NCBI GenBank assembly: GCA_963815495.1
Contig: CAWFGW010000007.1
Coordinates: 129,531 to 193,530, forward strand
DNA length: 64,000 nt
From: an uncultured Cytophagales bacterium
Lineage (GTDB): Bacteria; Bacteroidota; Bacteroidia; Cytophagales; JAAEPT01
Direction of reading: 5' to 3'
Position numbers and translations under genes: made by a program. Shown here piece after piece: positions 1-64,000 of the stretch; positions within the stretch are counted from its first letter, which is position 1; the number at the start of each line of letters is the position of its first letter. The notes under the pieces are model-generated. The model had not been told where the DNA came from, ran no database searches, and saw nothing but the letters and a program-made list of their open reading frames with translations.

Positions 1-1823
1 ACTGCCTCAGAAATCTCAGGATCAAGCTCACGTATTAACTTACCTACTTCTTCCATGCCCACCCCGATAAGGTCTCCACGTTGCTTTTGAAGTTCTAAAG
101 CCGCATTTCGAATGATAGTAACTCGTTCACGTGGCGTAAGATCCAACCACGTTGACTCTTTTGCATCTTCAATTACTTTTCTGTAATCGTCCGCGTCCGC
201 TAATTCATATTCCCATGCGGTTTTTCCTTGCCAATTTTCTAATCTAATTTTTTTACGCTCTTTCTGGTCAACACTTCCTACAATTGGCACATAGCTTTCA
301 CCATTGATGGTAGGTGTACCTTGCCATTTTTTGATAACTGATTTAATCCACTCCTGATTTTGAGGTAAAATCCAATCGGTATCGGGTGTGTTTTCAAATG
401 TTCGATCTGCTTGAATAGTTTCAACCTCGTTCGCTCTGTCTTGTTGTCTTCGAGGTTTGTCAAGGACTTCTCCTATGCCATAATAGGACTCTAAAAAAGA
501 ATTTTGAAGACTTTCCCATTTACGACTGTCGGTCGGTAATTGGAATCCTTCTTTCAGATAGTTTCCATCCTGCGTGCCTTCATCTAATCGTCTTACTAAG
601 TAAGCAATAGCACTCATATATTGTTTTTTGTCGACTACGGGGGTATACAACAACACATTTCCGCCAAGATCTTGTACCTCTTTCACCAAGTTCCCCGCCA
701 TTCCTTCTAACATCTCAATATCCACAGCATCCTCTATATTTTGCTCTTTAGCTAATGTTAAAGCAAAGGCGATATCGAACACATTGTGTGAAGCAACACC
801 CACATGAATACTTTTACATGAATAGCTCGTCAGCAAACGCAAAAGCATTTTTTTATAGTTGGAGTCCGTATCAATTTTGCGGTCATAGGTCACCAACGAC
901 CAACCCTGGGTAGAGGCTTCAGTTTTTTCCATTTCCATGTTAGCCCCTTTCACTATTCTAATTTTTATAGGTGCACCACCATCTTCTACGCGCTTAGCTG
1001 CCCATTCCTGAATTTTAATCATCCAATCATATGAATCGGGTAAATAGGCTTGTAACACAATTCCTGCATACAGGTTTTTATATTTATCCAAAGAAAGCGT
1101 CTCAATGAAAGCATCTACCGTTAGCGACACGTCCCGGTATTCTTCCATGTCTAAATTCACAAACTTCCACTCCCCTGTTTTTTCGTGAATAGCTATTAAT
1201 TCATCGTACAATATGGACAACCTATCAATAAGTTGGTTGAGTGTTTCTTGATGAGCTAGTGGTTCAATTTGAGAATAAATAGTAGAAATTTTAACAGACA
1301 CATAGTTTACAGACTTGCTGCGCAGTAAATCGATGTACTGTTGAATTCGTAATTCTGCTTCCTGTTTCCCTAATAATGCTTCTCCAATTAAGTTGATGTT
1401 GGAGGCTACATTTTGTGATTTTCTTTTCTTAATGTGTTTATGAAAAAGTTCACTATCCTTTTCAAATACGATGTTTTCCGAAACATCTCTTATTTGACTA
1501 CGCATTAATGGAATACTGACCTGTGGTACTAAATAACCCACCATCCGGTATACACGAACTAAAGCAAATTCAGTGTCGGTAAAAAGTACTCTAAACTTTA
1601 CTTTCGATTCAAACATCCGTTTGACAAAATCTGCTACTTTTGAAAGATTAGATGACCTAAAGGTGACATCCATCAAGTGAATTAAAAAGGTTTTTGCTTT
1701 TGGATAATTTAAAAGGGGTTTTAATCGTTTTGAAAAAGAACTTGCGTCACTTTTCTTTAAACTGCTTTCCTGAAGTCGCTTTGCAAGCGTTAACGTTTTT
1801 TCTATTGTCTCATTTCTCTCCAT
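1..1823 (-). CDS. putA: PutA-family proline dehydrogenase, 5' ~607 codons (gene continues past window start)
   Basis: The minus-strand frame is open from ATG 1823-1821 to position 1. I checked the first 300 nt codon by codon and spot-checked internal stretches. It is absent from the ORF track because no stop lies in the window. The translation MERNETIEKTLTLAKRL...RIVKGANMEMEKTEASTQGW resembles the PRODH barrel of long PutA-type proteins. Confidence 0.6.
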   Translation of the reverse strand, partial: MERNETIEKTLTLAKRLQESSLKKSDASSFSKRLKPLLNYPKAKTFLIHLMDVTFRSSNLSKVADFVKRMFESKVKFRVLFTDTEFALVRVYRMVGYLVPQVSIPLMRSQIRDVSENIVFEKDSELFHKHIKKRKSQNVASNINLIGEALLGKQEAELRIQQYIDLLRSKSVNYVSVKISTIYSQIEPLAHQETLNQLIDRLSILYDELIAIHEKTGEWKFVNLDMEEYRDVSLTVDAFIETLSLDKYKNLYAGIVLQAYLPDSYDWMIKIQEWAAKRVEDGGAPIKIRIVKGANMEMEKTEASTQGWSLVTYDRKIDTDSNYKKMLLRLLTSYSCKSIHVGVASHNVFDIAFALTLAKEQNIEDAVDIEMLEGMAGNLVKEVQDLGGNVLLYTPVVDKKQYMSAIAYLVRRLDEGTQDGNYLKEGFQLPTDSRKWESLQNSFLESYYGIGEVLDKPRRQQDRANEVETIQADRTFENTPDTDWILPQNQEWIKSVIKKWQGTPTINGESYVPIVGSVDQKERKKIRLENWQGKTAWEYELADADDYRKVIEDAKESTWLDLTPRERVTIIRNAALELQKQRGDLIGVGMEEVGKLIRELDPEISEA

Positions 1824-2058
1824 GCTTTATATTACGAAAAAATAATGCCCTAGACACGGCTATAATGTGATAATATTCCACAAAATCCTATTATCAGCTA
1901 CAAATGAAGGAGTTACAACCTACACTAAAAAAATAGTCTTTTAAAGATGTATCCTATTTGCATTTTCTTTCAACAAAAAAACAACAATCATGCTTAATAA
2001 TTCTATGATACGGGGATTATATTCCACACATTTTGAATGAGTTAACAAAAAACAAACC

Positions 2059-2853
2059 ATGTATAAAGGAGTACTAACAAAAATGCGAACCGAGTTTATC
2101 TCGCCCATTCACTATTACCTTGAATTGGGTGAGGATGAACTCCTCGTGAACGAATTATTAGGACTCAATATCCGCATAAATCTCGTGGGGTATCAGTGCC
2201 TGCATTGTGGTATGCACAAACCCATCTATCGCCAAGGGCATTGTTACGATTGTTTCTACAGCCAACCCCAAACCGCTGATTGGATTATGCGGCCAGAGCT
2301 TTCAACTGCCCATCTTGATATTGAGGATCGCGACATCGCCTTTGAAAGACAGGTGCAACTTGCCCCCCACATTGTGTATTTGGCGTTGTCGAGTAATGTG
2401 AAAGTAGGTGTTACACGAAAAACACAAGTACCTACCCGATGGATAGATCAGGGTGCCGTTGCTGCTTTAGAAATTATCGAAGCCCCTAATCGTTATTTAG
2501 CAGGAATCGCAGAAGTAGCTTTAAAAAAGTTGGTAGCGGACAAAACCAATTGGCGCAAGATGTTAAAAAACGAATTGGATAGCGACAACCTCTTAGAATT
2601 ACGTGACACACTCTTAGAACATCTACCCGAAGAAGCACGACCTTATTTCTTAACGACTAACACGAAGAAGTGGCAAATTGATTTTCCGGTTCACCGTTAC
2701 CCACAAAAAATCAAATCCCTGAATTTAGCTAAAACCCCGGTTTTTGAAGGAACCTTAGCCGGGCTTAAAGCACAATATTTTATTTTTGAAGACGACACCG
2801 TATTTAATGTGAGAGGAAATGAAGGGGCAATAATTGAACTGACGTTGCTGTAG
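2059..2853 (+). CDS. DUF2797-like zinc-ribbon protein
   Basis: 264-aa ORF with paired Cys motifs (CLHCG ... HCYDCF) near the N-terminus. The family name is recalled from memory, not searched. Confidence 0.5.
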   Translation: MYKGVLTKMRTEFISPIHYYLELGEDELLVNELLGLNIRINLVGYQCLHCGMHKPIYRQGHCYDCFYSQPQTADWIMRPELSTAHLDIEDRDIAFERQVQLAPHIVYLALSSNVKVGVTRKTQVPTRWIDQGAVAALEIIEAPNRYLAGIAEVALKKLVADKTNWRKMLKNELDSDNLLELRDTLLEHLPEEARPYFLTTNTKKWQIDFPVHRYPQKIKSLNLAKTPVFEGTLAGLKAQYFIFEDDTVFNVRGNEGAIIELTLL

Positions 2854-2950
2854 AGAAGACCAAAACCAAATTAAAACAGCAGAACCCTAGCCTCTGATAT
2901 ATTTTTCTTACCTTTCAGAGGTTAAACCCTAACATAAAATCAATTATAAT

Positions 2951-3778
2951 ATGCAAAAAATAAACATTCTAGTCATCGGTGCAGTAGTTATCATTATTAC
3001 CCTCTTTTTGGTAGGTAACAGCCTGACTTTTCAAATCGAACCAGGTGAGGCAGGTGTTGCATACAAACCCTTGGCAGGTGGTATCGACAGAGACAATGTG
3101 TACACCAAACAAGGGCTACACTTTAAAATGCCCTGGAACAAAATCATCAAATACAATGTCAAACAACAGGATTTAAAAGAAACCATTACAGCACTTTCTT
3201 CTAATGGTTTAACTATCTCTTTAGAGTTGACATTGTGGTATCGTCTAATTCCTAATGAAATTGGTTACTTACATGAAGAAAAAGGTAAAATGTATGAAAC
3301 AGAATATATAGTACCTGCCATCCGTGCATCTGGTAGAACAGCCATTGGGAAATACATTCCGGAAGAACTTTACTCTACGAAAAAAGATGCTGTCATTGAA
3401 TTGATTCGTTCAGAGACCAAGAAAATTCTTGAAAAGCGCCATATCATTTTAGAAGAAGTACTGATTAGAGACATCAAATTACCAGCTGGCCTTTCTCAGT
3501 CAATTGAACAAAAACTGCAAGCAGAACAAGCTACACAGCGAGCAAGAGAAGAAGCTGAGCGTTTAATAATCCAAGCTCGAGCAGATTCTACTGCTAAAAT
3601 GATTGGGGCAACCACTGCTGCCGCTGCTAACCGCGCCATCAATGCCAGTTTAAATGACAACTTGTTAAAATGGAAAGGGATTGAAGCAACGATGAAATTA
3701 GCTGAATCTCCCAATGCTAAAGTGGTGGTGATTGGAAACTCTAAAAATGGCTTACCGCTAATTTTAGGAGATAAATAA
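2951..3778 (+). CDS. SPFH/band-7 (prohibitin-like) membrane protein
   Basis: N-terminal TM helix, then an SPFH-like core and a coiled-coil tail (QKLQAEQATQRAREEAERLIIQARA). Confidence 0.8.
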   Translation: MQKINILVIGAVVIIITLFLVGNSLTFQIEPGEAGVAYKPLAGGIDRDNVYTKQGLHFKMPWNKIIKYNVKQQDLKETITALSSNGLTISLELTLWYRLIPNEIGYLHEEKGKMYETEYIVPAIRASGRTAIGKYIPEELYSTKKDAVIELIRSETKKILEKRHIILEEVLIRDIKLPAGLSQSIEQKLQAEQATQRAREEAERLIIQARADSTAKMIGATTAAAANRAINASLNDNLLKWKGIEATMKLAESPNAKVVVIGNSKNGLPLILGDK

Positions 3779-3794
3779 AACCGTTTTCATTGAT

Positions 3795-4148
3795 TTGAAT
3801 CAAATCAATTACCATAACAAACGATTTAAGTCTGTTTCGAATACGCCTAATGGTGAAGTTTCGGAGCAGACTTTTTTTACTTATTACCAGGATGGAAATA
3901 GACTTTCTGGAGTATATGCTGGAGGTGATATTGTGAACGGTAAGCTGGTAGGTTCGATTCAACCCAATGGCAAATTGCATTTTTCATACACACACCAAAA
4001 CACTGCAGGGGAAACCAAGGAAGGGAAATGCATCTCCACTCCCATTCGATTAGCTGATGGAAGGATGCAACTACATGAAAAATGGCAATGGACGACTGGT
4101 GACTGTTCCCGTGGTGAATCGGTGATTGAGGAGGTTCTTGCCACTTAG
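3795..4148 (+). CDS. small conserved hypothetical protein
   Basis: 117-aa ORF with a TTG start. No motif that I can name. Confidence 0.4.
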   Translation: MNQINYHNKRFKSVSNTPNGEVSEQTFFTYYQDGNRLSGVYAGGDIVNGKLVGSIQPNGKLHFSYTHQNTAGETKEGKCISTPIRLADGRMQLHEKWQWTTGDCSRGESVIEEVLAT

Positions 4149-4262
4149 CAATGTTGATTTTCTATATTTTAAACAATAGCTAGTAAACACATTTTCGGTT
4201 ATTTGTAAAATTTTATTTTATCTTAGTAGAGAAGAAAAATTCCCCAATTAACCATCCGCTAA

Positions 4263-6143
4263 ATGACCAGAGAAGATTACGTCAGCTATTGTAGTAAGTG
4301 TACCCAACAAAGTTTTGATTCCCAGAAAGGTTTAGTCTGTGGTTTAACATCGGACATTCCCAATTTTGACACGACCTGTGCTGATTTTACAGCAGCAAAA
4401 AAAATCTCGGTAGCGGATGAAAAACTACAGCAAGATGACAACCGCTATTCACCTGCGGCCATCAGAAGTATCTTGTTGCAACAACAAGACCTCACCTACG
4501 CCATAATTGGTGGTTTTTTTGTAGCCATAATTGGTGCGCTCATTTGGGCAATAATTACTGTTTCAATCAACTATCAGATCGGATACATGGCCATTGGCGT
4601 GGGTGCCCTTGTTGGGATAGGTGTACGATATTTTGGAGCAGGGATTCAACCTATCTATAGCATTATTGGTGCAGTATATTCACTTCTTGGTTGTCTTCTC
4701 GGAAATTTATTTACACAAATTGGTCTTATTGCTACACAGGAATCCCTAAGTTATGTTGAGATTTTTTCCTACTTAGATTTTAATACCATTATTGCTATTT
4801 ACAAAGATTCATTCTCGCCTATGGATTTATTGTTCTATGGCATCGCGATGTACGAAGGGTTTAAGTTTGGCTGCCGTGAAGTCCCTACGTTTGTTACCTC
4901 GAAAGACGACTTAACACCTGCATTTTCAAATCTGAGATTGCCCTTAACTGCCATCTGCTTTGTAGCAATAGCAGCAACTGGATATACCTTATCAAAAGGA
5001 TTAAATGGTGAGAAAACATACTATTATGAAAACGGGGCTGTACTTTCACACGGTGAATATTCGGATGGAGAACTTAACGGTGAGTGGAACTACTATTACG
5101 AAGACGGTACATTACAGTTAGTTGCTCAATACGTGGATGGTGTAGAGCAAAGCGAGTGGAAATGGTATCACCAGAATAATTCACTCATGCAAGTGGGCAG
5201 CTATAAAAATGGTCTGTTAGATGGTTTATGGCTCAATTATTATGACACGGGTATATTAAGTGATTCCAGTAATTACTCAATTGGCAGGCTGCAAGGAGAA
5301 CATAAATCGTATTATACCAATGGCAAGCTCATCCAACATGGTAGTTATGAACGAGATCACCTCCATGGAGATTGGACTTTTTATTACGAAAATGGCACGC
5401 CTAGCTCATCCGGCAAATACGATAATGGTACGTTATCAGGAAGCTGGAAAATGTGGAATACAAATGGTGAGCTCCTTCAAGAGACAGATTTTGTAACTGA
5501 TGTTAATTTTAAAATTAATAGTGCCTGGGATAATAAACTTACTCAAACAGTAGTGGATGGAAATGGCGTTTATTATTCCTACTATGATGACGGCACCCTA
5601 TTTCAATCAGGAGAGGTGAAAGATGGTAAAAAAGTAGGCACTTGGACTTATTATTTTGAAAACGGTGAAAAGAAAGAAGAAGGCATCTTTACACAAGATA
5701 CGTTTAAATTAGTACGGGCTTGGGATAAGCAAAACAACCTGATGGTAGAAAATGGAAATGGCAACTACTTTTCGTACCAGCCGAATAGTTATGAATTATT
5801 AGAAAAAGGTGAATACAAAAATGGATCAAAAGAAGGTTACTGGGAATCTTACCAACCTATGTCAACGGATATACAACAGAAAGCGACTTACTCTAACGGG
5901 AAACTAAACGGCCAAATAGTAAGCTATTTTCTAAATGGGAATGTGCTGGCTGAAGGTGTTATGGAAAATGACAAAAAAACAGGAGAATGGATTTGGTATC
6001 ATGAAAATGGTACCGTGCAATGCACTGTGAAGTATGTTGATGATAAGAAAGAAGGCACCCAATTGTTCTGGAGCACATCAGGTCTTGCAGTAAAAGAAGA
6101 GATCTATGAAAATGATACCTTAATAGCGGAGAACTTGTTGTAA
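4263..6143 (+). CDS. membrane protein with N-terminal zinc-ribbon, TM block and many MORN-variant (YwqK-like) repeats
   Basis: Repeated G-x-W-x-x-Y-Y-E-N-G / DG-x-W units across the C-terminal 380 aa. Hydrophobic segments at aa 75-250. Confidence 0.7.
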   Translation: MTREDYVSYCSKCTQQSFDSQKGLVCGLTSDIPNFDTTCADFTAAKKISVADEKLQQDDNRYSPAAIRSILLQQQDLTYAIIGGFFVAIIGALIWAIITVSINYQIGYMAIGVGALVGIGVRYFGAGIQPIYSIIGAVYSLLGCLLGNLFTQIGLIATQESLSYVEIFSYLDFNTIIAIYKDSFSPMDLLFYGIAMYEGFKFGCREVPTFVTSKDDLTPAFSNLRLPLTAICFVAIAATGYTLSKGLNGEKTYYYENGAVLSHGEYSDGELNGEWNYYYEDGTLQLVAQYVDGVEQSEWKWYHQNNSLMQVGSYKNGLLDGLWLNYYDTGILSDSSNYSIGRLQGEHKSYYTNGKLIQHGSYERDHLHGDWTFYYENGTPSSSGKYDNGTLSGSWKMWNTNGELLQETDFVTDVNFKINSAWDNKLTQTVVDGNGVYYSYYDDGTLFQSGEVKDGKKVGTWTYYFENGEKKEEGIFTQDTFKLVRAWDKQNNLMVENGNGNYFSYQPNSYELLEKGEYKNGSKEGYWESYQPMSTDIQQKATYSNGKLNGQIVSYFLNGNVLAEGVMENDKKTGEWIWYHENGTVQCTVKYVDDKKEGTQLFWSTSGLAVKEEIYENDTLIAENLL

Positions 6144-6215
6144 ATCCTGGTTAGGCGACTAGAAGACAAATTCTCCTGTAATCAAAAAGCAGGTTTTTAT
6201 ACCACTCAACCTACT

Positions 6216-7505
6216 TTACCAATTTAATCGATGAGATGCTTTTATCTTATCACTTAATTTAAGAGGTACTTCGTAGGCGCTACTATATTGCTGCCAGTTG
6301 TTTACCACGTCAACCACTTCCTCTAATATTCTTTCAGGATGCTTGATGGATTGTCTTTTGCCAACTTCTAAAAGTGTCGACTTGGTGAAATCAGCACGCT
6401 TTCCTGCTATACTCATCTGGTGAACATTCGTCCAGACGCCTTGTGGATTATAGCTCCAGGTTAGATCATAAGCCGGTGAAAGTTTCCACTGACCCGACTG
6501 ATCCATTAGGAAAGAAATATTCTTCGTATGGTCGTCTTGATTTCTAGCAACTACATTAAACAACATTCTTCGATATAGTGCTTCTATTTCATCATATCCT
6601 AGATTCAAAGCGCGCATTTCTTCAAATGCATCTTCATAGTCATAAACTCCTGGTTTATTATAATCAAAATGGCTGATCGCACACAAGGTTTGAACATGGA
6701 TTTTTCCACCCCCCACTTTTCTATCAAAACGTTGCGTCATAAAGTGTGCTCTTCCATTTTCTTCAAACAACGTACATGGCATCATGACTATTCCACAATC
6801 CAACGCCATTTTATGATAGGCCATTTCCGAACGACCATACCCTTTAGGGTCGCCTAAATTACTTTCGCTCACGCCATCAAACTTCAGTAAATAGTATTGA
6901 TATCCACTATCTAATTGAATTTGTCCTGATTTCACCTGCTTTGTCTCTGGGTTGTAACCAATAATCGCTTTTGCTCGCTGCCCCCCTGCGGATGCACCTA
7001 CCTGTATGAGTTGTGCCATGGTGTGCTCTTCCTGTTTTGACAAGTCAAAGTCAACACGTTCTTTTTCTTGAAGTACTTTATTGGTAAGCGCTACTAAGCG
7101 ACTCACCTCTATTTCTTCTTGTGGAGCTGCTATGGAATTGGTCGGTTCAAATTCTAGTGCTCCCATAGCCCTGTTACCCATGTAACTTAATTTTTCTAGG
7201 GGTGTTAGGCTTTCGGAACTTCTATTTTGCGAACGGAGCCAAGCTCTAAGCACCGTATTACCAAAGGCATCAGGCAAGGCATCGGCTAGCAATCCTGGTA
7301 ATCCTTCATAGGTATTGATTGCTAGTTCCGGAAATGAAAAGATACGCTGCCCTCGCTGTAAATCTTCCAGTGGCATAGTCAGTGGTGCAGTATCCAAACC
7401 TCGTTGCACAAATTTTTCTGTATATTCAAACACGGCTACATTGCGTCTGCTATCCCAAGCCACGGCTCCCATTAGTTCACCCCAAAGTTTTACCTGTACT
7501 ACCAT
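6216..7505 (-). CDS. hipA: HipA-family serine/threonine kinase toxin
   Basis: N-terminal HipA coupling region (VKLWGELMGAVAWD...) and a C-terminal kinase core (RNQDDHTKNISFLMD...SPAYDL). Confidence 0.85.
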   Translation of the reverse strand: MVVQVKLWGELMGAVAWDSRRNVAVFEYTEKFVQRGLDTAPLTMPLEDLQRGQRIFSFPELAINTYEGLPGLLADALPDAFGNTVLRAWLRSQNRSSESLTPLEKLSYMGNRAMGALEFEPTNSIAAPQEEIEVSRLVALTNKVLQEKERVDFDLSKQEEHTMAQLIQVGASAGGQRAKAIIGYNPETKQVKSGQIQLDSGYQYYLLKFDGVSESNLGDPKGYGRSEMAYHKMALDCGIVMMPCTLFEENGRAHFMTQRFDRKVGGGKIHVQTLCAISHFDYNKPGVYDYEDAFEEMRALNLGYDEIEALYRRMLFNVVARNQDDHTKNISFLMDQSGQWKLSPAYDLTWSYNPQGVWTNVHQMSIAGKRADFTKSTLLEVGKRQSIKHPERILEEVVDVVNNWQQYSSAYEVPLKLSDKIKASHRLNW

Positions 7506-7807
7506 TATTTATTGTTACGCACGCGCTGTTTCGGTTTTTCTTCTTTTAACAAATCTAAGGGACTAATTTGCACTGCGGGTTGTAGTAACTCAGCTAATTG
7601 GTCTATTTGACCCAAGGCACGTAGCACCTGAATAAACGTACTTAAGTTAGCACTTTCCCCATACTCAAGTTTCTGTAAGGTGTAGGCACTTATGCTTGCC
7701 TTTTCTGCCAATTGTTTTTGTGTGTAATTGGCTTGCATGCGATACGCTTTGATGCGCTCCCCCAATTCTTGTAATATCGCTTTATCTGTTTTCCTTTTAA
7801 AACTCAT
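7505..7807 (-). CDS. hipB: XRE-family HTH antitoxin (HipB-like)
   Basis: HTH YTQKQLAEKASISAYTLQKLEYG. Its stop overlaps the hipA ATG by 1 nt. I prefer ATG 7807 over the upstream TTG of the track ORF. Confidence 0.8.
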   Translation of the reverse strand: MSFKRKTDKAILQELGERIKAYRMQANYTQKQLAEKASISAYTLQKLEYGESANLSTFIQVLRALGQIDQLAELLQPAVQISPLDLLKEEKPKQRVRNNK

Positions 7808-7954
7808 AACACCAACTAAACTAGGTTTTAAATCAATAAAAAGCAAATAAAACCAATAATTATTGGTTTTAAATAAACACATACTAACAAGCATGATTGG
7901 TATTAACAGGAGAAATTTTTCTAAAAAGATCCTTAATCGCTCACTTAACTTTAA

Positions 7955-8579
7955 TTAAAATTCAAAATAACTATTGTCTATACTTTTTGCTATCCCTTCT
8001 AATCCAGGATAAATGGTTTTATGATCTACTCCCAACCATTGTAATTCCTTTTTAATTTCAAGTTTTTTATCAGGATTAATTTCTATACTTTCTAAAAAAA
8101 AATCACTTGATGATTTTTTTAAATCTAGTAGCCCGTTTACTTGATTTCCAAAAATTGTAAAGCGAGATTGCTGGCTTCTCATTCGTTCATCAAGTGGAGT
8201 GGGCATAATTGCTAAAGGATAAAATGCCTGTGACCCTGAAATACTTTTAAAATTCATTTCAATATATATTCTACTTATTTCATTTAATTTCCATTTCCCT
8301 AGAACATCTTTAATATCTCCTTTTTCGTAATCACGTAAAGGCCCAAGTATGATGTTTACTTTTTTTAATTCATCATTTATATTCAGGAAGGTTTTTTGGT
8401 TTAATAAATGAGGATTCAACACCAAAAATTTTACAGCTTCACAGTTAGTTTTTTTTCTCTCAACAGCAAAATAAAGTGCTACGAGTGCGTTAGTTGTCCA
8501 ATCCAACTCTTGTCTTCATGCCATAATGAGCCATCATATGATAGAAATTCCAACTATATTCAGTTACTGAACCTATCAT
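7955..8579 (-). pseudogene. FRG-domain gene, 5'-truncated and frameshifted
   Basis: The FRG signature AHYG-x-x-TR-x-LDWT is split between two frames: MAHYGMKTRVG in one and LDWTTNALVALYFA in the ORF frame, with a stop between them near 8505-8518. The ~100 aa normally upstream of this motif are missing. Confidence 0.6.
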
Positions 8580-8722
8580 CTCACACTCTCCTCCACTATC
8601 TTAATCTCCTCCTCCGTTAAGCCATACAAGGCATACACCAACTGGTCTATCTCAGCTTCTAAGGCACTGGTATCTGCTGCTGGGTCTGCTTTTTTGATAT
8701 TTATACTTATATTAAAACTCAT
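8576..8722 (-). pseudogene. relic of the C-terminal tail of an N6-adenine methyltransferase / type IIG R-M (Eco57I/PglX-like) gene
   Basis: 48-codon frame ...KKADPAADTSALEAEIDQLVYALYGLTEEEIKIVEESVR*. The LVYxLYGLTEEEIxIVE ending is the stereotyped tail of that family. Nothing upstream of it survives, because the helicase stop codon is directly adjacent. Confidence 0.45.
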
Positions 8723-10903
8723 TTAAATAACACATTCAAATATTCCAATAATCCTTAAAGTTTTAACTTCATCATCTTTCAACTTTAAAGGCTTATAATC
8801 GGAATTGGTTGATTGAGGTAATAGTGTAATTGTATCATGTTGCCAACCATCCTCAGACACCGTCTTTTTACTATGGTATTCCTTAACAGTGTAACATGAA
8901 CCAAAATCAGAATCTTGTATATCCGTATGTTCTGCTAGTACTATTAGTCCATTTCTCGATCCGCCAGAATATTTTTTGAATAAACAAATAGAACCATCTG
9001 GAATTACTTTATTCATTGATTCACCCACTACTTTACACGCAAAAAAATCTCTAGAAGCTTGATAGCGTTGGGGTAGAGAAATCCATTCATAGTCTTCAAC
9101 ATTTTGTATATCACTGAAACTTCCAGCAGCTGCTTTTAAATCATATAAAGGAATAGAATTTTCAAAAGGGACTATATCATTAGGGTTTAAAGGTGTAATT
9201 ATATCTTTAAAGGATGATTTAACGGGAATGAATCGGGATAAATAATCTCTTAAATTTTTATCACAGACATACACATAAGTTCCCTTTATACCTCTTAACA
9301 AAATCGTTTTGTAGATGTTGATTATATAAGATTTTAATTCTTTAGGATCTTTTATTGATTGCTTACCGTTTTTATCAAAATAATTTTCAGAGATGATTTC
9401 TATTTCATTTGTTTGTTTATTGTAAGTTATTTCATTTCCAAAAATTATCCCTGCATAATTTAAATCATAACCTTGAGTTGTATGTATACATCCGACTTCG
9501 TTAATCGAATTTTCTGAGTTAATCCAATCGGTTGCAGTTCCGTTCCATTTTAATTGAACATTATCTATCTCAATGTCAAAAGCTTGAGAATCTTTATTAG
9601 AAATCCAACTCCAAGAATAACCAGCTATTAATCGAGATAATCCATTTTCATTATTCCTAGATTTGATTTGATCCACAAACTCTTCGATTGAATCAAAAAG
9701 TAAAAACTCATATTTTGGAGCATTGAATGGAGCAATGTCATTCGTTAATGTCCCATTCAACATTTTAGTAACAAAGTCTACATACGCATTCCCACCTTTC
9801 ACTCTAAATTGAGAGTTCAATTTTTCAACTGATGTTGACAAACTTAGTTTTAGTCTATCAAAACTTTGTTTTTCTACATCTGAAGGCTTTATGGACTGGG
9901 AGTCATCATAGAATAAAATAGTCTTTTTGGATTGCATTACAACCCAGTCTAATTCATTAGATGTATTCTTTTCAGTCCCAAGTTTTTCACAAACTTTGTC
10001 AAAAGCACCATAGTATGCGCCAAGATTTATTCTGCGCCTAAGTCTATGAGATTCATCAACTAGAATAATATCGAAGTCTTCTTTAATTACCTCAGCGGGC
10101 CCAATAACCATTCTAGCACTTAAACCTTTAATATTCTTAAAGACTTTTTTAATGGTACTTCTAAACGAGGCCATCGGGATAACCAACGCCATTTTAGGGT
10201 TAGGAAACCTAATTTTAAGTTGTTCTATTAGATAAATGAATTCTTTCTCGTCTTCACCGAATTCTTTAAAGTTGAAATCATCATTATCAGAATTAAGTAT
10301 CTTAAAAAGGAATATAGCTAATATGGTTTTCCCTGTCCCTGCTCCACCTTCAATAAGGATATTTTCTTTTTTATCATTTAGAAGACTTTTTAAAATAATG
10401 AGTAGGCCTTGTCTTTGATCATAAGTTAATGTCTTATATGGAGAATATTTAAACAGATCCGAATTATCAATATGTTGAATCGAATGTTTAGTAATTCCTT
10501 CTGATCTCAGTGAGTTCCAAATTGTATTAAAAATATCCCAGTAAACTTCTTTTTTTTGATAGTAATTGTGATTGGCTAAACCCAAATTCCCATTTAAAAG
10601 TTTATACTGCCCATCTCCGGATATATACTTAATCAAGTTAGATTCTATATCTAAAGTGGCAGATTTATTAAATTTATCACTTGTAATTAAATGTACGGAT
10701 GTAAGCTTTTTTTTTGTGTCATTTTTTAAATGAGCTGCCATGCGAGCATATGCATCAGTTGTTTCTCCAACATAGGCTTCTTTAACTCCCTCATCACTTA
10801 AAATATAAACTAAAGGCCAAAAATCTTTAGCATGATGATTTGTACTAAAATCATCAAAAAGGTTAGAATTAAAATTGTATTGCTTTACTGCAATTTGGCT
10901 CAT
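8723..10903 (-). CDS. three-domain protein: GIY-YIG nuclease + DUF2075-type P-loop (SF1-like) helicase + C-terminal S24 (LexA/UmuD-like) peptidase
   Basis: GIY-YIG at aa 28-100 (LVYIL...AYVGETTDAYARMAAHL). Walker A GGAGTGKT at aa 186-193. Walker B ILVDESHRL at aa 280-288. HTTQGYDLNYAGIIFG motif. S24 domain at aa ~583-726 with AAAG (591-594), GESM (Ser629) and YTVKEY (Lys674). Confidence 0.8.
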   Translation of the reverse strand: MSQIAVKQYNFNSNLFDDFSTNHHAKDFWPLVYILSDEGVKEAYVGETTDAYARMAAHLKNDTKKKLTSVHLITSDKFNKSATLDIESNLIKYISGDGQYKLLNGNLGLANHNYYQKKEVYWDIFNTIWNSLRSEGITKHSIQHIDNSDLFKYSPYKTLTYDQRQGLLIILKSLLNDKKENILIEGGAGTGKTILAIFLFKILNSDNDDFNFKEFGEDEKEFIYLIEQLKIRFPNPKMALVIPMASFRSTIKKVFKNIKGLSARMVIGPAEVIKEDFDIILVDESHRLRRRINLGAYYGAFDKVCEKLGTEKNTSNELDWVVMQSKKTILFYDDSQSIKPSDVEKQSFDRLKLSLSTSVEKLNSQFRVKGGNAYVDFVTKMLNGTLTNDIAPFNAPKYEFLLFDSIEEFVDQIKSRNNENGLSRLIAGYSWSWISNKDSQAFDIEIDNVQLKWNGTATDWINSENSINEVGCIHTTQGYDLNYAGIIFGNEITYNKQTNEIEIISENYFDKNGKQSIKDPKELKSYIINIYKTILLRGIKGTYVYVCDKNLRDYLSRFIPVKSSFKDIITPLNPNDIVPFENSIPLYDLKAAAGSFSDIQNVEDYEWISLPQRYQASRDFFACKVVGESMNKVIPDGSICLFKKYSGGSRNGLIVLAEHTDIQDSDFGSCYTVKEYHSKKTVSEDGWQHDTITLLPQSTNSDYKPLKLKDDEVKTLRIIGIFECVI

Positions 10904-11226
10904 AATTCATTATATTTTTTTGCAGTACCTTTAGACTTTTGAACTGGATATTTTTCAGCATTTTTTTGAACTTTAGCCATTATAATTTCTTTCACATCAA
11001 GATTATACTTATCAGCAAGCAAAAAAGCATATGCAAAAACATCTGCTAGCTCTTCCTTTATTTTATTCAGATTAGCCTCTTCAGGATTTTTCCATAAAAA
11101 TAATTCAAGTAACTCACCTGCTTCTACATTAAGCGCTAACGCTAAATCTTTTGCATTATGAAATTGTTCCCAATCTCTTTCATTCCTGAACTCTATGAGT
11201 TTTTTAATAATTTCTTCCATAGTCAT
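10900..11226 (-). CDS. MazG-like nucleotide pyrophosphohydrolase (dCTPase/DCTPP1-like all-alpha NTP-PPase)
   Basis: RDWEQFH...EAGELLE...EELADVFAY motifs (EExxE/D metal sites). ATGA stop/start overlap with the downstream helicase gene. ATG 11226 chosen over the upstream TTG. Confidence 0.75.
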   Translation of the reverse strand: MTMEEIIKKLIEFRNERDWEQFHNAKDLALALNVEAGELLELFLWKNPEEANLNKIKEELADVFAYAFLLADKYNLDVKEIIMAKVQKNAEKYPVQKSKGTAKKYNEL

Positions 11227-11370
11227 AACAAATGTTATAAGCCTCAATTTAATCTAATGAAAACAAAACATGTATAAAAACAGGTCATAATTTATAAAAA
11301 CTTTATTATTAAAAAACATAACTTGTCAATCATGAACATAATTTATGTTTGACTTTTATAAAAACAAACC

Positions 11371-11802
11371 ATGGACATTCCTGAAAAAATAAACTACAAG
11401 TACAACACTAAAAAAGCACTTACTTATGTGCTCGTTGGGTTAGGACTTACTTTGGGGTCTATTATTGTCCCGGTAGTAAGAATTCTTGTGTTCATTGTTG
11501 GTCTTATGGTAACCTTTACTGGTCTAGGGGCTTTAGTCCGCAGAAAACCGCAACTTTTATTGGATAAAGAAGGGTTATATATTGGCTTTAAGATTAAAAG
11601 GAAAATACCCTGGCGATTTATAGATGCAACTAGTGTGAAAAAAGAAAAAGTAGATGATCGGCTTGTGTGGTATTTAAGAGTACGTACTAAGTCGGTAAAA
11701 GGCGGGGTTATCGGGTATAATAATTTTGAAGCAAATCTCGACTTATTAAAAATTGATTCTTATGTACTAAAGGAACAACTGAACCATTTTAGAGGAATTT
11801 AA
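11371..11802 (+). CDS. small membrane protein with two TM helices and a PH-like soluble domain
   Basis: 143-aa ORF. Hydrophobic stretch at aa 17-55. No catalytic motif. Confidence 0.45.
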   Translation: MDIPEKINYKYNTKKALTYVLVGLGLTLGSIIVPVVRILVFIVGLMVTFTGLGALVRRKPQLLLDKEGLYIGFKIKRKIPWRFIDATSVKKEKVDDRLVWYLRVRTKSVKGGVIGYNNFEANLDLLKIDSYVLKEQLNHFRGI

Positions 11803-11809
11803 TACCAGC

Positions 11810-12436
11810 CTATTTTTCAATCTCCTTTAACACCGACACATACAACTTACTAATCGCTGCTTTGGAAGCCCCATTTTTATTGATATAAACCAACAGATGC
11901 TGATCATGGTATTCAATACATAGTTTCTCAAAGTCTTTTGCTAGCCTCCTAACTGTAGCTCCCACATGTTGTTCAAACGTATCTTTTGAAGGCGTTTTTA
12001 AAAAGAGTGTAGTAGATAATCCACCAAGTTGCACAAACCCTGCAGACTCCAAGTCGTGTTTGCTGATTCGTCCCAATGAATCCAGTGATTCGATCACAAA
12101 GGGTGGCCAGTTACTATCAGGTAAACCAAAAATAAGTACCATACGTGTGTACTTGATATCCGTATTTCCAGTGCTTGCATACACCCAATCCAATGCATAA
12201 TCTCGGGCCTCACCTCTGCTTTTTACATAGCAGTTTTCCATATCTACGACAGGTCCTTTGGCTTGTAAAAACGTCTTTGGGAAAAATGACTGCAGCTGGT
12301 CGTTAAAGTCATCTTTAAAACTTTTAAATCCTAGATTAGCAAAGAGCTGATCCAGTTTTTCGGTTCTTCGTCTTTTAATACCGATACCTATCACCGCAAA
12401 CAATCCGAGGAGGACAAGAATTAAAGCTTTTACCAT
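11810..12436 (-). CDS. membrane-anchored hypothetical protein
   Basis: 208-aa ORF with a single N-terminal TM helix followed by KRRR. No recognisable domain. Confidence 0.45.
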   Translation of the reverse strand: MVKALILVLLGLFAVIGIGIKRRRTEKLDQLFANLGFKSFKDDFNDQLQSFFPKTFLQAKGPVVDMENCYVKSRGEARDYALDWVYASTGNTDIKYTRMVLIFGLPDSNWPPFVIESLDSLGRISKHDLESAGFVQLGGLSTTLFLKTPSKDTFEQHVGATVRRLAKDFEKLCIEYHDQHLLVYINKNGASKAAISKLYVSVLKEIEK

Positions 12437-12585
12437 GACCTAAAGGTAGCTAATTCGTAAAATTTTATTTCCTAATATAAAACTTTCGGTATGTTTGCCT
12501 GAAATTGTGAGATTTTATAAAAATTGGAGGTAAATAATATTAGAACCAAAACCTCCGTTTGACTACCTCAATTAATTCGCAAGCT

Positions 12586-12927
12586 CTAATTCGACCAAAC
12601 CGCATATCCTTTTCTTCTTAACTCCAGAGTTAACTGCTTTTCCATCTTTAGTGCCTCTTCCCGGGTTTTGTAGGGTGGTAAATGGCCGTATAAACTAGAC
12701 CGTAAATAAGCACCATACTTTTCGACTATGGAGGAGGAAATTTTATAACCCTTTTTACTTAAGGCACTCGTCCTGTGTTGTAAAAACCGCTCTTGAGGTG
12801 TTTTGCTTGTCATACCTACATACACACATTCAAGCGCACCATTGTATTGGGGGTTTGCAGTCCTGAACTTGGTGTTTTCAGAATATACTTTGCGCAAAAG
12901 CTCTATTACGTAAACAGTATAAGGCAT
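12586..12927 (-). CDS. stand-alone GIY-YIG-like small protein
   Basis: YTVYVIEL ... CVYVGMTSKTPQERFLQH pattern (GIY ... YIG ... R ... H) in a 113-aa protein. Confidence 0.5.
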   Translation of the reverse strand: MPYTVYVIELLRKVYSENTKFRTANPQYNGALECVYVGMTSKTPQERFLQHRTSALSKKGYKISSSIVEKYGAYLRSSLYGHLPPYKTREEALKMEKQLTLELRRKGYAVWSN

Positions 12928-12996
12928 AGTAGATGTGCGTTTAACCGTGAATGATTGCTGAATTCCTTCAATAAGTATTTCATTTAAATCACATAG

Positions 12997-13998
12997 TTAG
13001 GTTCTGGGCTCAATTTTAATAGTCCATACAACTTCTTGTAGTCTATTCGCTATTTTTTTCATCGTATTTAAAACAGCTTTTTCATCGGGTAAAGAACTAT
13101 ACACTAAATCCTTAAATGCACCACTATACGTAGGCTTTAGTTCTACCCAAACAGCATCTATATTTTTAAAAAACAATGCTTTGCTAGGGTGATGCTCTAA
13201 CCACGAATTATTGTTTCTAAAACTTACAACATCATCTTGCGCTACTTTTAATAACATCTCTTCAAAAGCTGGGGAAAGAAAAAACAACACAAACTCATCT
13301 TGCTGTAGCAGTTGGTGTAAATCGTAGGTATGACGAATTTTCTTCTTTAAGTCATCCATTGGATTTTCTCCGTAAGAAAACCGAACTAAGCTCATTATTT
13401 TTTCGCAAAGGGTTCGAATGGGTTCTAATACACGCACTTCAAATGGCATCATACCATTGGCTTCTGCGATAGCTGTCTGCCCAGTATTTAGCATCATATC
13501 GCCCACAAAGGAGTTCAGTTTTTTATTGGTGTATGGCTCAAAATAACCTAACCAACTTGATTCTAATATGATAACATCTCTTACTTGTCCAAAACTACCT
13601 TCAAATGATTTATTATACGTATGCGCTGTTTTACGATTCATCCCCATTTTATGAGTAATTTCTTCAATAAATACTTCGGGTAAAACCTTTTCGACTACTT
13701 TACTAATCGTTCTAATCTTGGTTTTTAGATTATTATCGTTTTCACCCTCTCTGCGCAATACCACCAAGTCTATATCTTCTGAAAAACGATCTATCATTTT
13801 ATAACATTTCGATAGTGCTGTACCTCCCTTAAAAACAGTCTCCTCTCCTATCCTATGGCTAAAAATGATATGAAGCGCATAGGTGACCCAATAATCTTTC
13901 TCAACATAAATTGCAGGCATACCCATGTAATCAGCTGTAAACTGAATCGCTTGTCGAAATAAAGTTTTGTCTTCGTGTAGCTTCATGCGATATTCCAT
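12997..13998 (-). CDS. abiEii: AbiEii/AbiGii-family nucleotidyltransferase toxin
   Basis: YVEKDYWVTYAL ... FKGGTALSKCY ... RFSEDIDLVV motifs. Overlaps the upstream antitoxin gene by 16 nt. Confidence 0.85.
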   Translation of the reverse strand: MEYRMKLHEDKTLFRQAIQFTADYMGMPAIYVEKDYWVTYALHIIFSHRIGEETVFKGGTALSKCYKMIDRFSEDIDLVVLRREGENDNNLKTKIRTISKVVEKVLPEVFIEEITHKMGMNRKTAHTYNKSFEGSFGQVRDVIILESSWLGYFEPYTNKKLNSFVGDMMLNTGQTAIAEANGMMPFEVRVLEPIRTLCEKIMSLVRFSYGENPMDDLKKKIRHTYDLHQLLQQDEFVLFFLSPAFEEMLLKVAQDDVVSFRNNNSWLEHHPSKALFFKNIDAVWVELKPTYSGAFKDLVYSSLPDEKAVLNTMKKIANRLQEVVWTIKIEPRT

Positions 13999-14708
13999 TT
14001 TTCTGTTGCAAACAATACTTTGTCAGCACCAGGTAATTTATACTTAGTAATAGGGTTTAATGATTTTAAAAGAGATATAGTCAAATCTCTTTGTTGTAAT
14101 TGTTCCAACAAAGCGCCTAACAAAGCTCTAGTCGCGGGAGGATATTTTAAAGCCAACCGAACTAACTTAGTGATCTCTTTATCTGAAAAACTCTTCAATA
14201 TAGCTAATAGCCGCTTTAACGATGATTCTATTGTTGCATCAGGTATTTTTTTAATATATCGTATTGCATCTAATAGTTGAAGTAGAGGAATATTCTCTTT
14301 GGTAATGGTGTTTTTTTGTTTTATAAATGAAATGGTATAGCGTTCCCTTTTAAAGTTTGGACGTATCACATTTTTACCTATTTGAATAGTATTGCTTACC
14401 TGTGTAGTTAAGCCTAATTGACTGTAAACACTGTAACCTGTGAGGTAACCTATAATTTTCCCATTGTCTTCCAACAAGTCTTTTACTATTTGCGCTTGAT
14501 TAGGCTGTAGCTTTCCAAAAGGCGTGTCTTCAGGTTTGTAATACTTGCCTTTGGATAATTTGGCAATTTTTCCTGATTGCACCATTCTATTTAGTGCTTT
14601 AATAACCGCTTCCTTTTTACCCACCTCTGTTACAAAGTCAGCATAGGTAAACACATACCCCATAGGGAGTCTATCTATGCTATTCGATATATAATCAGTT
14701 ACTTTCAT
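13983..14708 (-). CDS. abiEi: AbiEi-family (DUF6088-like) antitoxin/transcriptional regulator
   Basis: N-terminal winged-helix-like region (FTYADF...AVIKALNRMVQSGKIAKLSKGKYY), placed directly upstream of abiEii and overlapping it. Confidence 0.75.
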   Translation of the reverse strand: MKVTDYISNSIDRLPMGYVFTYADFVTEVGKKEAVIKALNRMVQSGKIAKLSKGKYYKPEDTPFGKLQPNQAQIVKDLLEDNGKIIGYLTGYSVYSQLGLTTQVSNTIQIGKNVIRPNFKRERYTISFIKQKNTITKENIPLLQLLDAIRYIKKIPDATIESSLKRLLAILKSFSDKEITKLVRLALKYPPATRALLGALLEQLQQRDLTISLLKSLNPITKYKLPGADKVLFATEKWNIA

Positions 14709-14738
14709 ACATTATCCACACAATAAAGATAATTAATT

Positions 14739-14768
14739 TGTCCAGTTTATTATAAAAAAAACTGGACA
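14739..14768. promoter_or_regulatory. inverted repeat TGTCCAGTTT-N10-AAACTGGACA, candidate AbiEi operator
   Basis: Perfect 10-bp arms at 14739-14748 and 14759-14768, lying 31-60 bp upstream of the abiEi ATG (14708). Confidence 0.4.
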
Positions 14769-14781
14769 TTTTTGATATTTA

Positions 14782-14827
14782 GTAAGGTATATCTAACTTG
14801 CGTACACGCAAGTTAGATATACCTTAC
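14782..14827. repeat. 46-bp perfect palindrome (21-bp arms, 4-nt centre)
   Basis: GTAAGGTATATCTAACTTGCG-TACA-CGCAAGTTAGATATACCTTAC. Read directly and both arms checked base by base. Confidence 0.9.
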
Positions 14828-15170
14828 CATGTTAATTGCCCTACTGCAATTGTAAACTCACTTCCATTTTTCACTCCTCTCTAAAAAACATCACGTTTAT
14901 TGAACAATAATCACAATTTAATCCTGTCCTATAAATGGAAGGCTACAAATACATTGAAGTAAATCTTCACATTTTCCAGTGTAAAAATTGTCTAAATTTT
15001 ACAAAATCGTCTCCGTCTCAATAAGATTCCTGATCAACTCCGCGCTGCTACGTTGTTTGGAATGACGGTGTGGGTATTGGTTTTACGTGGATACCTGGTG
15101 CATATTGAAAAAATTTTACCCTTAAAAACAAAATAGGCTTACACTTTTGGTGTACGCCTTTGCTTTTGTG

Positions 15171-15244
15171 AGCCCCCAGTCGGATTCGAACCAACGACCT
15201 ACTGATTACAAGTCAGTTGCTCTGGCCAACTGAGCTATGGAGGC
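15171..15244 (-). tRNA. tRNA-Thr (anticodon UGU)
   Basis: Cloverleaf folded by hand: acceptor GCCTCCA/TGGGGGC, D stem GCTC/GAGC, anticodon stem ACTGA/TCAGT with loop CTTGTAA, T stem GTTGG/CCGAC with loop TTCGAAT. 74 nt, CCA not encoded. Confidence 0.9.
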
Positions 15245-15458
15245 CTCTGTTCTATTTGAACGGCTGCAAATGTAGTGGTCTATTTATAGATTTGCAAACC
15301 TACAAACAGCTTTTTTGAAGATATTTTACACTTAATATTCAAAGTTATTGATTAACTGCATTTTACGCTTCAACTCTTTGAGCTGCTTTTCTGCTACCGC
15401 TACTTTTTGGTCTACTTCTTCGCGTAATTTGTCTGCATTCTTTGAGCGAGCAAAAAAC

Positions 15459-17102
15459 TCAATGTTCGTTTTTAAGCGTAGAAATGTCAGATTTGATGTC
15501 GTTCATCTGATTTCTGACTTTGTCCTTATGCTTGCCGATGATCACACCAGCATTCGGATGACCTTTTAAGCTACCTAGTTCTACTGCTATCTCAAGCTCA
15601 TCTTTTTGCGACCCTTCTGGTAACTTCGCGACAAAGGTGCTGGTTGCTTGCTTATATGCTTTCGATATCGATTCAATTTTGTCTTTTGGTACAAACCCCA
15701 CAGCATCGTATTGCGCGATGAGATCAGTAAACTCTGATACCTGATCTTCTTTAAGTTGATTTATCGCTTCAATGAGTTCACGTTTTGCTTTTGCATTGTC
15801 CACAAATTCTGCGTCTTTCTCAGCAAAAAAAGCTTTTCTTCGGTTGAAAAAATAATCACAGGCTTCACGAAAACGACCATAAATGGCATCACTTTGCTTT
15901 TGAGGTACAGGCCCTATTTTTTTCCAATCGGCTTGTAAACGTTTGATTTTATCGGCTGTATCCTTAAAGTTTTCATGGTCTTTTAAGGCTTCCGCTTTTT
16001 CACACAATGCTTCTTTGGCTTTTAAGTTTTCCTTGCGCTCGTCATCTAATTGATTAAAAAACTCATTTTTCAATTGATAAAACGCTTTGATCTTGCCCCA
16101 AAACTGCTTGGTGATCGTTCTTCCAATTTCCTTATCTACCGGTCCAATCGCTTTCCACAGGTCTTGCTGTTCTGCAATTTCTTTGGTGCGTTGATTCCAA
16201 TCAGAAATTTTAGCGTTGGGAGTATCTATTATCGCTTGTAGTTGTTCAATAATGGCCGCTTTTTTTAGACCGTTTTCTTTTTTCTGAACGGCAAACTCTT
16301 TCTCAAATGCATCACGTTTGTCATACAGGGCTTGAGAAGCAGTCTTCAAGCGTTGCCAAAGGTCTTCCCGTAATTCTTCCGGTATTGGCCCGATGTGCTT
16401 ATATTCTTTGTGGTAAGCAGATAGCTGACCTAAAGCTTTGGATATAGATTCTTCGTTTATTAAACCCTCTACCGACTCACAAATGCCTACTTTAAGGTCA
16501 TAGTTTTTCTTTCGATCCAACTCCTTCAACTCAAAACCAATTGACCGGTTGTTGTAATAAATATCCAACAAGGCTTTATAGTTTCTCCAAAGCTCTGATT
16601 CGGTGTAAGAGGTCACATCGTTTGCTTCCCGCCAGGCTTGTTGCAGATCTTTTACCCTGTTAAAGGTGGCATTGGTTACTTCATTGCTGTTAACCACCTC
16701 ACGAAGTTCTTCCACTACGGCCTCTTTCTTGCGCTGAGCACTTTTTTCTAACTCCTTCTTTTGAGATAAGTAGTTCTTTACGCGCAGGTATAATTCATCA
16801 GCTTGTTTATAGAAAGCTGTTGTTTCTTGATCCAACCGGAAGTCAAAATCAGCAGGTGCTCCACCCTCTTCTTTAAATCGCTCCAGTGCTTCGGCTTTTT
16901 CTTCACCATGTATATCATCAAAAGCAGCTTTAATATCCGATAATTCAGCATTAACCGCATCCATATCTTTGGTTTGGAGTTCTTTTAGGGCTGCTAGCAG
17001 TTCTGCTTTCGTAAAAGAAGAATAATCAACCTCTTCTCGCTGTGGGGCTTCATTCTCACCGAGTAATAATTCTTCTTCGGTTGAGTTACTTAATTCTTGC
17101 AT
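15459..17102 (-). CDS. DUF349 repeat protein
   Basis: Multiple W-x-x-IGPVP-containing helical repeats (QDLWKAIGPVDKE, ADWKKIGPVPQKQ). Confidence 0.7.
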   Translation of the reverse strand: MQELSNSTEEELLLGENEAPQREEVDYSSFTKAELLAALKELQTKDMDAVNAELSDIKAAFDDIHGEEKAEALERFKEEGGAPADFDFRLDQETTAFYKQADELYLRVKNYLSQKKELEKSAQRKKEAVVEELREVVNSNEVTNATFNRVKDLQQAWREANDVTSYTESELWRNYKALLDIYYNNRSIGFELKELDRKKNYDLKVGICESVEGLINEESISKALGQLSAYHKEYKHIGPIPEELREDLWQRLKTASQALYDKRDAFEKEFAVQKKENGLKKAAIIEQLQAIIDTPNAKISDWNQRTKEIAEQQDLWKAIGPVDKEIGRTITKQFWGKIKAFYQLKNEFFNQLDDERKENLKAKEALCEKAEALKDHENFKDTADKIKRLQADWKKIGPVPQKQSDAIYGRFREACDYFFNRRKAFFAEKDAEFVDNAKAKRELIEAINQLKEDQVSEFTDLIAQYDAVGFVPKDKIESISKAYKQATSTFVAKLPEGSQKDELEIAVELGSLKGHPNAGVIIGKHKDKVRNQMNDIKSDISTLKNEH

Positions 17103-17111
17103 TGTTCTATT

Positions 17112-17690
17112 TTAATTTAATCGAGGATCTACTGGGTAGTTCGAATACATTTGATATTTACCTCCTAAACTTTTGAGCACTGTTCTCCAAAGCGTTGTTG
17201 GTTCTAAAGACATTATTTGTGGGGAATCTGTTTTTGCCATAATCCATGAACCCTTTTCAAATTCAATTTCAAGTTGACCTCTTTCCCATCCCGAATATCC
17301 AATAAAAAAGCGGATATCTTCTTCTTTTACCCCTCCAGCATCCATCATTTTTTTCAATTCATCGAAATCACCACCAAAATACAAGCCATCTGCGACTTCC
17401 AGACTACCTGAAAAAGGGGTTTTGGAACGATAAATAAAATGAAGCATATTTTGTTCTACAGGACCACCAACAAAAACTGCATTGTCGTTGTAGTTAAACT
17501 CACTCAACACATTCTGAAGGGTAATTTCTAACACAGGTCTGTTTAACACAAACCCTACATAACCTTCTGCATTGATGTCTGTAATTAAGATAACCGATCG
17601 CTCAAAGTTAGGATCACCTAAATAAGGTTCAGAAACTAAGATAGTTCCTTTTTCAATTGAATCTATATTTTGAATCACCTCAAATCTCAT
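17112..17690 (-). CDS. YqgE/AlgH-family (UPF0301) protein
   Basis: GTILVSEPYLGDPNFERSVILI ... GYSGWERGQLE motifs. Confidence 0.8.
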   Translation of the reverse strand: MRFEVIQNIDSIEKGTILVSEPYLGDPNFERSVILITDINAEGYVGFVLNRPVLEITLQNVLSEFNYNDNAVFVGGPVEQNMLHFIYRSKTPFSGSLEVADGLYFGGDFDELKKMMDAGGVKEEDIRFFIGYSGWERGQLEIEFEKGSWIMAKTDSPQIMSLEPTTLWRTVLKSLGGKYQMYSNYPVDPRLN

Positions 17691-17818
17691 AACGTAAAAA
17701 TTGGTCTCTTTTTCGTATTAAAGCTATATACTGATCTACTTCATTTTAGTTTCAGTTAGGCAATTTATAAGGTGCGCTGTATATTGCAAACGTTTCGATT
17801 ATTTAATTCAAATAAAGT

Positions 17819-18450
17819 ATGCAAATTCATCATATTCGGGAAAATTACACCAAATCAAGTTTGTCGGAGACGGATGTAAAAAATAACCCGATAGAACAAT
17901 TTGAAAAGTGGTTGGATGAAGCTATCAAATCGGAAGTACTTGAACCAACTGCTTTCACACTTTGCACTGACGGGTAAAGATGATTTTCCTGCGGGAAGAA
18001 TTGTTTTACTAAAATATGTCAAAGAAGATGGCTTCGTTTTCTTTTCCAATTACGAGAGCAACAAAGGGCATCAGCTAGCTGAAAACAATAAAGCGGGCAT
18101 GGTGTTTTTCTGGCCAGAATTGCAGCGACAAGTTACTATTCAAGGGACTGTAGTAAAAACATCCAAAGAGGTTTCCGAATGAGTATTTTTACTCACGTCC
18201 GATTGAAAGTCAAATTGGAGCAGTAGCTTCTAAAGCAAAGTACGTGATTAGTTCAAGAGAAGAATTAGAACAAAAAATAGAAGAAATCGAACGCACTTCC
18301 TCTGCGATTGAACGACCTGAGCATTGGGGTGGATATAAAATAATCCCTCACCGCATTGAATTTTGGCAAGGAAGAGCCAACCGCCTCCACGACCGCATTC
18401 TTTGTAATTTGCTCGATGGTCAATGGACAAAAAACCGCTTATCCCCTTAA
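17819..18450 (+). pseudogene. pdxH: pyridoxamine 5'-phosphate oxidase with two frameshifts
   Basis: Three consecutive frames together give a full PdxH: MQIHHIRENY...AFTLCT / TGKDDFPAGRIVLLKYVKEDGFVFFSNYES...WPELQRQVTIQG...KEVS / NEYFYSRPIESQIGAVAS...PEHWGGYKIIPHRIEFWQGRANRLHDR. The shifts lie at ~17969 (extra G) and 18170-18180. Confidence 0.75.
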
Positions 18451-18501
18451 GTCTAATTTTCGATTGATAAACAAATTATTTTGATGGTCTGTTAAGCTGA
18501 C

Positions 18502-19200
18502 ATGAATAATTATATTGTTATTGGTGCTAGCAAAGGAATTGGACAGGCGCTTACAAACATCCTAATTGAAAAGGGTCACCATGTCATCGCATTATCGCGA
18601 ACAAAGGGAACATGGGGTAATCCTGAGCAAGTTACTTATATTCCCTTTGATGTACTCTCCGATAATTTCAATGAGTTAGATATCAATTTAGAAATTCATG
18701 GGTTAGTCTATTGCCCAGGCAGCATCAACCTGAAACCATTAAAAACAATCAAAAAAGAAACACTTCTTGAGGATTTACAAATTAACACGCTTTGTGCTTT
18801 TGAAATTATACAACAAGCACTCCCAAAGTTCTCTAAGTCCTCTTCCTGTGGAATCGTCTTGTTTAGTTCTGTAGCTGTACAACTCGGGATGCCGTTTCAT
18901 GCTTCGGTAGGCATCAGCAAAGGAGCACTGGAAGGCATGGTAAAATCATTCGCTGCCGAATTATCACCACACATACGGGTGAATGCTATTGCACCCAGTT
19001 TAACCAACACCAGCCTGGCAGCAAAGTTTTTGAACACGGAAGAAAAAATAAAACAATCAGAAAATCGTCACCCATTGAAAAAAATCGGTACACCAGAATT
19101 ATTAGCACAGTCAGCTTATCATTTATTGGTGGAGTCCGAATGGACCACAGGTCAAATATTAACTGTTGATGGGGGGATTTCAGCCATTAAACCGCTATAA
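18502..19200 (+). CDS. SDR-family oxidoreductase
   Basis: Gly-rich NAD(P) motif VIGASKGIG, plus S...Y/K-type region ASVGISKGALEG. Confidence 0.8.
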   Translation: MNNYIVIGASKGIGQALTNILIEKGHHVIALSRTKGTWGNPEQVTYIPFDVLSDNFNELDINLEIHGLVYCPGSINLKPLKTIKKETLLEDLQINTLCAFEIIQQALPKFSKSSSCGIVLFSSVAVQLGMPFHASVGISKGALEGMVKSFAAELSPHIRVNAIAPSLTNTSLAAKFLNTEEKIKQSENRHPLKKIGTPELLAQSAYHLLVESEWTTGQILTVDGGISAIKPL

Positions 19201-19245
19201 GATCATCCACATCAACCATTACGATACCGTTAGCATATACTTATT

Positions 19246-19845
19246 ATGAAATGGCTTAACACCCTATTTCAAATGGTGTTTCCTAATGACCAAGGGAACC
19301 ATAGCAATTACAAGTATGAACTTCCTCTGAAACGTGATGAAGGGTTTAACCTTATAAGTGTGTCACTTAAACCCTTCGTAGATGAGTTCTTAGGCGACAT
19401 TCTTCAATCGTATAATGAAGGATTTGGACCAAAAGCAAGTTTAAACGGTCAAAAAGCCATTGCCCAAACAGCTGCACTTTGCGTCATACGGAGGGAAGAA
19501 TATCATAGCAGTTTATTGTTTCAGATTACATTTGATGAAATGATGATCCGAGCAAAAGCGTTAGGCTATTACCTCACTTATTCCACCATTCAAGTGGAGG
19601 AAACACCGCTTCAAAAAAAGGAAGTCGAATTATATTATTTAAAAGCGTACCCAGGTGAAGCAGTCGATGGGTACAAACACAACCAGCTGTGGGGACAGCT
19701 CTTTCTGGAACATCACTTTGTGGATGAAGAAAGTAGTTTTATCAAAATTAGGTGTAATTATTATCTAGGAAGAAACTACACCGAACCACTCTCTTTTGAT
19801 GATTTAATTCAACAACTCTGTAGTCAATCACCTACGGAAAATTAG
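19246..19845 (+). CDS. hypothetical protein
   Basis: 199-aa ORF with no motif recognised. Confidence 0.45.
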   Translation: MKWLNTLFQMVFPNDQGNHSNYKYELPLKRDEGFNLISVSLKPFVDEFLGDILQSYNEGFGPKASLNGQKAIAQTAALCVIRREEYHSSLLFQITFDEMMIRAKALGYYLTYSTIQVEETPLQKKEVELYYLKAYPGEAVDGYKHNQLWGQLFLEHHFVDEESSFIKIRCNYYLGRNYTEPLSFDDLIQQLCSQSPTEN

Positions 19846-19939
19846 TTAATCATACCTCAGATTAAAAACAGTTTAAATTGGACTTAGGATCAATATTTGT
19901 TAAACTTAGGACGATTTCAAAAATTCAAAAAAATTAACA

Positions 19940-22114
19940 ATGTCAAAAACGATTATCGTTTCCAATAGATTACCTGTAAGTATCAAAAGAGAGGGTGATA
20001 AGCTAGAATATAAACCTAGTGCTGGAGGCTTAGCCACTGGTTTAGGTTCCATTTACAAAAGCGGAGATAACATTTGGATGGGCTGGTCAGGTCTATTTAC
20101 TAATGATGAAAACGAAAAAAATGAAATAATTAAAGGGCTCAAAAAAGAAAGTATGCGCCCTGTTTTTTTGGATGAGAAGTTGTTCAAGAATTTTTATGAA
20201 GGGTACAGTAACTCAACCATTTGGCCTCAATTTCATTATTTCTCTCAATATACCGAGTATAATTTAGAATACTGGAATGCTTATGTAGAAGTCAACCAGA
20301 TATTTTGTGACGAAGTATTGAAAGTCGCAAAAGATGGAGATATCATTTGGGTACATGATTACCAATTAATGTTACTTCCAGAAATGCTTCGCAAAAAATT
20401 ACCCAATGCAAGCATTGGATATTTTCATCACATCCCCTTCCCTTCTTATGAAGTCTTTCGAATGCTTCCACAACGGGAAAGCCTATTAAAAGGCCTTTTG
20501 GGAGCCGATATGATTGGTTACCACACATACGATGACATGCGTCACTTCTTGAGTGCTGTCAGCCGGGTTTTAGGTTATGAACATGAGATGGGTTACTTAA
20601 AATCCAAAGACCGCATTATTCGTGTGGATGCATTACCCATGGGAATTGACTATGAAAAATTTGAAAAGGCAGCTATTTCAAAAGAAACACAACGTGAAAT
20701 AAAATCTTTTCTAGGCAGTCTTCAAACAGACAAACTTATTCTGTCCATTGACCGCTTGGACTATTCAAAAGGGATTCCACAACGATTGAAAGCCTTTGAT
20801 CAACTGCTTAGTGAATACCCTGAATTACAAGGTAAAGTTTCGTTAATATTATTAGTCGTTCCATCTCGAGATACCGTAGAGCATTACATCGAGTTAAAAG
20901 AAGAAATAGAGCTTCTTGTTGGTCGAATAAATGGTAAATACAGCTTACTGGAGTGGACACCAATACATTTCTTTTATCGTGCCTTACCGTTCAATAAACT
21001 GTCTGCACTTTATAGCATGTCAGATATTGCACTCGTTACCCCTCTTCGTGATGGAATGAACCTGGTTTGCAAGGAATTTATCGCAAGTAAACTAGATAAA
21101 ACAGGCGTGTTGATTTTAAGCGAAATGGCAGGGTCAGCGAAAGAACTCTCTGAAGCACTTTTAATTAACCCGAACGATTGTGGTGCCATTGTCAACGCCA
21201 TGTATCAGGCCTTAAATATGAGTGATGAAGAGCAAGTGAGAAGAAATACGGACATGCAGGAGAAACTTCAACGCTATAACATCCACGCATGGGTAGACCG
21301 CTTTATGACTGAACTGAATCAAATAAAAGAAGAACAAAAAGAATTGATGGCTAAAAAACTGAACAAGAAAACCCAAGTAGACATAGTTAAAAAATATAAG
21401 GCTGGAAAGAAGCGATTAATCTTATTGGATTATGATGGCACATTGACTCCATTCCATAAAGATCCTCAAGCTGCAAAACCGGATGAAGAATTACATAGCA
21501 TATTTAAAAAATTAACCGCAGACCCTAAAAACAGGATAGTGGTAATTTCAGGTCGCGATAGAGAGTCACTACAAAAGTGGTTAGGTACTTATGATATTGA
21601 GTTTATTGCTGAACATGGGGTGTGGTTAAAAGAACGAGGTGAAGGATGGCACATGATTGATGAATTGCCAATTGACTGGAAAGAAGAAATAAGACCTATT
21701 TTAGACCTTTACGTAGATAGAACTCCTGGATCATTAATTGAAGAAAAAGAATATTCATTAGTATGGCACTTTAGAAAAACGGAAGCCGGCTTTGGTGAAC
21801 TAAGAGCGAGAGAATTGATTTCTAACCTTCAGTATTTAACCTTGAATATGGACATCCAGATTATGGAAGGAAATAAGGTGATTGAAGTGAAGAACTCTGG
21901 GGTCAACAAAGGAAGAGCAGCCATGAAGTGGATTAACAGTGAACCGTGGGATTTCATTTTTGCCGTAGGTGATGACACCACTGATGAAGATACCTTTAAA
22001 GCATTGCCAAATGATGCTTATTCATTAAAAGTTGGTGAAATATCTTCTGAAGCACGATACAACATTTCAGATGTAGCGGCAGTAAGATCTTTGTTAAACG
22101 AGTTTGCTGATTAA
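19940..22114 (+). CDS. otsA: bifunctional trehalose-6-phosphate synthase / trehalose-phosphatase (OtsA-OtsB fusion)
   Basis: GT20 OtsA-like N-terminal 460 aa (IIVSNRLP ... WVHDYQLMLLP ... LVTPLRDGMNLV). HAD phosphatase C-terminus (LLDYDGTL ... GDDTTDED). Confidence 0.9.
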   Translation: MSKTIIVSNRLPVSIKREGDKLEYKPSAGGLATGLGSIYKSGDNIWMGWSGLFTNDENEKNEIIKGLKKESMRPVFLDEKLFKNFYEGYSNSTIWPQFHYFSQYTEYNLEYWNAYVEVNQIFCDEVLKVAKDGDIIWVHDYQLMLLPEMLRKKLPNASIGYFHHIPFPSYEVFRMLPQRESLLKGLLGADMIGYHTYDDMRHFLSAVSRVLGYEHEMGYLKSKDRIIRVDALPMGIDYEKFEKAAISKETQREIKSFLGSLQTDKLILSIDRLDYSKGIPQRLKAFDQLLSEYPELQGKVSLILLVVPSRDTVEHYIELKEEIELLVGRINGKYSLLEWTPIHFFYRALPFNKLSALYSMSDIALVTPLRDGMNLVCKEFIASKLDKTGVLILSEMAGSAKELSEALLINPNDCGAIVNAMYQALNMSDEEQVRRNTDMQEKLQRYNIHAWVDRFMTELNQIKEEQKELMAKKLNKKTQVDIVKKYKAGKKRLILLDYDGTLTPFHKDPQAAKPDEELHSIFKKLTADPKNRIVVISGRDRESLQKWLGTYDIEFIAEHGVWLKERGEGWHMIDELPIDWKEEIRPILDLYVDRTPGSLIEEKEYSLVWHFRKTEAGFGELRARELISNLQYLTLNMDIQIMEGNKVIEVKNSGVNKGRAAMKWINSEPWDFIFAVGDDTTDEDTFKALPNDAYSLKVGEISSEARYNISDVAAVRSLLNEFAD

Positions 22115-22123
22115 ATAAAAATC

Positions 22124-22163
22124 AATCAGGAGGAAGTAATAAATTACTTCCTCCTGATTTTTT
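22124..22163. terminator. bidirectional intrinsic terminator between convergent otsAB and nadB
   Basis: 17-bp stem AATCAGGAGGAAGTAAT/ATTACTTCCTCCTGATT followed by a T-run. Confidence 0.75.
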
Positions 22164-23729
22164 AAGTGATATTGTCAATATTATAATACCCTCCTCTATT
22201 CTCTTTTCGTTTCTGAGATTGCGTAATTACTAAATAAGCTATATTGACTAAATTTCTTAGTTCACATAACTGGGGCGATAACACTGTGCTTTCATACAGT
22301 TTCTGCGTTTCCATAGTAGATTAGCTCTAGTCGTTTTAAAGCAATCTCTAACCGTTTGTCTGAACGCACAATACCCACAAAGTCACTCATAATCTTTTGA
22401 ATTTCTTTCTTGTTGTGGCGAATGATTACTTTTTCACGTGGCTTTACGGTGCCTTCACTATCCCACTCAGGGATGCCATCAGGCAATTGAACTTGCTTTT
22501 CAAGCTCGACAGCATATCCACTGCTTACATCTGCATAAACCAACGCCTCTAACAAGGAATTCGAAGCTAACCGGTTAGCGCCATGCAAGCCTGTACGACT
22601 ACATTCACCACAAGCAAACAAGTTAAGAATAGATGTTTTCCCCTTCATATCTACCACAATACCACCACACAGGTAATGTTGTGCGGGCACAATCGGAATA
22701 AAGTCTTTTTTAATGTCAACCCCAACACTCAAACATTTGTTATAGATATTGGGAAAGTGGTTTTTAAATTTATCTAAATCTAAGTGTGTACAATCTAAAT
22801 AAACATATTCATCACCACTAGTTACCAGTTCGGAGTCAATAGCACGAGCAACAATATCCCGTGGGGCAAGGTCTTTCAATTCGTGGTATCCATCCATGAA
22901 GGCGACTCCATCTTGTGTTCTTAAAATAGCTCCAAAACCTCTTACTGCTTCGGAAATCAAAAATGAAGGACTCTCCTTGGGGTTGAATAACGCTGTGGGA
23001 TGGAATTGAATGAATTCCATATCCTGAATCTCTGCCTTCGCACGGTAAGCTAAAGCTACACCATCACCCGTAGCAATTAAGGGGTTTGTTGTATCGGCAT
23101 ACACTTGTCCAATACCTCCCGAAGCCAACATGGTAACTTTAGATTCTATTTTTATTATTTCACCTGTTTTTTTGTTTTGGACATACGCCCCAAAACAAGT
23201 TCTTTTACGTGATTTTGATTCATCCACGTTAGGTAGGTGATGCTCCGTAATTAAATCAATGGCGTAATGGTAAGGTAAAATATCAATATTAGGAGCTAAT
23301 TCCGCTTTACGGACTAGTGTTCTCAAGATTTCGAAACCAGAAACATCTTTATGGTGTACGATGCGGTTTGCGGAATGTCCTCCCTCCTTGCCTAAGTCAA
23401 GTTCACCATCGATATTCGTGTCAAAATTAGCCCCAAATTCAATCAATTCCCTTAGTCGATCAGGTCCATTGGTCACCACTAATTTCACTACCTCTGGGTC
23501 ACACAAACCATCACCAGCAGTTAAGGTATCTTGAATATGATTTTCAAAAGAGTCGTCTTCATTTAAGTACAATAGCAATTCCACCTTGTGCATAACGCGT
23601 GTTTGACTCCATCAAAGCGTCTTTGGTAATTATCGTAATTTTTTTATCAGGAGACTTGGCAGCTACCTTCAAAGAAAAACTTAGTCCAGCAACACCTGAA
23701 CCAATGACTAGGAAGTCCGTTTTAATCAT
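22162..23729 (-). pseudogene. nadB: L-aspartate oxidase with two frameshifts
   Basis: The FAD-binding N-terminus [16 protein letters not shown]...[10 protein letters not shown] lies in one frame. The 433-aa middle ([14 protein letters not shown]...) lies in the track ORF frame. The C-terminus (TQKLYESTVLSPQLCELRNLV...ENRGGYYN) lies in a third frame. The shifts are at ~23563 (AAA run) and ~22311. Confidence 0.8.
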
Positions 23730-23733
23730 AGCG

Positions 23734-24687
23734 TTATGAAGCAGAGATATCTAACATTCTTTTCATAGGAATGTAAGCTTTTTCAATTAATTCTTTAGGT
23801 AAAGTTAACTCAGGCTTCTCGTTTTTCATACATAAATACAACTTCTCCATCGTATTCATTTTCATATAAAAACATTCTGCACAAGCGCACGTGTTATCTT
23901 CGTTTGATGGAGCTGCTAGTATTAACTTATCAGGGTTATCGCGTTTCATTTGGTGCAAAATACCGGCCTCAGTAGCGATTATAAACTGCTTATTTTCAGA
24001 GTTCTTAACGTAATTTAACAAAGCAGTGGTTGACCCAACAAATTCAGCTGTTTTTAAAATATGAGTTTCTGATTCTGGATGGGCAATAATAATAGCGTCA
24101 GGATGCTCTTGCTTTAACTTTAAAAGTTTGTCAATAGAAAACGCTTCATGCACCATGCATGCACCATCCCATAGGAGCATATCACGTCCGGTTTCTTTCA
24201 TCACGAACTTGCCTAAGTTTTTATCGGGAGCAAAAATAATCGGTGTGTCCTTGGGCACAGAGTTGACAATTTTAACCGCATTAGAAGAAGTACAGATAAT
24301 ATCTGTTAAGGCCTTTACTTCCGCGGTGCAATTAATATAAGATATGACAGTATGGTTAGGATGTGCCTCCACAAATTTACGAAACTCTTCTGCAGGAGCT
24401 GCATCAGCTAAGGAACAACCTGCTTTTAAATCAGGGAGCACCACTTTCTTTGTTGGGTTTAGGATTTTTGCTGTTTCAGCCATAAAGTGAACTCCAGCAA
24501 ACACAATCATGTCCGCGTCCGTTTCTGCTGCTTTTTGTGACAAGCCTAAGCTATCGCCAACATAATCAGCAATATCCTGAATGTCACCATCCTGGTAATA
24601 ATGAGCAAGAATAACAGCATTCTTCTCTTGTTTGAGCCTTTTAATTTCAGCTACAAAATCCAACTCTTTGTCTATACTAGTAACCAT
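23734..24687 (-). CDS. nadA: quinolinate synthase
   Basis: Full-length 317 aa with [16 protein letters not shown] and conserved Cys ligand regions. Confidence 0.9.
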
Positions 24688-24705
24688 ATTTTAAATATAA
24701 AGGGC

Positions 24706-24749
24706 TAATATATAAAATGCAGTCATAATCTTTCGACTATGACTGCATT
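24706..24749 (-). terminator. intrinsic terminator after typA
   Basis: 12-bp stem AATGCAGTCATA/TATGACTGCATT (24716-24749) followed on the minus strand by TTTATATATT. Confidence 0.6.
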
Positions 24750-24775
24750 ATTAAGCTTTTAAGTAGAACGTTTGT

Positions 24776-26576
24776 TTAAGCTTTTCCAGCTAATTTTCTA
24801 TCTGCTTCAGTTAAATGAATTTTTCTGATTCGAATAGATTTAGGTGTTAACTCAACATACTCATCACCTTGAATGTATTCTAGGGCTTCTTCTAACGAGA
24901 ATTTAGTTGCTGGAATCAATCGCGCTTTATCATCTGTACCTGATGCACGAACGTTTGATTGTTTTTTCGCTTTACCTACATTCACAGTTAAATCATTTGA
25001 ACGGTTGTGCTCACCAACAATTTGTCCTGCATAAATTTTTTCTCCTGGATCGATAAAGAAAGTACCACGATCTTGTAGTTTATCAATTGCATAAGCAAAT
25101 GTATCACCTGTGTCAGCAGAAATCATTACACCATTATTTCTCATTGGTATTTCACCTTTCCATGGTTCGTATCCTTTGAAACGGTAAGCCATAATTGCTT
25201 CACCAGCGGTTGCTGTTAATACACTATTTCTTAATCCAATTAAACCTCTTGAAGGAATTTCGAACTCAATTCGAATAATATCTCCTTTTGGGTTCATGCT
25301 AGTCATCTCACCTTTACGCTGAGTCACTAGTTCAATGACTCTTCCTGATTTATTTTCTGGAACATCAACAGTTAACACTTCAATAGGTTCACATTTTTTA
25401 CCGTCAATTACTTTGGTAATTACACGTGGCTGACCTACTTGTAGTTCATAACCTTCTCTTCTCATTGTTTCAATTAAAACAGACAAGTGAAGTACACCTC
25501 TACCAAATACTAAGAAACTATCTGCACTATCCGTTGCTTGAACTCTAAGCGCTAAGTTTTTTTCTAATTCTTTATGTAAACGGTCATGAATGTGTCGAGA
25601 AGTGACAAATTTACCTTCTTTACCAAAAAACGGAGAGTTATTGATTGTAAACAACATGTTCATTGTTGGTTCTTCAATTGAAATAGCCGCTAATCCTTCT
25701 GGATTTTCGTGATCGGCTAAGTGTGTCTCCAATTTCAAATCCTTCGATTCCTGATACTGCACAGATATCGCCCGCTTGAACTTCCTCTACTTTTCTTTTT
25801 TCTAAACCATCAAAAATGTAAACTTCTTTTACTCGTCCTTTAGTGATTTTACCGTCTTTTTTTACAACAGATATCGGTTGATTCACTTTTATTGAACCTC
25901 TCGTCACTCTACCAATAGCAATACGACCTACGAAAGAAGAATAATCTAACGAGGTGATTTGCATTTGAAGTGTTCCTTCTTCTATTTGTGGATCTGGAGT
26001 TTCTTCCAAAATCACATCCATCAAATAGGAAATGTCATCGGTTTGAACTTTCCAGTCTGGTCCCATCCAGTTGTTTTTTGCTGAACCATAAACGGTTTTA
26101 AAATCTAACTGGTCTTCTGTAGCCTCTAAGTTGAAAACTAATTCAAACACCGCTTCTTGAGCTTCGTCTGGTCGACAGTTTTCTTTATCTACCTTATTAA
26201 CAACAACAATAATTTTTTTCTTAAGCTCTATTGCTTTTTGCGTTACAAATCGCGTTTGAGGCATTGGACCTTCAAAAGCATCGACTAATAACACCACTGC
26301 ATCAGCCATGTTTAATACACGCTCTACTTCTCCACCAAAGTCAGAGTGACCTGGAGTATCGATAATATTGATCTTTGTGTCTTTATAAACGATAGAAGCA
26401 TTTTTAGCTAAAATAGTAATACCACGCTCTCTTTCTAGATCATTACTATCCATAATTAAGTCACCAGTTTCTTGGTTGTCTCGGAATAGGTTACAAAAAT
26501 GAAGCATTTTGTCTACTAGCGTAGTTTTACCGTGGTCAACGTGTGCAATAATTGCAATATTCTTATTTGATTTCAT
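24776..26576 (-). pseudogene. typA: translational GTPase TypA/BipA split by a 1-nt insertion
   Basis: The N-terminal ORF (true ATG 26576, NIAIIAHVDHGKTTL...GFEIGDTL) and the C-terminal ORF (ADHENPEGLAAISIEEPTM...) join perfectly if one base near 25718 is removed. Confidence 0.85.
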
Positions 26577-26689
26577 AAAATAATTTTCAGGCTGCAAAAG
26601 TAGTTTAAAAATTCCGTTAATTACTGCTTGAAATCTAAAAATACGTGTAACTTTTACTATTTGATTAAAAATATTGTAAACAGACACCA

Positions 26690-27655
26690 ATGCCAATCAT
26701 AAGAGAATCAGACTATAAACCACCTCTATTTCTTAAAAACAGTCATTTACAATCAATTTACCACAAATATTTTCGCCCAGCAATCCAGTTAGACTACCAA
26801 CGTGAACGCCTTACTTTATCCGATGGTGATTTTGTAGATGTCGACTGGTTAAAGTCTAATAATCCACAATTAGTGATGCTGCTACATGGTCTAGAAGGTT
26901 CTTCTGATTCTCATTATATAAAAGGAATGGCTAAACTATTAAAAAAGAATAATTATGATGTGCTAGCAATGAATTTCAGGGGATGTAGTGGTGAACCCAA
27001 TTTAAAATTCAGAGCCTACCACAGTGGTGATTGGCAAGATGTGGATGAAGTTATTAAACAGGTAGTTAAAACCAATAAATATAAATCGATTAGTCTTGTT
27101 GGCTTTAGTTTAGGTGGAAATGTTGTTTTACGATATGCAGGTTTAAAAAATTATGCTCTACCTCCTATTATTGATAAAATAGTGGGGATTTCCGTACCGT
27201 GTGACTTAAAAGCAAGTGCTTATCACTTGGCAAGAAAATCAAACCGCATCTATTTACGCAGATTCATTAAATCGATGGCTGATAAGTTAAAATATAAAAC
27301 AGAAAAGTACCCTAATGAACTCCTACCAATAAAGATTAACACATTAACAGACTTCAAACTGTTTGATGATTATTATACCGCTCCTGCCCATGGCTTCCCT
27401 GATGCACATACTTATTGGGAAACGTGTAGTAGTGTAAATGTAATTACGAAAATCACTGTTCCAACGTATATTTTAACTGCCAAAGACGATCAATTTTTAA
27501 CGTCTTCCTGCTTTCCTATTGAAGCAGCACGAAACAAAGGCAATATTTTATTAGAAATTCCTGAATATGGAGGACATGTTGGTTTTGTCACCTTTAATAA
27601 AGAAAATGAATACTGGCACGAAACGAAAATTCTTTCCTTTTTACAAAAGAAATAA
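26690..27655 (+). CDS. alpha/beta-fold hydrolase (YheT-like)
   Basis: HGLEGSS oxyanion region, GFSLGG nucleophile elbow and a C-terminal GGH motif. Confidence 0.8.
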   Translation: MPIIRESDYKPPLFLKNSHLQSIYHKYFRPAIQLDYQRERLTLSDGDFVDVDWLKSNNPQLVMLLHGLEGSSDSHYIKGMAKLLKKNNYDVLAMNFRGCSGEPNLKFRAYHSGDWQDVDEVIKQVVKTNKYKSISLVGFSLGGNVVLRYAGLKNYALPPIIDKIVGISVPCDLKASAYHLARKSNRIYLRRFIKSMADKLKYKTEKYPNELLPIKINTLTDFKLFDDYYTAPAHGFPDAHTYWETCSSVNVITKITVPTYILTAKDDQFLTSSCFPIEAARNKGNILLEIPEYGGHVGFVTFNKENEYWHETKILSFLQKK

Positions 27656-27714
27656 AAAAGCCAAACATGGACAGTCTGGCCAACTTAAAAAAATAAATAA
27701 TATAGTCGCATATA

Positions 27715-28007
27715 TTATACCGTAGGGTATTTTAACGCATTGTGATCAGGTTCATAGCTTAATACCGTCTTCATAAATGGACACGATGCCTTAACCCGTA
27801 AACCGTTCTCACGAGCATATTCAATAGCATATTCTGCCAGTTCAGTAGCTACACCTTGATCTCTTGATTCTTCTGGAACAAATGTGCTATGTAAAATCAA
27901 TATAATGATCTCCATGTTGGTATGTAATCTATTTTTGCTTCACCTCCAGGAACTAAAGCAGTGAATGTATGTGTGGAAGGATTGTGTGTTACTCTTAAAT
28001 TTTTCAT
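27715..28007 (-). pseudogene. small GNAT-like acetyltransferase with two frameshifts
   Basis: MKNLRVTHNPSTHTFTALVPGGEAKIDYIPT / HGDHYIDFT / HSTFVPEESRDQGVATELAEYAIEYAREN... are read in three frames within 27900-27950. Confidence 0.55.
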
Positions 28008-28171
28008 GATTTTTAGAATTTTGGTGGAACAATTTTAACTAGTCAAAACATAAAAAAAACCTTACCAAAACTTAGAAAACGTGTTTATAGAGAATAAACA
28101 CAAAAAACAGTATCATGACAAAGCATGATACTGTGCAAATAAATCAACAAAAGTCGCTCTAATTCAACAAA

Positions 28172-29077
28172 TTAACCTGTAAATCCTCTAGTGTAAATAG
28201 TCCCCCCACCAGTATGGTTTTTCAAATACTCATGTAGATTATAGGAATAAACTGGAATCGAACATTCATTGATTAAATCTTCAGTATGACTACCATAGAA
28301 ATAATGTAATGCCCCTGTTCTTCCGTGAGTGGAAAGCGCTATCATATCAGCTGCTTCTCGTTCAATAAATTCTTTTATACCAGATTTTACATCATTAGCA
28401 TTATAAACAAACAACTTATAATCACCGAGCATAAACTTACGAGCTAATTTTTTAGCTTCAAGCTCTATTTGTTTAGTGGTTTTAAAATGTTTAGGTGTAT
28501 TTACATATAACAATTTTAATGTCCCATTAAACTTTTCTTTAATTAGTTTAATTCGCTGTAAAAAACCCATCGTTATGGATTCAAAGTCAGTACACAACAC
28601 AATATTTTGTGGATTAAACGCAGGAAGCATGGTTTTAGAGGTCAAAACGGGAGTCATGGAATGACGAGCAACTACTTCAGCGAACGATTCTCCTTCTTGC
28701 TCATCACCTGCAGTACCCATTACGATTAAACCATAAGTAGTGTGATTGATATCTTCAATCAATTCGCTTACTACATCATTATTATATGACATAGATGTTT
28801 TCGTGGTAACACTCACACCCTCAAACTCTTTTCTTTTAGCGATAGAATTTAATTTATCATTAATTTCTTTTTGTTCCTCTGAATCCAATGCCGCAAAACT
28901 TGCCATATTGTTAATTAAGGAAGTCCCATTCCAATGGCTTACTAAATCTTCAACATGTGATTTTGTAATATTCAACACACATACATCTGTTTTAAATGCT
29001 CGTGCGAGTGATCCTGCTATTGCGTAAGCTTTTTCTGCTTCTTGTGAAAAATCTGTCGGTACTAATATGGTCTTCAT
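28172..29077 (-). CDS. tandem-domain universal stress protein
   Basis: Two Usp domains (MKTILVPTDFS... and IVLCTDFES...). ATG 29077 preferred over the track start. Confidence 0.8.
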   Translation of the reverse strand: MKTILVPTDFSQEAEKAYAIAGSLARAFKTDVCVLNITKSHVEDLVSHWNGTSLINNMASFAALDSEEQKEINDKLNSIAKRKEFEGVSVTTKTSMSYNNDVVSELIEDINHTTYGLIVMGTAGDEQEGESFAEVVARHSMTPVLTSKTMLPAFNPQNIVLCTDFESITMGFLQRIKLIKEKFNGTLKLLYVNTPKHFKTTKQIELEAKKLARKFMLGDYKLFVYNANDVKSGIKEFIEREAADMIALSTHGRTGALHYFYGSHTEDLINECSIPVYSYNLHEYLKNHTGGGTIYTRGFTG

Positions 29078-29235
29078 AATGCTTAATGTTTTAATTAAAA
29101 GAAACAAGTTTGTCTTTTTAAGATAACAAATCAATTACAAAAATCATATTACAACCTGATTATCCTCAAGTTATTAATCCTACTGATAACATAGAAAATC
29201 TCTATTAAATTTAACGTAAGAAAACTACTCTTAAA

Positions 29236-29753
29236 ATGAATATACGTCAACAACTATTGAAAGAACATTCAAAATCAAACACAGAATTAATAGCTTCTTA
29301 CATCAATAAAAATGAAGCATTTTTTAACGAATTAATTAGACTCTTCTTATCTGATGAAGGGAAAGTTACACAACGAGCAAGCTGGGTAGTTAGTAAATGT
29401 ACTGACCAACACCCTCATCTTAATTATCCCACATCTAGAACAATTGATTCTAAATTTAGACAACCCAACTATTCATGTAGCTGTTAAAAGAAACACATTG
29501 CGTGTATTAGAAAAAGTAGTGATTCCAGAGAAATTATGTGGCTTAGTGGCTAACTTGTGTTTTCAATTTTTAGAGAATAAAGAACCTATTGCAGTAAAAG
29601 CTTTTTCGATAACGGTACTCGCCAACATGCTACCACAAATATCCCGAATTAGCGAATGAATTAAAAGTAATACTTCAAAACCAACTCCCTTATTCATCTC
29701 CTGGCTTTAAGCACCGAGCCAATAAAGTGTTAAAACAGATTTCAAGACTGTAA
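29236..29753 (+). pseudogene. helical-repeat hypothetical protein read through three frames
   Basis: ORFs 29236-29487 and 29444-29659 plus a tail ending at TAA 29751-29753 appear to form one ~170-aa protein if shifts are allowed near 29420-29445 and ~29650. Confidence 0.4.
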
Positions 29754-29935
29754 AAAGAATATCTTATATTTGATTTTCAATTCAGTAATCATGAAAAAAA
29801 TTAGATACATACAGATAGTTCTAGTCTTTGGGTTTTTAACTAATTTGTTTCTCTTTCACACCCCAAACAAACACTTCAATTTCTTTCCTTAGTAAAGACT
29901 CAACTCAGGTACAAGAAAATGATACAATTTGGAAT

Positions 29936-30208
29936 GTGGTAGTTTATGTGGAATTTGGTGTTGATACCAATGGACATATTCATGATGTAAAAGCGGAAGA
30001 TCAATTTGAGTGCATGCGATGCGATTCAACAATGATTAATGACCTTAAAAATGAAGCGGTAGCAACAGTTGAAGCCATGTCACATTGGGATAACTATCAA
30101 CACAAAGATATCAAATACGAAATTCCAGTGCATATGGTGCGCACCCACCCTCACCCACAGCATAAAGTACACCATCATCAAGATAGCATTCGTGTTGACA
30201 CCGACTAA
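29936..30208 (+). CDS. His-rich hypothetical protein, possibly the C-terminal part of a disrupted secreted protein
   Basis: 90-aa ORF. An upstream signal-peptide-like ORF starting at ATG 29791 lies in another frame. Confidence 0.3.
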   Translation: MVVYVEFGVDTNGHIHDVKAEDQFECMRCDSTMINDLKNEAVATVEAMSHWDNYQHKDIKYEIPVHMVRTHPHPQHKVHHHQDSIRVDTD

Positions 30209-30210
30209 TT

Positions 30211-31260
30211 TTACTCTTCTTCTTTATTATAAAACAGTTTAATGAATTTCATTTTTCGTTCTTCATCATATCCTTGCTCCATGTAATCATGTCCACCATG
30301 TACATATACATGAAATTTCTTATCAAGCTTTAAGACACTTTTGAAAAACTTTTTTTGTGACTTCACCGCTGCTTTTGAAATATCAAATTCATCGTAAATT
30401 TGAACATCATTCCGTTTGGAAAAATTAGATTTATAATCATCAAACGCTTCGAATAAACCATTATCAGTGATTACTTCTTCACGAAACTCATCTTTATTAA
30501 ACACCTCATGGTTATTAAAATAATCCATCGACTTCTCAATCATTTTCAATTGATCGGTTTTAGGTACATCAAAATCATCATTGAATACATCTTTCACAAA
30601 CCCTTTACAAAGCTGCATATAGTTACCTGTATGATAAAACTGGTCTTCTTTCGGTTTTGCTTGTAAATAATCATGCATCCAATACCGAGCGGTATCTGAA
30701 GATTTGTTCGTGGCATCAACTACACACACCCGATAGCCATTTTCTTCATCAGAGTCAAACACTAAACACCCTTTATCCAGTTTGTTAATGTTTACTCCTT
30801 GCTGTGATTCCACCACAACATCACTGTACTTTTGGTAAACTTTTAAAAAAGTATCTTTAGTTTCTGATTTAAAAATCCCAATTGCATCTGCATATTCACC
30901 TCTAATCTGACAATCGGTAAAATAAACTACATAAAACTCCCCTCCTTTGATATTAGGATGTAACGAGGTTTCATATAAATGTTTAGCAAGGTTAATCGAT
31001 TGAAAATGTAATTTCTCAGGGTCTTGAAATATCTCTTTACAAAATGAGTAAACTTCATTAAACTGTAAACCTGACTCATGAGTAAATTCATATAAACCAT
31101 TTTCTTTAAAAGGTTTTAAAAAATAGGTTTTTAAAACATCCATCAAATCTTCATCCAACACTAAGTTAGAGTTAGATAAAAACAACTCTTCTTCTTGTGT
31201 TTTGTTACCAACAGAATGAACAACTATTTTATCTAGTTCGGTCTCTTTAAAATCCAACAT
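30211..31260 (-). CDS. NdpA/YejK-like nucleoid-associated protein
   Basis: 349 aa. The N-terminus IVVHSVGNK is typical of the family as I recall it. Confidence 0.6.
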   Translation of the reverse strand: MLDFKETELDKIVVHSVGNKTQEEELFLSNSNLVLDEDLMDVLKTYFLKPFKENGLYEFTHESGLQFNEVYSFCKEIFQDPEKLHFQSINLAKHLYETSLHPNIKGGEFYVVYFTDCQIRGEYADAIGIFKSETKDTFLKVYQKYSDVVVESQQGVNINKLDKGCLVFDSDEENGYRVCVVDATNKSSDTARYWMHDYLQAKPKEDQFYHTGNYMQLCKGFVKDVFNDDFDVPKTDQLKMIEKSMDYFNNHEVFNKDEFREEVITDNGLFEAFDDYKSNFSKRNDVQIYDEFDISKAAVKSQKKFFKSVLKLDKKFHVYVHGGHDYMEQGYDEERKMKFIKLFYNKEEE

Positions 31261-31508
31261 GGGCTTTGTTAATAATTTATTTTAAGAAAAATATCGAATA
31301 ACAAAGTAAACATTTAGTTAATCTAGCTCCAAAAATTAGAATTTTAAATCTGATTTTAATCCATCTAAAGTCATAAATATTAAAAAAATCCATTTTTATT
31401 ACATCACTCAACACACTAGTTACCAGTAAATTACAGACCAAAGAATCAAAACCTTTAGAAAAACAATTTCGTTATGAATAATATGTGTAACTAAAAAAGA
31501 AGGAAATC

Positions 31509-31974
31509 ATGAAAAAGTTAATCTTAGTATTACTAGCACTCGTGGTTATTACTGGCTACGCAAACACTGATACAGTTACTGATTTATCAGCAATTGCTAA
31601 ACTCAAGACAAAGTGGTACAAACTCACCCACCATGAGTCGAAGTTAAAAATAGAAAAAGACTGTAAGGCTAACCCTGAAGTCATTCATATCACTAAAGAA
31701 GGTAACCATTTTTTTTTAATTCACTCCATGGGTACTGGAATCAGAATCGTTTCAAATCACTAAATGTGTAATGAGACCCACAAACAACAGTGTAGAACAA
31801 ACACTTGACTTAGAATTAGTGCACCCTGTAACTGGTCAAACCTATCAGGTTATGGTAAAATACTCAATGAATCAAACGATGTGGAAAGGACTAACTAGTC
31901 CAAATTCTACTCACCTATTCACAAGTGAAGAAGAAACAGACTCATTTGATAGTATTATTAAAACTTGTGAATAA
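31509..31974 (+). CDS. secreted hypothetical protein, apparently split into two ORFs (31509-31763, 31771-31974)
   Basis: Signal peptide MKKLILVLLALVVITGYA. The second frame is already open from 31720, which suggests a shift between 31720 and 31763. Confidence 0.35.
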
Positions 31975-31989
31975 TTTTTTTTAATAGGA

Positions 31990-32031
31990 ACTGCGTTGAA
32001 AATGGGGGATATTTTCAACGCAGTATTTTTT
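31990..32031. terminator. bidirectional intrinsic terminator
   Basis: 14-bp stem ACTGCGTTGAAAAT/ATTTTCAACGCAGT followed by a T-run, between convergent genes. Confidence 0.7.
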
Positions 32032-32438
32032 ATGCTTGCCACATTTGTTTCACAATCTCTTGATTAATTAAAAGTACAAACCGTGAAGGGTTTGGAATTA
32101 ATGCCAACCGAATGTCTACTCCCTGATCTAAATAATCTTCTATATCAATAGTGACACCTGGGTCATCACCTAATTCAATCTTGTTTACCTTCTCCTTCTA
32201 ACATTTGTGGTAAATAGGAAGTGGGTAATAACACTTCTGAATCAGACTTTAATTCAGTTAATATATCACCTACTATTTCCTCTAGTGAATCACCATACTT
32301 GTCTACAAAATCGTCTTCAAGGTCATGCAACTCATCCTCTACTTCATCATACGCTTCATCGCTGTAAGACAGTTTTGTGAGTTTTGTTCTTAATACAAGA
32401 ATTTCATTGAGTGTTTTGTCCAGTTCTTTAAAATCCAT
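32030..32438 (-). CDS. acidic hypothetical protein, probably frameshifted near 32175-32190
   Basis: The 87-aa ORF ends at 32175. An adjacent frame continues VNKIELGDDPGVTIDIEDYLDQGVDIRLALIPNP... to TAA 32030. Confidence 0.35.
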
Positions 32439-32540
32439 TAATCGTTTTTTTTCTACAAATTAAGAGCTTTTCCGTTAAAAAGCTTTCCAAAAAAGCGGAA
32501 AATAAAGTACATTTCATGAATAATTAAGTCGAGAAACAGA

Positions 32541-34271
32541 ATGGAAGCAGTAGTAAAAGATAAAATTGAAAACTGGTTATCAGGCGCCTATGATAAGGAA
32601 ACTAAAGATATTATTAGTAAACTTTTAGCCGAAAAAAAAGAAGAAGAATTAACTGACTCTTTTTATAAAGAATTAGAATTTGGAACAGGTGGCCTTCGCG
32701 GTATTATGGGCGTTGGATCCAACCGAGTCAACAAATACACTATTGGAAGCGCGACACAAGGTCTAGCAAATTATTTAATTCAATGTTACCCTAATGAAGA
32801 GATTAGTATTGCTATAGCTTATGACAGTAGAAACAACAGTGCTTACTTTGCACAAATCACTGCAGATGTATTTTCAGCAAACGGCATCAAAGTCTATCTT
32901 TTTGAGGACTTAAGACCAACACCTGAGTTGTCTTTCGCAATTCGTTATTTTGGATGTAAAAGTGGTATCGTTTTAACAGCCTCACATAATCCGAAGGAAT
33001 ACAATGGTTACAAAGCCTATTGGAATGATGGTGCACAAATGATAGCTCCTCATGATGCTAATGTGATTAAAGAAGTAAGAAAGATTGATACCATTTCGAA
33101 GGTTAATTTTGAAGCAAACCCGAATCTAATTCAAAAAATTGGTAAAGAAGTGGATGAGGCTTACCTCGCAGAAATAAAAAAACTAACCGTTTCTCCCGAT
33201 GCTATTGCCCGTCAAGCTGACTTAAAAATAGTATTCTCCCCTATTCACGGCACAGGAATTACTTGTGTGCCGCAAATCCTAAAAAGTTTCGGATTTAATA
33301 ATGTACACGTTGTTGAAGAACAAGCTACTCCTGACGGCAATTTTCCAACGGTAGTTTATCCGAATCCAGAAGAAGCTGAAGCACTAAGTTTGGCGTTAAA
33401 TAAAGGAAAAGAAATTGATGCTGACTTAATAATGGCAACGGATCCTGATGCTGACCGCGTTGGGATAGCGGTTAAAAACCATAAAGGTGAATTCCAGCTT
33501 TTAAATGGTAACCAAACAGGTAGTTTGTTAGTGTATTATATGCTACAAGCATGGAAACAAAAAAACAAATTGACTGGCAACGAGTTTATCGTTAAAACAA
33601 TTGTAACCTCAGAGTTAATTAAAGCAATTGCTGACAAGTTAGATGTTGAGTGTTATGATACCTTAACCGGTTTTAAGTTTATCGCTGGCTTAATTCGTGA
33701 ATTTGAAGGCAAAAAACAATTTATATGTGGAGGTGAAGAAAGTTACGGATACCTTGTTGGAGATGCTGTAAGAGATAAAGATGCAATTGCTTCTTGTGCC
33801 TTTATTGCGGAAATGGTTGCTTATGCCAAAGATCAAGGCAAATCTATATTTGATTTATTGCTTGATATCTATGTGGAATTTGGCTTTTATAAAGAATCAC
33901 TCATCTCAATCACTAAAAAAGGGAAAGCTGGTGCTGAGGAAATCAAACAAATGATGACCAGCTTTAGAGAAAATCCTCCAAAAATAGTTGCCGGGTCAAA
34001 ATTAGTTTTGGTTAAGGATTATTTAAACCAAGTGGAAACTAACTTCACAAATGGAGAGAAAAAAACTATTGACTTACCAAAATCGGATGTATTACAGTTT
34101 TTTACTGAAGATGGAAGTAAAATATCTGCTCGACCTTCAGGTACTGAACCTAAAATTAAATTTTACTTTGGTGTAAAAGAAACGTTGCAGTCAAAAGCTG
34201 ATTATGACAAAGTAAATGAACTTCTCGATAAGAAATTGCAGTCCATTATAAAAGACTTAAACATTCAATAA
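32541..34271 (+). CDS. phosphoglucomutase/phosphomannomutase-family phospho-sugar mutase
   Basis: Active-site TASHNP, metal loop DPDADR, and GEESYG sugar-binding loop. Confidence 0.9.
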   Translation: MEAVVKDKIENWLSGAYDKETKDIISKLLAEKKEEELTDSFYKELEFGTGGLRGIMGVGSNRVNKYTIGSATQGLANYLIQCYPNEEISIAIAYDSRNNSAYFAQITADVFSANGIKVYLFEDLRPTPELSFAIRYFGCKSGIVLTASHNPKEYNGYKAYWNDGAQMIAPHDANVIKEVRKIDTISKVNFEANPNLIQKIGKEVDEAYLAEIKKLTVSPDAIARQADLKIVFSPIHGTGITCVPQILKSFGFNNVHVVEEQATPDGNFPTVVYPNPEEAEALSLALNKGKEIDADLIMATDPDADRVGIAVKNHKGEFQLLNGNQTGSLLVYYMLQAWKQKNKLTGNEFIVKTIVTSELIKAIADKLDVECYDTLTGFKFIAGLIREFEGKKQFICGGEESYGYLVGDAVRDKDAIASCAFIAEMVAYAKDQGKSIFDLLLDIYVEFGFYKESLISITKKGKAGAEEIKQMMTSFRENPPKIVAGSKLVLVKDYLNQVETNFTNGEKKTIDLPKSDVLQFFTEDGSKISARPSGTEPKIKFYFGVKETLQSKADYDKVNELLDKKLQSIIKDLNIQ

Positions 34272-34273
34272 AT

Positions 34274-34307
34274 AAAAAAAGCCAAGATTTAAATCTTGGC
34301 TTTTTTT
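34274..34307. terminator. bidirectional intrinsic terminator
   Basis: A7-GCCAAGATTT/AAATCTTGGC-T7. Confidence 0.75.
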
Positions 34308-35061
34308 ATTCCCCTAATAATTGTGTATTTATTCCTAATATATGTGATTCCCTATAATCATTAATAAAACCATTCGAAATGGAGTCTTTCCCCGAAATAG
34401 TCATTTCATTAAAAAACTTTTTTAAATCAATTTCTAAATAATCCTTCAACATTACTGTTGCTAGCGGCTTATAACTCCAATGCCAGGGTTCAAATTTAAA
34501 TCCATTTCTATTTTCATCATTCGTATATGCTTGATAAAAACCAAAAGCATTGGCATTCAAGAGCATCCAATCGTATAATTTCGAATAAACACCACCTGAC
34601 AAATAATGTCTTTCTAAAAAAGGATCTGATGGCATTGATATTTTTAAATCAACAATATCTAAGTCTGTACCCCAGTGATGCCTACTAGTACCGGGAATAG
34701 TGGAATATTCAATAATTTTTTTTATCACTTGTTTCTCAGAATAACCATGTGAAGAAAAAGACTTGAACTTACGCTCCCAAATGGCTAACTGACGGTTATA
34801 GCTCCTGTAACTTGATTGTGAATAAATATCTATCCCTTCTTTTGCTGCGGCCTCACACATCAATTCAAATGCATCGCCAGCTTCTTTTCTTAAAACATAT
34901 CTTCCCTTTACTAAATCATAAGGCTCATTTATTCCAACTAAAATTTTTTCATCCTCATTTAATAAGGGCTCGGAAAAAATTGAATGAGGGAGTAAAAAAG
35001 TCCCCCCTAAGAACAAACCTGATTTAATTAAAAATTCTCTTCTAGTTGTTTTAAATCCCAT
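34306..35061 (-). CDS. M15-family (VanY-like) D-Ala-D-Ala carboxypeptidase with Tat-like signal
   Basis: TRREFL twin-Arg signal. SYRSY ... SRHHWGTDLD ... EPWHW zinc-ligand motifs. Confidence 0.75.
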   Translation of the reverse strand: MGFKTTRREFLIKSGLFLGGTFLLPHSIFSEPLLNEDEKILVGINEPYDLVKGRYVLRKEAGDAFELMCEAAAKEGIDIYSQSSYRSYNRQLAIWERKFKSFSSHGYSEKQVIKKIIEYSTIPGTSRHHWGTDLDIVDLKISMPSDPFLERHYLSGGVYSKLYDWMLLNANAFGFYQAYTNDENRNGFKFEPWHWSYKPLATVMLKDYLEIDLKKFFNEMTISGKDSISNGFINDYRESHILGINTQLLGE

Positions 35062-36131
35062 ACACCTGTAGTTAAGTTATAATGTAACCTTTCTCCCTGT
35101 AACGAAAGAGGCGATGTAAGGTTATTATTATAAAGTTTACCTGTCCCTAAACCTTGAGGCATACACGTTATTAAATTGAGCTACATATTGACTAATTGCC
35201 GCTAAACCAACATTAGACTCTAAAGCAGAGGTAATCCACCAATCAATATTTAATTCTTGAGCTAGACGAAATCCATTCATTTGTTTCTCTAAATCCACCC
35301 AAGTAAAGTGGGTTTTAGAATAATATATTGAGGTAATATTTCTCTAATAATTCTTCTTTTTTTAACTAAGTAAAACCCTCCAATTAACTCTTCATCTAAG
35401 GCAATGGGTAAAGGTGACTGCCTACATAGTTGTGCCATTTCTTCCATTTGACCTGCCTTGATAGGTTGTTCAATTGAATGAAGGTGAAATTTTGATAAGA
35501 TAGTTAATTTTTCAAGTGCTTCATCGATGCCAAAAGCACCATTCGCATCTACCCTTAACTCTAAATCACTGGACTATAATTGATTACGTATGGATTGGAG
35601 TATAGAACATTCTTGAGCAAAATCTATTGCTCCAATCTTAAGTTTTAGACACTTAAACCCTTCCTTCAGTTTTGTCTCAATTTGTTTGAGCATAAACTCC
35701 TTGTCACCCATCCAAATCAATCCATTAATCAGTATAGACTGTTGGCCTCTCGAAAACTCATTATCAAAATAAATTCGTTGACTACCATTTAAATAATCTA
35801 ACAAAGCTGATTCTAGAGCAAATTTAACAGAAGGATATTTATTTGGAATTACAGACGAGACATAGTCAAAAACTGTATCAGTAGTTAAATTACTAGGTAT
35901 TTCAAGTTGACTTAATAAACTAGAAGCTAAAGCTAAAAAATCAGGATAATCATCAACACTAAGTTGAGGAAGTGGTCCAGCCTCTCCAATTCCCAAGATA
36001 TTATTATCGCTATCTTTTATTACTAAAAAATAAGTTACTTTTTCAGTAAGAACGCCTCGAGAGGTACCAGCTTTAAATTTAAACAGTAATTTATGCGGAA
36101 CTAATTGAATTGAAATATTCGGGCTTGACAA
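35028..36131 (-). pseudogene. menC: o-succinylbenzoate synthase (enolase superfamily) with one in-frame TAG and at least two frameshifts
   Basis: The 185-aa ORF ends at TAG 35574-35576. The same frame then continues SSDLELRVDANGAFGIDEALEKL...IEQPIKAG...ALDEELIG. Shifts near ~35297 and ~35170 are needed to reach ...WWITSALESNVGLAAISQY... and MPQGLGTGKLY... with TAA at 35028. Confidence 0.7.
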
Positions 36132-36145
36132 TGTTAAATATGAAG

Positions 36146-38309
36146 TTATTTTAAAATCTTAAACTCTGTTCTTCTATTCAGCTCTCTGCCTTCTTCTTCA
36201 TCATCGTTACTGGCAATTGGCTGTTCTTCACCATATCCTACAGCAGTTAGTCGAGATTTTGGAATCCCTTGTTTGACCAAATAATCTACTACTGCTTGTG
36301 CTCTTTTTTGTGACAATGATTTATTATACGAATCATTACCTATATTATCTGTATATCCTCCAATTTCTACTTTGACATCAGACTTTGACGACATTAAACA
36401 AGCTAATTTATCTAATTCATCATAGGATGATTTTTGTAATGTAGCTTCATTAAAATTAAAATAAACATGATGTAAAACACGCTTACAACCTGTTTCAACA
36501 TCATCCATTTTAAAGTGATTTTTTGCTTCTTTTACTGATTTCTCATCGTTTTTACTGTGTTATTTGGGTTGAGTTTGTTTTATCGGAGACAAAACTCGAA
36601 GTAGAAACTTTGTCGTTTGTGTCTGAGAAGATGATGTTTCACCCGTTATATCTTCCTCCTCCTTAAACTCATCAACAACTTCTTCTGTGTCTTCCTCCTC
36701 TTCATCTACTTCAATAGCTACAATTTCTTCATCTTCAGGGACAGCAGATTTCATATTGGAAGAAATTAATTCTGGTGCTACAGCATTTAATTCAATGTCA
36801 AAAATATAATCCAAAGGATCTTTTTCTTTTAAAATTGGAACCAAGTATTCAAAAGTACCTAAGGTTTGACCATTCTTATCTTCAATAATTACTGAATAAC
36901 TTCTATCCGATAAAATGTTCACTAAATACTTACCGGTTTCTTTAGTTACATCAGAAGCCATTTCCTCCTCTTCACCTTCAGCAATAAATTTTATACTTAA
37001 ATTAGGTACTGGTTCTTTCGTGTTTTCATCTTTAACAACACCTGCTGATATGAACATTCGGTGTAAACTGAACTTTATAAATATCTTTTTCACCTAAACC
37101 ATCTCGTCTGTAAGATGAAAAATAGCCACTCCAATTGTCTTCATTTGAGTAATAAAAATAAATATCATCACTAGGTGTATTTAGTGGATATCCTAAGTTT
37201 ACTGGTTTCGACCACGAATTTGTTGATTCATCATAAAAAGACTTAAAGACATCAAATCCACCCATGCTAGTGTGGCCATTAGAACTAAAGAAAAGCGTTT
37301 TACCATCTGTTGATATAAATGGAGAGGTTTCATCATATTCTGTATTGATATTACTTCCTAAACTTTTAGGTTCTGACCATCCATTGGCTGTTTTTGTAAC
37401 TACAAACAAATCAGAATTATCATGATTAGTAGAATTAAAGTTGGATGAATAAATCATCTTATCACCTGCTTTATTTACATAGGCATCAATTTCAGGCCAA
37501 ACGGTGTTAATTGACTCCATAGGAACTGGGTCAGTCCAATCTCCATTGACTAAATCAGAATGGTACAAATCACCTGCACCAGTGTTTCTGTATAACAATA
37601 GTTTCGTGTCATTATCATATAACTGAACAGTTGCATCATGTCCTTCTAAATTATGCTCAAAATGTTTTGGTTTTAACCATTTACCATTTTCATCGCGAGT
37701 AGAAATAAGTACTTCTTCTGAAAAATTACCACTTTCACTTTCACCATCTTCAGTATATTTTCTTGCGGTAATCATCATGGTGTTACCGTCTTGAGTTATT
37801 ACAGGGCTATGTTCGTCTGTTGCTGTATTAATTGGGGCACCAATATTATCAATTCGATAAAAACTTCTCTTACCAACAAATTCTTTAGCATACCCACACT
37901 CAAGGATGAATTTATTGATATCATCTGTCCGAGGATCATTTTTAGAAATAGTTTCTAAATATTTATTATAATATTCTATAGCTTTATCAAACTTATAATT
38001 TAGATGATAAGCTCTTCCTAACCAATAATCTTGATACTTATCAATATCTTCATCAATTGAAATTGCCTTTTCCATTTTTTCTAAAGCCTCTGGATGGCGA
38101 TAAGATCCCAAATAAGCTTTTCCTAGATTAAAAAGTGCTTCACTATTTTCTGGCTCTTCTTTTAATACTAATCTATAATCATTAGCAGCCTTCCTGTAGT
38201 GCTCATATTCTAAATGATTATTTCCTTCTTTTAAAAACTTCTTGGTGTCCTGTCCTTGACTTACAACAACTATTAAAACTGCTATAAATGCAAAAATTAT
38301 TCTTTTCAT
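36146..38309 (-). pseudogene. OmpA-family outer-membrane protein (TPR + TolB-like beta-propeller + OmpA C-terminal domain), disrupted
   Basis: The 425-aa ORF holds a signal peptide, TPR repeats and PD40-like repeats. A frameshift near 37040-37090 leads into the 177-aa ORF. An in-frame TAA at 36560-36562 separates that ORF from the OmpA_C ORF (NIGNDSYNKSLSQKRAQAV...NRRTEF); I verified the two are in the same frame. Confidence 0.7.
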
Positions 38310-38420
38310 AAATTCTTAAAATCAGATAGAATCAACTTGAAGGATACAAACTACAAAATTTAACACAATTAAGAATAATAAAATGCTCAAAACCGCTTCT
38401 ATAGCCACCTTAACATAGCA

Positions 38421-39486
38421 CTAATCTATTACTTTTCCTGTTAAAACAATTTCTGTAATCGATGAATAAGGTGAGTTAGAAATAACATAAATATACTTCT
38501 TCTGAGTTCCTGAGCGATTATTTGTTAAAAAATCAACGATCAACAAACTAGTTTCTCCAGGTGGAATTATTTTATCCTTCAATTCCGCTACCAGACAACT
38601 ACAGGTAGATTGTATTTTTCTTATTATCAATGTATCTTTTCCGATATTTTTAAAATCCAAACGTCATGCTTATAACTTTCGCCTTCTTTTAAAGACCCCA
38701 TCTGCAAATGAGTTGTATCAAATTTAATAAAGGGATAATTTGATCGGGATTTTCTTCAAAAAACTCCAGAATTGTTGCATGAATACTTAAGTCAATAGTA
38801 TTGTACTTTTTTTGGCTTGAAGCTTAAAACTACCTTGATCAGTTTTATACCCCCAATCATTTGCTTTTAAAGGATCATAATTAAGTTTTAAATCAATAAA
38901 AGAATGAGGTTCAACTACGTTTGTATCAAACGCATAGTTAATATGAGAAGGAAAAAGATGTAAAGAATCAATCATATTGTATAGGAGTATCACATGCGTT
39001 ATACAGCAAAAATGATTTTTCAACAGTCTGATTTGAATAAATTTCACCAAAGTTTATGGCTTTCGAAGTAAAATGTAGACAACCAACTTGTTCTCTATAA
39101 TTCAATTCAAGATCTTTCTCTTTAATAGGGACTACTGTTCCTGTCAAAATCAATTTAATGGTATCATTTTGAGTTACTACATCGATTTCTTTATATATGA
39201 CACCAGGTCTATTTAGTGGGTTAAATTCTACTAAAACATGTCCTGTATCAGCATTTATTGACTTTGTCCATCGTGTAGCCAAACAACCACAGCTAGTAAT
39301 TACGGTGTCAATTTTAAAATCTGAACCTTGTCTACGTTTAAATTGATAACTAATTTGTTGAATACCAGCATCTTCACGTACCACACCAAGATTAACCTTA
39401 TCGTAAAAAAAGGGACTGGTGGAAATTTGAGAAAAAGCTGCAAGAGGAAACAGTATCAGATATATAAACAAATAGTTCTTATGCAT
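38421..39486 (-). pseudogene. multi-domain DUF1573 protein with at least three frameshifts
   Basis: Three DUF1573-like units (ITSCGCLAT...; LLYNACDTPI...; IQSTCSCLVAEL...PPGE) are spread over ORFs 38968-39486, 38787-39050 and 38421-38660 in different frames. Confidence 0.55.
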
Positions 39487-39575
39487 TAAAATTGGTTTTT
39501 GAATGACCGTTTAACTTATTTACTTTAGCGAAAGTATTATATAAATAGGATAACTAAAACTATTCAGAAAAAATC

Positions 39576-40550
39576 ATGACTAGGGTTTTAACAGGAATTC
39601 AAAGTACAGGAATACCACATTTAGGAAATATTTTAGGCGCTATTAAACCTGCTATTACCTTATCTGAAAAGGAAGGCAATGAGTCGTTATTCTTTATCGC
39701 CAACTATCATTCACTCACCACTGTCAAAGACGGTAACTTATTACGTGAAAACACTTACGCTACTGCAGCAGCTTGGTTAGCTTGCGGCTTAAATCCAGAA
39801 AAAACTATTTTTTACCGTCAAAGCGATGTATCAGAAGTTTGTGAATTAGCCTGGTTTTTAAATTGCATCACACCTATTCCGATGCTAGAAAACGCACATT
39901 CGTTTAAAGATAAATCTGAAAAATTGTCTAAAGACAAAATTAGTGCCGGACTATTTAATTACCCTGTATTAATGGCTGCAGACATTCTATTATATAATGC
40001 AGAGGTTGTTCCTGTAGGTAAAGATCAAAAACAACATTTAGAAATCACACGGGATTTGGCAAAGTCGTTTAACAATTTGTATGGTGAAGTTTTCACAATT
40101 CCTGAATCTAAAATTAATGAGGATGTAATGACTGTACCAGGAATTGATGGACAAAAAATGAGCAAATCGTATGATAACACAATCAATATTTTCTTGGAAG
40201 ATAAACCTCTGAGAAAAAATATTATGAAAATAATTACTGACAGCATTCCTATGGAAGAACCCAAAGATCCATTTAGCTGTAATGTTTATAAACTTTTTTC
40301 TCTTTTAGCAGATGAGAATCAACAGAAAGAAATGCAAAAAAATTACGAAGGTGGAAATTATGGTTATGGTCATGCAAAACAAGCACTATTTGAATTAATT
40401 ACATCAAAATTCTCAGAGGAAAGAAAATTATTTAAAGAAATAGTTTCCAATAAACCCCACCTTGATAACCTGTTATTAGCTGGTGCTAAAAAAGCAAAAG
40501 AAATAGCAAGTATAACGTTAATTGATGTTAGAAAAGCGTTAGGGTATTAA
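39576..40550 (+). CDS. trpS: tryptophan--tRNA ligase
   Basis: HLGN (HIGH) and KMSKS motifs, 324 aa. Confidence 0.92.
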   Translation: MTRVLTGIQSTGIPHLGNILGAIKPAITLSEKEGNESLFFIANYHSLTTVKDGNLLRENTYATAAAWLACGLNPEKTIFYRQSDVSEVCELAWFLNCITPIPMLENAHSFKDKSEKLSKDKISAGLFNYPVLMAADILLYNAEVVPVGKDQKQHLEITRDLAKSFNNLYGEVFTIPESKINEDVMTVPGIDGQKMSKSYDNTINIFLEDKPLRKNIMKIITDSIPMEEPKDPFSCNVYKLFSLLADENQQKEMQKNYEGGNYGYGHAKQALFELITSKFSEERKLFKEIVSNKPHLDNLLLAGAKKAKEIASITLIDVRKALGY

Positions 40551-41929
40551 AAAGCATTTTCTTCACCTTTAATCATATTATAAATCGTCATAAAAATAAT
40601 TTGAATATCTAAGAAAAGACTCCAGTTTTCAATATACCATAGATCGTATTGAACACGTTTTTTCATAGATGCATCATCCGTAGCACCTCGATATCCTTTT
40701 ACCTGTGCCCAACCTGTAATCCCTGGCTTCACAAACTGTCGAACTAAAAATTTATCTACTTTATGAGAATACTCTTGAGTATGTTTAAGCATGTGAGGTC
40801 TTGGACCAACAATTGACATACTTCCCAGAAAAACATTTATAAACTGTGGGAGTTCATCTAAATTAGTTTTTCTAAGAAACGAACCAAGTCCAGTAATTCT
40901 AGCATCTCCCTTTTTTGCTTGTACATTATCAGAATCATGGTTTAATTCCATACTACGAAATTTTAAAACTGTAAACTCTTCATTATTTCTTCCGTTTCTT
41001 AGCTGTTTAAAAAAAACAGGCCCCTTAGAACAACATTTTATTAATAAAGCCACAATGGGGAAGACGAAAGGAATCAAAATCATTAATACTAGAGCAGAGA
41101 AAACAATATCAAAAGTTCGTTTTATGAAACGATTTCGAATGCTTTCTAACGGTTCTTTTCTAATTGTTAAAACAGGCATATTTTCATAAAACTCTAGATT
41201 TAATCTTCGGTTTGAAATACCTCTAAAATCTGGAACCAGTTTAAATCGAATCATATGATTGTCTGCAAATGAAACTAAATCATTTATTCTATTTACTTCA
41301 GTCAATCTTAACGTACAATAAATTTCGTCAACTTTATTGTCTGTTAAATATTGAATACAATCATCGGTACTTCCAAGAAGTTTAGACTCATCAATCACTA
41401 AATCATTATCCGTAAATACACCTTCTAATCTATAACCTAATGAAATATCTGTCGAAATATAGTTATAAACTTGCTGTGCGGTATATCCATTTCCGATGAT
41501 TATAATTTTTCGATAATTATAACCCCGTTTCCTATATTGCTCAAGGACAATTAAAATAGAAAGGTGCCATATCAATACAAAAAAGTAAAAACTAACATAG
41601 GCAACACTGATAAGAATTCTTGAATAGTGGTTAGCACTTTTAGATACAAACATAAATGAGAAAACAAGAAGGGCGTGAATAATTACCTCTTTAGTTATAT
41701 TTTGTATTGAATCAAATTTGTTGGTTACACGTGAATATTTTTGGGTATCTATATAGTTTACTAATACAGCCCAAAACAAGTTCATCAAAATCAAAAGAGT
41801 TGAATATCGATCTTCAAAACGTAAAGTCCCTTCAAAATAATAATGGCTCAGAACTACGGCTAAATTTAAACAGAGTAAATCACCTACTAAAAAAATCTCA
41901 CCAATAAACCGAGAATATCTTCCTATCAT
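40547..41929 (-). CDS. polyprenyl-phosphate hexose-1-phosphate transferase (WbaP/WcaJ-like priming enzyme)
   Basis: N-terminal TM block plus the C-terminal sugar-transferase domain (KRTFDIVFSAL...GPVFFKQ...FRSM...DELPQFINV...VGPRP). Confidence 0.85.
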   Translation of the reverse strand: MIGRYSRFIGEIFLVGDLLCLNLAVVLSHYYFEGTLRFEDRYSTLLILMNLFWAVLVNYIDTQKYSRVTNKFDSIQNITKEVIIHALLVFSFMFVSKSANHYSRILISVAYVSFYFFVLIWHLSILIVLEQYRKRGYNYRKIIIIGNGYTAQQVYNYISTDISLGYRLEGVFTDNDLVIDESKLLGSTDDCIQYLTDNKVDEIYCTLRLTEVNRINDLVSFADNHMIRFKLVPDFRGISNRRLNLEFYENMPVLTIRKEPLESIRNRFIKRTFDIVFSALVLMILIPFVFPIVALLIKCCSKGPVFFKQLRNGRNNEEFTVLKFRSMELNHDSDNVQAKKGDARITGLGSFLRKTNLDELPQFINVFLGSMSIVGPRPHMLKHTQEYSHKVDKFLVRQFVKPGITGWAQVKGYRGATDDASMKKRVQYDLWYIENWSLFLDIQIIFMTIYNMIKGEENAF

Positions 41930-43125
41930 ATATTTTCCAACACTTTAGTAAACTGGTTTACACATTTGAGACTTGAGAAATTCATCAATACATAATCTCT
42001 TCCTTTCTTTCCCATTTCAAGTCTTAAATTCGTATCATTTATCAAAATCTCCAATTTTTTGGATAATTCCTTTATATCTCCAGGTGGAACTAAGAATCCA
42101 TTAACTCCGTCTTGTATTTGTTCAGGGGTGCCTGAAATCGAGGTTGCTATAACCGGCTTTTCAAATAACATAGCCTCGAGATTTGTGGTTGGAAAGCCTT
42201 CATTACCTTGAATAATTTGTTCTTTGCCGTCAATTAATATCATATCTTTTGAAACAGATGGTAGCACACAAATATCCATGGTATTATAAAATTGATAAGG
42301 ATTATCTTGTGCTCCTGATAATGTAAAGTTCGTCAAACCATATGTCCGAATTCGATTTTCCAAGAAGTGATAATAATTTTTGTGTTCAGGAAATTTAGGG
42401 CCTATAGATACAAAGACTACATTAAAGATACCTTTTTCATTTAAAAGGTTGGCGGCATCTATTAAGTAATGTAGACTTTTAAAAGGAATTAGAGAAGCTA
42501 CGCAACCTACAATGACATCACCTTGTTTTTTACGATTTTCAAAAAATGGAACCGCAGTCGATAAATCCTTACAATCCTTAATACCGTTATAAATGCGTGT
42601 AGTTTTTTTTCGTGAATAAGCATCTAATCTATCTTTAATATATTGAGATACCGTGATGATTTGATTTGGTATATATCGTAATAAATACCATGCTTTTTTA
42701 GGACAAAAGTACTCTGTATGGATATGTAGGATCACTTTTTTACCTAATAATTTAGCAACTGGAGCAATTAAAAAAAGACTTCTTACATCATTGCAATGTA
42801 CTATATCAGGATTTGTTTTTTTCAAATACTTATATAAGTGTGTTGCATAAGGAAAGTACTCTTTAAAAACAGTGATAATTTTCTGAAATACAGAAAGTTT
42901 TAAAGCTACTTTACCATAGGAATTCAAAACCACTCCTTTTGGTTGAATGATTTCTACACTCACTCCTTCTTTAATAAAATGATCTGGTGCAACACCTTCG
43001 CCAGAAAACAAAACTCTAGCCTCAATTTTTTGATTTAATTGTTTAATTATTTCAAAAAGGGTACGGTTTGATCCTGCCATACGCTGGGGGTTTGTAATGA
43101 AAAAAAGCACTTTCATTTTAAACAA
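41926..43125 (-). CDS. GT4-family glycosyltransferase
   Basis: C-terminal E-x7-E-like region (EGFPTTNLEAMLFEKPVIAT). 4-nt overlap with the downstream gene. Confidence 0.8.
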   Translation of the reverse strand: MFKMKVLFFITNPQRMAGSNRTLFEIIKQLNQKIEARVLFSGEGVAPDHFIKEGVSVEIIQPKGVVLNSYGKVALKLSVFQKIITVFKEYFPYATHLYKYLKKTNPDIVHCNDVRSLFLIAPVAKLLGKKVILHIHTEYFCPKKAWYLLRYIPNQIITVSQYIKDRLDAYSRKKTTRIYNGIKDCKDLSTAVPFFENRKKQGDVIVGCVASLIPFKSLHYLIDAANLLNEKGIFNVVFVSIGPKFPEHKNYYHFLENRIRTYGLTNFTLSGAQDNPYQFYNTMDICVLPSVSKDMILIDGKEQIIQGNEGFPTTNLEAMLFEKPVIATSISGTPEQIQDGVNGFLVPPGDIKELSKKLEILINDTNLRLEMGKKGRDYVLMNFSSLKCVNQFTKVLENI

Positions 43126-44222
43126 TATACATCATAGGACTTGTTAGCAACATCAATTACATTAAACCCCTGGGCTACTTTATAACTTGCATCGCCCATT
43201 TTTTGAAGATTTTCTCTGGATTTAGTCATTTTTATAACAGCCTGAACAATGTCATCAACATTTCCAACCCTAGTTAAATAGCCGTTTTCTCCATCAACTA
43301 ACACTTCTTTACATCCTCTATTGTCAGTGGTAATAATGGGTCTACCAGCCGCAGCAGCTTCAATTAAAAATTTTGGAGTACCCTCTTTATGCTTTGATGG
43401 AAAACAAATAATTGTTGCTTTCTCAACTAATTCAGGCATATCAGTTCTAAAACCAAGGCATTTAATAAAATTATATTTGGACCAACTTGAAATAACCTCA
43501 TCTGGAACAGAAGCAGGATTACCGGGGTCATTTTTACCAACTATTTGTACTTCAATATTTAAACCTTTTTCATTTAAAATTTTAGCCGCTTCAACAAGCT
43601 CTCCTACCCCTTTTGTCCATAATAATCGTGCAGCAAACAAAAGAATAATTTTACCAGTCACAGGCACTGGGGTTCGTTTAAATTTATTTAAATCTACACC
43701 TGAACTTCTAATCAAAGTCGCGTTTTCCTGACTAACTAAACCTTTTTTAACAAAATTATTTAAGTCATCAGGGTTTTGAAAAATAGTTTTACCCTTATCC
43801 AAAATCATTTTATATCCATAATTAGCAAAAGGTCGAAGTAGTTTGGCTTTAATTGAATCACTCGAATAGATAAATCCTAAACCTGCTATTGAATTTACTA
43901 TGTTAGGAACACCAGCACGAACAGCTGCAAAAGTCCCGTTTATATTACCTTTCATAGTAAAACTATGAAATACATCAGGTTTTTCTTTTTTAAGAATCGT
44001 GGCAATTTGAGCTATGGTTTTTCTTTCTTCAAAAATATTCAAACCGCTTCTGGACATTTCGATGGGATACCATTTAAATCCTTCGGATTGAATTTTATCT
44101 GAAAAATCACCTTTTGGTGAAATCATTATTGTTTCAACTCCTTTCTCTCTTAGAAGCGTATCAATAGGCACACGATAATTATACAAATACCAATCTGTAT
44201 TTGAAAAAACGACTAACTTCAT
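43113..44222 (-). CDS. GT4-family glycosyltransferase
   Basis: EGTPKFLIEAAAAGRPIITT motif. Overlaps its neighbours. Confidence 0.8.
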   Translation of the reverse strand: MKLVVFSNTDWYLYNYRVPIDTLLREKGVETIMISPKGDFSDKIQSEGFKWYPIEMSRSGLNIFEERKTIAQIATILKKEKPDVFHSFTMKGNINGTFAAVRAGVPNIVNSIAGLGFIYSSDSIKAKLLRPFANYGYKMILDKGKTIFQNPDDLNNFVKKGLVSQENATLIRSSGVDLNKFKRTPVPVTGKIILLFAARLLWTKGVGELVEAAKILNEKGLNIEVQIVGKNDPGNPASVPDEVISSWSKYNFIKCLGFRTDMPELVEKATIICFPSKHKEGTPKFLIEAAAAGRPIITTDNRGCKEVLVDGENGYLTRVGNVDDIVQAVIKMTKSRENLQKMGDASYKVAQGFNVIDVANKSYDVYCLK

Positions 44223-45370
44223 TATATATCTACTATTTCATGAAAGAGCTCATCATGCTCTTTTGCAATATTACTTACTTTAAAATCTAAAGCTCTCTTT
44301 TTAGCATTTTTGACGATCAGATTTCGCTTATTAGTATCATTAATTAATGTTTCTATCGCTTTCGCTAGAAAAGTCGGGTTTTTAACTGGAACTAATATAC
44401 CTAAATCGGGAGAGTTAATAATTTCATTTGGTCCATGAGGACAATCTGTAGCAATTACAGGAGTACCACACACCATTGCTTCAACAATCACATTACCAAA
44501 ACCTTCATATAAAGAAGGAAGGACAAATATATCTGCTTGAGCAATTACTCCAAAAGGATCATTTTTAAAACCAAGAAATTCTATCTCATCTTTAACCCCT
44601 AATTCATCCACTTGTTTTTTTAGTTCGTCCTCTAATTCACCACGACCTAATATTTGATATTTGAACTTTACTCCTTTATCCTTTAATAATTTCAAAGCCT
44701 CAAACATGTATGGATAGCCTTTCTGATAAGTTAGTCTACCGCACGAGACTAATACAGGTAAAGTGTTTTCAGTTGTCGCGCCTGTTGCTTCATCATAAAA
44801 CCGAACAAGCATTTCATTATCTAATCCAGCATTATAAATAACCTTCGTTTTATCTATTAATTTTGAATTCAACTGAACTAAACCTTCATTAACACCTTTT
44901 GAAAGTGCGATAATTTTATCTGCTAGTTGGTATTCGTATTTAATGGATTTAAGAATCAGCCTATTTACCCAATTAGATTGATCAGCATATGCATCTAATA
45001 CTGAGTTTTGCACAGCCAGTACCAATTTTGGCTTAATTACAAGTTTTTTATAGACTCTAATTGCAATTAGGTTATGAATATCTTGGACTGAAAAAAAGAT
45101 GTCTGGCTGAAATAATTTAACTTCTTTTTTTAATCCCCAGTATGAGGTAAAACGACCTAAAGTAGAAGATAATTTATATAGCAACCCACTCCCTTTTTTT
45201 ATTAGCAAAATTGATGAATCTAAATGCGCTTCATAATCACCAACTTTGTTAGGGCAAACAACTCTTATTTCATAGTTTAATTTAGCCAGTTCATTTAAAA
45301 CTCTAACTGTATGCTTTTCTGCTCCACCACTTCCCAAGTAAGAAGAATATACCAATAGTTTAATAGTCAT
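44222..45370 (-). CDS. GT4-family glycosyltransferase
   Basis: EGFGNVIVEAMVCGTPVIAT motif. Confidence 0.8.
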   Translation of the reverse strand: MTIKLLVYSSYLGSGGAEKHTVRVLNELAKLNYEIRVVCPNKVGDYEAHLDSSILLIKKGSGLLYKLSSTLGRFTSYWGLKKEVKLFQPDIFFSVQDIHNLIAIRVYKKLVIKPKLVLAVQNSVLDAYADQSNWVNRLILKSIKYEYQLADKIIALSKGVNEGLVQLNSKLIDKTKVIYNAGLDNEMLVRFYDEATGATTENTLPVLVSCGRLTYQKGYPYMFEALKLLKDKGVKFKYQILGRGELEDELKKQVDELGVKDEIEFLGFKNDPFGVIAQADIFVLPSLYEGFGNVIVEAMVCGTPVIATDCPHGPNEIINSPDLGILVPVKNPTFLAKAIETLINDTNKRNLIVKNAKKRALDFKVSNIAKEHDELFHEIVDI

Positions 45371-46279
45371 CTAGTTATTATTTGGCCATCCTTTAAAAGA
45401 TGAATGTACTCCCAATTTTTTTAATTCTATAAATTCATTTTTATAAAAATCTAATAAAAAACTAAGATTTTCACTGCTGATTTTATTCGTGATTTCTGAT
45501 TTATCAGAAAACAATCCTTTAATTTGCTTTTTCATAAAAGCACCCTGAGGTAATATTCCACCAATTTTTTTTACTACTTTAAATAGAGCTTTATGTTTAA
45601 TCGATAATGATTCATTTTCTTTGTTGAAAGAAAAATTAGAAAAATGTGATTTATCTATGTTTAAAAATCCACATGTATTAAATATTTCTTCTTTTGGATT
45701 ATTTTTTAAGTCTTCGAATATTTTGATTTCAATATTCTCTATACCAAAAACCTCTATCCAGTCTTTCAAATAATTTGAATAACAACCATACTCTAAATCA
45801 CGTGATAAAACATATAAACTTTTCTCATCGTTAATATATTCACCTAATACCTCTCTATTTCCTGATCGGAGAATTGAAATAAACTGATTCAAATCCAAAC
45901 CATCATTTATCCTAAGTAAGTTGTTTTTAGTGTAATTAAAAGAAGAAAATAATCTATCAATAGGATTTCTCAGTACAAATATAAATTTAGACTCTGGAGA
46001 TTTTCTTTTTAGAAAATCAGCGATTTGTTTTTGATATAAAAGATGGGTTGTACCCTCTAATAAAAGTTTATTGGGTTCAGAAAAATTATTCAAAAAAACT
46101 TCAAAACCATCAATATGAATATTGCTTTTTTTATTAGCTAAAGGATTTGTGTTATCCATCAAAAAAAAAGTTTCTTTAATTTTTGATGGTGACAATTCGG
46201 GGTGCGTGCTTAACCAATAAAACATAGAACTTGTGCCACATTTTGGTGCTCCGCCTAGAAAACAAAATTTATTATTCAT
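45371..46279 (-). CDS. PAPS-dependent sulfotransferase-family protein
   Basis: 5'-PSB-like loop GAPKCGTSS and 3'-PB-like VLRNPIDRLFSSF. Confidence 0.7.
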   Translation of the reverse strand: MNNKFCFLGGAPKCGTSSMFYWLSTHPELSPSKIKETFFLMDNTNPLANKKSNIHIDGFEVFLNNFSEPNKLLLEGTTHLLYQKQIADFLKRKSPESKFIFVLRNPIDRLFSSFNYTKNNLLRINDGLDLNQFISILRSGNREVLGEYINDEKSLYVLSRDLEYGCYSNYLKDWIEVFGIENIEIKIFEDLKNNPKEEIFNTCGFLNIDKSHFSNFSFNKENESLSIKHKALFKVVKKIGGILPQGAFMKKQIKGLFSDKSEITNKISSENLSFLLDFYKNEFIELKKLGVHSSFKGWPNNN

Positions 46280-47759
46280 CTAAATTGCTTTTTTTTAACT
46301 TTATGATACCTAACAAATAATAAACAATTATTACTGAAAATATTTCTTGTAAATAATGGACTAAAAAAAGTGAATACGGATTAAACCAAATTAACATAAT
46401 AGCATAGAGTACATAAGTTGACTTTTTATGTGCATTTTTCACATAAAAGTCAACCATCCATTTATGCATATAGCCATGGATAATTGCAATGAAAACAATA
46501 CCATAAATATAAAAATTCCAATAAGCTTCCATGTGAATGTTGGGTGGTATTCCCCCAACCGAGTTAAATAATATTGTTCCAGTATAATATCCGATTGAAT
46601 GGGGTTTATCGCCCCAGAAATATCTAGGAACAAAGAAGAACAAAGCTGAAGCATAGCTTTTACCATATAACAATCCGTATTCTTCAACTCCCTTGGAAAT
46701 TACAACAATGTTTGGTGATCGTAAAACATCCCTTTTAACAACTTCTTCTTTAATTGCTTCAGCATTATCGGATATAGATAAATTCGTTAACACTTCCCAA
46801 TCAACTTCGCCATTATATGTAGAGTTTCTTAACCGACCTAACAAGCCCATAGCTAAGAAACCCACAAATCCTAACATAAGAATTAAGGAATAGGGTATTT
46901 TTTTATGATGAAACAACCATATTATCATAATATTTTGAACTGCTGTAAAAATTGCCGTTCGCGACCCGTATGCTAAATAATTTATAACTAAAGAAATAAG
47001 TAAAAGAATAATAAAAGTCTTTGTTTTAAAAAAAGATTTATCATAGGCTACCAAAGTACTGATTAGTAAGGTACTTAAATTTAAAAATACAAAAACGATA
47101 CCTAGACCTTTTAGAGCATTTTGTCTACCCATTCCAAAACTTGAAAAATGAGATGTTATTCCACCGCGTAATTGAAAAAAAAGTAGTGCAATTCCAAATA
47201 TAAAAATTATCAATAGAATCACTTTTTTTTTCATTTTATCTAAATCAAAATCACGTTCATGAATTTTAAATTTAGCATTAGCCTTAACTAAAAAAAAAGT
47301 GACATAATAAATGAATGTATACAGCAGAAAATAAGTTTTTTCTTGCAGTTGATAATTAGATAAAGCTACTTGTGATTCACTAAGTAGCGCTTCATTCATA
47401 ATAAAATTGTATTGAGGACTAGCATCAAAAAAGTTTAAAAATAAAGAATCAATATTTTTCATTGCTGACTTGGCCATAGATAAAAATGCTGGAAAGAATA
47501 GTGGGTGTAAAAACCCATACTTATTTTTTTTATAAAAAATGAAAGGAAAAATTATTAAAAAACTAGTAAAAATATCTACTGTAAGTCGCGTATAAGTATC
47601 AGGATATAGATTTCCATTTACGACCGTCTTCATCAACGGCAATACAGCTGATTTAATTAGATAATAACTAATAAACAACCACCTTAAGAAAATTGGAATA
47701 TTGATAAAGGGAGACCCGTTATCTTCTTTTTCAGTATTTAACTCCTCCGTTAAGGTCAT
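46272..47759 (-). CDS. Wzy-like repeat-unit polymerase (polytopic membrane protein)
   Basis: 495 aa with more than 10 predicted TM helices and a large periplasmic-type loop. Position within the glycosyltransferase operon supports the call. Confidence 0.6.
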   Translation of the reverse strand: MTLTEELNTEKEDNGSPFINIPIFLRWLFISYYLIKSAVLPLMKTVVNGNLYPDTYTRLTVDIFTSFLIIFPFIFYKKNKYGFLHPLFFPAFLSMAKSAMKNIDSLFLNFFDASPQYNFIMNEALLSESQVALSNYQLQEKTYFLLYTFIYYVTFFLVKANAKFKIHERDFDLDKMKKKVILLIIFIFGIALLFFQLRGGITSHFSSFGMGRQNALKGLGIVFVFLNLSTLLISTLVAYDKSFFKTKTFIILLLISLVINYLAYGSRTAIFTAVQNIMIIWLFHHKKIPYSLILMLGFVGFLAMGLLGRLRNSTYNGEVDWEVLTNLSISDNAEAIKEEVVKRDVLRSPNIVVISKGVEEYGLLYGKSYASALFFFVPRYFWGDKPHSIGYYTGTILFNSVGGIPPNIHMEAYWNFYIYGIVFIAIIHGYMHKWMVDFYVKNAHKKSTYVLYAIMLIWFNPYSLFLVHYLQEIFSVIIVYYLLGIIKLKKSNLDE

Positions 47760-47823
47760 TTTATCAAATAAAAAAAGTCATGATTTTACTCATGACTTTT
47801 ATGATATTATTATTTAATTGGAA

Positions 47824-50800
47824 TTAATCTATTTTAGAGAAAGATAATTTATCTGTTTGATTAGTAGCATAGTTCGTTAGAACTAAATGATAAATCCCAG
47901 AAGATAAATCAGAAACATCTATTACAAACTCGTTATCAATAGATTTCACTAAAGTTCCTTTTGAAGAATAAATTTCAACCCCCACATTACCAGAAAATTC
48001 TTCTGAAATATTTATAGACAATAAGTCCTGAGTTGGGTTTGGATATATTGATAAGGTCTGTTCTGAAGATAAAAAGTCAACTGAACTTCTTGCCCCAGAT
48101 AAAGTTGTAAACACCTTAGACTCTGATGGCAAAGATTTAGTTTCACCAGAGCAGTTAGATGATACTTGTACAGCATAAATATTCGAAGAAGTTAGAGAGG
48201 TTAACATTTTATAATTTGACCCCACATTGGTATCATAAATCCAATTATTACTATTAGCTAATTTATATCTAAAAGTATATGAAGTAGCTGCTGCTACCGA
48301 AGTCCAATCGACTTCTGCGGAAGTACTTGTAATATTGGTAATGGCAATATCTTTTGGAACTGTACAACTAGATGTACCACTTGTTGATTGATTTAACAAG
48401 CCACTCCAAGTGGACGTTAAGTTACCAGATTCACATACAGCACTAATTCTAAACCTATACAATGTTCCTCCGTCTAATGAAGCTACGGTATAAGAAGAAG
48501 GGTTTGTAGTAGTGGTTGGTGTCCAAACAGTCTCATATGAAGCGCGGGTAGTAATGATATAACTATCTGCACCAGAATCAACCCAACCTAACGTAATGCT
48601 GTTATCGTCAAAAGAACTCACACTAAAATTAGCTGGAGGTTGACATATCGAAACTCCGCTAGTTGTAAAATCATTTCTATTGCCTGGCAGAGATGTTGAA
48701 TACAAAGAAATTAAATCGTCTTCAGTAGAGCAAACCGTTTGGACTTCAAACCTATATACCGTACCCGCATACAAAGAGCTTAATAAAACATTTGTCGAAG
48801 ATGTATTAATTACATCGGTTATTGGAGCACTTTTAGGGCTATAAAGGACATTGTAGCTATCTGCTCCTGGTACAGGGTTCCAAGAAACCGAGCCAGCATT
48901 TTCACCAATATTTGTACCTGAAATTCCTGTTGGAGCCTGACATATATATGTTTCGAAATCTACTGAATCACTCCATGAAGACACGAGAGAAACATAATCA
49001 TTGGAACAATCCAATTGAACACCTACATAATATGTGGTTCCCTGATTTAAATTAGTAAGTTCAATATTTGCATCAGTTAACCCTGAAATTTCAGTCCATG
49101 ATGGAGTTCCTAAACTTCGATACCTCACGTTGTATACACTAAATGGAGTTGAGCTTGACCATGATAAGTTACTACGTTTAAAATCAATACTGTCTACAAC
49201 TAAGTCTAAAGGTAAATAGCTATCGCAATCAACTCCATAGTCTGTTAAAACACTGTCTTCAATTGAAAAACCGCTAAACACCTGATTATCAATGGAACAT
49301 TCAGTTCTAACTTGCCATGTATATAAAGTTCCTGAATCTAAAGGGTTTACTGAATATGAATTCGTTGCTATATTATTTACATATATCCATGATGGCGAGT
49401 TTGCCTCTTTATAACGTAACAAATACTCAGCTCCTGCATTTTCTGACCAGTTAAATTGAACAGTGTTGGTAGTTACCCCTGAAGTAGATAAACTTGTTGG
49501 TATGCTACAAGTATAATCAGAATTCGTATAAAATGTGAATGAGCTTGTAAAACCAGAGTTTGAGGTATTGTCAACATTACATTCAGTACCTACCTGAACT
49601 TGATATTGAGATCCAGCATCTAAACCTGTTAGTATACGAGAGTTTGTAGAAATATCGAAAATATAAACCCAGTTTGATGATGTTGTCTTTTTATACCTCA
49701 TAAGGTATTCAACACCAGTACCTATTATAGCTGTCCAAGACAAATTTGCCGTTGAACTCGATATGCTAGAGGCTGTTAAACCTGAAGGAATAGTACATGA
49801 ATAAGCAGGGCTAGTATAAAATGTTATTGAAGAGGTAAAACCAGATTTAGTGACATTGTCATTGTCACATTCAGTGCCAACCTGAACTTGATACTGTATT
49901 CCAGCATCTAAACCTGTCAGTATACGGGAGTTTGTTGATATATCAAAAATATAAATCCAATTGGCAGACGAAGTCTTTTTATACCTAACCAAATATTGAG
50001 CACCTGGATTATTTGACCAAGTCAAATTTGCAGATGAACTTGTTATACTTGAAGCCAACAAATTCGTAGGAGTGGTACATGGATAAGCAGGACTTGTATA
50101 AAAAACAATAGAAGTAGTAAAACCTGATTTAGAAACATTATCTATATCACATTCGGTACCAACTTGTACTTGATATTGACTTCCAGCATCTAAACCAGTA
50201 ATAGTACGGGAGTTAGTGGGTATATCATATATATAAATCCAATTAGCAGATGAAGTTTTTTTATACCTCATTAAATATTCAACACCAGTACCTGCAATCG
50301 CTTGCCAAGTTAAATTTGCTGAAGAACTCGTTTTTGATATTAGTTGAAAATTTGAAGGAATTGTACAAGAATAATTAGGAGCTGTATAAAAAGTTACCGA
50401 TGGAGAAAAACCTGATTTGTTTAAGTTGTCTACATCACATTCAGTACCAACTTCAACTTGATATTGGATCCCTGCAGTTAAGCCAGTTAAAGTTAGGGAG
50501 TTGGTTTGTATATTATAAATATAAAACCAGTCGTCAGATGTGGTTACTTTATATCTGACAAGGTACTCTACTCCTGTTCCAGCAATTGCATTCCATGTTA
50601 AATTTGTAGTTGAATTTGTAGTGCCTGAAACCGATAGATTTGAAGGGATTGTACAAGGGTATGAAGGGTTTGTGTAAAAAGTTATTTGTGTAAAACCTGA
50701 TTTTTCAACCTCACCACATTGAGTGCCAACTTCAACTTGATATTGAACACCAGCGTCTAACCCATTCAACATAAATGTATTGGATGGTATATCAAAAACA

Positions 50801-50994
50801 TAAGTCCAATTTGCTATTGTTGTTTTTTTATATCGGATACGATACTCAATTCCAGTACCAGTCACCGAGGACCATGACAAGTTCGCAGAAGAACTTGTTA
50901 TGTTGGAGGCTGAAAATGAACTTGGTTTCTCACACGCAGCGTTTACTAGTTGTGCAGTCAGAAACATTGTTAATATTAGAAGTAGATTTTTCAT
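47824..50994 (-). CDS. secreted protein with ~11 fibronectin-type-III-like modules and a T9SS C-terminal sorting domain
   Basis: Signal peptide, then repeated ...ANLTW...EY..RYK....W.Y...I.TNS..LTGL.AG.QYQV.VGTEC... modules. C-terminal LSIYPNPTQDLLSI...SGIYHLVL is typical of a type A T9SS CTD. Confidence 0.8.
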   Translation of the reverse strand: MKNLLLILTMFLTAQLVNAACEKPSSFSASNITSSSANLSWSSVTGTGIEYRIRYKKTTIANWTYVFDIPSNTFMLNGLDAGVQYQVEVGTQCGEVEKSGFTQITFYTNPSYPCTIPSNLSVSGTTNSTTNLTWNAIAGTGVEYLVRYKVTTSDDWFYIYNIQTNSLTLTGLTAGIQYQVEVGTECDVDNLNKSGFSPSVTFYTAPNYSCTIPSNFQLISKTSSSANLTWQAIAGTGVEYLMRYKKTSSANWIYIYDIPTNSRTITGLDAGSQYQVQVGTECDIDNVSKSGFTTSIVFYTSPAYPCTTPTNLLASSITSSSANLTWSNNPGAQYLVRYKKTSSANWIYIFDISTNSRILTGLDAGIQYQVQVGTECDNDNVTKSGFTSSITFYTSPAYSCTIPSGLTASSISSSTANLSWTAIIGTGVEYLMRYKKTTSSNWVYIFDISTNSRILTGLDAGSQYQVQVGTECNVDNTSNSGFTSSFTFYTNSDYTCSIPTSLSTSGVTTNTVQFNWSENAGAEYLLRYKEANSPSWIYVNNIATNSYSVNPLDSGTLYTWQVRTECSIDNQVFSGFSIEDSVLTDYGVDCDSYLPLDLVVDSIDFKRSNLSWSSSTPFSVYNVRYRSLGTPSWTEISGLTDANIELTNLNQGTTYYVGVQLDCSNDYVSLVSSWSDSVDFETYICQAPTGISGTNIGENAGSVSWNPVPGADSYNVLYSPKSAPITDVINTSSTNVLLSSLYAGTVYRFEVQTVCSTEDDLISLYSTSLPGNRNDFTTSGVSICQPPANFSVSSFDDNSITLGWVDSGADSYIITTRASYETVWTPTTTTNPSSYTVASLDGGTLYRFRISAVCESGNLTSTWSGLLNQSTSGTSSCTVPKDIAITNITSTSAEVDWTSVAAATSYTFRYKLANSNNWIYDTNVGSNYKMLTSLTSSNIYAVQVSSNCSGETKSLPSESKVFTTLSGARSSVDFLSSEQTLSIYPNPTQDLLSINISEEFSGNVGVEIYSSKGTLVKSIDNEFVIDVSDLSSGIYHLVLTNYATNQTDKLSFSKID
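49240..50935. repeat. tandem ~280-290-bp coding repeats (first six Fn3 modules, highly similar)
   Basis: Modules 2-6 share long identical peptide runs (RYKKTSSANWIYI.DI.TNSR.LTGLDAG.QYQVQVGTEC). Boundaries are approximate. Confidence 0.6.
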
Positions 50995-51204
50995 ATCTTA
51001 TTGAATTATTATATGCAAGTTAATATTTTTATTACTAAATTTTTTAAATAATTACGAGACAAATTCATTTCTGGATTTATTTATTAGATTATATTTTTAA
51101 ACAAACCGTTGCCCGGCTCTTAACTAATGCTTTTTTGATATATAAAAAATGGATTTTTTTACTTAGTTATAAAAAGTTAATCCTTAGTTTTATTATTCCT
51201 TAGT

Positions 51205-52338
51205 TCAATTATAATGTGCTTCATACTGTTTCACAACATTTTCCAAAGAAAGTAGTTTTCTAGTCAAAGGAACAGCTTTTTCTTTAAATTCAGTATAGGG
51301 AAATTGATTATTTACAGCCTCTATAATTATATTTTTAAATTTATTAAAGTCGTTTGCTTTCACCACTATACCACACCGCGCTTCTTCCAGAATTTCTTTT
51401 GCAGAACTCACATCAAAAGAAATGACAGGTACTCCACAAGACAAACTCTCAATCATGCACCTCGCTAACCCCTCTCTATCAGAAACCACTAGCGACCAAT
51501 CAAAAACATTGTACCACTCCTCTACTCGTGCTTGATATGGCAACAATTGAACAAGTGATTCTAATTGATTTGCATGTACCAAGTCTTGACATTTTTTTGC
51601 ATAAGCATTCGTCACAGGTTCAAAGTCACCAATTAAATAAAACATTACTTTTTGTTTGATTTCAAGAGGTAGTGTAGCAACACACTTTTCAATAAATAAA
51701 TCTTGTTGTTTAATGTGTTCAAACCGCCCTACAATACCAAAAATTAATTTATTGGAAGGTAGATTTAGTTTCTCCTTTAATTGATTTTTATCCAAAGGCT
51801 TGAATTTATTAAAATCAACAATACTATAGGTATAGCTAATTTTATCTTTTACTACTGGAAAATGTTTGACCACACGATGCATCATATCTTTAGACAACAC
51901 TATGACATGATCTACAAAAGGAAGTACAATATTCCAGCTTCTTGGGTAAGTGGCTCCTTCAGGTTTAACAGCTCGCTTATTAAAAATCAACTTTTTAAAC
52001 GACAACTTTACTCCTAAAAAACTAGCCATCAATGATTGAATATCATTACAATGTACTGTAGATACATTTATACGTTTCAATAAGAAAAAAACATACAGGT
52101 TTCTAAATACTAAATTATATAACTTGTTTTTTTTCTCTCGTTTGACAACTACTGTTGCTCCGGCATTTTCCCACTTCAAATTGAAGTTAGAATTTGATTG
52201 CGTTAGCACATACACAGTGTGTTTTGAGGCAAGCTCCTGAATCACATTCGTGACACTTTGTACACCACCATTACCTTTAACACCGGTTTGGTAAATAATA
52301 AAAAGTATAGACTTATTTTGTGTAACTTCTAAAGGCAT
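51205..52338 (-). CDS. GT4-family glycosyltransferase
   Basis: REGLARCMIESLSCGVPVISF motif. Confidence 0.75.
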   Translation of the reverse strand: MPLEVTQNKSILFIIYQTGVKGNGGVQSVTNVIQELASKHTVYVLTQSNSNFNLKWENAGATVVVKREKKNKLYNLVFRNLYVFFLLKRINVSTVHCNDIQSLMASFLGVKLSFKKLIFNKRAVKPEGATYPRSWNIVLPFVDHVIVLSKDMMHRVVKHFPVVKDKISYTYSIVDFNKFKPLDKNQLKEKLNLPSNKLIFGIVGRFEHIKQQDLFIEKCVATLPLEIKQKVMFYLIGDFEPVTNAYAKKCQDLVHANQLESLVQLLPYQARVEEWYNVFDWSLVVSDREGLARCMIESLSCGVPVISFDVSSAKEILEEARCGIVVKANDFNKFKNIIIEAVNNQFPYTEFKEKAVPLTRKLLSLENVVKQYEAHYN

Positions 52339-52418
52339 AGATCTCTATTATTTTAAAAGAGAGCTCGAAAATAGCTTATTTCTTTAAAAGAACTTAATTT
52401 TCTGTTTCAATTTAGATT

Positions 52419-54914
52419 TTGGAACTCGAATTTCACCATAGTCAATCACCACAAGAGCGCAAAACACTTTTCGCTGATATAATATTACCTTTACCCCTTC
52501 CTAAGCTTTTTACCTATAGAGTACCCTATGATTTAAATGATGTAGTGGGAAAAGGTTTTCGTGTAGTCGTTCAATTTGGCAACCGTAAGGTATATACAGG
52601 TATAGTCGCTAAACTACACACAACGCCTCCGAGTAATTATGAAGCAAAATATATTTTAGATGTACTCGATGAAAAACCTGCTATCACATCAAAACAACTC
52701 GATTTTTATAACTGGTTAGCAGATTATTACCTCTGTAACATAGGTGATGTCATTCAGGCAGGACTTCCTTCTGGTCTAAAAATAAGCAGTGAGTCCCGAA
52801 TTCAACTTAATCCTCATACCGACATCGCTAGCTTGACTCTGAATGAGTATGAGACCCTAATTATTAATCACCTTCAAGAAAAAGATTTTTTAACCTATGA
52901 CGATGTTTCAAACATTACTCAGAAAAAAGGCATATCCAAGCTGATTCGTTCGCTGCTAGAGAAAGAAGCTATTCTGCTGTATGAAAAAATAAAAGATAAA
53001 TACCAGCCAAAAACGATTGCTAAAATTCGTCTATTGCCCGAGTATCTGTCTGAGAAAGCGATGGAAGAACTGTTTTCAGTACTTGAAAAAAAACAGAAAC
53101 AATTGGAAGTCTTGCTGCAATACTTACAAAAAGTACCTGTTTTAGATAACCCACAAGCCAATGAAGATGGAATCGAGAAGAACGCTTTATTAAACGCATC
53201 CATTTCTCCTTCTTCCTTAAATACACTGATTAAAAATAAGGTGTTTGTACAATTTGAACTGGTGGTCTCACGAATTGAAGAATTCGATCTTCCGGAACAA
53301 GAAATTAAGCTCAGTACTCACCAAGAGGAAAAAGAAAACGAACTATTACAACATTTTGAAACGAAAAACCATGTGTTGTTGCATGGCATCACGGGCAGCG
53401 GAAAAACAGAAATTTACATTAGCTTAATTCTAAAAGCGATTGAAAATGGCACGCATGTGTTATTGCTTTTACCTGAGATAGCCTTAACCACACAAATTGT
53501 GTCTCGGTTGCGCAAGGTGTTTGGCAACGACATGGCGGTTTATCACTCACGCTACAGTGATAATGAACGTGTGGAAGTATATAAAGGCGTATTAGAAAAT
53601 AATTACCCACTGATTGTGGGTGTACGTTCGGCTGTCTTTCTACCTTTCTCCAATTTAGGGATGGTCATCATCGATGAGGAGCACGATAGTTCTTACAAAC
53701 AATATGATCCGGCTCCGCGCTACAACGCACGCGATGCTGCACTGGTACTTGCTAAAATACATGGAGCAAAAGTATTACTCGGCTCTGCCACACCTTCGAC
53801 TGAAAGTTATTTTCATGCCTCTTCCGGTAAATGGGGTTATGTGAAACTGTTTGAACGCTATGGCAACGCTACGCTTCCAGATATTTTACCGGTTGATATT
53901 CGCTATGATCACCAAGGGGGATCTAGCTTTTCTAAAACCCTTTTACATGCAATTGAAGACCGCTTGAGCAAAAAAGAACAAGTGATCTTATTTCAAAACC
54001 GCAGGGGTTACTCGCCTTACATTGAATGTAACGACTGTAATGAAATTGTGATGTGCCCTAACTGTAATGTGAGTTTGACATACCACCAATTTTCTAACGA
54101 CATGCGGTGTCATTACTGTGGACATCATCAGGGAGTACCCACCAACTGTGAGGCGTGCGGCTCCACGAAAATAAACACCAAAGGGTTTGGTACTGAACGT
54201 ATTGAAGAAGGGTTGCAATTGTATTTTCCTGAAGCTGCTATTCAGCGCATGGACTTGGACACTACACGTAAAAAAACAGCTTACCAAACCATCATCGATG
54301 ATTTTGAATCGGGAAGAGTAGACATTTTGGTCGGCACCCAAATGGTCACAAAAGGCCTCGATTTTGACAACGTAAGTTTGGTGGGAGTTTTTGAAATCGA
54401 CCGTATGCTATACTTTCCCGATTATCGTTCGCATGAGCGCACTTACCAGATGCTAACACAAGTAAGCGGCAGAGCAGGACGAAAAGAGAAAAAAGGACTC
54501 GTAATCGTACAAACAAGCAACACCGAGCACGAAACGATTCAAGCGGTACTGAAAGGTGAGAAAGAGAACTTTTATACCAAAGAGATTAACGACCGCGAGG
54601 AGTTTAACTACCCCCCTTTTTCACGGTTAATTCGCATCACTATTCGTCATGAAGACAAGCTCAAAAGTATGGATAGTGCGACTTACCTTGCCCAGCAACT
54701 GCGTAGAAAATTACAACACCGCATACTTGGACCTGAAGAACCTGGGATCAACAGAATTAGAAACTTATTTTTAACAGATATCCTCATCAAACTCGAGCGT
54801 GGATCGCTAGATTTAGCTAAAGCCAAAGCCTTTATATTGGAGGAAGTCAACAAAATTAAAACGCATAAAACCCACCGAAAGTCGATGTATACAATTGATG
54901 TGGATCCGGTTTAA
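52419..54914 (+). CDS. priA: primosomal protein N' (replication restart helicase)
   Basis: Walker A GITGSGKTE, DEEHD, and a Cys-rich zinc module (CNDCN...CPNCN...CHYCG...CEACG). Confidence 0.9.
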   Translation: MELEFHHSQSPQERKTLFADIILPLPLPKLFTYRVPYDLNDVVGKGFRVVVQFGNRKVYTGIVAKLHTTPPSNYEAKYILDVLDEKPAITSKQLDFYNWLADYYLCNIGDVIQAGLPSGLKISSESRIQLNPHTDIASLTLNEYETLIINHLQEKDFLTYDDVSNITQKKGISKLIRSLLEKEAILLYEKIKDKYQPKTIAKIRLLPEYLSEKAMEELFSVLEKKQKQLEVLLQYLQKVPVLDNPQANEDGIEKNALLNASISPSSLNTLIKNKVFVQFELVVSRIEEFDLPEQEIKLSTHQEEKENELLQHFETKNHVLLHGITGSGKTEIYISLILKAIENGTHVLLLLPEIALTTQIVSRLRKVFGNDMAVYHSRYSDNERVEVYKGVLENNYPLIVGVRSAVFLPFSNLGMVIIDEEHDSSYKQYDPAPRYNARDAALVLAKIHGAKVLLGSATPSTESYFHASSGKWGYVKLFERYGNATLPDILPVDIRYDHQGGSSFSKTLLHAIEDRLSKKEQVILFQNRRGYSPYIECNDCNEIVMCPNCNVSLTYHQFSNDMRCHYCGHHQGVPTNCEACGSTKINTKGFGTERIEEGLQLYFPEAAIQRMDLDTTRKKTAYQTIIDDFESGRVDILVGTQMVTKGLDFDNVSLVGVFEIDRMLYFPDYRSHERTYQMLTQVSGRAGRKEKKGLVIVQTSNTEHETIQAVLKGEKENFYTKEINDREEFNYPPFSRLIRITIRHEDKLKSMDSATYLAQQLRRKLQHRILGPEEPGINRIRNLFLTDILIKLERGSLDLAKAKAFILEEVNKIKTHKTHRKSMYTIDVDPV

Positions 54915-54993
54915 TAAAACCCTTTTTTCTTCGCTATTTATTTAAAAGTTTTTAGATTGATTTTAGGTTTTTGAAGATTGAGTAAAAACGCAT

Positions 54994-55092
54994 AAAAAAA
55001 GCCCCGAAGATAGTCGAGGCAAGGCTAAATGTTTACACAACGGAATAATCCTTATTGTGAATTGCTTTCAAACATAACAAAGGTATCAGATA
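54994..55092 (-). ncRNA. tracrRNA (anti-repeat + nexus-like hairpin + intrinsic terminator)
   Basis: +55055-55074 equals nt 2-21 of the reverse-complemented CRISPR repeat. The minus-strand RNA reads ...UGUUUGAAAGCAAUUCACAAU-AAGGAUUAUUCCG-UUGUGUAAACAUUUAGCCUU-GCCUCGACUAUCUUCGGGGC-U7. The 5' end is approximate. Confidence 0.85.
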
Positions 55093-55115
55093 CTTTTAAA
55101 CATAAAAAATAAAAG

Positions 55116-58100
55116 ATGAAAAAGATTTTAGGGCTGGATTTGGGGACAAACTCGATTGGGTGGGCGCTAGTTAACCAAGATTTTGGAAATAAACAAGGAG
55201 AAATAATTGGTTTAGGAAGCCGAATTATTCCCATGAGTCAAGATATTCTCGGAGAATTTGGAAAAGGTAATTCGGTATCTCAAACCGCGGAAAGAACTGG
55301 CTACAGAGGAGTTCGAAGATTAAGAGAAAGGCACTTACTTCGTAGAGAACGATTACACCGAGTATTAAACATTTTATACTTTTTGCCTAAGCATTATGCC
55401 GACCAAATAGATTTTGAAAAAAAATTAGGGAAGTATGTTGAAGGTTCAGAACCAAAATTGGTTTATGACAACGACTTCATCTTCAAAAAGTCTTTTGAGG
55501 AGATGTTAAATGACTTTAAACAAAATCAACCACAGTTACTAATCAATAAAAAAGGAGAACCAGCTTTAGTCCCTTACGATTGGACTATTTATTATTTGCG
55601 TAAAAAAGCACTAACTCAAAAAATAGATAAACAAGAATTAGCATGGATTATCCTGAATTTCAATCAGAAACGTGGTTATTATCAGTTAAGAGGTGAAGAA
55701 GAGGAAGAAAACCCAAATAAGCTTGTTGAGTTCTATTCCTTAAGAATCGTTGATGTTGTACCTGATGAAGAACCCAATAAGAAAGGAGAAACGTGGTATT
55801 CATTACTTTTAGAAAACGGCTGGACTTATAGACGCTCCAGTAAAACTTCTTTGGATGATTGGAAAGACAAAATGAGAGACTTTATTGTTACTACTGACTT
55901 GAATGATGATGGTACAATTAAAACAGATAAAGATGGAGTTGAAAAGCGTAGTTTCAGAGCACCAAAAGAAGACGATTGGGGATTAGTTAAGAAAAAAACA
56001 GAACAGGAAATAGAACAAACAAACAAGACAGTCGGACAATACATCTATGATGCTTTACTTCGTGACCCTAAACAGAAGATAAAAGGGAAACTGGTTCGAA
56101 CTATAGAACGCAGATTTTACAAAGAAGAGTTAAAAGCTATTTTAAAGAAACAAATTGAATTTCAACCTGAATTATTTTCAGATGACTTGTATAATGAATG
56201 TATAAGAGAATTATACAAAAACAACGAAGCACATCAACTTTCTTTGAGCAAAAAAGGCTTCATAAACTTATTTGTTAATGACATCATATTCTATCAACGT
56301 CCATTAAGAAGTCAAAAATCTTCCATCAGTAATTGCTCTTTAGAATTCCGAACATATAAAGTTGATGGCATTAATAAGCAAGAATATTTGAAAGCCATTC
56401 CAAAATCAAATCCTTATTATCAAGAATTTAGAGTGTGGCAATGGTTGTATAATCTGAAAATTTTTAAAAATGAAGATGATACAGATGTAACTGGTTTTTT
56501 TATCAAGAGTGTTGAAGACATAGAAAATATTTTTGAATTTTTAATGAGTCAAAAAGAAGTTGATCATAAAGATGTTTTAAAGTATTTCTTCAATGATTTA
56601 AAAGGCAAAGCTTTAAATGAGGCAATTTCTCTGTATCGTTGGAATTATGTATTCGACTCTGAAAAAGGAGAATCGAAAAAATACCCAATGAATGAAACTG
56701 GACATGAAATTAACCGAAGGTTGAGCAAGGTTAATGATGTTCCATTAGGTTTCTTAAAAATGTTGGACACAAAAGAGATAACAACTAAGAAAACGAAAGA
56801 AAGGAGAATTGTAACACTAGGAACAAGAGAAGAACAGCTTTGGCAAATAATGTATTCAGTTACTGATAAAAAGGAATATGAGCAAGCTTTGAACTCTTTT
56901 GCAGATAAATACAATTTGGATAAAGAATCATTTGTAGAGAATTTTAAAAAATTCCCTCCTTTCAAAAGTGATTATGGTACTTTTTCAGAAAAAGCAATTA
57001 AAAGACTATTGCCTTTATTGAGAATAGGGAAATACTGGAATTGGGATAAAATTGATAAGCATACAAAAAACCGAATAGAAAATATAATCAATGCTGTAGA
57101 TGATGAAATAAGATTAATTGTTCGTGAAAAAGCTGAAAAACACCAATTAACATTGGAGAATGATTTTCAAGGGTTACCTCTTTGGTTGGCTCAATATATT
57201 GTTTACGACCGTCATTCAGAAGCAAGTGTTGCAGGTAAATGGAATTCCGTTTCAGATTTAGAAAACTTCCTTGAAGAATTCAAACAACATTCTTTACGCA
57301 ATCCGATTGTTGAGCAAGTGGTAACAGAAACACTTCGTGTGGTGAAAGACATTTGGCAGCATTACGGTTGCGGAGCTAAAGATTTCTTTGACGAAATTCA
57401 TATTGAGTTGGGTAGAGAAATGAAAAACACCGCAGATGAACGCAAAAGGTTGACAAGCATTGTAACAGAAAATCAAAACACAAATCTTCGTATCAAAGCT
57501 CTTTTAATTGAGATGATGAATGATATTAACGTTGAAAACGTACGTCCTTTTTCTCCATCGCAACAAGAGATATTAAAGATTTACGAAGAAGGTGTTCTTA
57601 ATTCAAGTATTGAAATTGAGGAAGAGATACTAAAAATCAGCAAAAAATCCGAACCCACAAAATCCGAATTACAACGCTATAAGTTATGGATGGAACAAAA
57701 ATACAGGTCACCATACACAGGACAAATTATTCCTTTGAATAAGTTATTTACACCTGAATATGAGATAGAACATATTATTCCACAAAGTAGATTTTTTGAT
57801 GATAGCTTTAGCAATAAAGTGATATGTGAATCAGCAGTTAATAAGCTAAAAGACAATCAAATTGGATTAGAATTTATCAAAAATCATTATGGACAAAAAA
57901 TTTCTCTAGGATTCGGGAAAGAGGTTCAGATTTTTACCGAAGAACAATACAAAGAATTTGTCAAAGAGAACTATTCAAAAAATAGAAGCAAGCGAAACAA
58001 GCTTTTGTTAGAAGACATTCCCGAAAAGATGATTGAAAGACAGCTAAATGATACGAGATACATCAGTAAATTCATCTCTCATGTATTATCGAATATTGTT

Positions 58101-59543
58101 AGAGGTGAAAAAACCGATGAAGGAGTGACGTCTAAAAATATTATTCCAGGAAACGGAAAAATAACAACTGAACTTAAACATGATTGGGGATTGAATGATG
58201 TTTGGAATGATTTGATTTTACCTCGTTTTGAGCGAATGAATGAAATAACAAAATCAAATGATTTCACTACATATAACAAAAAACACCAAAAACATCTTCC
58301 TACAGTTCCTTTCGAGCTAAGCAAAGGATTCCAAAAGAAGCGTATAGACCACAGGCATCATGCTTTAGATGCTTTAGTAATAGCTTGTGCAACTAGAGAT
58401 CATATCAATTTATTGAACAATCAATCTGGTAAATCTGAAATGAAGCGATATGATTTACAGAATAAATTACGCAGAAAAGAACCCTACTTTAATCAAAAAG
58501 AAAACAGACAAAAAGAAGCTTTTAAAGAGTTCTACAAACCATGGAAAACTTTTACCGAAGATACTCGAGAAGTATTGGAAACGACTGTTGTAAGTTTTAA
58601 ACAAAACCTTCGAGTCATTAATAAAGCAACGAATAAGCACGAAAAGTGGATAGAGAAAAACGGAGAAAAGAAAAAAGGATTAGTGGAGCAAATAGGCGTG
58701 AATTGGGCGATTAGAAAACCAATGCACAGAGAAACAGTTTCTGGAAAAATAGACTTACCTAGAATCAAAGTTGCTAAAGGGAAAATTTTAACGGCAACAA
58801 GAAAGAGTATTGACACTTCTTTTAATTTAAAAGTAATAGAATCTATTACAGACACAGGTATTCAAAAAATCCTTCAAAATTATTTATCAAGTAAGAATGG
58901 TGATTCTGAACTGGCTTTTTCTCCGGAAGGAATTGAAGATATGAATAAGAATATTGAAAAGTTTAATGAGGGAAAATTTCATCAGCCAATATATAAAGCA
59001 AGAATTTTTGAAGTCGGAAGTAAATTTTCATTAGGTCATTCTGGAAATAAAAAAGATAAATATGTAGAAGCAGCAAAAGGAACTAATCTATTCTTTGCGG
59101 TTTATCAAGATGAAATTGGAAAGAGAAGTTATGCAACCGTTCCATTAAACGAAGTTATTGAAAGACAAAAGCAAGGTCTGTTTTCAGTTCCCGAGACCAA
59201 TGAAAAAGGTGACAAACTTTTGTTTTCTCTTTCTCCAAATGATTTAGTTTATGTTCCTATGGAAAATGAAGATGTGAAAAGTATAAATTTTAATGATTTG
59301 ACAAAAGAACAAACTGATAGAATCTATAAAATGGAAAAAGCATCAGGCAGCGAATGTTATTTTATTCGATGTAATATTGCCACCTTGATTAAACAATATG
59401 ATGCTAAATCAAAATTAGGAGAACTTTCTAGTCAAAACAAATTAGAAACTACAATGGAAATCAACTCAACCGATAGAATCAAAGAACAATGTTGGAAATT
59501 AGAGACTACAAGATTAGGAGAGATTAAAAATGTAATTAAATAG
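55116..59543 (+). CDS. cas9: type II-C Cas9 (1475 aa)
   Basis: RuvC-I GLDLGTNSIGWA (Asp8, 55137-55139). Arg-rich bridge helix RTGYRGVRRLRERHLLRRERL. HNH YEIEHIIPQS...N (His886, 57771-57773). RuvC-III DHRHHALDALV. Confidence 0.95.
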   Translation: MKKILGLDLGTNSIGWALVNQDFGNKQGEIIGLGSRIIPMSQDILGEFGKGNSVSQTAERTGYRGVRRLRERHLLRRERLHRVLNILYFLPKHYADQIDFEKKLGKYVEGSEPKLVYDNDFIFKKSFEEMLNDFKQNQPQLLINKKGEPALVPYDWTIYYLRKKALTQKIDKQELAWIILNFNQKRGYYQLRGEEEEENPNKLVEFYSLRIVDVVPDEEPNKKGETWYSLLLENGWTYRRSSKTSLDDWKDKMRDFIVTTDLNDDGTIKTDKDGVEKRSFRAPKEDDWGLVKKKTEQEIEQTNKTVGQYIYDALLRDPKQKIKGKLVRTIERRFYKEELKAILKKQIEFQPELFSDDLYNECIRELYKNNEAHQLSLSKKGFINLFVNDIIFYQRPLRSQKSSISNCSLEFRTYKVDGINKQEYLKAIPKSNPYYQEFRVWQWLYNLKIFKNEDDTDVTGFFIKSVEDIENIFEFLMSQKEVDHKDVLKYFFNDLKGKALNEAISLYRWNYVFDSEKGESKKYPMNETGHEINRRLSKVNDVPLGFLKMLDTKEITTKKTKERRIVTLGTREEQLWQIMYSVTDKKEYEQALNSFADKYNLDKESFVENFKKFPPFKSDYGTFSEKAIKRLLPLLRIGKYWNWDKIDKHTKNRIENIINAVDDEIRLIVREKAEKHQLTLENDFQGLPLWLAQYIVYDRHSEASVAGKWNSVSDLENFLEEFKQHSLRNPIVEQVVTETLRVVKDIWQHYGCGAKDFFDEIHIELGREMKNTADERKRLTSIVTENQNTNLRIKALLIEMMNDINVENVRPFSPSQQEILKIYEEGVLNSSIEIEEEILKISKKSEPTKSELQRYKLWMEQKYRSPYTGQIIPLNKLFTPEYEIEHIIPQSRFFDDSFSNKVICESAVNKLKDNQIGLEFIKNHYGQKISLGFGKEVQIFTEEQYKEFVKENYSKNRSKRNKLLLEDIPEKMIERQLNDTRYISKFISHVLSNIVRGEKTDEGVTSKNIIPGNGKITTELKHDWGLNDVWNDLILPRFERMNEITKSNDFTTYNKKHQKHLPTVPFELSKGFQKKRIDHRHHALDALVIACATRDHINLLNNQSGKSEMKRYDLQNKLRRKEPYFNQKENRQKEAFKEFYKPWKTFTEDTREVLETTVVSFKQNLRVINKATNKHEKWIEKNGEKKKGLVEQIGVNWAIRKPMHRETVSGKIDLPRIKVAKGKILTATRKSIDTSFNLKVIESITDTGIQKILQNYLSSKNGDSELAFSPEGIEDMNKNIEKFNEGKFHQPIYKARIFEVGSKFSLGHSGNKKDKYVEAAKGTNLFFAVYQDEIGKRSYATVPLNEVIERQKQGLFSVPETNEKGDKLLFSLSPNDLVYVPMENEDVKSINFNDLTKEQTDRIYKMEKASGSECYFIRCNIATLIKQYDAKSKLGELSSQNKLETTMEINSTDRIKEQCWKLETTRLGEIKNVIK

Positions 59544-59606
59544 GTGTAATCAAAACCAATATTTCCGAAAACTAAATATTCACAAAGATTAAATAACAAA
59601 TAACCT

Positions 59607-59822
59607 ATGCAATCAGAAACTAATTATCACCTCTATAACAACGACAACTCGGTAAACTACTACCGAAGCACAGGACGCTATTTTTTGCATCAATGGTGTA
59701 AGTATATAACACCTGTGGTAGGCATGTGTGGATATTATTTAATGCCCATCCCTCTTATTTTTTTAATTAGAACACCTAAAGAAGAAAAAGTATTCGCATA
59801 TGTTCAAATGAAGAACCCCTAA
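59607..59822 (+). pseudogene. degenerate N-terminal fragment of a RAYT/IS200-like HUH transposase
   Basis: It aligns by eye with the intact RAYT at 63080-63682: YHLYNNDN/FHIYNHAN, RYFLHQ/RYFLRK, YITPV/YIYPL, YYLMPIPLIFLIRTPKE/YCLLPNHFHLMVRIRSE, VFAYV/LFEYL. HUH is lost (PLI instead of HFH). It ends at the same palindrome that lies inside the intact gene. Confidence 0.6.
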
Positions 59823-59825
59823 CCT

Positions 59826-59858
59826 AATCCTCGAGGATTTTAAAACACTCGGAGGATT
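59826..59858. repeat. REP-like palindrome A (imperfect)
   Basis: AATCCTCGAGGATTTTAAAACACTCGGAGGATT. It lies 17 nt upstream of the cas1 ATG. Confidence 0.8.
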
Positions 59859-59875
59859 GTCAACTAGTTAAAGCT

Positions 59876-60769
59876 ATGATAAAACGAACGCTACTCTTTG
59901 GAAACCCTGCTTACCTCAGCACAAAAAACGAACAATTAGTTGTTAAGTATCCTGATGAAGCGCTTGATACTAAAACAGTAGCCATTGAAGACATTGGCGT
60001 ATTGTTATTAGAAGATCCTCAAATTACTATCACCACGGGGTTGATTGACAAACTCACCGCCAACCAAACAGCCATTATCACCTGCGACCGTAACCACATG
60101 CCAACAGGCTTGTTGATGCCGCTTAGCGGACATAGTGAACAACAAGAACGGTTTAGGGCACAACTAAGCGCCAGCGAACCGTTGAGAAAAAACCTATGGC
60201 AACAGACGGTACAGTCAAAAATTAAAAACCAAGCGTTACACCTCAAAGAACGAGGCACGGCTATCGACAATATGCTGCATTGGGTAAAAAGCGTGACCTC
60301 AGGCGATACCCAAAACCATGAAGCACGGGCGGCTGCTTATTACTGGCAACAGTTGTTTGATTTACCGCACTTCAACCGACATGCAGGAGGCGAAGCGCCC
60401 AACAACTTACTGAACTATGGTTACGCTATCTTAAGAGCTGTTTGCTCGCGAGCATTAGTGAGCAGTGGTTTACTTCCCCTACTCGGCATTCATCACAAAA
60501 ATAAATACAACGCCTACTGCCTGGCCGATGACATCATGGAACCTTACCGACCTTATGTTGACCTGGTGGTGTGCCACATCGTGGACAACTTGGGCGATTA
60601 CGAAACATTAACGACTGACTTAAAAAAAGAACTGTTACAAATACCGGTGTTGGATGTGATGATTGACGGCAAAAAAAGTCCGTTGATGGTGGCGATGAGT
60701 CGCACCACCAGTTCGCTGTACGATTGTTTTGCTGGCAATAGTCGGAAAATCAGCTATCCAGAGTTTTAG
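59876..60769 (+). CDS. cas1: Cas1 integrase (type II)
   Basis: 297 aa with NLLNYGYAILR...GIHH...ADDIMEPYRP motifs. Confidence 0.95.
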   Translation: MIKRTLLFGNPAYLSTKNEQLVVKYPDEALDTKTVAIEDIGVLLLEDPQITITTGLIDKLTANQTAIITCDRNHMPTGLLMPLSGHSEQQERFRAQLSASEPLRKNLWQQTVQSKIKNQALHLKERGTAIDNMLHWVKSVTSGDTQNHEARAAAYYWQQLFDLPHFNRHAGGEAPNNLLNYGYAILRAVCSRALVSSGLLPLLGIHHKNKYNAYCLADDIMEPYRPYVDLVVCHIVDNLGDYETLTTDLKKELLQIPVLDVMIDGKKSPLMVAMSRTTSSLYDCFAGNSRKISYPEF

Positions 60770-60774
60770 ACTAC

Positions 60775-60807
60775 AATCCTCGGAGGTTTTGAAAACCTCC
60801 GAGGATT
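60775..60807. repeat. REP-like palindrome B (perfect 16-bp arms)
   Basis: AATCCTCGGAGGTTTT-G-AAAACCTCCGAGGATT, located between the cas1 stop and the cas2 start. Confidence 0.9.
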
Positions 60808-60827
60808 AAAACGATTACAAACACTAA

Positions 60828-61184
<357 letters not shown>

Positions 61185-61255
61185 AAAAGCGGTTTGTTTT
61201 TTAATTCCAATTAATAAAGTAATTCACAGAATACCAACCAATTAGCTTGGGGTAT

Positions 61256-63048
61256 CCTGTGAATTATCACTTAAGATAAGTGTTTGAAAGCAATTCACAA
61301 CCATGGTTAGTGAGAAGGTTCAATTCCTTCTCCTGTGAATTATCACTTAAGATAAGTGTTTGAAAGCAATTCACAACGAACTGACATAAAACGCAAACGT
61401 AAATTATCCTGTGAATTATCACTTAAGATAAGTGTTTGAAAGCAATTCACAACTATTAGTTCCGCATCCTGTTTTGATACCTCCCTGTGAATTATCACTT
61501 AAGATAAGTGTTTGAAAGCAATTCACAACTGATTGCCACATCTTCAACTAGCCCATAGGCCTGTGAATTATCACTTAAGATAAGTGTTTGAAAGCAATTC
61601 ACAACTTGTAAGTTGGTGTTCTTTCGTTTTCTAAACCTGTGAATTATCACTTAAGATAAGTGTTTGAAAGCAATTCACAACATCAGACAAGAGATACCTT
61701 TTTTTATTCTACCTGTGAATTATCACTTAAGATAAGTGTTTGAAAGCAATTCACAACCTTCAAGCCTTTCAATTCTTCTTGATTCCCCCTGTGAATTATC
61801 ACTTAAGATAAGTGTTTGAAAGCAATTCACAACGGAAAAGGTAAATGGTTAAAATTATACAGACCTGTGAATTATCACTTAAGATAAGTGTTTGAAAGCA
61901 ATTCACAACGGCTCACCAAGAGCTTCACCAGCCCATTCGCCTGTGAATTATCACTTAAGATAAGTGTTTGAAAGCAATTCACAACACCTTTAGTTGCACC
62001 CACGTAGTACAAGCCCCTGTGAATTATCACTTAAGATAAGTGTTTGAAAGCAATTCACAACAGTAAAATAGGTGTGCAGATAATCGCTATTCCTGTGAAT
62101 TATCACTTAAGATAAGTGTTTGAAAGCAATTCACAACAGATTTTGCCTTTTCTATTTCTAAAAGCAACCTGTGAATTATCACTTAAGATAAGTTTTTGAA
62201 AGCAATTCACAACTACCTCATAAGCTGGTAAATAAAGCCCTTTCCTGTGAATTATCACTTAAGATAAGTGTTTGAAAGCAATTCACAACGGGTTTTAGAT
62301 AGTTCAAACAATCGTATATCCTGTGAATTATCACTTAAGATAAGTGTTTGAAAGCAATTCACAACTTCAATGGAGTAAAGGGAACATCTCAGGGGCCTGT
62401 GAATTATCACTTAAGATAAGTGTTTGAAAGCAATTCACAACGAGCCTCTTCCAATTCAGAAGATTTGATTTCCTGTGAATTATCACTTAAGATAAGTGTT
62501 TGAAAGCAATTCACAACCTAGTTCGTGAGGTAGTTTAAAACTATTCTCCTGTGAATTATCACTTAAGATAAGTGTTTGAAAGCAATTCACAACTAAGGAG
62601 TTAGGGTTTCATTATGCTTGTTTCCTGTGAATTATCACTTAAGATAAGTGTTTGAAAGCAATTCACAACTACTTCATCTACAAACTTCAACTCCTTAGCC
62701 CTGTGAATTATCACTTAAGATAAGTGTTTGAAAGCAATTCACAACTGGAACAGCAACCGTAACTATTGATGGAAGCCTGTGAATTATCACTTAAGATAAG
62801 TGTTTGAAAGCAATTCACAACGATAGATATCACATTGATAGGGGTAATTTACCTGTGAATTATCACTTAAGATAAGTGTTTGAAAGCAATTCACAACCCG
62901 TGATAATACCATCAATCCTTGAACGGCCTGTGAATTATCACTTAAGATAAGTGTTTGAAAGCAATTCACAACTAGGAGAAGAAACAAAACGATTGTTATT
63001 CTCCTGTGAATTATCACTTAAGATAAGTGTTTGAAAGCAATTCACAAC
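61256..63048 (-). CRISPR. CRISPR array: 24 repeats of 46 bp and 23 spacers (22 x 30 bp, one 29 bp), transcribed on the minus strand
   Basis: + strand repeat CCTGTGAATTATCACTTAAGATAAGTGTTTGAAAGCAATTCACAAC. The crRNA-sense repeat is GTTGTGAATTGCTTTCAAACACTTATCTTAAGTGATAATTCACAGG. Period 76 bp. Orientation is fixed by complementarity to the terminator-bearing tracrRNA. Confidence 0.97.
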
Positions 63049-63071
63049 TTTTAACCCTCGGAGGGTTAAAA
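63049..63071. repeat. REP-like palindrome C
   Basis: TTTTAACCCTC-G-GAGGGTTAAAA. It starts at the base immediately after the last CRISPR repeat. Confidence 0.85.
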
Positions 63072-63079
63072 ATTAAGGT

Positions 63080-63682
63080 TTAAAACTCAAATAAACCCTC
63101 ATTAATTGTGATATTGTTATGAAAGTCCAACAATGCTTGTTTGTTACCAAACCACTCCTGGAGGTACATTCGATTGATCTTCGTGGGTTTTTCGAGGCAA
63201 TAAGCATGGATAGAAGAATGTTTCCAGTCGAGTAAGTTGCAACAAAACCCGTGTTTTACTGGGTTTAAGTGTATGTAAGCTATAAGTCTGGTAAAGTAAG
63301 TCTCATCCTGTACCGGTTTGCGTTTAAACCGATGCATAAAAAGACTGCCTTTTCTATCATACATCTCATTATAGGCTTTTGAGTAAGCATTAAAAAAGTT
63401 ACTAAATTGTTTTGATACTAGACCTCCGAGGTTTTCAAAACCTCGGAGGTCTTTACCTTTTAAATATTCAAACAACACGTCCTCACTCCTTATCCTCACC
63501 ATTAGATGAAAATGATTAGGCAACAAACAATACGCATAAGTATCGGCTAGAGGATAGATGTAGTCAGCATATTTACGAAGAAAATAACGATAGTTTTCAT
63601 CGTTTCTAAATAGATTTTCGCTACCATTGGCATGATTGTAAATGTGGAAAACAGTGTCTGGTAAAAGTGGTTCTAAATACAT
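63080..63682 (-). CDS. REP-associated tyrosine transposase (RAYT) / IS200-like Y1 HUH transposase
   Basis: HUH motif PNHFHLMV and catalytic-Tyr motif AYIHLNPVKHG, in a 200-aa protein. Confidence 0.8.
   Translation of the reverse strand: MYLEPLLPDTVFHIYNHANGSENLFRNDENYRYFLRKYADYIYPLADTYAYCLLPNHFHLMVRIRSEDVLFEYLKGKDLRGFENLGGLVSKQFSNFFNAYSKAYNEMYDRKGSLFMHRFKRKPVQDETYFTRLIAYIHLNPVKHGFCCNLLDWKHSSIHAYCLEKPTKINRMYLQEWFGNKQALLDFHNNITINEGLFEF
63420..63452. repeat. REP-like palindrome D, in frame inside the RAYT ORF
   Basis: AGACCTCCGAGGTTTT-C-AAAACCTCGGAGGTCT, which encodes KDLRGFENLGGL. Confidence 0.9.
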
Positions 63683-63697
63683 AGCTGGTTTATTTTA

Positions 63698-63714
63698 TTA
63701 ACCCTCAGAGGGTG
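63698..63714. repeat. REP-like palindrome E
   Basis: TTAACCCTC-A-GAGGGTG. It lies 16 bp upstream of the RAYT ATG. Confidence 0.7.
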
Positions 63715-63746
63715 TGAATAGAAAACTAAAAATCTTATTATTATTC

Positions 63747-64000
63747 TCAAATGCTAAGTGGTCTTTTACTGGTCAAAAAGGTTTTAAATGCTTCGCTTTT
63801 TAATACGGTTATTTGATCGATGAGCCCTAACACAAACCGCCCCACTCCTGCAAACTGACTTACCTTGCAACGTAATACATACATTTTTTTATCTTCATCA
63901 ACCAACGACAGGTAATTGATGGCCAACGGAAACTCTTTTATCAACAAAAGATACGCTTGAAAAGAGAGTTCTAATTCAATCGGTAAATCAGGTGTTCCAG
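63747..64000 (-). CDS. C-terminal end of a WYL/YafY-like transcriptional regulator (5' part outside window)
   Basis: The frame is open to the window edge (...GTPDLPIELELSFQAYLLLIKEFPLAINYLS...FAGVGRFVLGLIDQITVLKSEAFKTFL). It resembles the WCX C-terminal extension of WYL regulators. The assignment is tentative. Confidence 0.35.
   Translation of the reverse strand, partial: GTPDLPIELELSFQAYLLLIKEFPLAINYLSLVDEDKKMYVLRCKVSQFAGVGRFVLGLIDQITVLKSEAFKTFLTSKRPLSI

Follow-up and report, generated by a model that had tools for sequence, protein, structure and literature searches.

The DNA analysed here, a 64,000-nucleotide stretch from an uncultured Cytophagales bacterium (hereafter the window), carries a two-gene cassette that couples a MazG-like pyrophosphohydrolase to a fusion of a GIY-YIG nuclease, a DUF2075 helicase and a LexA-like S24 domain (gene 2). 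The cassette is a real two-gene unit that has spread horizontally. We consider it most likely to be a self-contained mobile module for anti-phage or anti-mobile-element defence, in the nuclease-helicase class of Nhi and Nhi-like, with a probability of about 0.5. The idea that this MazG clade partners a DUF2075 nuclease-helicase was already present in Millman et al. (2022), and the S24 domain, judged by the sequences of its relatives, is an accessory of one sub-clade and not a defining part of the system.

The MazG stop codon overlaps the gene-2 start codon in an ATGA at 10900-10903, seen as tcat on the plus strand (Table 1). Coordinates and sequence therefore agree with the translational coupling proposed in the initial annotation. 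The junction is also kept in relatives: among 75 scored homologous loci, 53 have the 4-nt overlap, 15 a 1-nt overlap and 5 a gap of 0-2 nt. An alternative upstream start for the MazG gene, a TTG at 11247, is possible. A scan for sigma-70 promoters and terminators was uninformative (17 sites against 16.6 expected); Bacteroidota promoters differ from the sigma-70 type.

Table 1. Features of the cassette in window coordinates, with residue numbers of the encoded proteins
Feature	Position	Strand	Residues and basis
MazG-like / DCTPP1-type all-alpha NTP pyrophosphohydrolase gene	10900..11226	-	108 aa counted from ATG
MazG metal-binding motif EAGELLE	11104..11124	-	aa 35-41
MazG metal-binding motif EELADV	11038..11055	-	aa 58-63
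ATGA overlap (MazG stop TGA and gene-2 start ATG)	10900..10903	-	sequence
Gene 2, GIY-YIG / DUF2075 SF1B helicase / S24 fusion	8723..10903	-	726 aa
GIY-YIG nuclease domain	10574..10822	-	aa ~28-110; Y33, Y44, G46, R54, H58, E87, N104
Helical linker between nuclease and helicase	10379..10573	-	aa 111-175; AF2 secondary structure
DUF2075 / Schlafen-group-3-type SF1B helicase-ATPase	9230..10378	-	aa 176-558
Walker A GGAGTGKT	10325..10348	-	aa 186-193
Walker B DESH	10046..10057	-	aa 283-286
Low-confidence flexible linker	9149..9229	-	aa 559-585
LexA/UmuD/CI-like Peptidase_S24 domain	8726..9148	-	aa 586-726
Predicted self-cleavage site Ala593-Gly594 (AAA|G)	9122..9127	-	conservation and LexA alignment
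Predicted catalytic Ser629 (GESM)	9017..9019	-	conservation
Predicted general-base Lys674 (TVKEY)	8882..8884	-	conservation

The pairing seen in the window recurs across genomes. MazG lies directly upstream of gene 2 in 79 of 80 genome loci, drawn from Bacteroidota, Gammaproteobacteria, CPR and one Rickettsiales MAG, as well as in all three viral contigs, and the two genes co-occur in four of six distant plasmid loci. In the sole MazG-less locus (n=1), gene 2 is missing its nuclease motif strands too. A search for a conserved third gene yielded none: no other flanking family is common to more than 7 of the 80 loci, and the other recurrent 'ORFs' are antisense shadows within gene 2. Two observations point to horizontal transfer: identity is 54-57% in CPR, Rickettsiales and Gammaproteobacteria MAGs, compared with 65-70% in Bacteroidota, and the GC content of the cassette is 30-32% against 38-41% in its flanks. 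Relatives run to thousands of protein clusters, found in Bacteroidota, Firmicutes, CPR and archaeal plasmids; phages seldom carry the cassette, with 6 weak records among phages and 3 contigs in IMG/VR. Relatives that lack the S24 domain, in Bacillus, Lactiplantibacillus and Halalkalicoccus (an archaeal plasmid), also carry MazG, which makes S24 an add-on to an older core of MazG and nuclease-helicase. The initial annotation had counted S24 as part of the cassette; this stands for the window protein, where the domain is fused, but not for the system as a whole. Some distant DUF2075 relatives have no MazG.

The MazG-like protein belongs to a well-defined enzyme family. It scores 72.6 bits against the Pfam family PF12643 (MazG-like; gathering score, GA, 27), and a PDB sequence search gave a full-length match to the dCTP pyrophosphatase 1 (DCTPP1)/RS21-C6 structures 6sqw and 2a3q (E 1.3e-20). 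The two metal sites read from the sequence at the outset are both present and intact, with E35, E38 and E41 of EAGELLE and E59 and D62 of EELADV each kept in at least 97% of 81 aligned MazG sequences, and E58 in at least 85%. The protein has in common with DCTPP1/RS21-C6 the RDWEQFH, EXXE and EEXXD motifs as well as the KY tail at the C-terminus. Unlike DCTPP1, it is a bacterial minimal 108-aa form encoded in a mobile operon. Stand-alone housekeeping paralogues exist. The protein matches no PADLOC-DB v2.0.0 model, and DefensePredictor mentions MazG only as an unvalidated predicted defence domain.

The N-terminal nuclease of gene 2 required closer attention, as its Pfam GIY-YIG score of 22.0 bits lies just below the GA threshold of 22.6. 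Nonetheless, the assignment holds on three grounds. Distant homologues score above GA (25.8-36.2 bits), and many close ones carry precomputed PF01541 matches. The seven motif residues listed in Table 1 are kept in 97-100 of 100 sequences. Finally, an AF2 model of the N-terminus (pLDDT 77.7) has a beta-beta-alpha-beta-alpha topology, and its top Foldseek matches in the PDB are the GIY-YIG domain of UvrC (1yd6, 1ycz; probability 0.98, TM 0.60-0.65), albeit with weak E-values of 0.03-0.06. The helical linker that follows has no family match. The helicase itself matches PF09848 (SLFN-g3_helicase/DUF2075) in Pfam over aa 180-548 (E 7.7e-63), and Foldseek places this domain of the gene-2 AF2 model (pLDDT 77.5) with Dna2, Upf1, RecD2, SLFN11, Dda and nsp13. 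Walker A K192 is present in 98 of 100 homologues, and Walker B D283 and E284 in 97 and 98, respectively. PDB sequence searches with gene 2, as a single sequence or as a profile, found nothing.

Beyond a linker of low model confidence (pLDDT 57 for aa 561-570 in AF2), the C-terminal domain matches Peptidase_S24 (PF00717) over aa 585-720 at 35.3 bits (GA 23.3), and variants reach 69 bits. Conservation marks out a putative Ser-Lys dyad, with Ser629 a serine in 95 of 96 domain-bearing sequences and Lys674 a lysine in 95 of 98, and a candidate cleavage site: of about 95 homologues with S24, 82 have Ala and 6 have Cys at position 593, and 89 have Gly at position 594. Aligned by BLASTP with E. coli LexA (28% identity, E 2e-6), GESM corresponds to GMSM and TVKEY to TVKRL, so that S629 pairs with LexA S119 and K674 with K156; AAA|G falls within one residue of LexA VAA|G in this alignment. 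The best phage matches are CI-like repressors. Gene 2 thus has in common with LexA, UmuD and CI the S24 fold family, the Ser-Lys dyad and the Ala(Cys)-Gly site, at a spacing of 36 residues from A593 to S629 and 45 from S629 to K674, versus 35 and 37 in LexA. Unlike LexA and CI-type repressors, it has no N-terminal HTH in Pfam: its S24 domain is C-terminal to an enzyme, whereas theirs follows a DNA-binding repressor domain. Cleavage would release an effector in gene 2, whereas it inactivates the repressor in LexA and CI. In a rare variant, a C-terminal HTH_3 replaces S24. Alignments of S24-less representatives reach only query aa ~556-566, so these proteins end near aa 560 and a cut at 593 would yield the stand-alone form again. 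Taken together, Pfam, motif conservation and fold matches agree with the domain architecture first proposed for both genes, and the active sites of gene 2 (GIY-YIG, Walker A/B and the predicted Ser629/Lys674 dyad) are conserved and intact.

The genomic surroundings are in part those of a defence island. In the window, the pair sits between HipA/HipB, a truncated FRG ORF and putative restriction-modification (R-M) debris on the one hand and AbiEii/AbiEi on the other, as the initial annotation had described; the debris is a 48-aa ORF that abuts the gene-2 stop and resembles an R-M methylase tail, and the pair is separated from AbiE by three further ORFs. Elsewhere, the cassette neighbours an integrase, TIR and SIR2+HerA in Maribacter, AbiE and a methylase-containing cluster in Cellulophaga, and type III R-M, PIN and SoFic on a JGI contig. 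PADLOC applied to the two nearest neighbours on each side gave per-family matches to SoFic, ThsA, DRT, PD-Lambda-5, AbiEi, PARIS AriA/AriAB, DndC/D, dCTPase and MTases. The reading of a defence-island setting survives only in part, however. Defence and mobile islands recur, but several loci lie among housekeeping genes with no defence neighbours, upstream neighbours are mostly ordinary genes by Pfam, and one locus is near a Y-family polymerase and SRAP.

How might such a cassette work? From these sequences we infer an immune function, a cleavage event and its trigger, and a substrate and role for MazG. The S24 domain may restrain the nuclease-helicase, perhaps by holding it in a dimer. ssDNA-RecA filaments or a similar co-protease signal, arising during phage replication or DNA damage, would then prompt cleavage at Ala593|Gly594 catalysed by Ser629 and Lys674. 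The resulting fragment of ~593 aa, co-linear with natural S24-less homologues, would translocate on DNA and cut replicating foreign DNA, and possibly host DNA. In parallel, MazG could hydrolyse dCTP-like or modified dNTPs, which would deprive phage DNA synthesis of precursors or 'de-armour' it, or else protect the host from the effector. In its specific form, this scheme is tentative and less likely than not: the immune effector would contain its own SOS-type sensor, so that host RecA-ssDNA or a phage recombinase licenses the nuclease-helicase post-translationally through S24 self-cleavage, while MazG, co-translated in stoichiometric amounts, removes dCTP or modified dCTP. If true, it would be a bacterial counterpart of the SLFN11-style sensing of replication stress by a Schlafen-type helicase, and the first case of LexA-like autoproteolysis that activates a defence enzyme effector rather than inactivating a repressor.

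In favour of defence, the DUF2075 nuclease-helicases Nhi and Nhi-like are validated defences. Against it, Millman et al. (2022) mark SG192, a distant relative and the only one of the pairing to have been tested, with an 'x' (taken to mean no protection), the 65-70% conservation across Bacteroidota orders is above that typical of fast-evolving immune genes, and S24 domains also serve in repair (UmuD) as dimerisation or RecA-binding modules. Housekeeping flanks at several loci, stand-alone MazG paralogues and MazG-less distant DUF2075 relatives point the same way. A rival reading is an accessory SOS-type module for DNA-damage repair or genome maintenance, in which S24 docks on RecA or undergoes UmuD-like processing, the UvrC/Slx1-like nuclease and the SF1B helicase work on stalled forks or lesions and MazG sanitises non-canonical dNTPs. 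DCTPP1 enzymes are a house-cleaning family, the nuclease domain is closest in fold to the repair enzyme UvrC, Dna2 and RecD2 are among the fold neighbours of the helicase, and the S24 domain aligns with LexA; the high sequence conservation and the housekeeping flanks at some loci, including the one near a Y-family polymerase and SRAP, would also fit. We nevertheless regard a repair role as doubtful, given a patchy cross-phylum distribution with no conserved synteny, a GC content below that of the flanks, recurrence beside defence, toxin-antitoxin (TA) and mobile genes, and the fact that, among DUF2075 nuclease-helicases with a tested function, the closest serve in immunity.

A defence role could also operate with no self-cleavage at all. 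The S24 domain might dimerise, bind DNA or RecA, or sense a phage protein, with activation left to MazG-set nucleotide levels or to a phage SSB or recombinase. Since most family members keep MazG and have no S24, this domain cannot be a general requirement for regulation, and one variant has an HTH domain in its place. This version is unlikely for the S24-bearing clade, where the dyad and the Ala/Cys-Gly site are found at LexA-like spacing in ~93-99% of homologues, divergent ones too; such conservation is not expected of a purely structural domain. More improbable still is a selfish addiction or homing cassette, with the nuclease-helicase as toxin and the coupled MazG as antidote, that would be maintained by post-segregational killing, or by insertion which the nuclease promotes, and not through protection of the host. 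The GIY-YIG fold is a classic one among homing endonucleases, and the order of the genes, small protein first with a 4-nt overlap, is like that of a TA operon. The cassette abuts a putative truncated R-M gene tail, the only locus that has lost MazG has lost the nuclease motif strands too, and SG193 could not be cloned (Millman et al. 2022). On the other hand, MazG retains all catalytic residues, which speaks for enzymatic action and not for mere binding, neither target-site duplications nor conserved insertion sites came to light, the flanks are unrelated among the 80 loci, and the MazG-less locus is a single case. In any event, a cassette could behave like a TA system and be a defence as well.

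Should the defence reading prove right, a widespread module would join the nuclease-helicase class, with two unexplained twists: an obligate dCTP-pyrophosphatase-like partner and, in one clade, a LexA-type switch wired into the effector. It would offer a simple model of immunity that reads DNA-damage or ssDNA signals post-translationally, and a way into the question of which signals Schlafen-type (DUF2075) helicases respond to. It could also explain why MazG-family enzymes recur in predicted defence loci with no validated role.

Comparison with known systems tempers the novelty of the cassette. The initial annotation knew of no named system that combines these parts, and this agrees with PADLOC-DB v2.0.0, in which gene 2 and its relatives gave partial weak matches only (Nhi, AbiO, PDC-S14, PDC-S41), and with the full-text literature searched, in which no named MazG + DUF2075/S24 system was found; NCBIfam returned nothing meaningful for the cassette proteins. 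However, the MazG-DUF2075 pairing itself had already been listed by Millman et al. (2022) as a candidate family, 'Pyrophosphatase', represented by SG192 of Bacillus firmus and SG193 of B. thuringiensis, each a MazG-like pyrophosphatase with a DUF2075 protein. There, SG192 is marked 'x', which we read as no defence seen because the validated Nhi-like SG141 is marked 'v', and cloning of SG193 failed; hence the family was never named. The operon logic is like that of the cassette, a ~100-aa MazG-like pyrophosphatase adjoining a DUF2075 protein, and the cassette MazG is 56% identical to the SG193 pyrophosphatase. The DUF2075 partner differs more: it shares ~27% identity with gene 2 over 113 aa around Walker A/B, its N-terminus is non-GIY-YIG (PD-(D/E)XK-like by eye) and it has no S24.

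Looser parallels exist on both sides of the operon. Nucleotide hydrolysis is tied to an anti-phage effect in nucleotide-depletion defences (dCTP deaminase, dGTPase) and in Gabija-type systems, which have a nucleotide-gated nuclease and a helicase. The cassette resembles these in having a nucleotide-hydrolysing enzyme with, or as, an anti-phage effector; its MazG is all-alpha and of a different enzyme family, and any depletion or gating by it is conjectural. [quoted passage not shown] SLFN11 binds ssDNA under replication stress (PMC13056530), a possible conceptual parallel to an S24 switch that senses RecA or ssDNA. Gene 2 lacks a Schlafen (AlbA_2) RNase domain, and its effector is a DNA nuclease. 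Papers on bacterial Schlafen defence concern the RNase domain and not DUF2075, and work on CMoRE, a GIY-YIG type IV enzyme, likewise deals with other domains.

The nearest functional precedents are Nhi of S. epidermidis (SERP2475; Bari et al., bioRxiv 10.1101/776245) and Nhi-like of B. cereus (SG141; Millman et al. 2022), each a validated single-gene anti-phage defence, the former a nuclease-helicase reported to be activated through binding of phage SSB or recombinase. PF09848 is also in use as an Abi-type marker, and on the helicase core of gene 2 the PADLOC models for Nhi and AbiO score 35.6 bits (model positions 174-376 of 470) and 29.6 bits. Like Nhi and Nhi-like, gene 2 joins an N-terminal nuclease and a DUF2075 SF1B helicase in one polypeptide. 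The nuclease is GIY-YIG in gene 2 and PD-(D/E)XK in the other two, and while these are single genes with neither a MazG partner nor S24, the cassette is MazG-coupled in 79 of 80 loci.

Both genes of the cassette proved to be genuine minus-strand ORFs at the coordinates proposed for them, and the plus-strand tcat at 10900-10903 reads ATGA on the coding strand, so that the MazG stop overlaps the gene 2 start as the initial annotation had described. Its MazG, DUF2075 and S24 assignments were all recovered by Pfam profile searches. The MazG-like profile PF12643 matched gene 1 at 72.6 bits (gathering score, GA, 27); SLFN-g3_helicase/DUF2075 matched aa 180-548 of gene 2 (E 7.7e-63), and Peptidase_S24 matched aa 585-720 (35.3 bits; GA 23.3). 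The proposed GIY-YIG nuclease scored 22.0 bits in the window protein, 0.6 bits under GA, but its motif residues, modelled fold and homologue scores favour the assignment. More distant homologues score 25.8-36.2 bits. An AlphaFold model of aa 1-175 alone (pLDDT 77.7) finds the UvrC GIY-YIG domain as its best PDB match (probability 0.98, TM 0.60-0.65, 89 aligned columns), with E-values of only 0.03-0.06. Taken together, the conserved residues, the UvrC fold match and the homologue scores make a GIY-YIG N-terminus a sound assignment.

Features of the cassette and its surroundings (window positions in nucleotides; gene 2 residues as aa, with conservation among aligned homologues)
Feature	Position	Strand	Details
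183-aa ORF	7955-8506	-	match confined to the final ~20 FRG profile positions, below threshold
48-aa ORF	8577-8722	-	starts one base past the gene 2 stop; reads ...LEAEIDQLVYALYGLTEEEIKIVE; sequence MSFNISINIKKADPAADTSALEAEIDQLVYALYGLTEEEIKIVEESVR
Gene 2	8723-10903	-	726 aa
MazG-like gene	10900-11226	-	108 aa from ATG; alternative start TTG at 11247
Two ORFs between cassette and AbiE	11371-12436		143-aa predicted membrane protein with a weak DUF6249 match; 208-aa protein
Stand-alone GIY-YIG-like protein	12586-12927	-	113 aa; 21.7 bits, just under GA; adjoins AbiEii/AbiEi
GIY-YIG residues	Y33, Y44, G46, R54, H58, E87, N104		same residue in 97-100/100
Walker A	aa 186-193		GGAGTGKT; K192 in 98/100
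Walker B	aa 283-286		DESH; D283 in 97/100, E284 in 98/100
Predicted S24 catalytic Ser	S629		in GESM; 95/96
Predicted S24 general base	K674		in TVKEY; 95/98
Predicted cleavage site	A593-G594		~95 S24-bearing homologues: 593 Ala in 82, Cys in 6; 594 Gly in 89

Residue conservation in gene 2 was read from alignments of 50 close homologues and then of 100 sequences that included divergent S24-bearing representatives. The C-terminal domain aligns with E. coli LexA in BLASTP at 28% identity (E 2e-6), pairing AAAG with VAAG, GESM with GMSM (S119) and TVKEY with TVKRL (K156). Where the predicted scissile bond is Cys-Gly, as in six homologues, it is of the UmuD type and UvrD-independent. In the full-length AlphaFold model (pLDDT 77.5), a low-confidence linker at aa 560-570 separates the helicase from this beta-rich domain, and the PDB neighbours are SF1B helicases (Dna2, Upf1, RecD2, SLFN11, Dda and nsp13).

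Gene 1 is homologous over its full length to dCTP pyrophosphatase 1/RS21-C6 (6sqw, 2a3q; E 1.3e-20). Across 81 sequences its RDWEQFH motif, E35/E38/E41, E59/D62 and C-terminal K..G..KY tail are essentially invariant. MazG varies less than gene 2, keeping 52-59% identity where that of gene 2 is 33-42%. Its clade also has stand-alone members, probably with housekeeping roles, since locus L052 holds a second, solitary paralogue (16679-17014, ~50% identical) adjoining an rsmH-like methyltransferase gene.

The two genes form a unit. Searching one genome per GTDB species yielded 80 loci, spread over many Bacteroidota orders (58-70% identity) and also found in Oceanospirillaceae, Bermanella, Balneolaceae, a Rickettsiales MAG and several CPR lineages (54-57%). 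The pairing proposed from this one genome holds well beyond it: in 79 of the 80, gene 2 directly follows a MazG homologue encoded on the same strand. Among 75 scored junctions, 53 overlap by 4 nt, 15 by 1 nt, and five have a gap of 0-2 nt. The sole exception, L067:7064-10007 in Pedobacter sp. ASV1-7, has an unrelated 306-aa ORF in place of MazG and the first 58 gene 2 codons (the GIY and YIG strands), and its helicase-S24 part is still open. Three IMG/VR contigs carry a full-length gene 2 homologue (42% identical) with MazG (59%) upstream. On a JGI contig (3300064096; L094:7400-10190), the two genes lie ~271 nt apart with no overlap. When every ORF from these 80 loci was clustered, no third conserved gene emerged, the next real family being common to seven loci; clusters of intermediate size were rejected as antisense shadow ORFs within gene 2.

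An exhaustive search over 50%-identity representatives returned 3,403 relatives of gene 2, 503 of them at E<=1e-30. Most are 550-600 aa long, align only to aa ~5-560 and lack S24, which is present in ~20 of the best 150. Three representatives of the nuclease-helicase (P0257, P0124 and P0148) have other domain arrangements: S24 is replaced by a C-terminal HTH_3 in one, an N-terminal HSDR_N precedes GIY-YIG in another, and a third has a strong S24 (69 bits) with no GIY-YIG match. A 'nucleotide pyrophosphohydrolase' directly precedes S24-less relatives on Bacillus cereus-group megaplasmids (33-38% identity), on a Lactiplantibacillus plasmid (27%) and in the archaeon Halalkalicoccus (27%), and is absent at two other distant relatives examined. 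Because S24-less relatives prevail and several are paired with MazG, the ancestral unit is, judging from these sequences, MazG plus nuclease-DUF2075 helicase, with S24 a later regulatory add-on in a Bacteroidota-centred clade. Two of the Bacillus pairs lie between HNH endonuclease genes, L084 also with a large DEAD/DEAH helicase and L085 with a zeta toxin and a second NTP pyrophosphohydrolase.

The defence island proposed for the cassette stands in the window and at several other loci, but others have housekeeping flanks. In the window, HipA/HipB, a truncated FRG ORF (probably a 5'-truncated remnant) and AbiEii/AbiEi are indeed the neighbours. The 48-aa ORF resembles the C-terminal tail usual in R-M methyltransferases (type I/IIG), a likeness which suggests that the cassette took the place of an R-M gene or cut one short. 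The two ORFs on the AbiE side are not conserved beside the cassette elsewhere, and the 208-aa one matches no family. GC content is 30-32% in and immediately around the cassette, compared with 38-41% for the flanks; over 8001-12000 and 13001-15000 it is 30-35% against 38-41% in flanking housekeeping regions, consistent with horizontal acquisition of the island from HipBA to AbiE.

Elsewhere, contexts are mixed, and defence association is repeated, not exclusive. Neighbours include an integrase, a CAP12-PCTIR TIR and SIR2+HerA in Maribacter arcticus; AbiEii/AbiEi, Imm27 and HTH + DNA methylase + DUF2357/PDDEXK_7 in Cellulophaga; type III R-M, PIN and SoFic at L094; and IS110 with a group II intron remnant at another Maribacter locus. 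Housekeeping flanks occur in Polaribacter, Fulvivirga and Flavobacterium aciduliphilum. In Polaribacter (L081) and F. aciduliphilum (L091) the cassette lies near adenylosuccinate lyase and IMPDH/NMO-like genes, a region where insertion may recur in Flavobacteriaceae. PADLOC, run on the two nearest ORFs each side of the 80 loci, matched SoFic, ThsA, a DRT reverse transcriptase, PD-Lambda-5, AbiEi, methylases and several PDC candidates upstream, where neighbours are otherwise mostly ordinary genes by Pfam, and PARIS AriA/AriAB, PtuA-like ATPases, NsnB, AbiLi, DndC/DndD, dCTPase and methylases downstream.

We put the probability that the cassette is a defence system at about 0.5. S24-less homologues end at ~560 and the predicted bond at 593 lies past a flexible linker, so self-cleavage there would leave an N-terminal product like the natural stand-alone nuclease-helicase. 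Given that likeness, the simplest reading is that cleavage would release or activate the effector; the cassette may also be a defence system whose S24 does not cleave. RecA-ssDNA filaments, which stimulate cleavage of LexA, UmuD and CI and abound when phages replicate or DNA is damaged, would by analogy be the trigger. We consider RecA-triggered autoproteolytic activation of gene 2 rather unlikely, and the cassette may instead serve the SOS response or repair as an accessory module, with no immune role.

The role of MazG is the least constrained part of the model. Its conserved catalytic residues argue that it works as an enzyme, and the conserved 4-nt overlap argues for a fixed stoichiometry with gene 2, perhaps in a complex. 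MazG could deplete dCTP, remove modified dCTPs that protect phage DNA, sanitise the pool so that host DNA escapes attack, or exert antidote-like control of the effector. The pair may also be a selfish toxin-antidote cassette.

Among PADLOC models and the papers searched, the cassette matches no named defence system, as had been claimed. PADLOC v2.0.0 has no model that spans either protein, or the Bacillus and divergent relatives; in gene 2 the only matches are partial ones, of the helicase core with Nhi (35.6 bits) and AbiO, and of the N-terminus with the candidate PDC-S14. In DefensePredictor, MazG appears only as a domain predicted, but not validated, to act in defence, and recent bacterial Schlafen papers concern the RNase domain, not the DUF2075 helicase. 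Millman et al. 2022 list a candidate family 'Pyrophosphatase', with SG192 (Bacillus firmus; a 98-aa pyrophosphatase and a 643-aa DUF2075 protein) marked 'x' and SG193 (B. thuringiensis) marked 'Cloning failed'. We read the 'x' as no defence seen, because SG141, a validated Nhi-like system, carries 'v' in that table. The SG193 pyrophosphatase is 56% identical to MazG here, whereas the DUF2075 partner has a different N-terminal domain from gene 2 and ~27% identity around Walker A/B. Pairing MazG with DUF2075 is therefore not new as an idea, its precedent being unvalidated; for the GIY-YIG/S24 version we found none in the literature or PADLOC. Nhi (PD-(D/E)XK + DUF2075) and Nhi-like proteins are validated single-gene defences, and work that maps islands uses PF09848 as a marker of the Abi type. 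The cassette is best filed within nuclease-helicase (Nhi-class) immunity, outside Nhi itself, rather than as something categorically new.

Follow-up and report, generated by a model that had tools for sequence, protein, structure and literature searches.

Protection of bacteria from their own restriction and defence nucleases after DNA damage is understood mainly for the Type I enzymes of E. coli. EcoKI HsdR, a restriction helicase-nuclease, provides the precedent: this translocating enzyme is removed by ClpXP once damage has left host DNA unprotected (PMC4231737, PMC11109961, PMC12707154). According to a passage of PMC5742171 that cites Neher 2003, LexA-like proteins carry a C-terminal degron for ClpXP, exposed beside the cleavage site. 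Binding of LexA to the L2 loop and the basic patch of RecA involves F111, L113, V153 and D150-E152 (PMC9926225). In the case of AmaNI, a caspase-SRA-HNH protein, the authors suggested that the peptidase serves to control restriction, whether through post-translational cleavage or through abortive infection (PMC6765204).

The stretch of DNA analysed here (64,000 nucleotides, hereafter the window) carries on its minus strand, where the other features given with coordinates below also lie, a gene for a 726-aa protein (8723..10903) in which the ORF list, the translation and Pfam reveal a GIY-YIG nuclease, a DUF2075 SF1B helicase and an S24 autoprotease in a single polypeptide. Its best homologues are all of this kind: 120 out of 120 measure 726-732 aa and carry both PF09848 and PF00717. 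The nuclease domain (approximately aa 28-100, 10604..10822) was assigned by Pfam and alignment: the Pfam score obtained here, 22.0 bits, lies just below the cutoff of 22.6, PF01541 is recorded for most homologues, and residues Y33, Y44, G46, E47, R54, H58, E87 and N89 are invariant in an alignment of 45 full-length proteins. The helicase core of the DUF2075 or Schlafen-group-3 (SLFN-g3) type (aa 180-548, 9260..10366; PF09848, E=7.7e-63) has invariant Walker A (GGAGTGKT, nt 10325-10348) and Walker B (VDESH, nt 10046-10060) motifs, and the full-length AlphaFold model structurally matched Upf1, nsp13, SLFN11 (7zel), RecD2, Dna2 and Dda. The description of the host protein as a nuclease-helicase, made in an earlier note on this DNA, is thus borne out. 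The AlphaFold models are of moderate confidence (pLDDT 73-76). With the profile of the full-length family, no sequence match was found among solved structures, and NCBIfam contains no model for the fusion protein or for its pyrophosphatase partner (see below). A flexible, poorly conserved linker of about 27 aa (aa 556-582, 9158..9238), in which the pLDDT of the full-length model falls under 50 for aa 564-568, connects the helicase to the S24 domain. Past the stop codon we also observed a 48-aa open reading frame devoid of Pfam match, which tblastn identified as the remnant of a methylase tail.

The earlier note had placed a LexA/UmuD-type module at 8726-9157, with an AAAG cleavage site, Ser629 in G-E-S-M and Lys674 in T-V-K. 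The corresponding 144 residues (aa 583-726) do read as quoted there, and their match to Peptidase_S24 is far beyond chance (PF00717, 35.3 bits for a curated cutoff of 23.3, E=1e-8, profile positions 1-113 of 116). A check of the S24 fold had been set beforehand: besides the Pfam match, the AlphaFold model of the domain (pLDDT 72.9) is all-beta, and LexA, lambda cI or UmuD make up its 22 best PDB matches in Foldseek (E down to 6.5e-6, probability 1.00), with S26 signal peptidases coming next. The register of the catalytic residues was likewise examined by hhalign with E. coli LexA, which superposed A593-G594 on A84-G85, S629 on S119 and K674 on K156, that is, on the cleavage bond and the catalytic dyad. 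It was the fold search and hhalign that settled the identity of the domain: a single-sequence phmmer search of the PDB with the C-terminal 169 aa gave nothing relevant, and a 25-sequence profile reached LexA at E=0.03 only.

The predicted scissile bond, Ala593-Gly594 (9122..9127), lies in the strand L-K-A-A-A/G-S-F and would be cut between A and G, AAAG corresponding to aa 591-594 (nt 9122-9133); the majority of the family carries L-K-V-A-A before the G where the fusion here has L-K-A-A-A. Among 121 homologues, A593 is present in 100% and G594 in 99%. Among 150 representatives of all architectures, 124 have A and 9 have C at position -1, and G occupies position +1 in 127 out of 138. The predicted nucleophile Ser629 (9017..9019, in G-E-S-M-N) is kept in 121/121 homologues and in 145/145 sequences across architectures, and the predicted general base Lys674 (8882..8884, in Y-T-V-K-E-Y) in 121/121 and 145/146, respectively. 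Also, the distance from the A/G bond to the nucleophile is 36 residues here and 35 in LexA. Together, alignments and model indicate that the C-terminal 144 aa form a catalytically intact S24 self-cleaving domain of the LexA/UmuD type.

Some databases list homologues as 'LexA repressor' (P0028) or as 'SOS-response transcriptional repressor' (JGI), labels that stem from annotation carry-over. The fusion is not a LexA repressor since it has no HTH or winged-helix DNA-binding domain, its N-terminal 580 aa being occupied by GIY-YIG and DUF2075. Hundreds of database entries are misnamed 'LexA repressor'.

The gene directly upstream (10900..11226) encodes a protein of about 108 aa, a DCTPP1-like dNTP pyrophosphatase of the MazG-like, all-alpha type, and its stop codon shares the sequence ATGA with the start codon of the fusion gene. 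The product matches MazG-like PF12643 in Pfam (E=3.7e-20, 72.4 bits for a cutoff of 27) and, over its full length (residues 2-108), the dCTP pyrophosphatase 1/RS21-C6 structures 6sqw/2a3q in phmmer (E=1.3e-20). Its E-A-G-E and E-E-L-A-D motifs align with E-V-G-E and E-E-L-S-D of DCTPP1/RS21-C6 and are kept in 79 orthologues; we take these E-x-x-E ... E-x-x-D motifs to be metal ligands. In other genomes, 79 of 80 loci have the pyrophosphatase gene directly upstream of the fusion gene, and clustering of all neighbours in the 80 loci, carried out in search of a third conserved gene, returned the pyrophosphatase alone. One neighbour 'cluster' of 17 loci was discarded as an artefact of an antisense ORF inside the pyrophosphatase gene. 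Since no other neighbour is conserved, the two genes constitute a self-contained, translationally coupled and horizontally mobile cassette, whose distribution includes Bacteroidota, CPR, Oceanospirillaceae and Rickettsiales MAGs. Bacillus plasmids carry GIY-YIG-DUF2075 relatives that lack S24 but are paired with the same pyrophosphatase, and S24-less enzymes were observed in gut phage contigs as well; S24 is an addition to an older S24-less cassette. A phage origin was considered and rejected: full-length relatives are absent from 50,697 phage records and from IMG/VR, where only distant S24-less relatives occur. The combination of a DCTPP1-like pyrophosphatase with a GIY-YIG-DUF2075 nuclease-helicase is a previously uncharacterised cassette spanning Bacteroidota and Bacillota.

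In the window, the cassette sits within a tRNA-flanked toxin/defence island comprising HipA/HTH, AbiEi/AbiEii and a PDC-S15 remnant, with a tRNA-Thr at the boundary. None of the window neighbours (HipA, HTH, AbiE, PDC-S15 and a small GIY-YIG protein) travels with the cassette in the 80 loci. Since PADLOC 2.0.0 gave weak and partial matches for the fusion and none for its partner, that release does not list the cassette among its systems. The matches, from a library without curated cutoffs, were weak and limited to the helicase part (aa 149-419) for Nhi (E=1e-9) and AbiO (E=7.5e-8), and the N-terminus of the fusion matched the candidate family PDC-S14.

A profile built from the S24 domain of the GIY-YIG-DUF2075-S24 family collected 157 clusters (50% identity) at E<1e-30, and the partner domains were counted in the best 150 of 1896 matches. 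Among the 89 representatives of at least 250 aa in this set, DUF2075 was found in 28, ResIII in 12, Type_ISP_C in 8, DUF3427 in 7, and the HsdR C-terminal domain and Eco57I in 4 each, together with XhoI, McrBC, HsdS, PLD and MZB; HTH was present in only 3. Hence most partners of this S24 subtype are helicase, nuclease or restriction domains which, with the lack of HTH in the fusion itself, supports the proposal of the earlier note that S24 here regulates an enzyme and not transcription. The subtype forms the C-terminus of Type I, ISP/IIG and McrBC restriction proteins as well as of DUF3427, YprA-like and other DUF2075 helicases, and Type ISP/IIG-like enzymes of about 1300 aa with a C-terminal S24 make up at least 110 clusters. 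The Ser, the Lys and the A/G bond are retained in all architectures, and the fused modules score 124-235 bits with the family profile vs 17 bits for Thermotoga LexA. These scores and architectures identify the S24 domain here as a member of a distinct clade that recurs as a fusion at the C-terminal end of restriction and defence enzymes. No paper describing an S24-nuclease-helicase fusion was found in the literature; the fusion was not encountered in the Nhi preprint, in DefensePredictor, or in review and survey articles that treat R-M, YprA, BREX, McrBC and NTP-dependent conflict systems.

Residues corresponding to those that LexA uses to bind RecA were located by alignment (8891..9043): F621, C623 and Y671 would form a hydrophobic pocket, D664 and D666 an acidic patch. 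They are 91-100% conserved in the family, and F621, position 623, Y/F671, D664 and D/E666 are kept across architectures. This conservation indirectly supports the suggestion of the earlier note that RecA* stimulates cleavage, and the module would accordingly respond to RecA. In the model that we propose, S24 would be an irreversible proteolytic switch responding to DNA damage. In cells without DNA damage, the intact cassette would defend against phages as a nuclease-helicase of the Nhi-like kind, and the pyrophosphatase would work on a pool of dNTPs, perhaps that of modified dCTP. Once RecA-ssDNA filaments form, the S24 domain would dock in the filament groove by its hydrophobic pocket and acidic patch, and Ser629/Lys674 would cut Ala593-Gly594, parting the enzyme (aa 1-593) from S24 (aa 594-726). 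The released enzyme, ending in ...K-[A/V]-A-A-COOH, would then be taken by ClpXP, as is the N-terminal fragment of LexA. In this way, an enzyme that targets DNA would be eliminated upon damage, at a time when gaps, stalled forks and unmodified repair tracts are present in the chromosome of the host, a built-in restriction alleviation. We give this scheme as a whole, a damage-triggered S24 switch working through RecA filaments and turning the enzyme off, about an even chance of being correct.

The direction of the switch is the main point of debate. Cleavage would probably, by a modest margin, shut the enzyme off rather than activate it, because it would expose an ...AAA or ...VAA end resembling the ClpXP degradation signal of LexA; positions -3, -2 and -1 are [A/V/I]-A-A in nearly all representatives of all architectures. 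This likeness has its limits, ClpXP recognition rules not being established for Bacteroidota. Moreover, [V/A]-A-A/G is the canonical cleavage strand of LexA, so its conservation may reflect the needs of cleavage and not selection for a degron. Destruction of fusions that contain a methyltransferase or HsdS would also remove protective methylation, which counts against shut-off. In the opposite scheme, S24 would hold the nuclease-helicase inactive, by occlusion or by dimerising as in LexA, UmuD and cI, and RecA filaments, assembled on damaged DNA or on intermediates of phage replication or recombination, would trigger cleavage and free the active enzyme, leading to degradation of phage DNA or abortion of the infection. 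The catalytic and RecA-contact residues, conserved as they are, suit this scheme too. The aa 1-593 product matches complete S24-less enzymes of Bacillus plasmids and gut phage contigs and, aa 1-560 alone being a complete enzyme in the S24-less Bacillus relatives, it could just as well be cleavage that yields the active enzyme. UmuD furnishes a precedent for activation by S24 cleavage (PMC9926225), and the targets of Nhi, which belongs to the related DUF2075 defence enzymes, are intermediates of phage replication (bioRxiv 10.1101/776245). Against activation, the degron-like end applies again, and the module is also found on an XhoI-type restriction endonuclease, HsdR, HsdS, Type ISP/IIG and McrBC proteins, which should act on incoming DNA before any RecA filament is formed; being inactive until SOS makes little sense for Type II endonucleases, HsdR, HsdS and R-M fusions since these are constitutive restriction proteins. 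Release of a nuclease-helicase in every UV-damaged cell would furthermore be costly for Flavobacteriia of surface waters. Activation by cleavage is the main rival, less likely but still worth serious consideration.

The conserved RecA-contact pocket and acidic patch bear equally on whether RecA is the trigger. S24 domains self-cleave at alkaline pH without RecA, and the family also extends to CPR bacteria and to further lineages whose repair systems are reduced, which would fit cleavage set off by a phage protein, by DNA or nucleotide binding of the helicase, or by slow spontaneous turnover, the module then serving as a timer or as a phage-sensing fuse. Conservation of pocket and patch across all architectures speaks against such RecA-independent cleavage, though it could be structural; we regard it as quite improbable. 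Still less credible, and given very little weight by us, is that S24 performs no regulatory cleavage in cis and is instead a protease acting in trans, a dimerisation module or a module recruiting the enzyme to RecA filaments, in which last case it would target the enzyme to ssDNA-RecA much as SLFN11 goes to RPA-ssDNA. C-terminal S24 domains do dimerise LexA, UmuD and cI, UmuD cleaves intermolecularly (PMC9926225), and the structural matches of the fusion include SLFN11, a human helicase of the DUF2075 type. However, the A/G site stands at LexA-like spacing and is conserved like the dyad in every architecture, and a pure binding module is disfavoured because it needs neither an intact dyad nor a scissile bond.

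If the preferred scheme of RecA-triggered shut-off is true, a built-in, self-cleaving and RecA-responsive module would represent a general and portable answer to self-attack after damage; if cleavage activates, infection would be sensed through RecA filaments in a new way. In either direction, S24 biology would be extended from repressors and UmuD to enzymes, and the fusion suggests an undescribed link between DNA-targeting immunity and DNA damage. More tentatively, at somewhat less than an even chance, the whole S24 clade may be a widespread and undescribed plug-in regulator by which each immune enzyme reads the RecA-filament (SOS) signal and destroys or unleashes itself by autoproteolysis, its range then covering Type I (HsdR/HsdS), ISP/IIG/IIL, II and IV restriction proteins and the DUF2075, DUF3427 and YprA-like helicases. 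Were destruction the outcome, these enzymes would carry their own restriction alleviation.

Compared with known systems, the module shares with LexA, UmuD and lambda cI (MEROPS S24) the fold, the Ser-Lys dyad, the Ala-Gly bond with its spacing, the RecA-contact pocket and the acidic patch, and the V-A-A/G strand of most family members is identical to that of LexA. It differs in its cargo, an N-terminal nuclease-helicase of 580 aa instead of a DNA-binding domain or polymerase subunit, with no HTH, and it belongs to a separate clade and, relative to LexA, has about 8 extra residues ahead of the TVK strand (hhalign). Nhi and Nhi-like proteins (bioRxiv 10.1101/776245; Millman et al., bioRxiv 10.1101/2022.05.11.491447) similarly combine an N-terminal nuclease and a DUF2075 SF1B helicase in one polypeptide and reside in defence islands, and the helicase relatives reported for Nhi (Upf1, Dda, Dna2 and SLFN11; Bari et al., bioRxiv 10.1101/776245) are those of the fusion here. 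However, Nhi works alone, with a PD-(D/E)xK (HsdR-like) nuclease, a different and poorly conserved C-terminal domain and no S24, whereas the fusion has a GIY-YIG nuclease of a different fold, an obligate DCTPP1-like partner gene and an S24 tail. Human SLFN11 (Schlafen group III), which acts at stressed replication forks (PMC6765204), possesses a homologous helicase domain (PF09848; structural match 7zel), but it has an N-terminal Schlafen RNase domain, neither S24 nor GIY-YIG, and senses RPA-ssDNA, not RecA. AmaNI (PMC6765204) is alike in the fusion of a peptidase to a restriction endonuclease; its peptidase is an N-terminal caspase unconnected with RecA, and AmaNI is an isolated case, whereas the S24 module is recurrent. 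Finally, the logic proposed here is that of Type I restriction alleviation of EcoKI HsdR by ClpXP, and HsdR- and HsdS-type proteins are themselves among the S24 partners; in E. coli, the signal comes from a translocating complex that has stalled, and the protease acts after recruitment in trans, whereas here the trigger, an S24 autoprotease, would be built into the enzyme.

The 726-aa fusion ORF occupies window 8723..10903 on the minus strand, and positions 8726-9157 form its 3′ end, where the earlier note had placed a LexA/UmuD-type autoprotease module. When nucleotide positions were checked on the sequence, the quoted strings were found at the residues claimed: AAAG at 591-594, Ser629 in G-E-S-M and Lys674 in T-V-K. 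Pfam Peptidase_S24 matched aa 585-720 over nearly the whole profile (35.3 bits, E=1e-8; curated cutoff 23.3 bits). The AlphaFold model of the domain is all-beta (pLDDT 72.9) and bears out the proposed fold: its 22 best PDB matches are LexA, lambda cI and UmuD (E down to 6.5e-6, probability 1.00), with the related S26 signal peptidases ranking after these. Profile alignment to E. coli LexA placed A593-G594 on A84-G85, S629 on S119 and K674 on K156, so that the Ser-Lys dyad and the Ala-Gly site indeed stand in LexA register. Alignment of the fusion protein and 120 top-scoring homologues showed A593, S629 and K674 conserved at 100% and G594 at 99%, with V-A-A-G, the strand of LexA, as the majority cleavage strand. 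Four independent lines of evidence identify aa 585-720 as an S24 domain and, from its profile match, fold, dyad and scissile bond, four of the features that define peptidase family S24, it can be assigned to that family. A PDB search with the single S24 sequence found no match and the family profile reached Thermotoga LexA at E=0.03; this low similarity to canonical LexA points to a divergent S24 clade rather than a recent LexA copy.

The attachment to an ATPase-nuclease was likewise verified. The S24 domain is preceded by a GIY-YIG nuclease (aa ~28-100), just below the Pfam cutoff with 22.0 bits, and by a DUF2075/Schlafen-group-3 helicase (aa 180-548, E=8e-63). PF01541 is on record for most homologues, and the GIY-YIG residues Y33, Y44, G46, E47, R54, H58, E87 and N89 are invariant, as are Walker A (GGAGTGKT) and Walker B (DESH) of the helicase. 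The full-length model (pLDDT 75.5) matched the SF1B helicases Upf1, nsp13, SLFN11, RecD2, Dna2 and Dda. The linker between helicase and S24 (aa 556-582), poorly conserved and modelled with low confidence, resembles the LexA hinge. Since the protein has no DNA-binding domain, it is not a LexA repressor, the name used by some databases. Homologues with the S24 tail are often called ‘LexA repressor’ (NCBI, e.g. P0028 from Polaribacter huanghezhanensis) or ‘SOS-response transcriptional repressor LexA’ (JGI); the proteins so named (P0028, P0282-P0396) are 730-aa nuclease-helicases or 1300-aa R-M enzymes, and this naming is a systematic mis-annotation.

An S24-domain profile built from the GIY-YIG-DUF2075-S24 family itself was searched exhaustively with HMMER against 1.84 billion representatives and gave 1896 matches (1076 at E<1e-10, 157 at E<1e-30), many short ones being probably gene fragments. 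In nearly all of the best 150 of these 1896, the domain was C-terminal, in proteins of 97-1490 aa. The module is portable: in the 89 of these 150 that had 250 aa or more, Pfam partners were DUF2075 (28/89), ResIII helicase (12/89), Type_ISP_C (8/89), DUF3427 (7/89), GIY-YIG (5/89), the HsdR C-terminal domain and Eco57I (4/89 each), N6_Mtase (3/89), and XhoI, RE_endonuc, MmeI, HsdS, PLD, MrfA zinc-binding (YprA-type), McrBC and Schlafen AlbA_2 (1/89 each). An HTH accompanied it in 3/89, which, with the missing DNA-binding domain of the fusion protein, agrees with the earlier suggestion that an enzyme and not transcription is regulated. A search that took one complete Type ISP/IIG-like protein of 1294 aa as its query gave at least 110 clusters of ~1300-aa proteins with PF00717, some of them from megabase contigs; this shows the fusions to be genuine genes and rules out assembly chimeras. 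In the 150 best representatives, all architectures included, Ser629 was kept in 145/145 and Lys674 in 145/146; the cleavage positions carried Gly at +1 (127/138), Ala (124) or Cys (9) at -1, Ala at -2 (129) and Ala/Val/Ile at -3 (131). The most interesting result, and a directly testable one, is this broader pattern of an S24 clade that specialises in restriction and defence enzymes.

Directly upstream of the fusion gene, and overlapping its start codon as ATGA, lies a pyrophosphatase gene (10900..11226, minus strand). Its product, a MazG-like all-alpha pyrophosphatase of ~108 aa (PF12643, 72 bits), aligns over its full length with structures of mammalian dCTP pyrophosphatase 1 (DCTPP1/RS21-C6; E=1.3e-20). 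Scanning a single genome for each species yielded 111 relatives, and 80 loci were examined: the pyrophosphatase gene (41-79% identity) was directly upstream in 79 of them, none of the other window neighbours recurred, and clustering of all flanking ORFs revealed no further conserved gene. The hosts are mostly Bacteroidota, together with Oceanospirillaceae, Bermanella, a Rickettsiales MAG, Balneolaceae and several CPR lineages, a range that indicates horizontal transfer. The G+C of the cassette (8723-11247) is 30.7% vs 34.8% for the whole window, consistent with horizontal acquisition. The cassette is not phage-borne, as 50,697 phage records and IMG/VR yielded distant S24-less relatives but no full-length one. 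Within one group of loci (L066, L072, L076, L078, L079), a 66%-identical copy sits on a contig labelled ‘Bordetella parapertussis’ MAG, probably through mis-binning, and CPR/Patescibacteria MAG copies are 55-57% identical; two of the latter matches end at residue 706, so that their S24 parts are possibly incomplete.

Bacillus megaplasmids and gut phage contigs encode GIY-YIG-DUF2075 proteins of 540-560 aa that are 33-38% identical to the fusion protein over aa 4-570, none of which reaches the S24 region. A small ‘nucleotide pyrophosphohydrolase’ gene directly precedes theirs in both loci opened (2/2). Because these S24-less relatives share the pyrophosphatase partner, the pyrophosphatase and nuclease-helicase core predates the S24 tail, which one clade gained, and extends across phyla. 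On the Bacillus plasmids L081 (NC_020394) and L082 (NZ_CP036030) an HNH endonuclease gene sits immediately upstream of the S24-less cassette, and one of the two plasmids additionally has a zeta toxin and another (d)NTP pyrophosphohydrolase close by; in Bacillota these genes may belong to a larger conserved neighbourhood.

The cassette belongs to a ~9-kb island running from a MORN-repeat gene to tRNA-Thr(TGT) (15170-15244, minus strand). At 6216-7894 (minus strand), a 429-aa HipA-like kinase toxin (HipA_C + Couple_hipA) and a 129-aa HTH_3 protein are encoded; the start of the former overlaps the end of the latter, and they form a HipBA-type toxin-antitoxin pair beside the cassette. The PDC-S15/FRG-domain candidate defence gene at 7955-8506 (minus strand) lacks ~100 N-terminal residues, has in-frame stops upstream and is probably a pseudogene. 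Directly after the stop codon of the fusion gene starts a 48-aa ORF (8576-8722, minus strand; …ALEAEIDQLVYALYGLTEEEIKIVEESVR) without Pfam match and with 61% identity to a Planktothrix ‘DNA methyltransferase’ (tblastn, E=2e-8), which reads as the C-terminal tail remnant of an Eco57I-type/N6 DNA methylase. Of the other loci, just L015, L021 and L074 have the same remnant behind the cassette, which suggests that, in an ancestral Flavobacterium, the cassette inserted into an R-M gene or recombined with one. Two ORFs at 11371-12436 (143 aa, weak DUF6249/STM3941 match; 208 aa, no match) and a stand-alone 113-aa ORF (12586-12927, minus strand) with a weak, below-cutoff GIY-YIG match (21.7 bits) separate the cassette from an AbiEi/AbiEii pair (type IV TA/abortive infection; 12997-14708, minus strand; strong PADLOC matches, E=1e-60 and 1e-104). 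This pair adjoins the tRNA, which marks the edge of the island; no integrase was seen. Mobile units that are themselves conserved while their defence-rich surroundings vary are typically anti-phage or anti-MGE systems, and we infer such a function for the cassette.

We propose that a RecA-ssDNA filament would trigger a cut at A593|G594, which would part the enzyme from S24, and that the enzyme would be inactivated. In cryo-EM of RecA with LexA, UmuD and cI, the LexA pocket F111, L113, V153 takes RecA F203, and the acidic patch D150-E152 lies opposite a basic patch on RecA (PMC9926225). By profile alignment, their counterparts here are F621, C623 and Y671 for the pocket and D664 and D666 for the patch, 91-100% conserved in the family and retained across architectures (pocket F 140/144, Y/F 137/145; patch D 138/146, D/E 141/147). 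This conservation speaks against a trigger other than RecA, which we consider unlikely although IrvR is reported to cleave without RecA. A purely structural or recruiting role for S24 is more improbable still, as it leaves the invariant dyad and scissile bond unexplained.

As to the outcome of cleavage, inactivation is favoured. The predicted end of the cleaved enzyme, ...K-[A/V]-A-A, would parallel the ClpXP C-degron of LexA-like proteins, exposed next to the cleavage site according to PMC5742171, citing Neher 2003; as a degron sign V-A-A|G is weak, since LexA requires the same motif for cleavage. EcoKI offers the established precedent of a restriction helicase-nuclease removed by damage-induced proteolysis (PMC4231737, PMC11109961, PMC12707154), and the Type II endonuclease, HsdR, HsdS and R-M fusion partners are constitutive and need silencing, not awakening, after damage. 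Activation by cleavage is the main rival and a tentative possibility: the cleaved product equals the natural S24-less enzyme, and UmuD is a precedent for activating S24 cleavage.

The fusion protein may be likened to Nhi and Nhi-like proteins, which are nuclease-DUF2075 defence proteins, but its match to the Nhi detection model is partial only, its GIY-YIG differs from the nuclease fold of Nhi and, unlike Nhi, its gene appears to have an obligate partner. In non-subscription full text, the Nhi preprint, surveys of R-M, YprA, BREX, McrBC and conflict systems, and DefensePredictor, we found no account of a fusion between S24 and DUF2075 or restriction enzymes, nor of a MazG-DUF2075 pairing; MazG-type pyrophosphatases are predicted there (DefensePredictor), without validation, as defence domains. 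Among published proposals that a protease regulates restriction, the closest concerns a restriction enzyme with a fused caspase. Overall, the observation of the earlier note is confirmed and its interpretation supported, and the system would combine known kinds in a new way: a putative self-cleaving S24 switch carried by an Nhi-like nuclease-helicase and encoded in a two-gene cassette that is not catalogued in PADLOC 2.0.0.

Follow-up and report, generated by a model that had tools for sequence, protein, structure and literature searches.

[quoted passage not shown]

Does the gap in front of cas9 in this Bacteroidota genome hold the tracrRNA gene of its CRISPR-Cas9 system, and from which promoter would such a gene be transcribed? 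A first-pass annotation of the window, the 64,000-nt stretch of DNA analysed here, had proposed that an unannotated tracrRNA is encoded in this gap and is read away from cas9. The gap measures 201 bp between priA (52419-54914, plus strand, the same strand as cas9), which lies upstream, and cas9 (55116-59543, plus strand), and the tracrRNA element is located inside it. We consider it highly probable that the minus strand from 55074 to 54994 is the tracrRNA gene of a type II-C CRISPR-Cas9 system, that its transcription starts just past a -7 box reading TACCTTTG, and that cas9 is divergent from it.

The cas locus and the RNA element upstream of cas9

The cas9 gene encodes a protein of 1475 aa, which is the Bacteroidota long form of type II-C Cas9 (TIGR01865 at 1.5e-123) and gave a full-length match of 2048 bits to CbCas9 (8iyq_A). 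It is followed on the plus strand by cas1 (59876-60769, TIGR03639) and cas2 (60831-61184, TIGR01573), and then by a CRISPR array at 61256-63048 with 24 repeats of 46 nt (Rfam CRISPR-DR50), the predicted crRNA sense of which is the minus strand. The order cas9-cas1-cas2-array, without csn2 or cas4, is that of type II-C. The frames of cas9, cas1 and cas2 are open and full length, 23 of the 24 array repeats are identical, and the only extra open reading frame of the operon is a single 71-aa frame without a family match. No PcrIIC1-like accessory gene was found between cas9 and cas1, where the short open reading frame was compared with NCBIfam only. Based on this gene content, the CRISPR-Cas system in the window is apparently an intact and complete type II-C system.

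The predicted tracrRNA (54994-55074, minus strand) opens with an anti-repeat at 55054-55074 on the minus strand, which, when cofolded with the minus-strand repeat, formed 21 consecutive pairs with nt 1-21 of the latter, namely 20 Watson-Crick pairs and a terminal G-U pair at the nexus-proximal end. The anti-repeat had been proposed at 55075-55054; the minus strand reads there as quoted, and the 21 bp with the repeat are formed by 55074-55054, while A55075 stands opposite a C outside the duplex and is unpaired. The anti-repeat is followed by a nexus-like element, AAGGAUUAUUCCG (55041-55053, minus strand), folding into a hairpin GGA-UUAU-UCC, and by UGU-GUAA-ACA (55030-55039, minus strand), a hairpin of 3 bp capped by a GNRA tetraloop. 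An intrinsic terminator at 54994-55020 on the minus strand has a 7-bp stem GCCUCGA/UCGGGGC, a 6-nt loop and U7. A terminator scan picked it out independently, and its fold is -9.9 kcal/mol. The nexus, the UGU-GUAA-ACA mini-hairpin and the hairpin with its U7 are thus all present at 55053-54994 as the first-pass annotation had described them. With its complementary anti-repeat and a 3' hairpin scaffold ending in an intrinsic terminator, the element has the makeup of the tracrRNA class, and it also has the location, inside or near a type II cas locus, being divergent from cas9 and 41 nt upstream of it.

Cofolding with the repeat, which had been put forward as a check, gave -48.4 kcal/mol and 21 bp for the minus-strand repeat, as against -31.9 kcal/mol for the plus-strand repeat. 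Considering that the minus-strand repeat cofolds far better, the array would supply the crRNA partner from its minus strand, in the direction opposite to the cas operon. In this orientation, the repeat begins with GUUGUGAAUUGC, and both the strand of the anti-repeat and the crRNA of the related Fp2Cas9 system described below suggest that the minus strand is the crRNA sense. The tracrRNA would complete the parts list of the type II-C system in this genome, and it would fix the crRNA sense as antisense to the cas operon.

A better anti-repeat with a terminator elsewhere would have refuted this assignment, and none was found in the 4.09-Mb assembly (94% complete). Apart from the array, the assembly matches the 20-nt anti-repeat core exactly at this one site, and the 18-nt nexus string is likewise unique in it. 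The next best anti-repeat, on contig 11, has 2 mismatches and was rejected, as it lies in unrelated sequence without a nexus or a terminator. The Rfam tracrRNA covariance model gave no match in 50000-64000 at E values up to 1, and only the CRISPR-DR50 repeats were detected there. That this model misses the element is a reason why such tracrRNA genes would stay unannotated.

When the free tracrRNA was folded on itself (55030-55075, minus strand), the fold had -20.3 kcal/mol. The end of the anti-repeat, CACAAU, paired with the invariant GUUGUG after the nexus, and AUGUUUG paired with UAAACAU; the post-nexus GUUGUG equals the first six letters of the repeat. Based on this model, the self-fold might mask the anti-repeat until Cas9 or crRNA binds.

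Conservation among relatives and comparison with known systems

To place the element among its relatives, we used the first 400 residues of Cas9 to search a set with one genome per species, which gave 80 loci at 66-82% identity. These loci span Flavobacteriales, Sphingobacteriales, Cytophagales, Chitinophagales and Bacteroidales, together with a few oddly labelled metagenome bins. The 18-nt nexus string was found on the strand opposite cas9 in 75 of the 80 loci, 50-637 nt upstream of the gene (63 nt in the window); of the five loci without it, two end too near cas9 to show it. The place and orientation of the element are shared by these 75/80 related loci. In an alignment of 49 representatives, no variation was seen in the stretch that begins with the 3' half of the anti-repeat and runs over the nexus to the small hairpin, with the nexus identical in 49/49. 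As such, one core of about 35 nt, GCAAWUCACAAU-AAGGAUUAUUCCG-UUGUG-NAAA-CA, is identical in the window, in the 75/80 loci and in the Fp2Cas9 tracrRNA (Table S2 of PMC12609912). This core is preserved without change in several Bacteroidota orders and is missed by Rfam; a covariance model built from the 75 loci would allow annotation pipelines to label the tracrRNA.

The small hairpin varies solely at the second base of its loop. Among 75 distinct tails including that of the window, the loops are GAAA (71), GUAA (3) and GCAA (1), all of them GNRA. Since the nexus and the mini-hairpin otherwise never vary, co-variation in the core can neither back nor contradict its fold. The terminators differ from one another in both length and sequence of their stems, so that an alignment of the whole family was unreliable and the tails were folded singly instead. 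A hairpin stands directly before the T-run in 73 of the 75 distinct tails (74 relatives and the window), with a median of -9.9 kcal/mol, and at least eight unrelated stem sequences are used in these hairpins. Pairs were counted inside the stem class of the window alone, which has 15 members: 100% of the cells are paired, the innermost pair being A-U, C-G or G-C, and this pairing was matched by no shuffle and by no slid register. The terminator stem thus shows co-variation with compensating changes.

Several loci stood out in this comparison. In L049, L055, L060 and L088, a string resembling the end of a repeat (…AAAGCAAWTCACAGC/AAC) occurs near cas9 without an adjacent nexus. The true tracrRNA of L055 lies 637 nt upstream of cas9. 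In L049, L060 and L088, the upstream stretch examined showed no nexus string. A rearranged layout, or an array on the upstream side of cas9, may explain these loci. L041, L099 and L104 are near-identical cas9-tracrRNA modules in bins labelled Limnohabitans, Bacillota and Ignavibacteria, and they represent either binning errors or transfers outside Bacteroidota.

The S. pyogenes tracrRNA has a nexus of the layout AAGGnUAnUCCGUU followed by two hairpins, the last of which is the terminator, and a G-U wobble closes its duplex on the nexus side. It belongs to a type II-A system with 36-nt repeats and a bulged duplex, is co-processed by RNase III and occurs in long and short forms (Deltcheva 2011, Jinek 2012, Briner 2014). 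The window resembles it in the divergence from cas9, the nexus-proximal G-U wobble, the AAGGnUAnUCCGUU-layout nexus and the two further hairpins ending in the terminator, but it differs in the system type, the repeat length and the absence of a bulge in the duplex.

A much closer counterpart is Fp2Cas9 of Flavobacterium psychrophilum, the 99-nt tracrRNA of which directs DNA cleavage in vitro together with crRNA (PMC12609912). Its essential region is nt 25-64 and its anti-repeat requires at least 14 nt (PMC12609912), and its sgRNA works in zebrafish (PMC10309648; PMC12609912). The authors of the F. psychrophilum study PMC10309648 regard the transcription of the tracrRNA in their own system as still unresolved. 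In strain CN46, the Fp2Cas9 tracrRNA is likewise upstream of cas9 and consists of an anti-repeat ending in AAGCAAUUCACAAU, the nexus AAGGAUUAUUCCG, GUUGUG-GAAA-ACAU, and a hairpin with a U-tract (PMC12609912 Table S2). Its crRNA repeat begins with GUUGUGAAUUGCUUUC, as in the window, and its essential nt 25-64 correspond to the invariant core of the window and the relatives. The two systems differ in the loop of the small hairpin, which is GUAA in the window and GAAA in Fp2, and in the terminator stem, which is of the GCCUCGA class in the window and of the GCGGCC class in Fp2. Furthermore, the perfect duplex is longer in the window (21 bp) than in Fp2, and the spacer to cas9 is 41 nt in the window, whereas an IS982 lies between tracrRNA and cas9 in CN46. 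A literature search with the exact nexus string returned one unrelated paper only; the match to Fp2Cas9 came from the supplementary table.

The Cas9 of the window is a full-length homologue of CbCas9 from Chryseobacterium sp., and Chryseobacterium loci among the relatives carry the same tracrRNA core. Structures of CbCas9 have been solved (PDB 8IYQ, 8WMH and others; PMC13153721, PMC12302564), the former paper citing Zhang et al. 2024 in Nature for this system. For Riemerella anatipestifer CRISPR1, a type II-C system with 47-nt repeats, a putative tracrRNA with a 16-nt anti-repeat upstream of cas9 was reported (PMC5006608). These 16 nt are found letter for letter in the window, also upstream of cas9 and also in a type II-C system; the report gives the anti-repeat alone, and a nexus, hairpins, a terminator and a promoter are absent from that paper. 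A Bacteroidetes subcluster of Cas9 with repeats of up to 48 nt has also been described (Chylinski et al., PMC3737331). Judged by these likenesses, the element is an ordinary one and belongs to a type of Bacteroidota type II-C tracrRNA that is already known and experimentally validated, that of Fp2Cas9 and CbCas9. By homology to these two systems, the tracrRNA would bind Cas9, with the nexus hairpin, the GNRA mini-hairpin and the terminator hairpin as the bound scaffold.

Candidate promoters and alternative readings

The housekeeping promoter of Bacteroidota consists of a -33 element TTTG and a -7 element TAnnTTTG, and transcription begins a few nt downstream of the -7 box (Bayley 2000; Chen 2007). 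We compared the positions of -7 boxes after aligning the relatives on the nexus (73 distinct loci). A perfect TAnnTTTG starts 28-39 nt upstream of the nexus in 51 of the 73 loci, and many of the remaining 22 have a box variant differing by one letter at the same position. In the window, this shared position is occupied by TACCTTTG (55078-55085, minus strand), which is a perfect TAnnTTTG and recurs as an octamer in L035, L094 and L103. Perfect TAnnTTTG boxes are rare, with 77 in the 128,000 strand positions of the window. Just before their boxes, the relatives have an A-rich tract (-13 to -8), and the window has AAAA at -12 to -9. As for the -33 region, the window has TATG at -19 to -16 and no clear TTG at the usual 21-23 nt upstream, and a TTG starts at -23 to -21 in 14 of 50 relatives. 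Based on its perfect match and shared position, TACCTTTG at 55085-55078 is most likely the -7 box of the tracrRNA gene. A second perfect TAnnTTTG, TATGTTTG (55069-55076, minus strand), is located inside the anti-repeat; it would cut the anti-repeat to about 8-10 nt if used, and is probably incidental.

With a start a few nt past TACCTTTG, the 5' end would be placed at about 55074-55068 and the RNA would measure about 77-81 nt with almost no 5' leader. In the proposed course of transcription, the RNA would start 4-10 nt past the box, at the first paired base of the anti-repeat, and would end at the hairpin and U7, with its 3' end in the U-tract. For the relatives with a box at -29, an anti-repeat of 13-17 nt is predicted to be transcribed, and this length agrees with the 14-nt minimum of Fp2Cas9.

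The first-pass annotation had instead placed the start at TAtgTTTa, read on the minus strand as TATGTTTA, which would overlap the cas9 box and yield an RNA of about 95-100 nt with a leader of about 15 nt, possibly as a long form beside a short one. The box itself is present, at 55104-55097, one base off the 55103-55096 originally given, and it matches the consensus at 5 of the 6 specified positions; long and short forms are also known for the tracrRNA of S. pyogenes (bioRxiv 10.1101/2020.05.21.102756). However, this box lies 19 nt upstream of TACCTTTG, is imperfect in that the conserved final G is missing, and has no counterpart at that distance in any relative, compared with the 51/73 loci having a box at the position of TACCTTTG. 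In addition, the 40 nt upstream of the anti-repeat contain no repeat-like segment able to fold back as in the S. pyogenes long form, and a natural sgRNA of that kind was considered and found to be unsupported for this reason. We therefore judge a start at TAtgTTTa to be improbable, and the start past TACCTTTG is preferred.

It may also be asked whether the element is a working RNA gene at all. Anti-repeats are thought to come from degenerate repeats (Chylinski 2013, PMC3737331), so the element could be a decayed orphan repeat that is no longer expressed or used, but a relic would hardly have kept a core that is letter-perfect against 75 relatives, an intact terminator and a perfect -7 box, next to open, full-length cas9, cas1 and cas2 genes and an array of 24 repeats with 23 identical; we regard decay as very improbable. 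Even less credible, to the point of being nearly dismissible, is that the 60-aa open reading frame on the minus strand (55052-55234) represents a genuine small gene beside which the RNA features arose by chance. The frame is open over its length, yet it has no NCBIfam match, two thirds of it are antisense to the most conserved part of cas9, and the relatives differ widely in the length of the spacer between cas9 and tracrRNA (about 20 to 600 nt), so that the frame cannot be conserved. We judged it to be non-coding: it is antisense to cas9 codons 1-40, that is, to the conserved N-terminus, and overlaps the anti-repeat of the RNA gene, and its dismissal as an artefact in the first-pass annotation is borne out. 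As such, a tracrRNA gene starting past TACCTTTG is the reading that we retain.

On the opposite strand, the best candidate for the -7 box of cas9 is TACTTTTA, which had been pointed out at 55091-55098 on the plus strand and is found there. It is near-consensus, with the G replaced by A, and stands 25 nt before the ATG; cas9 would be transcribed divergently from it. The identical octamer occurs in L035 at -24, and about a third of the relatives have a TAnnTTTA box between -22 and -38, which is weak evidence alone in such A+T-rich spacers. The tracrRNA box TACCTTTG and the cas9 box TACTTTTA are arranged back to back, 5 bp apart. The earlier proposal that both genes fire back to back from a shared core of about 15 bp holds in outline, but the boxes abut at 5 bp and neither overlap nor share a core. 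Fewer than 55 nt separate the anti-repeat from the ATG in about 25 relatives, and this compact form is one of two common layouts. Considering that the upstream region of each promoter falls in the transcribed DNA of the other, simultaneous occupancy by two polymerases seems unlikely in the compact layout. Alternatively, cas9 mRNA could arise by read-through from priA across the tracrRNA gene.

The relatives also include about 20 loci with a palindrome, TACGG-N4-CCGTA, exactly midway between the tracrRNA box and a TAnnTTTN box on the cas9 strand. The two boxes are 58 bp apart, and the distance from the palindrome centre to the first T of either box is 29 +/- 1 nt. It is seen in the tracrRNA-cas9 spacer of L035 (1389-1500), L053, L062, L064, L072, L094 and about 15 more. 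The palindrome recurs in Pedobacter, Chryseobacterium, Flavobacterium, Sphingobacterium and Terrimonas while the flanking sequence differs, and its variants are symmetric, e.g. TATGG...CCATA. This symmetry marks the two boxes as divergent promoters flanking an operator-like centre, which is stronger support for a cas9-side box than the recurrence of TAnnTTTA, and the palindrome looks like the putative operator of a dimeric regulator of cas9 and tracrRNA. No paper on TACGG-N4-CCGTA was found among those consulted here. In the window, 55076-55115 lacks the palindrome and about 52 bp around it. It is conceivable, though rather unlikely, that the window and other compact loci have lost palindrome control and now have mutually exclusive, unregulated back-to-back promoters for cas9 and tracrRNA. 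The revised promoter anatomy, with a perfect -7 box abutting the anti-repeat in the window and the palindrome in relatives, leads to concrete predictions on how the expression of cas9 and tracrRNA may be coupled in Bacteroidota.

The repeat array and crRNA maturation

In the proposed pathway, the array would be read on its minus strand, in the direction opposite to cas9-cas1-cas2, to give pre-crRNA. The 5' 21 nt of the tracrRNA would base-pair with nt 1-21 of every repeat, either in this precursor or in the crRNA. The resulting tracrRNA-crRNA duplex would load Cas9 with the spacer guide. How crRNA would mature in this organism was considered from its gene content. RNase III was not found in the 94%-complete assembly with NCBIfam TIGR02191 and Pfam PF14622, and it is present in 12/12 other genomes of the family. 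The fabF-rnc region of a same-genus genome gave no DNA match in the assembly, and the housekeeping fabF, the neighbour of RNase III in that genome, is also missing, with only paralogues of 33-36% identity on contig 34. Because fabF is missing too and all 12 family genomes have RNase III, the absence likely reflects an unassembled region and not gene loss. A maturation of crRNA independent of RNase III was considered and is unsupported by this absence, the region being probably unassembled.

The repeats themselves carry a further feature. At nt 24-31 of each repeat in the crRNA sense (61256-63048, minus strand), the window reads TATCTTAA; the Rfam CRISPR-DR50 consensus, when reverse-complemented, has a perfect -7 box, TATTTTTG, at these same positions. 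The inner hairpin of the window repeat, CACUUA/UAAGUG, is kept while its letters differ from the CRISPR-DR50 consensus. For F. columnare and F. psychrophilum, earlier studies put forward promoters inside the repeats (PMC8092290, PMC10309648).

Follow-up and report, generated by a model that had tools for sequence, protein, structure and literature searches.

Why is cas9 separated from cas1 by 332 nt in the type II-C CRISPR-Cas locus that makes up the end of the 64-kb window, i.e. the whole stretch of 64,000 nucleotides of DNA that was analysed, and what does this gap contain? A preliminary description had seen in it one half of a decayed RAYT transposase gene that ends at an internal palindrome. 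We conclude that the gap very probably carries the relic of a REP-associated tyrosine transposase gene (RAYT; together with its hairpins, a REPtron) from the II-C cassette, which was shortened by a hairpin-to-hairpin deletion and decayed afterwards. The argument refers to the following features; the strand is given where one was assigned.

52419 to 54914: priA.
54923 to 54935: left junction of the cassette, formed by a left-arm copy of the REP unit (TTTTTTCTTCGCT), placed by the alignment of a 13-mer of locus L170.
54936 to 63048: II-C cassette of 8,113 bp with tracrRNA, cas9, dead RAYT, cas1, cas2 and array, delimited by blastn against L170.
54990 to 55078, minus strand: candidate tracrRNA with approximate ends (anti-repeat at 55055-55074; terminator-like GC hairpin and T-run near 54990-55015).
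55116 to 59543, plus strand: cas9, 1475 aa (TIGR01865, E 1.5e-123).
59544 to 59606, plus strand: former 5' leader of the dead RAYT (sequence reading and alignment).
59607 to 59822, plus strand: dead RAYT, 71 N-terminal codons (BLASTP, tblastn).
59826 to 59858: decayed hairpin made of two REP units (dimer), the surviving joint of the deletion (palindrome comparison, folding, blastn).
59859 to 59875, plus strand: 17-nt spacer from the hairpin to the cas1 ATG (18 nt in L001, 16 nt in L006).
59876 to 60769, plus strand: cas1 (PF01867, E 3e-28; 89% identity to the Cas1 of L001).
60775 to 60807: perfect 33-nt hairpin in the cas1-cas2 gap (-16.4 kcal/mol, z -8.1).
60831 to 61184, plus strand: cas2 (PF09827; 94% identity to the Cas2 of L001).
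61256 to 63048: CRISPR array with 24 repeats of about 47 nt each (RF01363).
63046 to 63074: REP unit 3' of the resident RAYT and right junction of the cassette; the annotated arm overlaps the terminal CRISPR repeat by 3 nt.
63080 to 63682, minus strand: intact resident RAYT, 200 aa (NF047646, E 4.6e-16; HUH and catalytic Tyr present).
63420 to 63452: in-frame internal hairpin of the intact RAYT, encoding DLRGFENLGGL.
63699 to 63715: REP unit 5' of the resident RAYT, single (a full dimer in L081/L082).

According to its Cas1 and Cas2, the closest relative of this locus is that of a Cytophagales metagenome-assembled genome, L001. Looking up both window proteins by exact sequence to find sister strains returned no record. 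The candidate tracrRNA contains a 20-nt anti-repeat (55055-55074) that matches the repeat perfectly and is followed on the minus strand by the GC hairpin and the T-run, and its region is 86% identical in nucleotides to L001 5065-5244. At the other end of the cas genes, the start of the first CRISPR repeat pairs with the sequence immediately 5' of it in a 16-nt inverted repeat (TAATTCACAGAATACC / GGTATCCTGTGAATTA, 61220-61266), and the cas2-array spacer holding this structure is 77% conserved relative to L001.

The open reading frame in the gap, orf71 (71 aa), aligns in a single BLASTP comparison with the intact RAYT at 63080-63682 (23 identities over 70 positions, 33%, E 9e-11), and the intact RAYT matches only two places when searched against the whole window by tblastn, the second of them being 59604-59864. 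This second match crosses two stop codons and reaches into the palindrome 59826-59858. The preliminary description was hence right in assigning the frame to the N-terminus of a RAYT and in following the homology through stop codons into the palindrome. It had also noted the loss of the HUH histidines, which is confirmed by the change from PNHFHL in the intact RAYT to PIPLIF in orf71. Approximately 10 of 27 family-conserved positions are altered in orf71, and the part with the catalytic tyrosine is deleted. The leader at 59544-59606 resembles that of the intact RAYT in its last approximately 30 nt but lacks the hairpin unit of the latter. The frame is still open and starts with ATG, so that a peptide may be expressed from it. 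However, Pfam and NCBIfam gave no match for orf71, and a search among 5.8 billion proteins found no relative except orf71 itself; a conserved small gene was therefore rejected as an explanation, given that the sequence is unique in the protein database. We are highly confident that 59607-59858 is a genuine pseudogene whose truncation is well explained. In itself, the dead gene is an ordinary pseudogene, and its worth lies in pointing to the association of RAYTs with cas genes.

To which enzyme family did the dead gene belong? The intact RAYT carries the Tyr motif AYIHLNP approximately 80 aa after HUH. Pfam did not match this protein, which is recognised by NCBIfam (NF047646 with 59 bits, under the curated cutoff of 80), by a PDB profile (4ER8, E 5.5e-8) and by fold search only. 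The AlphaFold2 model (pLDDT 92) has 4ER8 as its top Foldseek match (E 1.6e-8, TM 0.60/0.71), i.e. the predicted fold is that of E. coli TnpAREP. Residues 78-88, which are encoded by the internal hairpin, form in the model the loop and the helix start after the HUH strand. Such internal palindromes recur across the family: palindromes of at least 13 bp were found in 50 of 100 family genes versus 2 of 500 codon-shuffled controls, nearly all of them 12-49 codons after HUH and with 33 different arm sequences. The hairpin sequence varies between loci and stays matched within a locus; several loci have an internal hairpin that agrees with palindromes flanking its own RAYT or located in adjacent cas intergenic gaps. 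The resident RAYT of the window is likewise flanked by cognate palindromes (63046-63074 and 63699-63715). In-frame REP insertions between HuH and Y have already been described for tnpAREP subclass 2.4 (Quentin 2018, PMC6006769), and the in-frame internal hairpin is thus a known and published family trait. The assignment to a subclass is less uniform: NHFH in the intact RAYT fits the motif NH[IFV]H of subclass 2.4, whereas the Tyr motif YIHLNP/YIHxNP fits the motifs of subclasses 2.1 or 2.6 as well as or better than the YIxNNP of subclass 2.4 (Quentin 2018). As a side observation, repeats of hairpin-derived peptides lengthen the linker after HUH in the cas9-cas1 RAYTs of L055 (9224-9970), L038 (9247-9948) and L058 (9308-9988), for example two copies of EGCEPLVDL in L055 and GVTQ repeats in L038. 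These linkers appear to have accumulated several hairpin copies in frame.

All hairpin copies of the window are confined to 59.8-63.7 kb and none was found in the remaining 59 kb; the sequence CCTCSGAGG occurs five times in the window versus 0.09 times expected, always at 60.7-63.5 kb. In the loci retrieved with 10 kb on either side, the hairpin copies also lie within approximately 5 kb of the RAYT gene. The 33-nt hairpin represents a dimer of a palindromic unit of approximately 15 nt, and GTAG or GTGG is absent from the 5' foot of the hairpins read. The palindrome in the cas9-cas1 gap (AATCCTCGAGGATTTTAAAACACTCGGAGGATT, 59826-59858) corresponds in degraded form to the perfect 33-nt palindromes at 60775-60807 (29 of 34 columns matched) and 63420-63452 (26 of 34). 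Its folding energy is -6.4 kcal/mol, compared to -16.4 and -17.4 kcal/mol for the two perfect copies, and 7 of 200 shuffled sequences fold as well. The hairpin between cas1 and cas2 has its counterpart in L001 at 10906-10944, and intact hairpins in this gap occur in L005, L100, L102 and L124 as well. In L001, a further copy (4927-4962) is found on the left border of the II-C locus, between the tracrRNA and the adjoining gene, so that hairpins of L001 occur both at this border and within the locus.

How the gene was lost becomes visible in the comparison with L001. There, cas9 ends at 9295 and is followed by a full-length RAYT (9341-9931) on the same strand as cas9 and cas1, with HUH and Tyr intact, an internal hairpin at 9525-9558 and a second hairpin copy at 9950-9982, before cas1 starts at 10001. 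This RAYT is the orthologue of orf71, with which it shares 53% identity (E 1e-17) and forms a sister pair in the neighbour-joining tree. In the blastn alignment, window 59676-59773 corresponds to L001 9419-9516 (72% identity) and ends 9 nt before the internal hairpin, and the similarity is resumed in a single 3.3-kb alignment of window 59822-63048 with L001 9946-13172 (75%), which begins 4 nt before the 3' hairpin and spans cas1, cas2 and the array. The window lacks the approximately 390 bp between the two hairpin positions of L001 and has kept one hairpin at the joint. L001 belongs to another species, and the linker in front of its hairpin has approximately ten codons fewer than that of the window; hence, the endpoints can be assigned to the hairpins, but not with single-nucleotide precision. 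Decay of the surviving hairpin has gone too far to reveal a chimeric origin; the copy closest to it is the one between cas1 and cas2 mentioned above. Compared to L001, the relic retained 67% nucleotide and 53% amino acid identity versus 78% and 89% for cas1, which indicates drift after the inactivation. The view of the preliminary description that the spacer is a RAYT half-gene ending at the internal hairpin of the family, 17 nt before the cas1 ATG, can hence be retained, with a gap length of 332 nt.

These findings can be arranged in the following scenario. The ancestral RAYT, borne by the cassette between cas9 and cas1, would have resembled the intact gene of L001, with one in-frame hairpin copy in the loop that follows the HUH strand and another one immediately past the stop codon, 16-18 nt before cas1. 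The latter copy is deduced from L001, because a hairpin between RAYT and cas1 is present in only 3 of 16 loci. A deletion between both hairpins would have removed the 3' approximately 390 bp including the catalytic tyrosine, may have proceeded via recombination or slippage between the repeats or via RAYT cleavage and rejoining at the hairpins, and would have left a single hairpin 17 nt before cas1. In the remaining 5' part, drift then led to the loss of HUH, two in-frame indels, the stop before the hairpin and the degradation of the hairpin. The loss may have been tolerated owing to the intact resident RAYT 3.2 kb away, which possibly made the imported RAYT redundant. The comparisons above show the homology, the orthology to L001, the location of both endpoints at hairpin positions and the decay, whereas the mechanism of the deletion and its tolerance are inferred.

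Is the intact gene in L001 an exception? Our Cas1 search, which considered one genome per species, retrieved 80 loci, of which 70 could be scored at the cas9-cas1 junction. In 16 of these 70 Bacteroidota II-C loci, i.e. L001 and 15 others, a full-length RAYT fills the gap between cas9 and cas1, in all 16 cases on the cas strand and with HUH (xHxH) and Tyr intact. An internal hairpin exists in 14 of the 16 genes, and a hairpin just before cas1 in L001, L006 and L079, the last of which has palindrome copies at 9237, 9507 and 9928. The gap does not exceed 152 nt in 45 other loci, often with a 4-nt overlap of the genes, and nine large gaps consist of unrelated sequence. Other truncated relics or hairpins were not detected in the remaining cas9-cas1 gaps, so that the loss of RAYT by truncation was seen once among the loci examined. 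The preliminary description had set a conserved independent small gene in other cas9 loci against its own interpretation; a conserved gene does exist at this position there, but as the full-length RAYT, whereas the 71-aa frame is not conserved. In L036 (6841-7471), L053 (5975-6605) and L069 (1246-1876), the RAYT is separated from cas9 and cas1 by 0-5 nt or overlaps by 4 nt, and carries the internal hairpin only, without flanking hairpins. This tight packing looks like a long-standing operon integration.

The second RAYT of the window has another history. Via cluster mates of the intact RAYT we found two close relatives, L170 and L171. In L170, the RAYT lies directly beside priA and cas genes are absent within 10 kb. 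The blastn alignment pairs window 51799-54935 with L170 13770-10637 and window 63049-63998 with L170 10649-9693, and these flanks are 86-87% identical in nucleotides. Because the RAYT of L170 adjoins priA without cas genes, window 54936-63048 represents an 8,113-bp insertion relative to L170. The II-C locus is thus an 8.1-kb presence/absence polymorphism between the window and L170 (10637-10649). The L170 13-mer TTTTAACTTCGCT, a piece of the 3' hairpin unit of the RAYT, aligns at both sides of the cassette, and the resident hairpin-unit sequence begins at 63049, right after the terminal CRISPR repeat. In L171, the II-C cassette is found on the other (5') side of the RAYT, ends 5 nt from the 5' hairpin unit and contains the final 33 nt of priA once more. 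The two copies of these 33 nt, which differ by 2 mismatches, bracket the RAYT, the whole arrangement spanning L171 753-1760. In L171, the REPtron or the cassette is relocated relative to the arrangement of the window. L081 and L082, whose PriA is 87% identical, possess an orthologous RAYT (74% amino acid identity) in a type V-A system, with cas12a on one side of it and cas4-cas1-cas2 on the other. This V-A locus (4074-10476; cas12a-RAYT-cas4-cas1-cas2 with at least one Cas12a-type repeat) also sits at the priA site, which is hence occupied by different CRISPR types, V-A in L081/L082 and II-C in the window. In the window, a remnant of a Cas12a-type repeat was not found, and a Cas12a C-terminus at the window end (63747-64000), as in L081, was ruled out; the L170 gene at the position matching the window end, upstream of the RAYT, has a weak HTH_11 match. 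Altogether, the intact RAYT of the window is the syntenic orthologue of the priA-side RAYT in L170, L171 and L081 (76-89% nucleotide identity).

Hairpin units are therewith the site of three independent breakpoints, namely the gene-killing deletion from the internal hairpin to the copy before cas1, the junction of the 8.1-kb cassette, and the relocated cassette of L171. These three breakpoints support the hairpin as recombination point, one of the roles that the preliminary description had considered for it.

Other explanations for the content of the gap have to be weighed against this evidence. The preliminary description regarded the half-gene as a decayed paralogue of the adjacent RAYT, i.e. 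orf71 could be a recent duplicate of the gene at 63080-63682 that decayed after the duplication. The proximity of both RAYTs within the same 4-kb stretch and the homologous position of the hairpin in both are consistent with such a duplication. However, orf71 is more similar to the cas9-cas1 RAYT of L001 than to its neighbour (53% versus 33% identity), the relic is part of the 8.1-kb cassette absent from L170, and the neighbour is a resident, syntenic gene that adjoins priA even in relatives without CRISPR there. We consider a duplication extremely unlikely, and the neighbour as the source of orf71 has to be given up. It is also very unlikely that the half-gene, bounded by its hairpin, was mobilised as a unit into the cas9-cas1 gap. 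Y1 HUH enzymes act at hairpins, and hairpin units are found at other rearrangement junctions of this locus, but 16 related loci have the full-length gene at exactly this site, a hairpin is absent 5' of the fragment, the alignment with L001 continues collinearly on either side, and a second copy of the fragment was found neither in the window nor in the database of 5.8 billion proteins. The same facts disfavour the earlier suggestion of a mobile hairpin unit that carried flanking sequence with it.

A present function of the region, either as a small protein or via a hairpin that tunes cas1 expression, is suggested by the open frame with its ATG, by the intact hairpins in the cas1-cas2 gap of the six loci named above, and by reports that intercistronic REP hairpins modulate mRNA stability and expression (Higgins 1982, as cited in PMC5581495). 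We regard it as quite unlikely, given that orf71 is unique and has lost family-invariant residues, and that the hairpin in question is degraded to a weak fold, which 7 of 200 shuffled sequences equal. Finally, some type II-A subclusters have their tracrRNA in the interval from cas9 to cas1 (PMC3737331), and the gap could encode a tracrRNA or another CRISPR RNA. However, the sole anti-repeat outside the array lies upstream of cas9 (55055-55074) and Rfam finds nothing in the cas9-cas1 gap, which makes the probability of this explanation practically negligible. Hence, the relic of a cassette-borne RAYT, truncated between two hairpins, remains the preferred interpretation.

Another kind of exchange was observed in the same locus. 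Despite 89% identity of Cas1, the Cas9 proteins of the window and L001 share only 25% identity. The tracrRNA stretch and the first approximately 59 nt of cas9 are 86% identical to L001, whereas the remaining Cas9 shows the 25%, and this switch of identity places a recombination breakpoint near 55175, inside cas9. Among the Bacteroidota II-C loci L001-L080, cas9 is often swapped (approximately 25-30% identity) before a near-identical cas1, with or without a RAYT; the Cas1/Cas9 identities are for example 99.4%/25% in L023/L024 and 91%/26% in L018/L019. The combination of high Cas1 and low Cas9 identity occurs also in other RAYT-bearing pairs. RAYTs or hairpins as drivers of the cas9 exchange were rejected, since it is equally common in pairs without RAYT such as L023/L024.

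How does this locus compare to known systems? Like Tn7-like CAST elements and casposons, it shows a transposase-family gene physically linked to cas genes. However, those elements use other enzyme families (DDE/TnsB and Cas1, respectively) and the cas genes serve the transposon there, whereas no transposon structure encloses the locus here and any role of the RAYT is putative. In enterobacteria, REP/BIME copies are said to act as endpoints of deletions and rearrangements, reportedly observed by Shyamala et al. in 1990. The likeness consists in short palindromic repeats as endpoints of deletions or duplications; different is that one endpoint lies here inside the RAYT coding sequence and that the event kills the RAYT. 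With the REPtron of E. coli (TnpAREP, 4ER8; Nunvar 2010; Ton-Hoang 2012; Messing 2012, PMC3479197) our RAYTs share the Y1 HUH fold with HUH and Tyr, and the flanking by locus-specific palindrome copies. In contrast to it, the hairpins lack the GTAG foot and are confined to the CRISPR locus within the 64-kb window, the RAYT is embedded in cas operons in the same orientation, and its NCBIfam score of 59 stays below the cutoff of 80. The similarity to tnpAREP subclass 2.4 (Quentin 2018, PMC6006769) includes the in-frame hairpin between beta3 (HUH) and alphaC, a linker of variable length with repeated hairpin-derived peptides, and the occurrence in Bacteroidetes. However, 'double foot' REPs with GT[AG]G and the motif YIxNNP are characteristic there, compared to YIHLNP/YIHxNP and hairpins without GTAG here; CRISPR is not mentioned by Quentin 2018 (PMC6006769). 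A Y1 HUH gene beside an RNA-guided nuclease, combined with a hairpin-recognising chemistry, is also known from IS200/IS605 elements with TnpA and IscB/TnpB, the latter representing the transposon ancestors of Cas9 and Cas12 (PMC4810608, PMC8612924, PMC10691335). The gene discussed here is however of the RAYT type (approximately 200 aa, nearest to 4ER8), as opposed to TnpA(IS200); it is a single-copy gene that follows cas9 and heads cas1-cas2, and transposon ends around cas9 are absent.

Beyond this locus, we analysed 80 metagenome loci that were chosen by RAYT similarity alone. In at least 22 of the 80, cas genes are found alongside the RAYT. By far the commonest downstream neighbour is Cas1 (11 of 66, the next family reaching 3), and Cas9 and Cas6 recur upstream. 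Six close homologues were checked singly: three are linked to cas genes (in a V-A locus, in a type I locus and directly upstream of cas9) and three are not. Approximately one quarter of this RAYT clade is therefore found in or beside cas operons, which comprise types I, II-C and V-A, and this association seems to be unreported. In the literature searched, outside of which most subscription journals lay, we found no report on a link of RAYT/tnpAREP to cas operons, and a CRISPR-like role for RAYTs was raised as speculation only (Bertels 2017, PMC5581495). In the II-C pairs, the divergence of the RAYT goes with that of cas1 rather than with that of cas9: the distances of Cas1 and RAYT correlate (Mantel test, 0 of 2000 permutations), and the identities between L035 and L036 amount to 97% for Cas1 and 89% for RAYT versus 26% for Cas9. 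Since most members of the RAYT family occur in non-CRISPR contexts and the position inside cas loci varies, we do not call the RAYT a cas gene. Regarding this variable position, the RAYT is located between cas1 and cas2 in L118 (5988-8079), directly upstream of cas9 on a 4.3-Mb chromosome in L169 (6001-12633), and on the opposite strand facing cas2-cas1 in L089 (6965-9218).

The part that deserves the attention of specialists is the REPtrons embedded in cas operons and the hairpin units at cassette junctions. One may ask whether the Bacteroidota RAYT clade with its hairpins is a working partner of CRISPR-Cas and not a passenger. We regard such a partnership as rather doubtful and the function as putative. 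If it exists, the Y1 HUH nuclease would head the adaptation module, preceding cas1 in II-C and cas4 in types I and V-A, and its hairpins could serve as sites for the integration, movement and trimming of cas cassettes; alternatively, the nuclease might act in adaptation or set the expression of the cas operon. The window could then represent one stage of a life cycle, in which a cassette landed at the hairpin of the resident RAYT and its own redundant RAYT was deleted thereafter.

The cas-linked RAYTs are co-oriented with the cas genes, often placed tightly against cas1 or cas4, and inherited together with cas1. Moreover, the hairpin breakpoints bear on the movement of CRISPR-Cas cassettes between and within genomes. 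The role of RAYTs and their hairpins for the host is an old question, for which the cas-linked RAYTs provide concrete loci for genetic tests.

Follow-up and report, generated by a model that had tools for sequence, protein, structure and literature searches.

A 33-bp palindrome inside a RAYT gene of a Cytophagales bacterium as a probable intragenic member of the gene's own REP-like family

A palindrome that is read in frame through the middle of an intact transposase gene raises the question of whether it is a passenger, a regulatory site or a coincidence of codon usage. Such a palindrome was found in the window, the stretch of 64,000 nucleotides that was analyzed here. The gene that contains it is a RAYT gene at the end of a type II-C CRISPR-Cas locus, where it sits after the array and on the opposite strand. 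The features of the locus are the following:

55116-59543: cas9
59607-59822, plus strand: dead RAYT paralogue, front half only, with stop codons inside, between cas9 and cas1
59826-59858: degenerate copy of the palindrome, with which the dead RAYT paralogue ends
59876-60769: cas1
60775-60807: second perfect 33-bp palindrome, extragenic, in the gap between cas1 and cas2, with the outer bases AATCC...GGATT
60831-61184: cas2
up to 63048: CRISPR array of 24 repeats
63046-63074: short palindrome with the core AACCCTC-G-GAGGGTT, which adjoins the last CRISPR repeat and lies just 3' of the RAYT stop codon
63080-63682, minus strand: intact RAYT/TnpAREP-like Y1 HUH gene of 200 aa (assigned by ORF, profile, AlphaFold2 model and fold match)
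63420-63452, in the minus-strand RAYT ORF: internal palindrome with 16-bp arms and a 1-nt centre, made of two inverted 15-nt REP-like hairpin units
63700-63714: short imperfect palindrome AACCCTC-A-GAGGGTG, 18 bp 5' of the RAYT start codon

To characterize the product of the RAYT gene, it was aligned with 44 homologues of 50-78% identity from Cytophagales, Balneolales and other Bacteroidota. Its HUH motif is NHFH (residues 56-59) and its Tyr motif Y136-IHLNP, and within these H57, H59, Y136 and N140 are invariant in the alignment. NCBIfam NF047646 (REP_Tyr_transpos) scored 59 bits, under the curated cut-off of 80, and a Pfam match was not obtained, for PF01797 or otherwise. A profile of the 44 homologues matched the PDB entry 4ER8 (E. 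coli TnpAREP) with an E-value of 6.3e-8, and the Tyr segment aligned to YIYINP of that entry. An AlphaFold2 model of the protein (mean pLDDT 93) had 4er8_A as its best Foldseek match (E 9.7e-9, TM 0.60/0.72). At the GTAG-binding positions of E. coli TnpAREP (W94, Q95, W99, E100, H101 and R104), the sequence here is L-F...F-K-R-K, the WQ position being LF, and the Tyr motif is YIHLNP in the window and YIHNNP in most homologues. The RAYT of the window is a divergent relative. A second intact gene of the family was not found in the genome.

In the AlphaFold2 model, the HUH strand (residues 57-64), on which the HUH motif lies, is followed by a short helix (67-74), a loop (75-84) and a long helix (85-107). 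The palindrome codes for residues 78-88, which in the model form part of the loop and the first turn of the long helix. Among the homologues, the length of this loop ranges from about 13 to 52 residues. The original prediction had placed the palindrome in frame between the HUH strand and the next helix, within an ORF that stays open and retains its catalytic motifs, and these points were borne out.

The palindrome reads AGACCTCCGAGGTTTT-C-AAAACCTCGGAGGTCT, with its arms at 63420-63435 and 63437-63452. It had been announced as a perfect 33-bp palindrome, which holds for the two 16-bp arms, as they are 100% complementary, but not for the central base, which is unpaired. By chance no such palindrome is expected in the window (0/100 shuffles). 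On the minus strand, the frame through it is K-DLRGFENLGG-L. The hairpin folds with -28.1 kcal/mol as RNA (z = -7.0) and with -17.4 kcal/mol as ssDNA (z = -6.7). Each single arm is also a small hairpin of its own, in which a 6-bp stem encloses a 3-nt loop (AAACCT-CCA-AGGTTT is one case), and these within-arm hairpins covary among homologues (77% paired vs 65% in shuffles, a value that 0/500 shuffles reach). The 33-nt element is an inverted dimer of a REP-like 15-nt hairpin unit, that is, two units in inverted order separated by a gap of 1-3 nt. Its length corresponds to 11 codons, and one stop-free frame of it gives a Gly-rich peptide. A GTAG was not present at the foot of the internal hairpin.

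Two other identities of the hairpin were considered. An Rfam scan of 59500-64000 for known RNA families returned the CRISPR repeats and three chance-level matches only, which rules out a known RNA family. An intrinsic terminator of the RAYT transcript is unlikely, as no T-run follows the hairpin on the coding strand. On the plus strand, the palindrome followed by TTACCTTTTA (63420-63462) scores as terminator-like; it is antisense to RAYT and faces the cas operon and the array.

Subsequently, the DNA of 80 homologue loci was analyzed, 73 of which had an intact core; homologues number roughly 3,300. A palindrome of about 13-22 bp per arm was present at the same place in 41 of the 80 loci. Among the loci with an intact core, 38/73 carried a perfect inverted repeat of 12-22 bp at this place, mostly with arms of 15-17 bp and a loop of 1-3 nt, while the remaining ones were at background (stems of at most 11 bp). 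Four more internal copies were detected in loci where the core finder failed. All 15 positions per arm were paired in 31 of the 40 internal copies that were scored. The arm sequence is specific for the lineage (AGACCTCCGAGGTTTT, AAACCTCCAAGGTTTT, AGACCTGACAGGTTTT, AACTTTCCGAAAGTTT, AACCCTCCAAGGGTT, AGATCCGCAATGTCT and others), and both arms change together. Of the homologues whose HUH and Tyr motifs are intact, about half lack the internal copy or contain decayed remnants of it. A tree of the 73 homologues, calculated from 75 columns after the loop columns had been removed, had 5 starred branches and was too poorly resolved to tell gains from losses; on this weakly resolved tree the presence of the internal copy is patchy and needs about 20 changes.

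The original prediction proposed an alignment with RAYT homologues that lack the insert of about 11 aa. The segment did not prove to be an insert of this kind: the peptide L-x1-G-F-x-N-L-x2-G-L was present almost throughout the 44 homologues and also in 91 of the 120 best protein homologues. A peptide that is so widespread might, together with codon usage, give rise to a palindrome as a by-product without any constraint on the nucleic acid. However, synonymous recoding reached the observed stem length in only 1 of 11,400 trials, and the downstream control region gave 9 bp at most. The residues x1 and x2 form pairs such as T..S, Q..G, Q..E, R..G, P..E, A..P and similar ones, and the first bases of their codons are complementary in 73/73 cases, which is predicted by a DNA palindrome and not by protein chemistry. 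The same DNA element is moreover found between genes and in other frames. Codon coincidence was thus rejected by the recoding test and the flanking copies, and we consider it extremely improbable that the peptide accounts for the palindrome. In line with the original prediction, which had set coincidental codon usage against its own proposal, the equivalent segments of the homologues are themselves palindromic.

Covariation between the arms was analyzed in an alignment derived from the proteins, which included the non-palindromic rows. Of its cells, 80% were paired vs 61% in shuffles, and 136 were changed on both sides vs 50 in shuffles; neither value was reached by any of 500 shuffles, and slid controls gave far lower scores. 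Double-sided changes were detected in 15/16 pairs. At least three frames are used: most loci read LxGFxNLxGL, L046 and L076 read LSESxKLSES, and L072 and L053 differ. Duplicated or expanded units were seen in L027, L057, L030 and L044. Because recoding fails, the arms covary and several frames are used, the constraint acts on the nucleic acid, with the peptide as its shadow. In gene pairs with third synonymous positions saturated at 36-57% identity, the palindrome block is 80-100% identical.

The same element was also found outside the gene. It lies within 450 bp of the RAYT gene in 60/72 loci and on both sides in 32, typically some tens of bases 5' of the start codon or 3' of the stop codon. 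Internal copies showed 81% identity to their own flanks vs 60% to those of other loci (Wilcoxon p = 3e-5), and 15/31 were at least 90% identical to their own flanks. In L053 the internal copy and the flanks both come from a quite different family (AGATCCGCAATGTCT), and the internal site thus goes along with the REP family of its gene, whichever this is. Perfect arms were present in 31/40 internal and 64/94 flanking copies, and as far as the sequences tell, the dynamics of the two look alike. At least six loci had a perfect internal copy but no flanking copy within 2.5 kb. In three genomes a pattern search did not find other copies, which is weak evidence of absence as these genomes are MAGs.

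Genome-wide, 0-164 copies were counted per genome, with counts including 5, 14, 164, 21, 4, 23, 57, 13, 14, 35 and 4, and the reversed control pattern gave 0 copies. Of one degenerate pattern, applied to five genomes, only the result for L026 was used. In Rapidithrix, 0/27 sampled extragenic copies lay inside an ORF. The 164 copies belong to an Ekhidna genome (L016:2168-5055, G003), in which arrays with a period of about 60 bp surround the RAYT gene and copies recur every 208-217 bp at several contig ends. In two loci an in-frame copy was seen in a neighbouring gene less than 2.5 kb from the RAYT gene, in both cases in the RAYT frame: a Cas1 gene (L074:3192-4199) contains a 33-nt palindrome read as PLTGFQTLSGV, and a gene for an HsdM-like methyltransferase (L027:2-826) a copy read as NLQGFENLEGL. 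At L064:696-728 (G014) the internal arms have the order TGG..CCA, and the 12 extragenic copies all have the mirror order, CCA..TGG; evidently, dimers of both orders can arise.

In the genome of the window, the flanking sites of the RAYT gene hold short palindromes only. The palindrome at 63046-63074 occupies the site of the 3' flanking 33-nt element of the homologues, and that at 63700-63714 is at the 5' flanking site. Both are probably centre-deleted forms, and the one at 63046-63074 appears to be of the AACCCT...AGGGTT type seen beside L001. The sole further copy in the 4.09-Mb assembly is located at C29:259298, outside any ORF. With 4 copies of the element in this genome, a high-copy REP was ruled out. 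Another, GC-rich repeat with the core CCCCTCCTCGGAGGGG and the flanks GGGGTGGGT was noticed at C5:19443, 19940 and 20382, at C12:55869, 56310 and 56807, and at C7:376815. Contig C27 (11.7 kb) has a G+C content of 67.5%, and C16 and C17 have 42-45%, compared to a genome mean of 36%; these contigs may be foreign or mis-binned.

The dead paralogue (59607-59858 including its palindrome) aligns to residues 5-90 of the intact RAYT with 32% identity. It ends right after its own degenerate palindrome, which corresponds in frame and position to that of the intact gene, and this confirms the original observation that the truncated paralogue at 59.6 kb breaks at the same position. The stop codon of these RAYT genes is normally followed closely by another copy, and a deletion that joins this 3' flanking copy to the internal one would leave exactly this remnant, which presumably arose in this way.

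RAYT genes of this clade were found inside CRISPR-Cas loci of three types. In L074 the RAYT gene adjoins cas1. In L101/L102 (2001-2636) it lies between cas12a and cas4-cas1-cas2, and in L103/L104 (2001-2618) after DevR/cas7-like genes and before cas4.

These findings can be compared with known systems. The REPtron, an E. coli TnpAREP/RAYT gene with flanking REPs, is said to have been described by Nunvar in 2010 and by Ton-Hoang and Messing in 2012. E. coli REPs are imperfect, tagged with GTAG and present in hundreds of copies, and to our knowledge the E. coli TnpAREP gene contains no internal REP. The system described here shares with it the fold, the HUH and Tyr motifs, one intact gene per genome and cognate flanking hairpins, whereas the segment from the HUH strand to alphaC is about 25 residues shorter in E. 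coli TnpAREP. To judge from sequence, a RAYT gene with its REP family is REPtron anatomy, to which a third, internal copy is added. Rickettsia RPEs are in-frame palindromic elements in protein genes. Intragenic GTAG/CGTC REPs have been described in many other genes (Di Nocera et al., 2013; PMC3733652). As in both of these, a short palindrome is translated here as an extra peptide in a tolerant part of a protein; in contrast to them, as they occur in many unrelated genes, the present element is rare inside genes (0/27) and frequent in its own RAYT gene and the immediate neighbours. The elements further resemble REPINs (Bertels and Rainey, 2011; PMC3116915) in that two inverted REP units form one larger hairpin, the arms co-change and the elements are tied to a single-copy RAYT gene. 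REPINs have a spacer of tens of bases between the two REPs (PMC3116915), whereas here the gap is 1-3 nt, the element is 33 nt long and the copy number is often low (4 in this genome).

The closest precedent is found in the tnpAREP genes of subclass 2.4, for which in-frame REP insertions in the beta3/alphaC loop were reported and the loop was modelled and judged peripheral (Quentin et al., 2018, BMC Genomics 19:475; PMC6006769). TnpAY1 subclass 2.4 corresponds to RAYT group 4, its REPs carry a GTAG foot or the double foot GT[AG]G...C[TC]AC, and its proteins have a WQ motif, the Y motif YIxNNP and the HuH motif NH[IFV]H (PMC6006769). As in subclass 2.4, an extra REP copy is present inside the RAYT gene beside the flanking REPs and keeps the frame, its site is the variable beta3/alphaC loop, which lies between the HuH motif and the Tyr motif, the HuH motif is of the NH[IFV]H type, the proteins have about 194-200 aa and Bacteroidetes are among the members. 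Unlike in subclass 2.4, the elements do not contain GTAG, and the proteins have neither the WQ motif nor any of the GTAG-binding residues. None of the arm sequences was shared with the REPs in the accessible part of the REP table of Quentin et al. (2018; PMC6006769). The kind of feature was thus already published in 2018, and the present case is a new example in a GTAG-less Bacteroidota clade.

We consider it probable that the palindrome is an intragenic member of the REP-like family of this RAYT gene, a passenger renewed in the same way as the flanking copies. In the clade the norm is an element before the start codon and one after the stop codon, to which in about half of the genes a third copy is added in the DNA for the predicted surface loop that connects the HUH strand to helix alphaC. 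The local copying or conversion that maintains the flanking copies would also make and renew the internal one, probably by RAYT acting on ssDNA hairpins near its own gene. The internal copy would be tolerated because the loop is peripheral and would be neutral, its known side effect being recombination with a flanking copy. This reading is based on the internal site tracking the REP family of its gene, on the expansion of units, the several frames and the patchy presence, as well as on a perfection like that of the flanks and on the in-frame copies in HsdM-like and cas1 genes near RAYT genes. The original suggestion that the element inserted into its own mobilizer at a permissive loop fits this evidence and that of PMC6006769; as a private event of this genome it did not hold, since all closest relatives have the palindrome and the signature extends to the 91 homologues mentioned above. 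The 80-100% identity of the block over saturated synonymous sites could reflect direct selection instead of renewal, and proximity alone may not explain the enrichment, as about half of the RAYT genes have a copy and intragenic copies are otherwise rare.

A possible but rather doubtful alternative is that the internal hairpin is a selected cis-acting site, which is recognized by RAYT or a host factor on its own ssDNA or mRNA; this estimate jointly covers the variants in which the site limits RAYT expression (by autoregulation, RNase cleavage or ribosome slowing) or serves as a programmed breakpoint at which the gene inactivates itself together with a flanking copy. A nucleotide conservation that by far exceeds the one at synonymous sites, perfect pairing in 31/40 internal copies, the stable RNA hairpin of -28 kcal/mol, the strong enrichment in the RAYT gene compared to other genes, the persistence of perfect internal copies where flanking or other copies were not found and the end of the dead paralogue at the hairpin all agree with such a site. 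Yet the internal copy is missing or decayed in about half of the homologues in which HUH and Tyr motifs are both intact, its distribution on the tree is patchy (about 20 changes), and copies in the same frame in unrelated neighbouring genes indicate that a role specific to RAYT is not needed for survival. Internal copies are also not clearly more perfect than flanking ones. The domesticated cis-regulatory or self-recognition hairpin of the original prediction would be such a site. It seems unlikely to us that each RAYT lineage keeps its own target inside the coding sequence as a selected self-recognition site, be it an operator or a self-inactivation breakpoint. If this were true, the site would be held to the changing specificity of the enzyme, which would explain its conservation above synonymous sites and its survival as the only copy in some genomes. 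We regard as improbable that a single ancient insertion in the ancestor of the clade was kept as a hairpin by point and compensatory mutations, without re-insertion or conversion. The same position and mostly same frame across the clade, the changes on both sides in 15/16 pairs and the complementary first bases of x1 and x2 in 73/73 proteins would be expected from it, but the use of at least three frames (LSESxKLSES in L046/L076, as well as L072 and L053), the duplicated or expanded units in L027, L057, L030 and L044, the match of internal copies to their own flanks even where the REP family differs (L053) and the scarcity of intermediates with a single mismatch argue against it.

Few domesticated mobile systems of bacteria are as common, and as poorly understood, as RAYTs and their REP repeats, and a target site inside the gene of the enzyme itself is a natural experiment on the co-evolution of enzyme and target. 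The published account is that of a tolerated insertion. For a GTAG-less Bacteroidota clade four points are added here: the internal copy tracks its own flanks, it is conserved far beyond synonymous sites, it consists of two inverted 15-nt hairpins, and it is specific to the RAYT gene and the genes close by. For annotation, the peptide LxGFxNLxGL marks a translated repeat and not a protein motif. Whether the internal copy is a passenger or a regulator is now directly testable.
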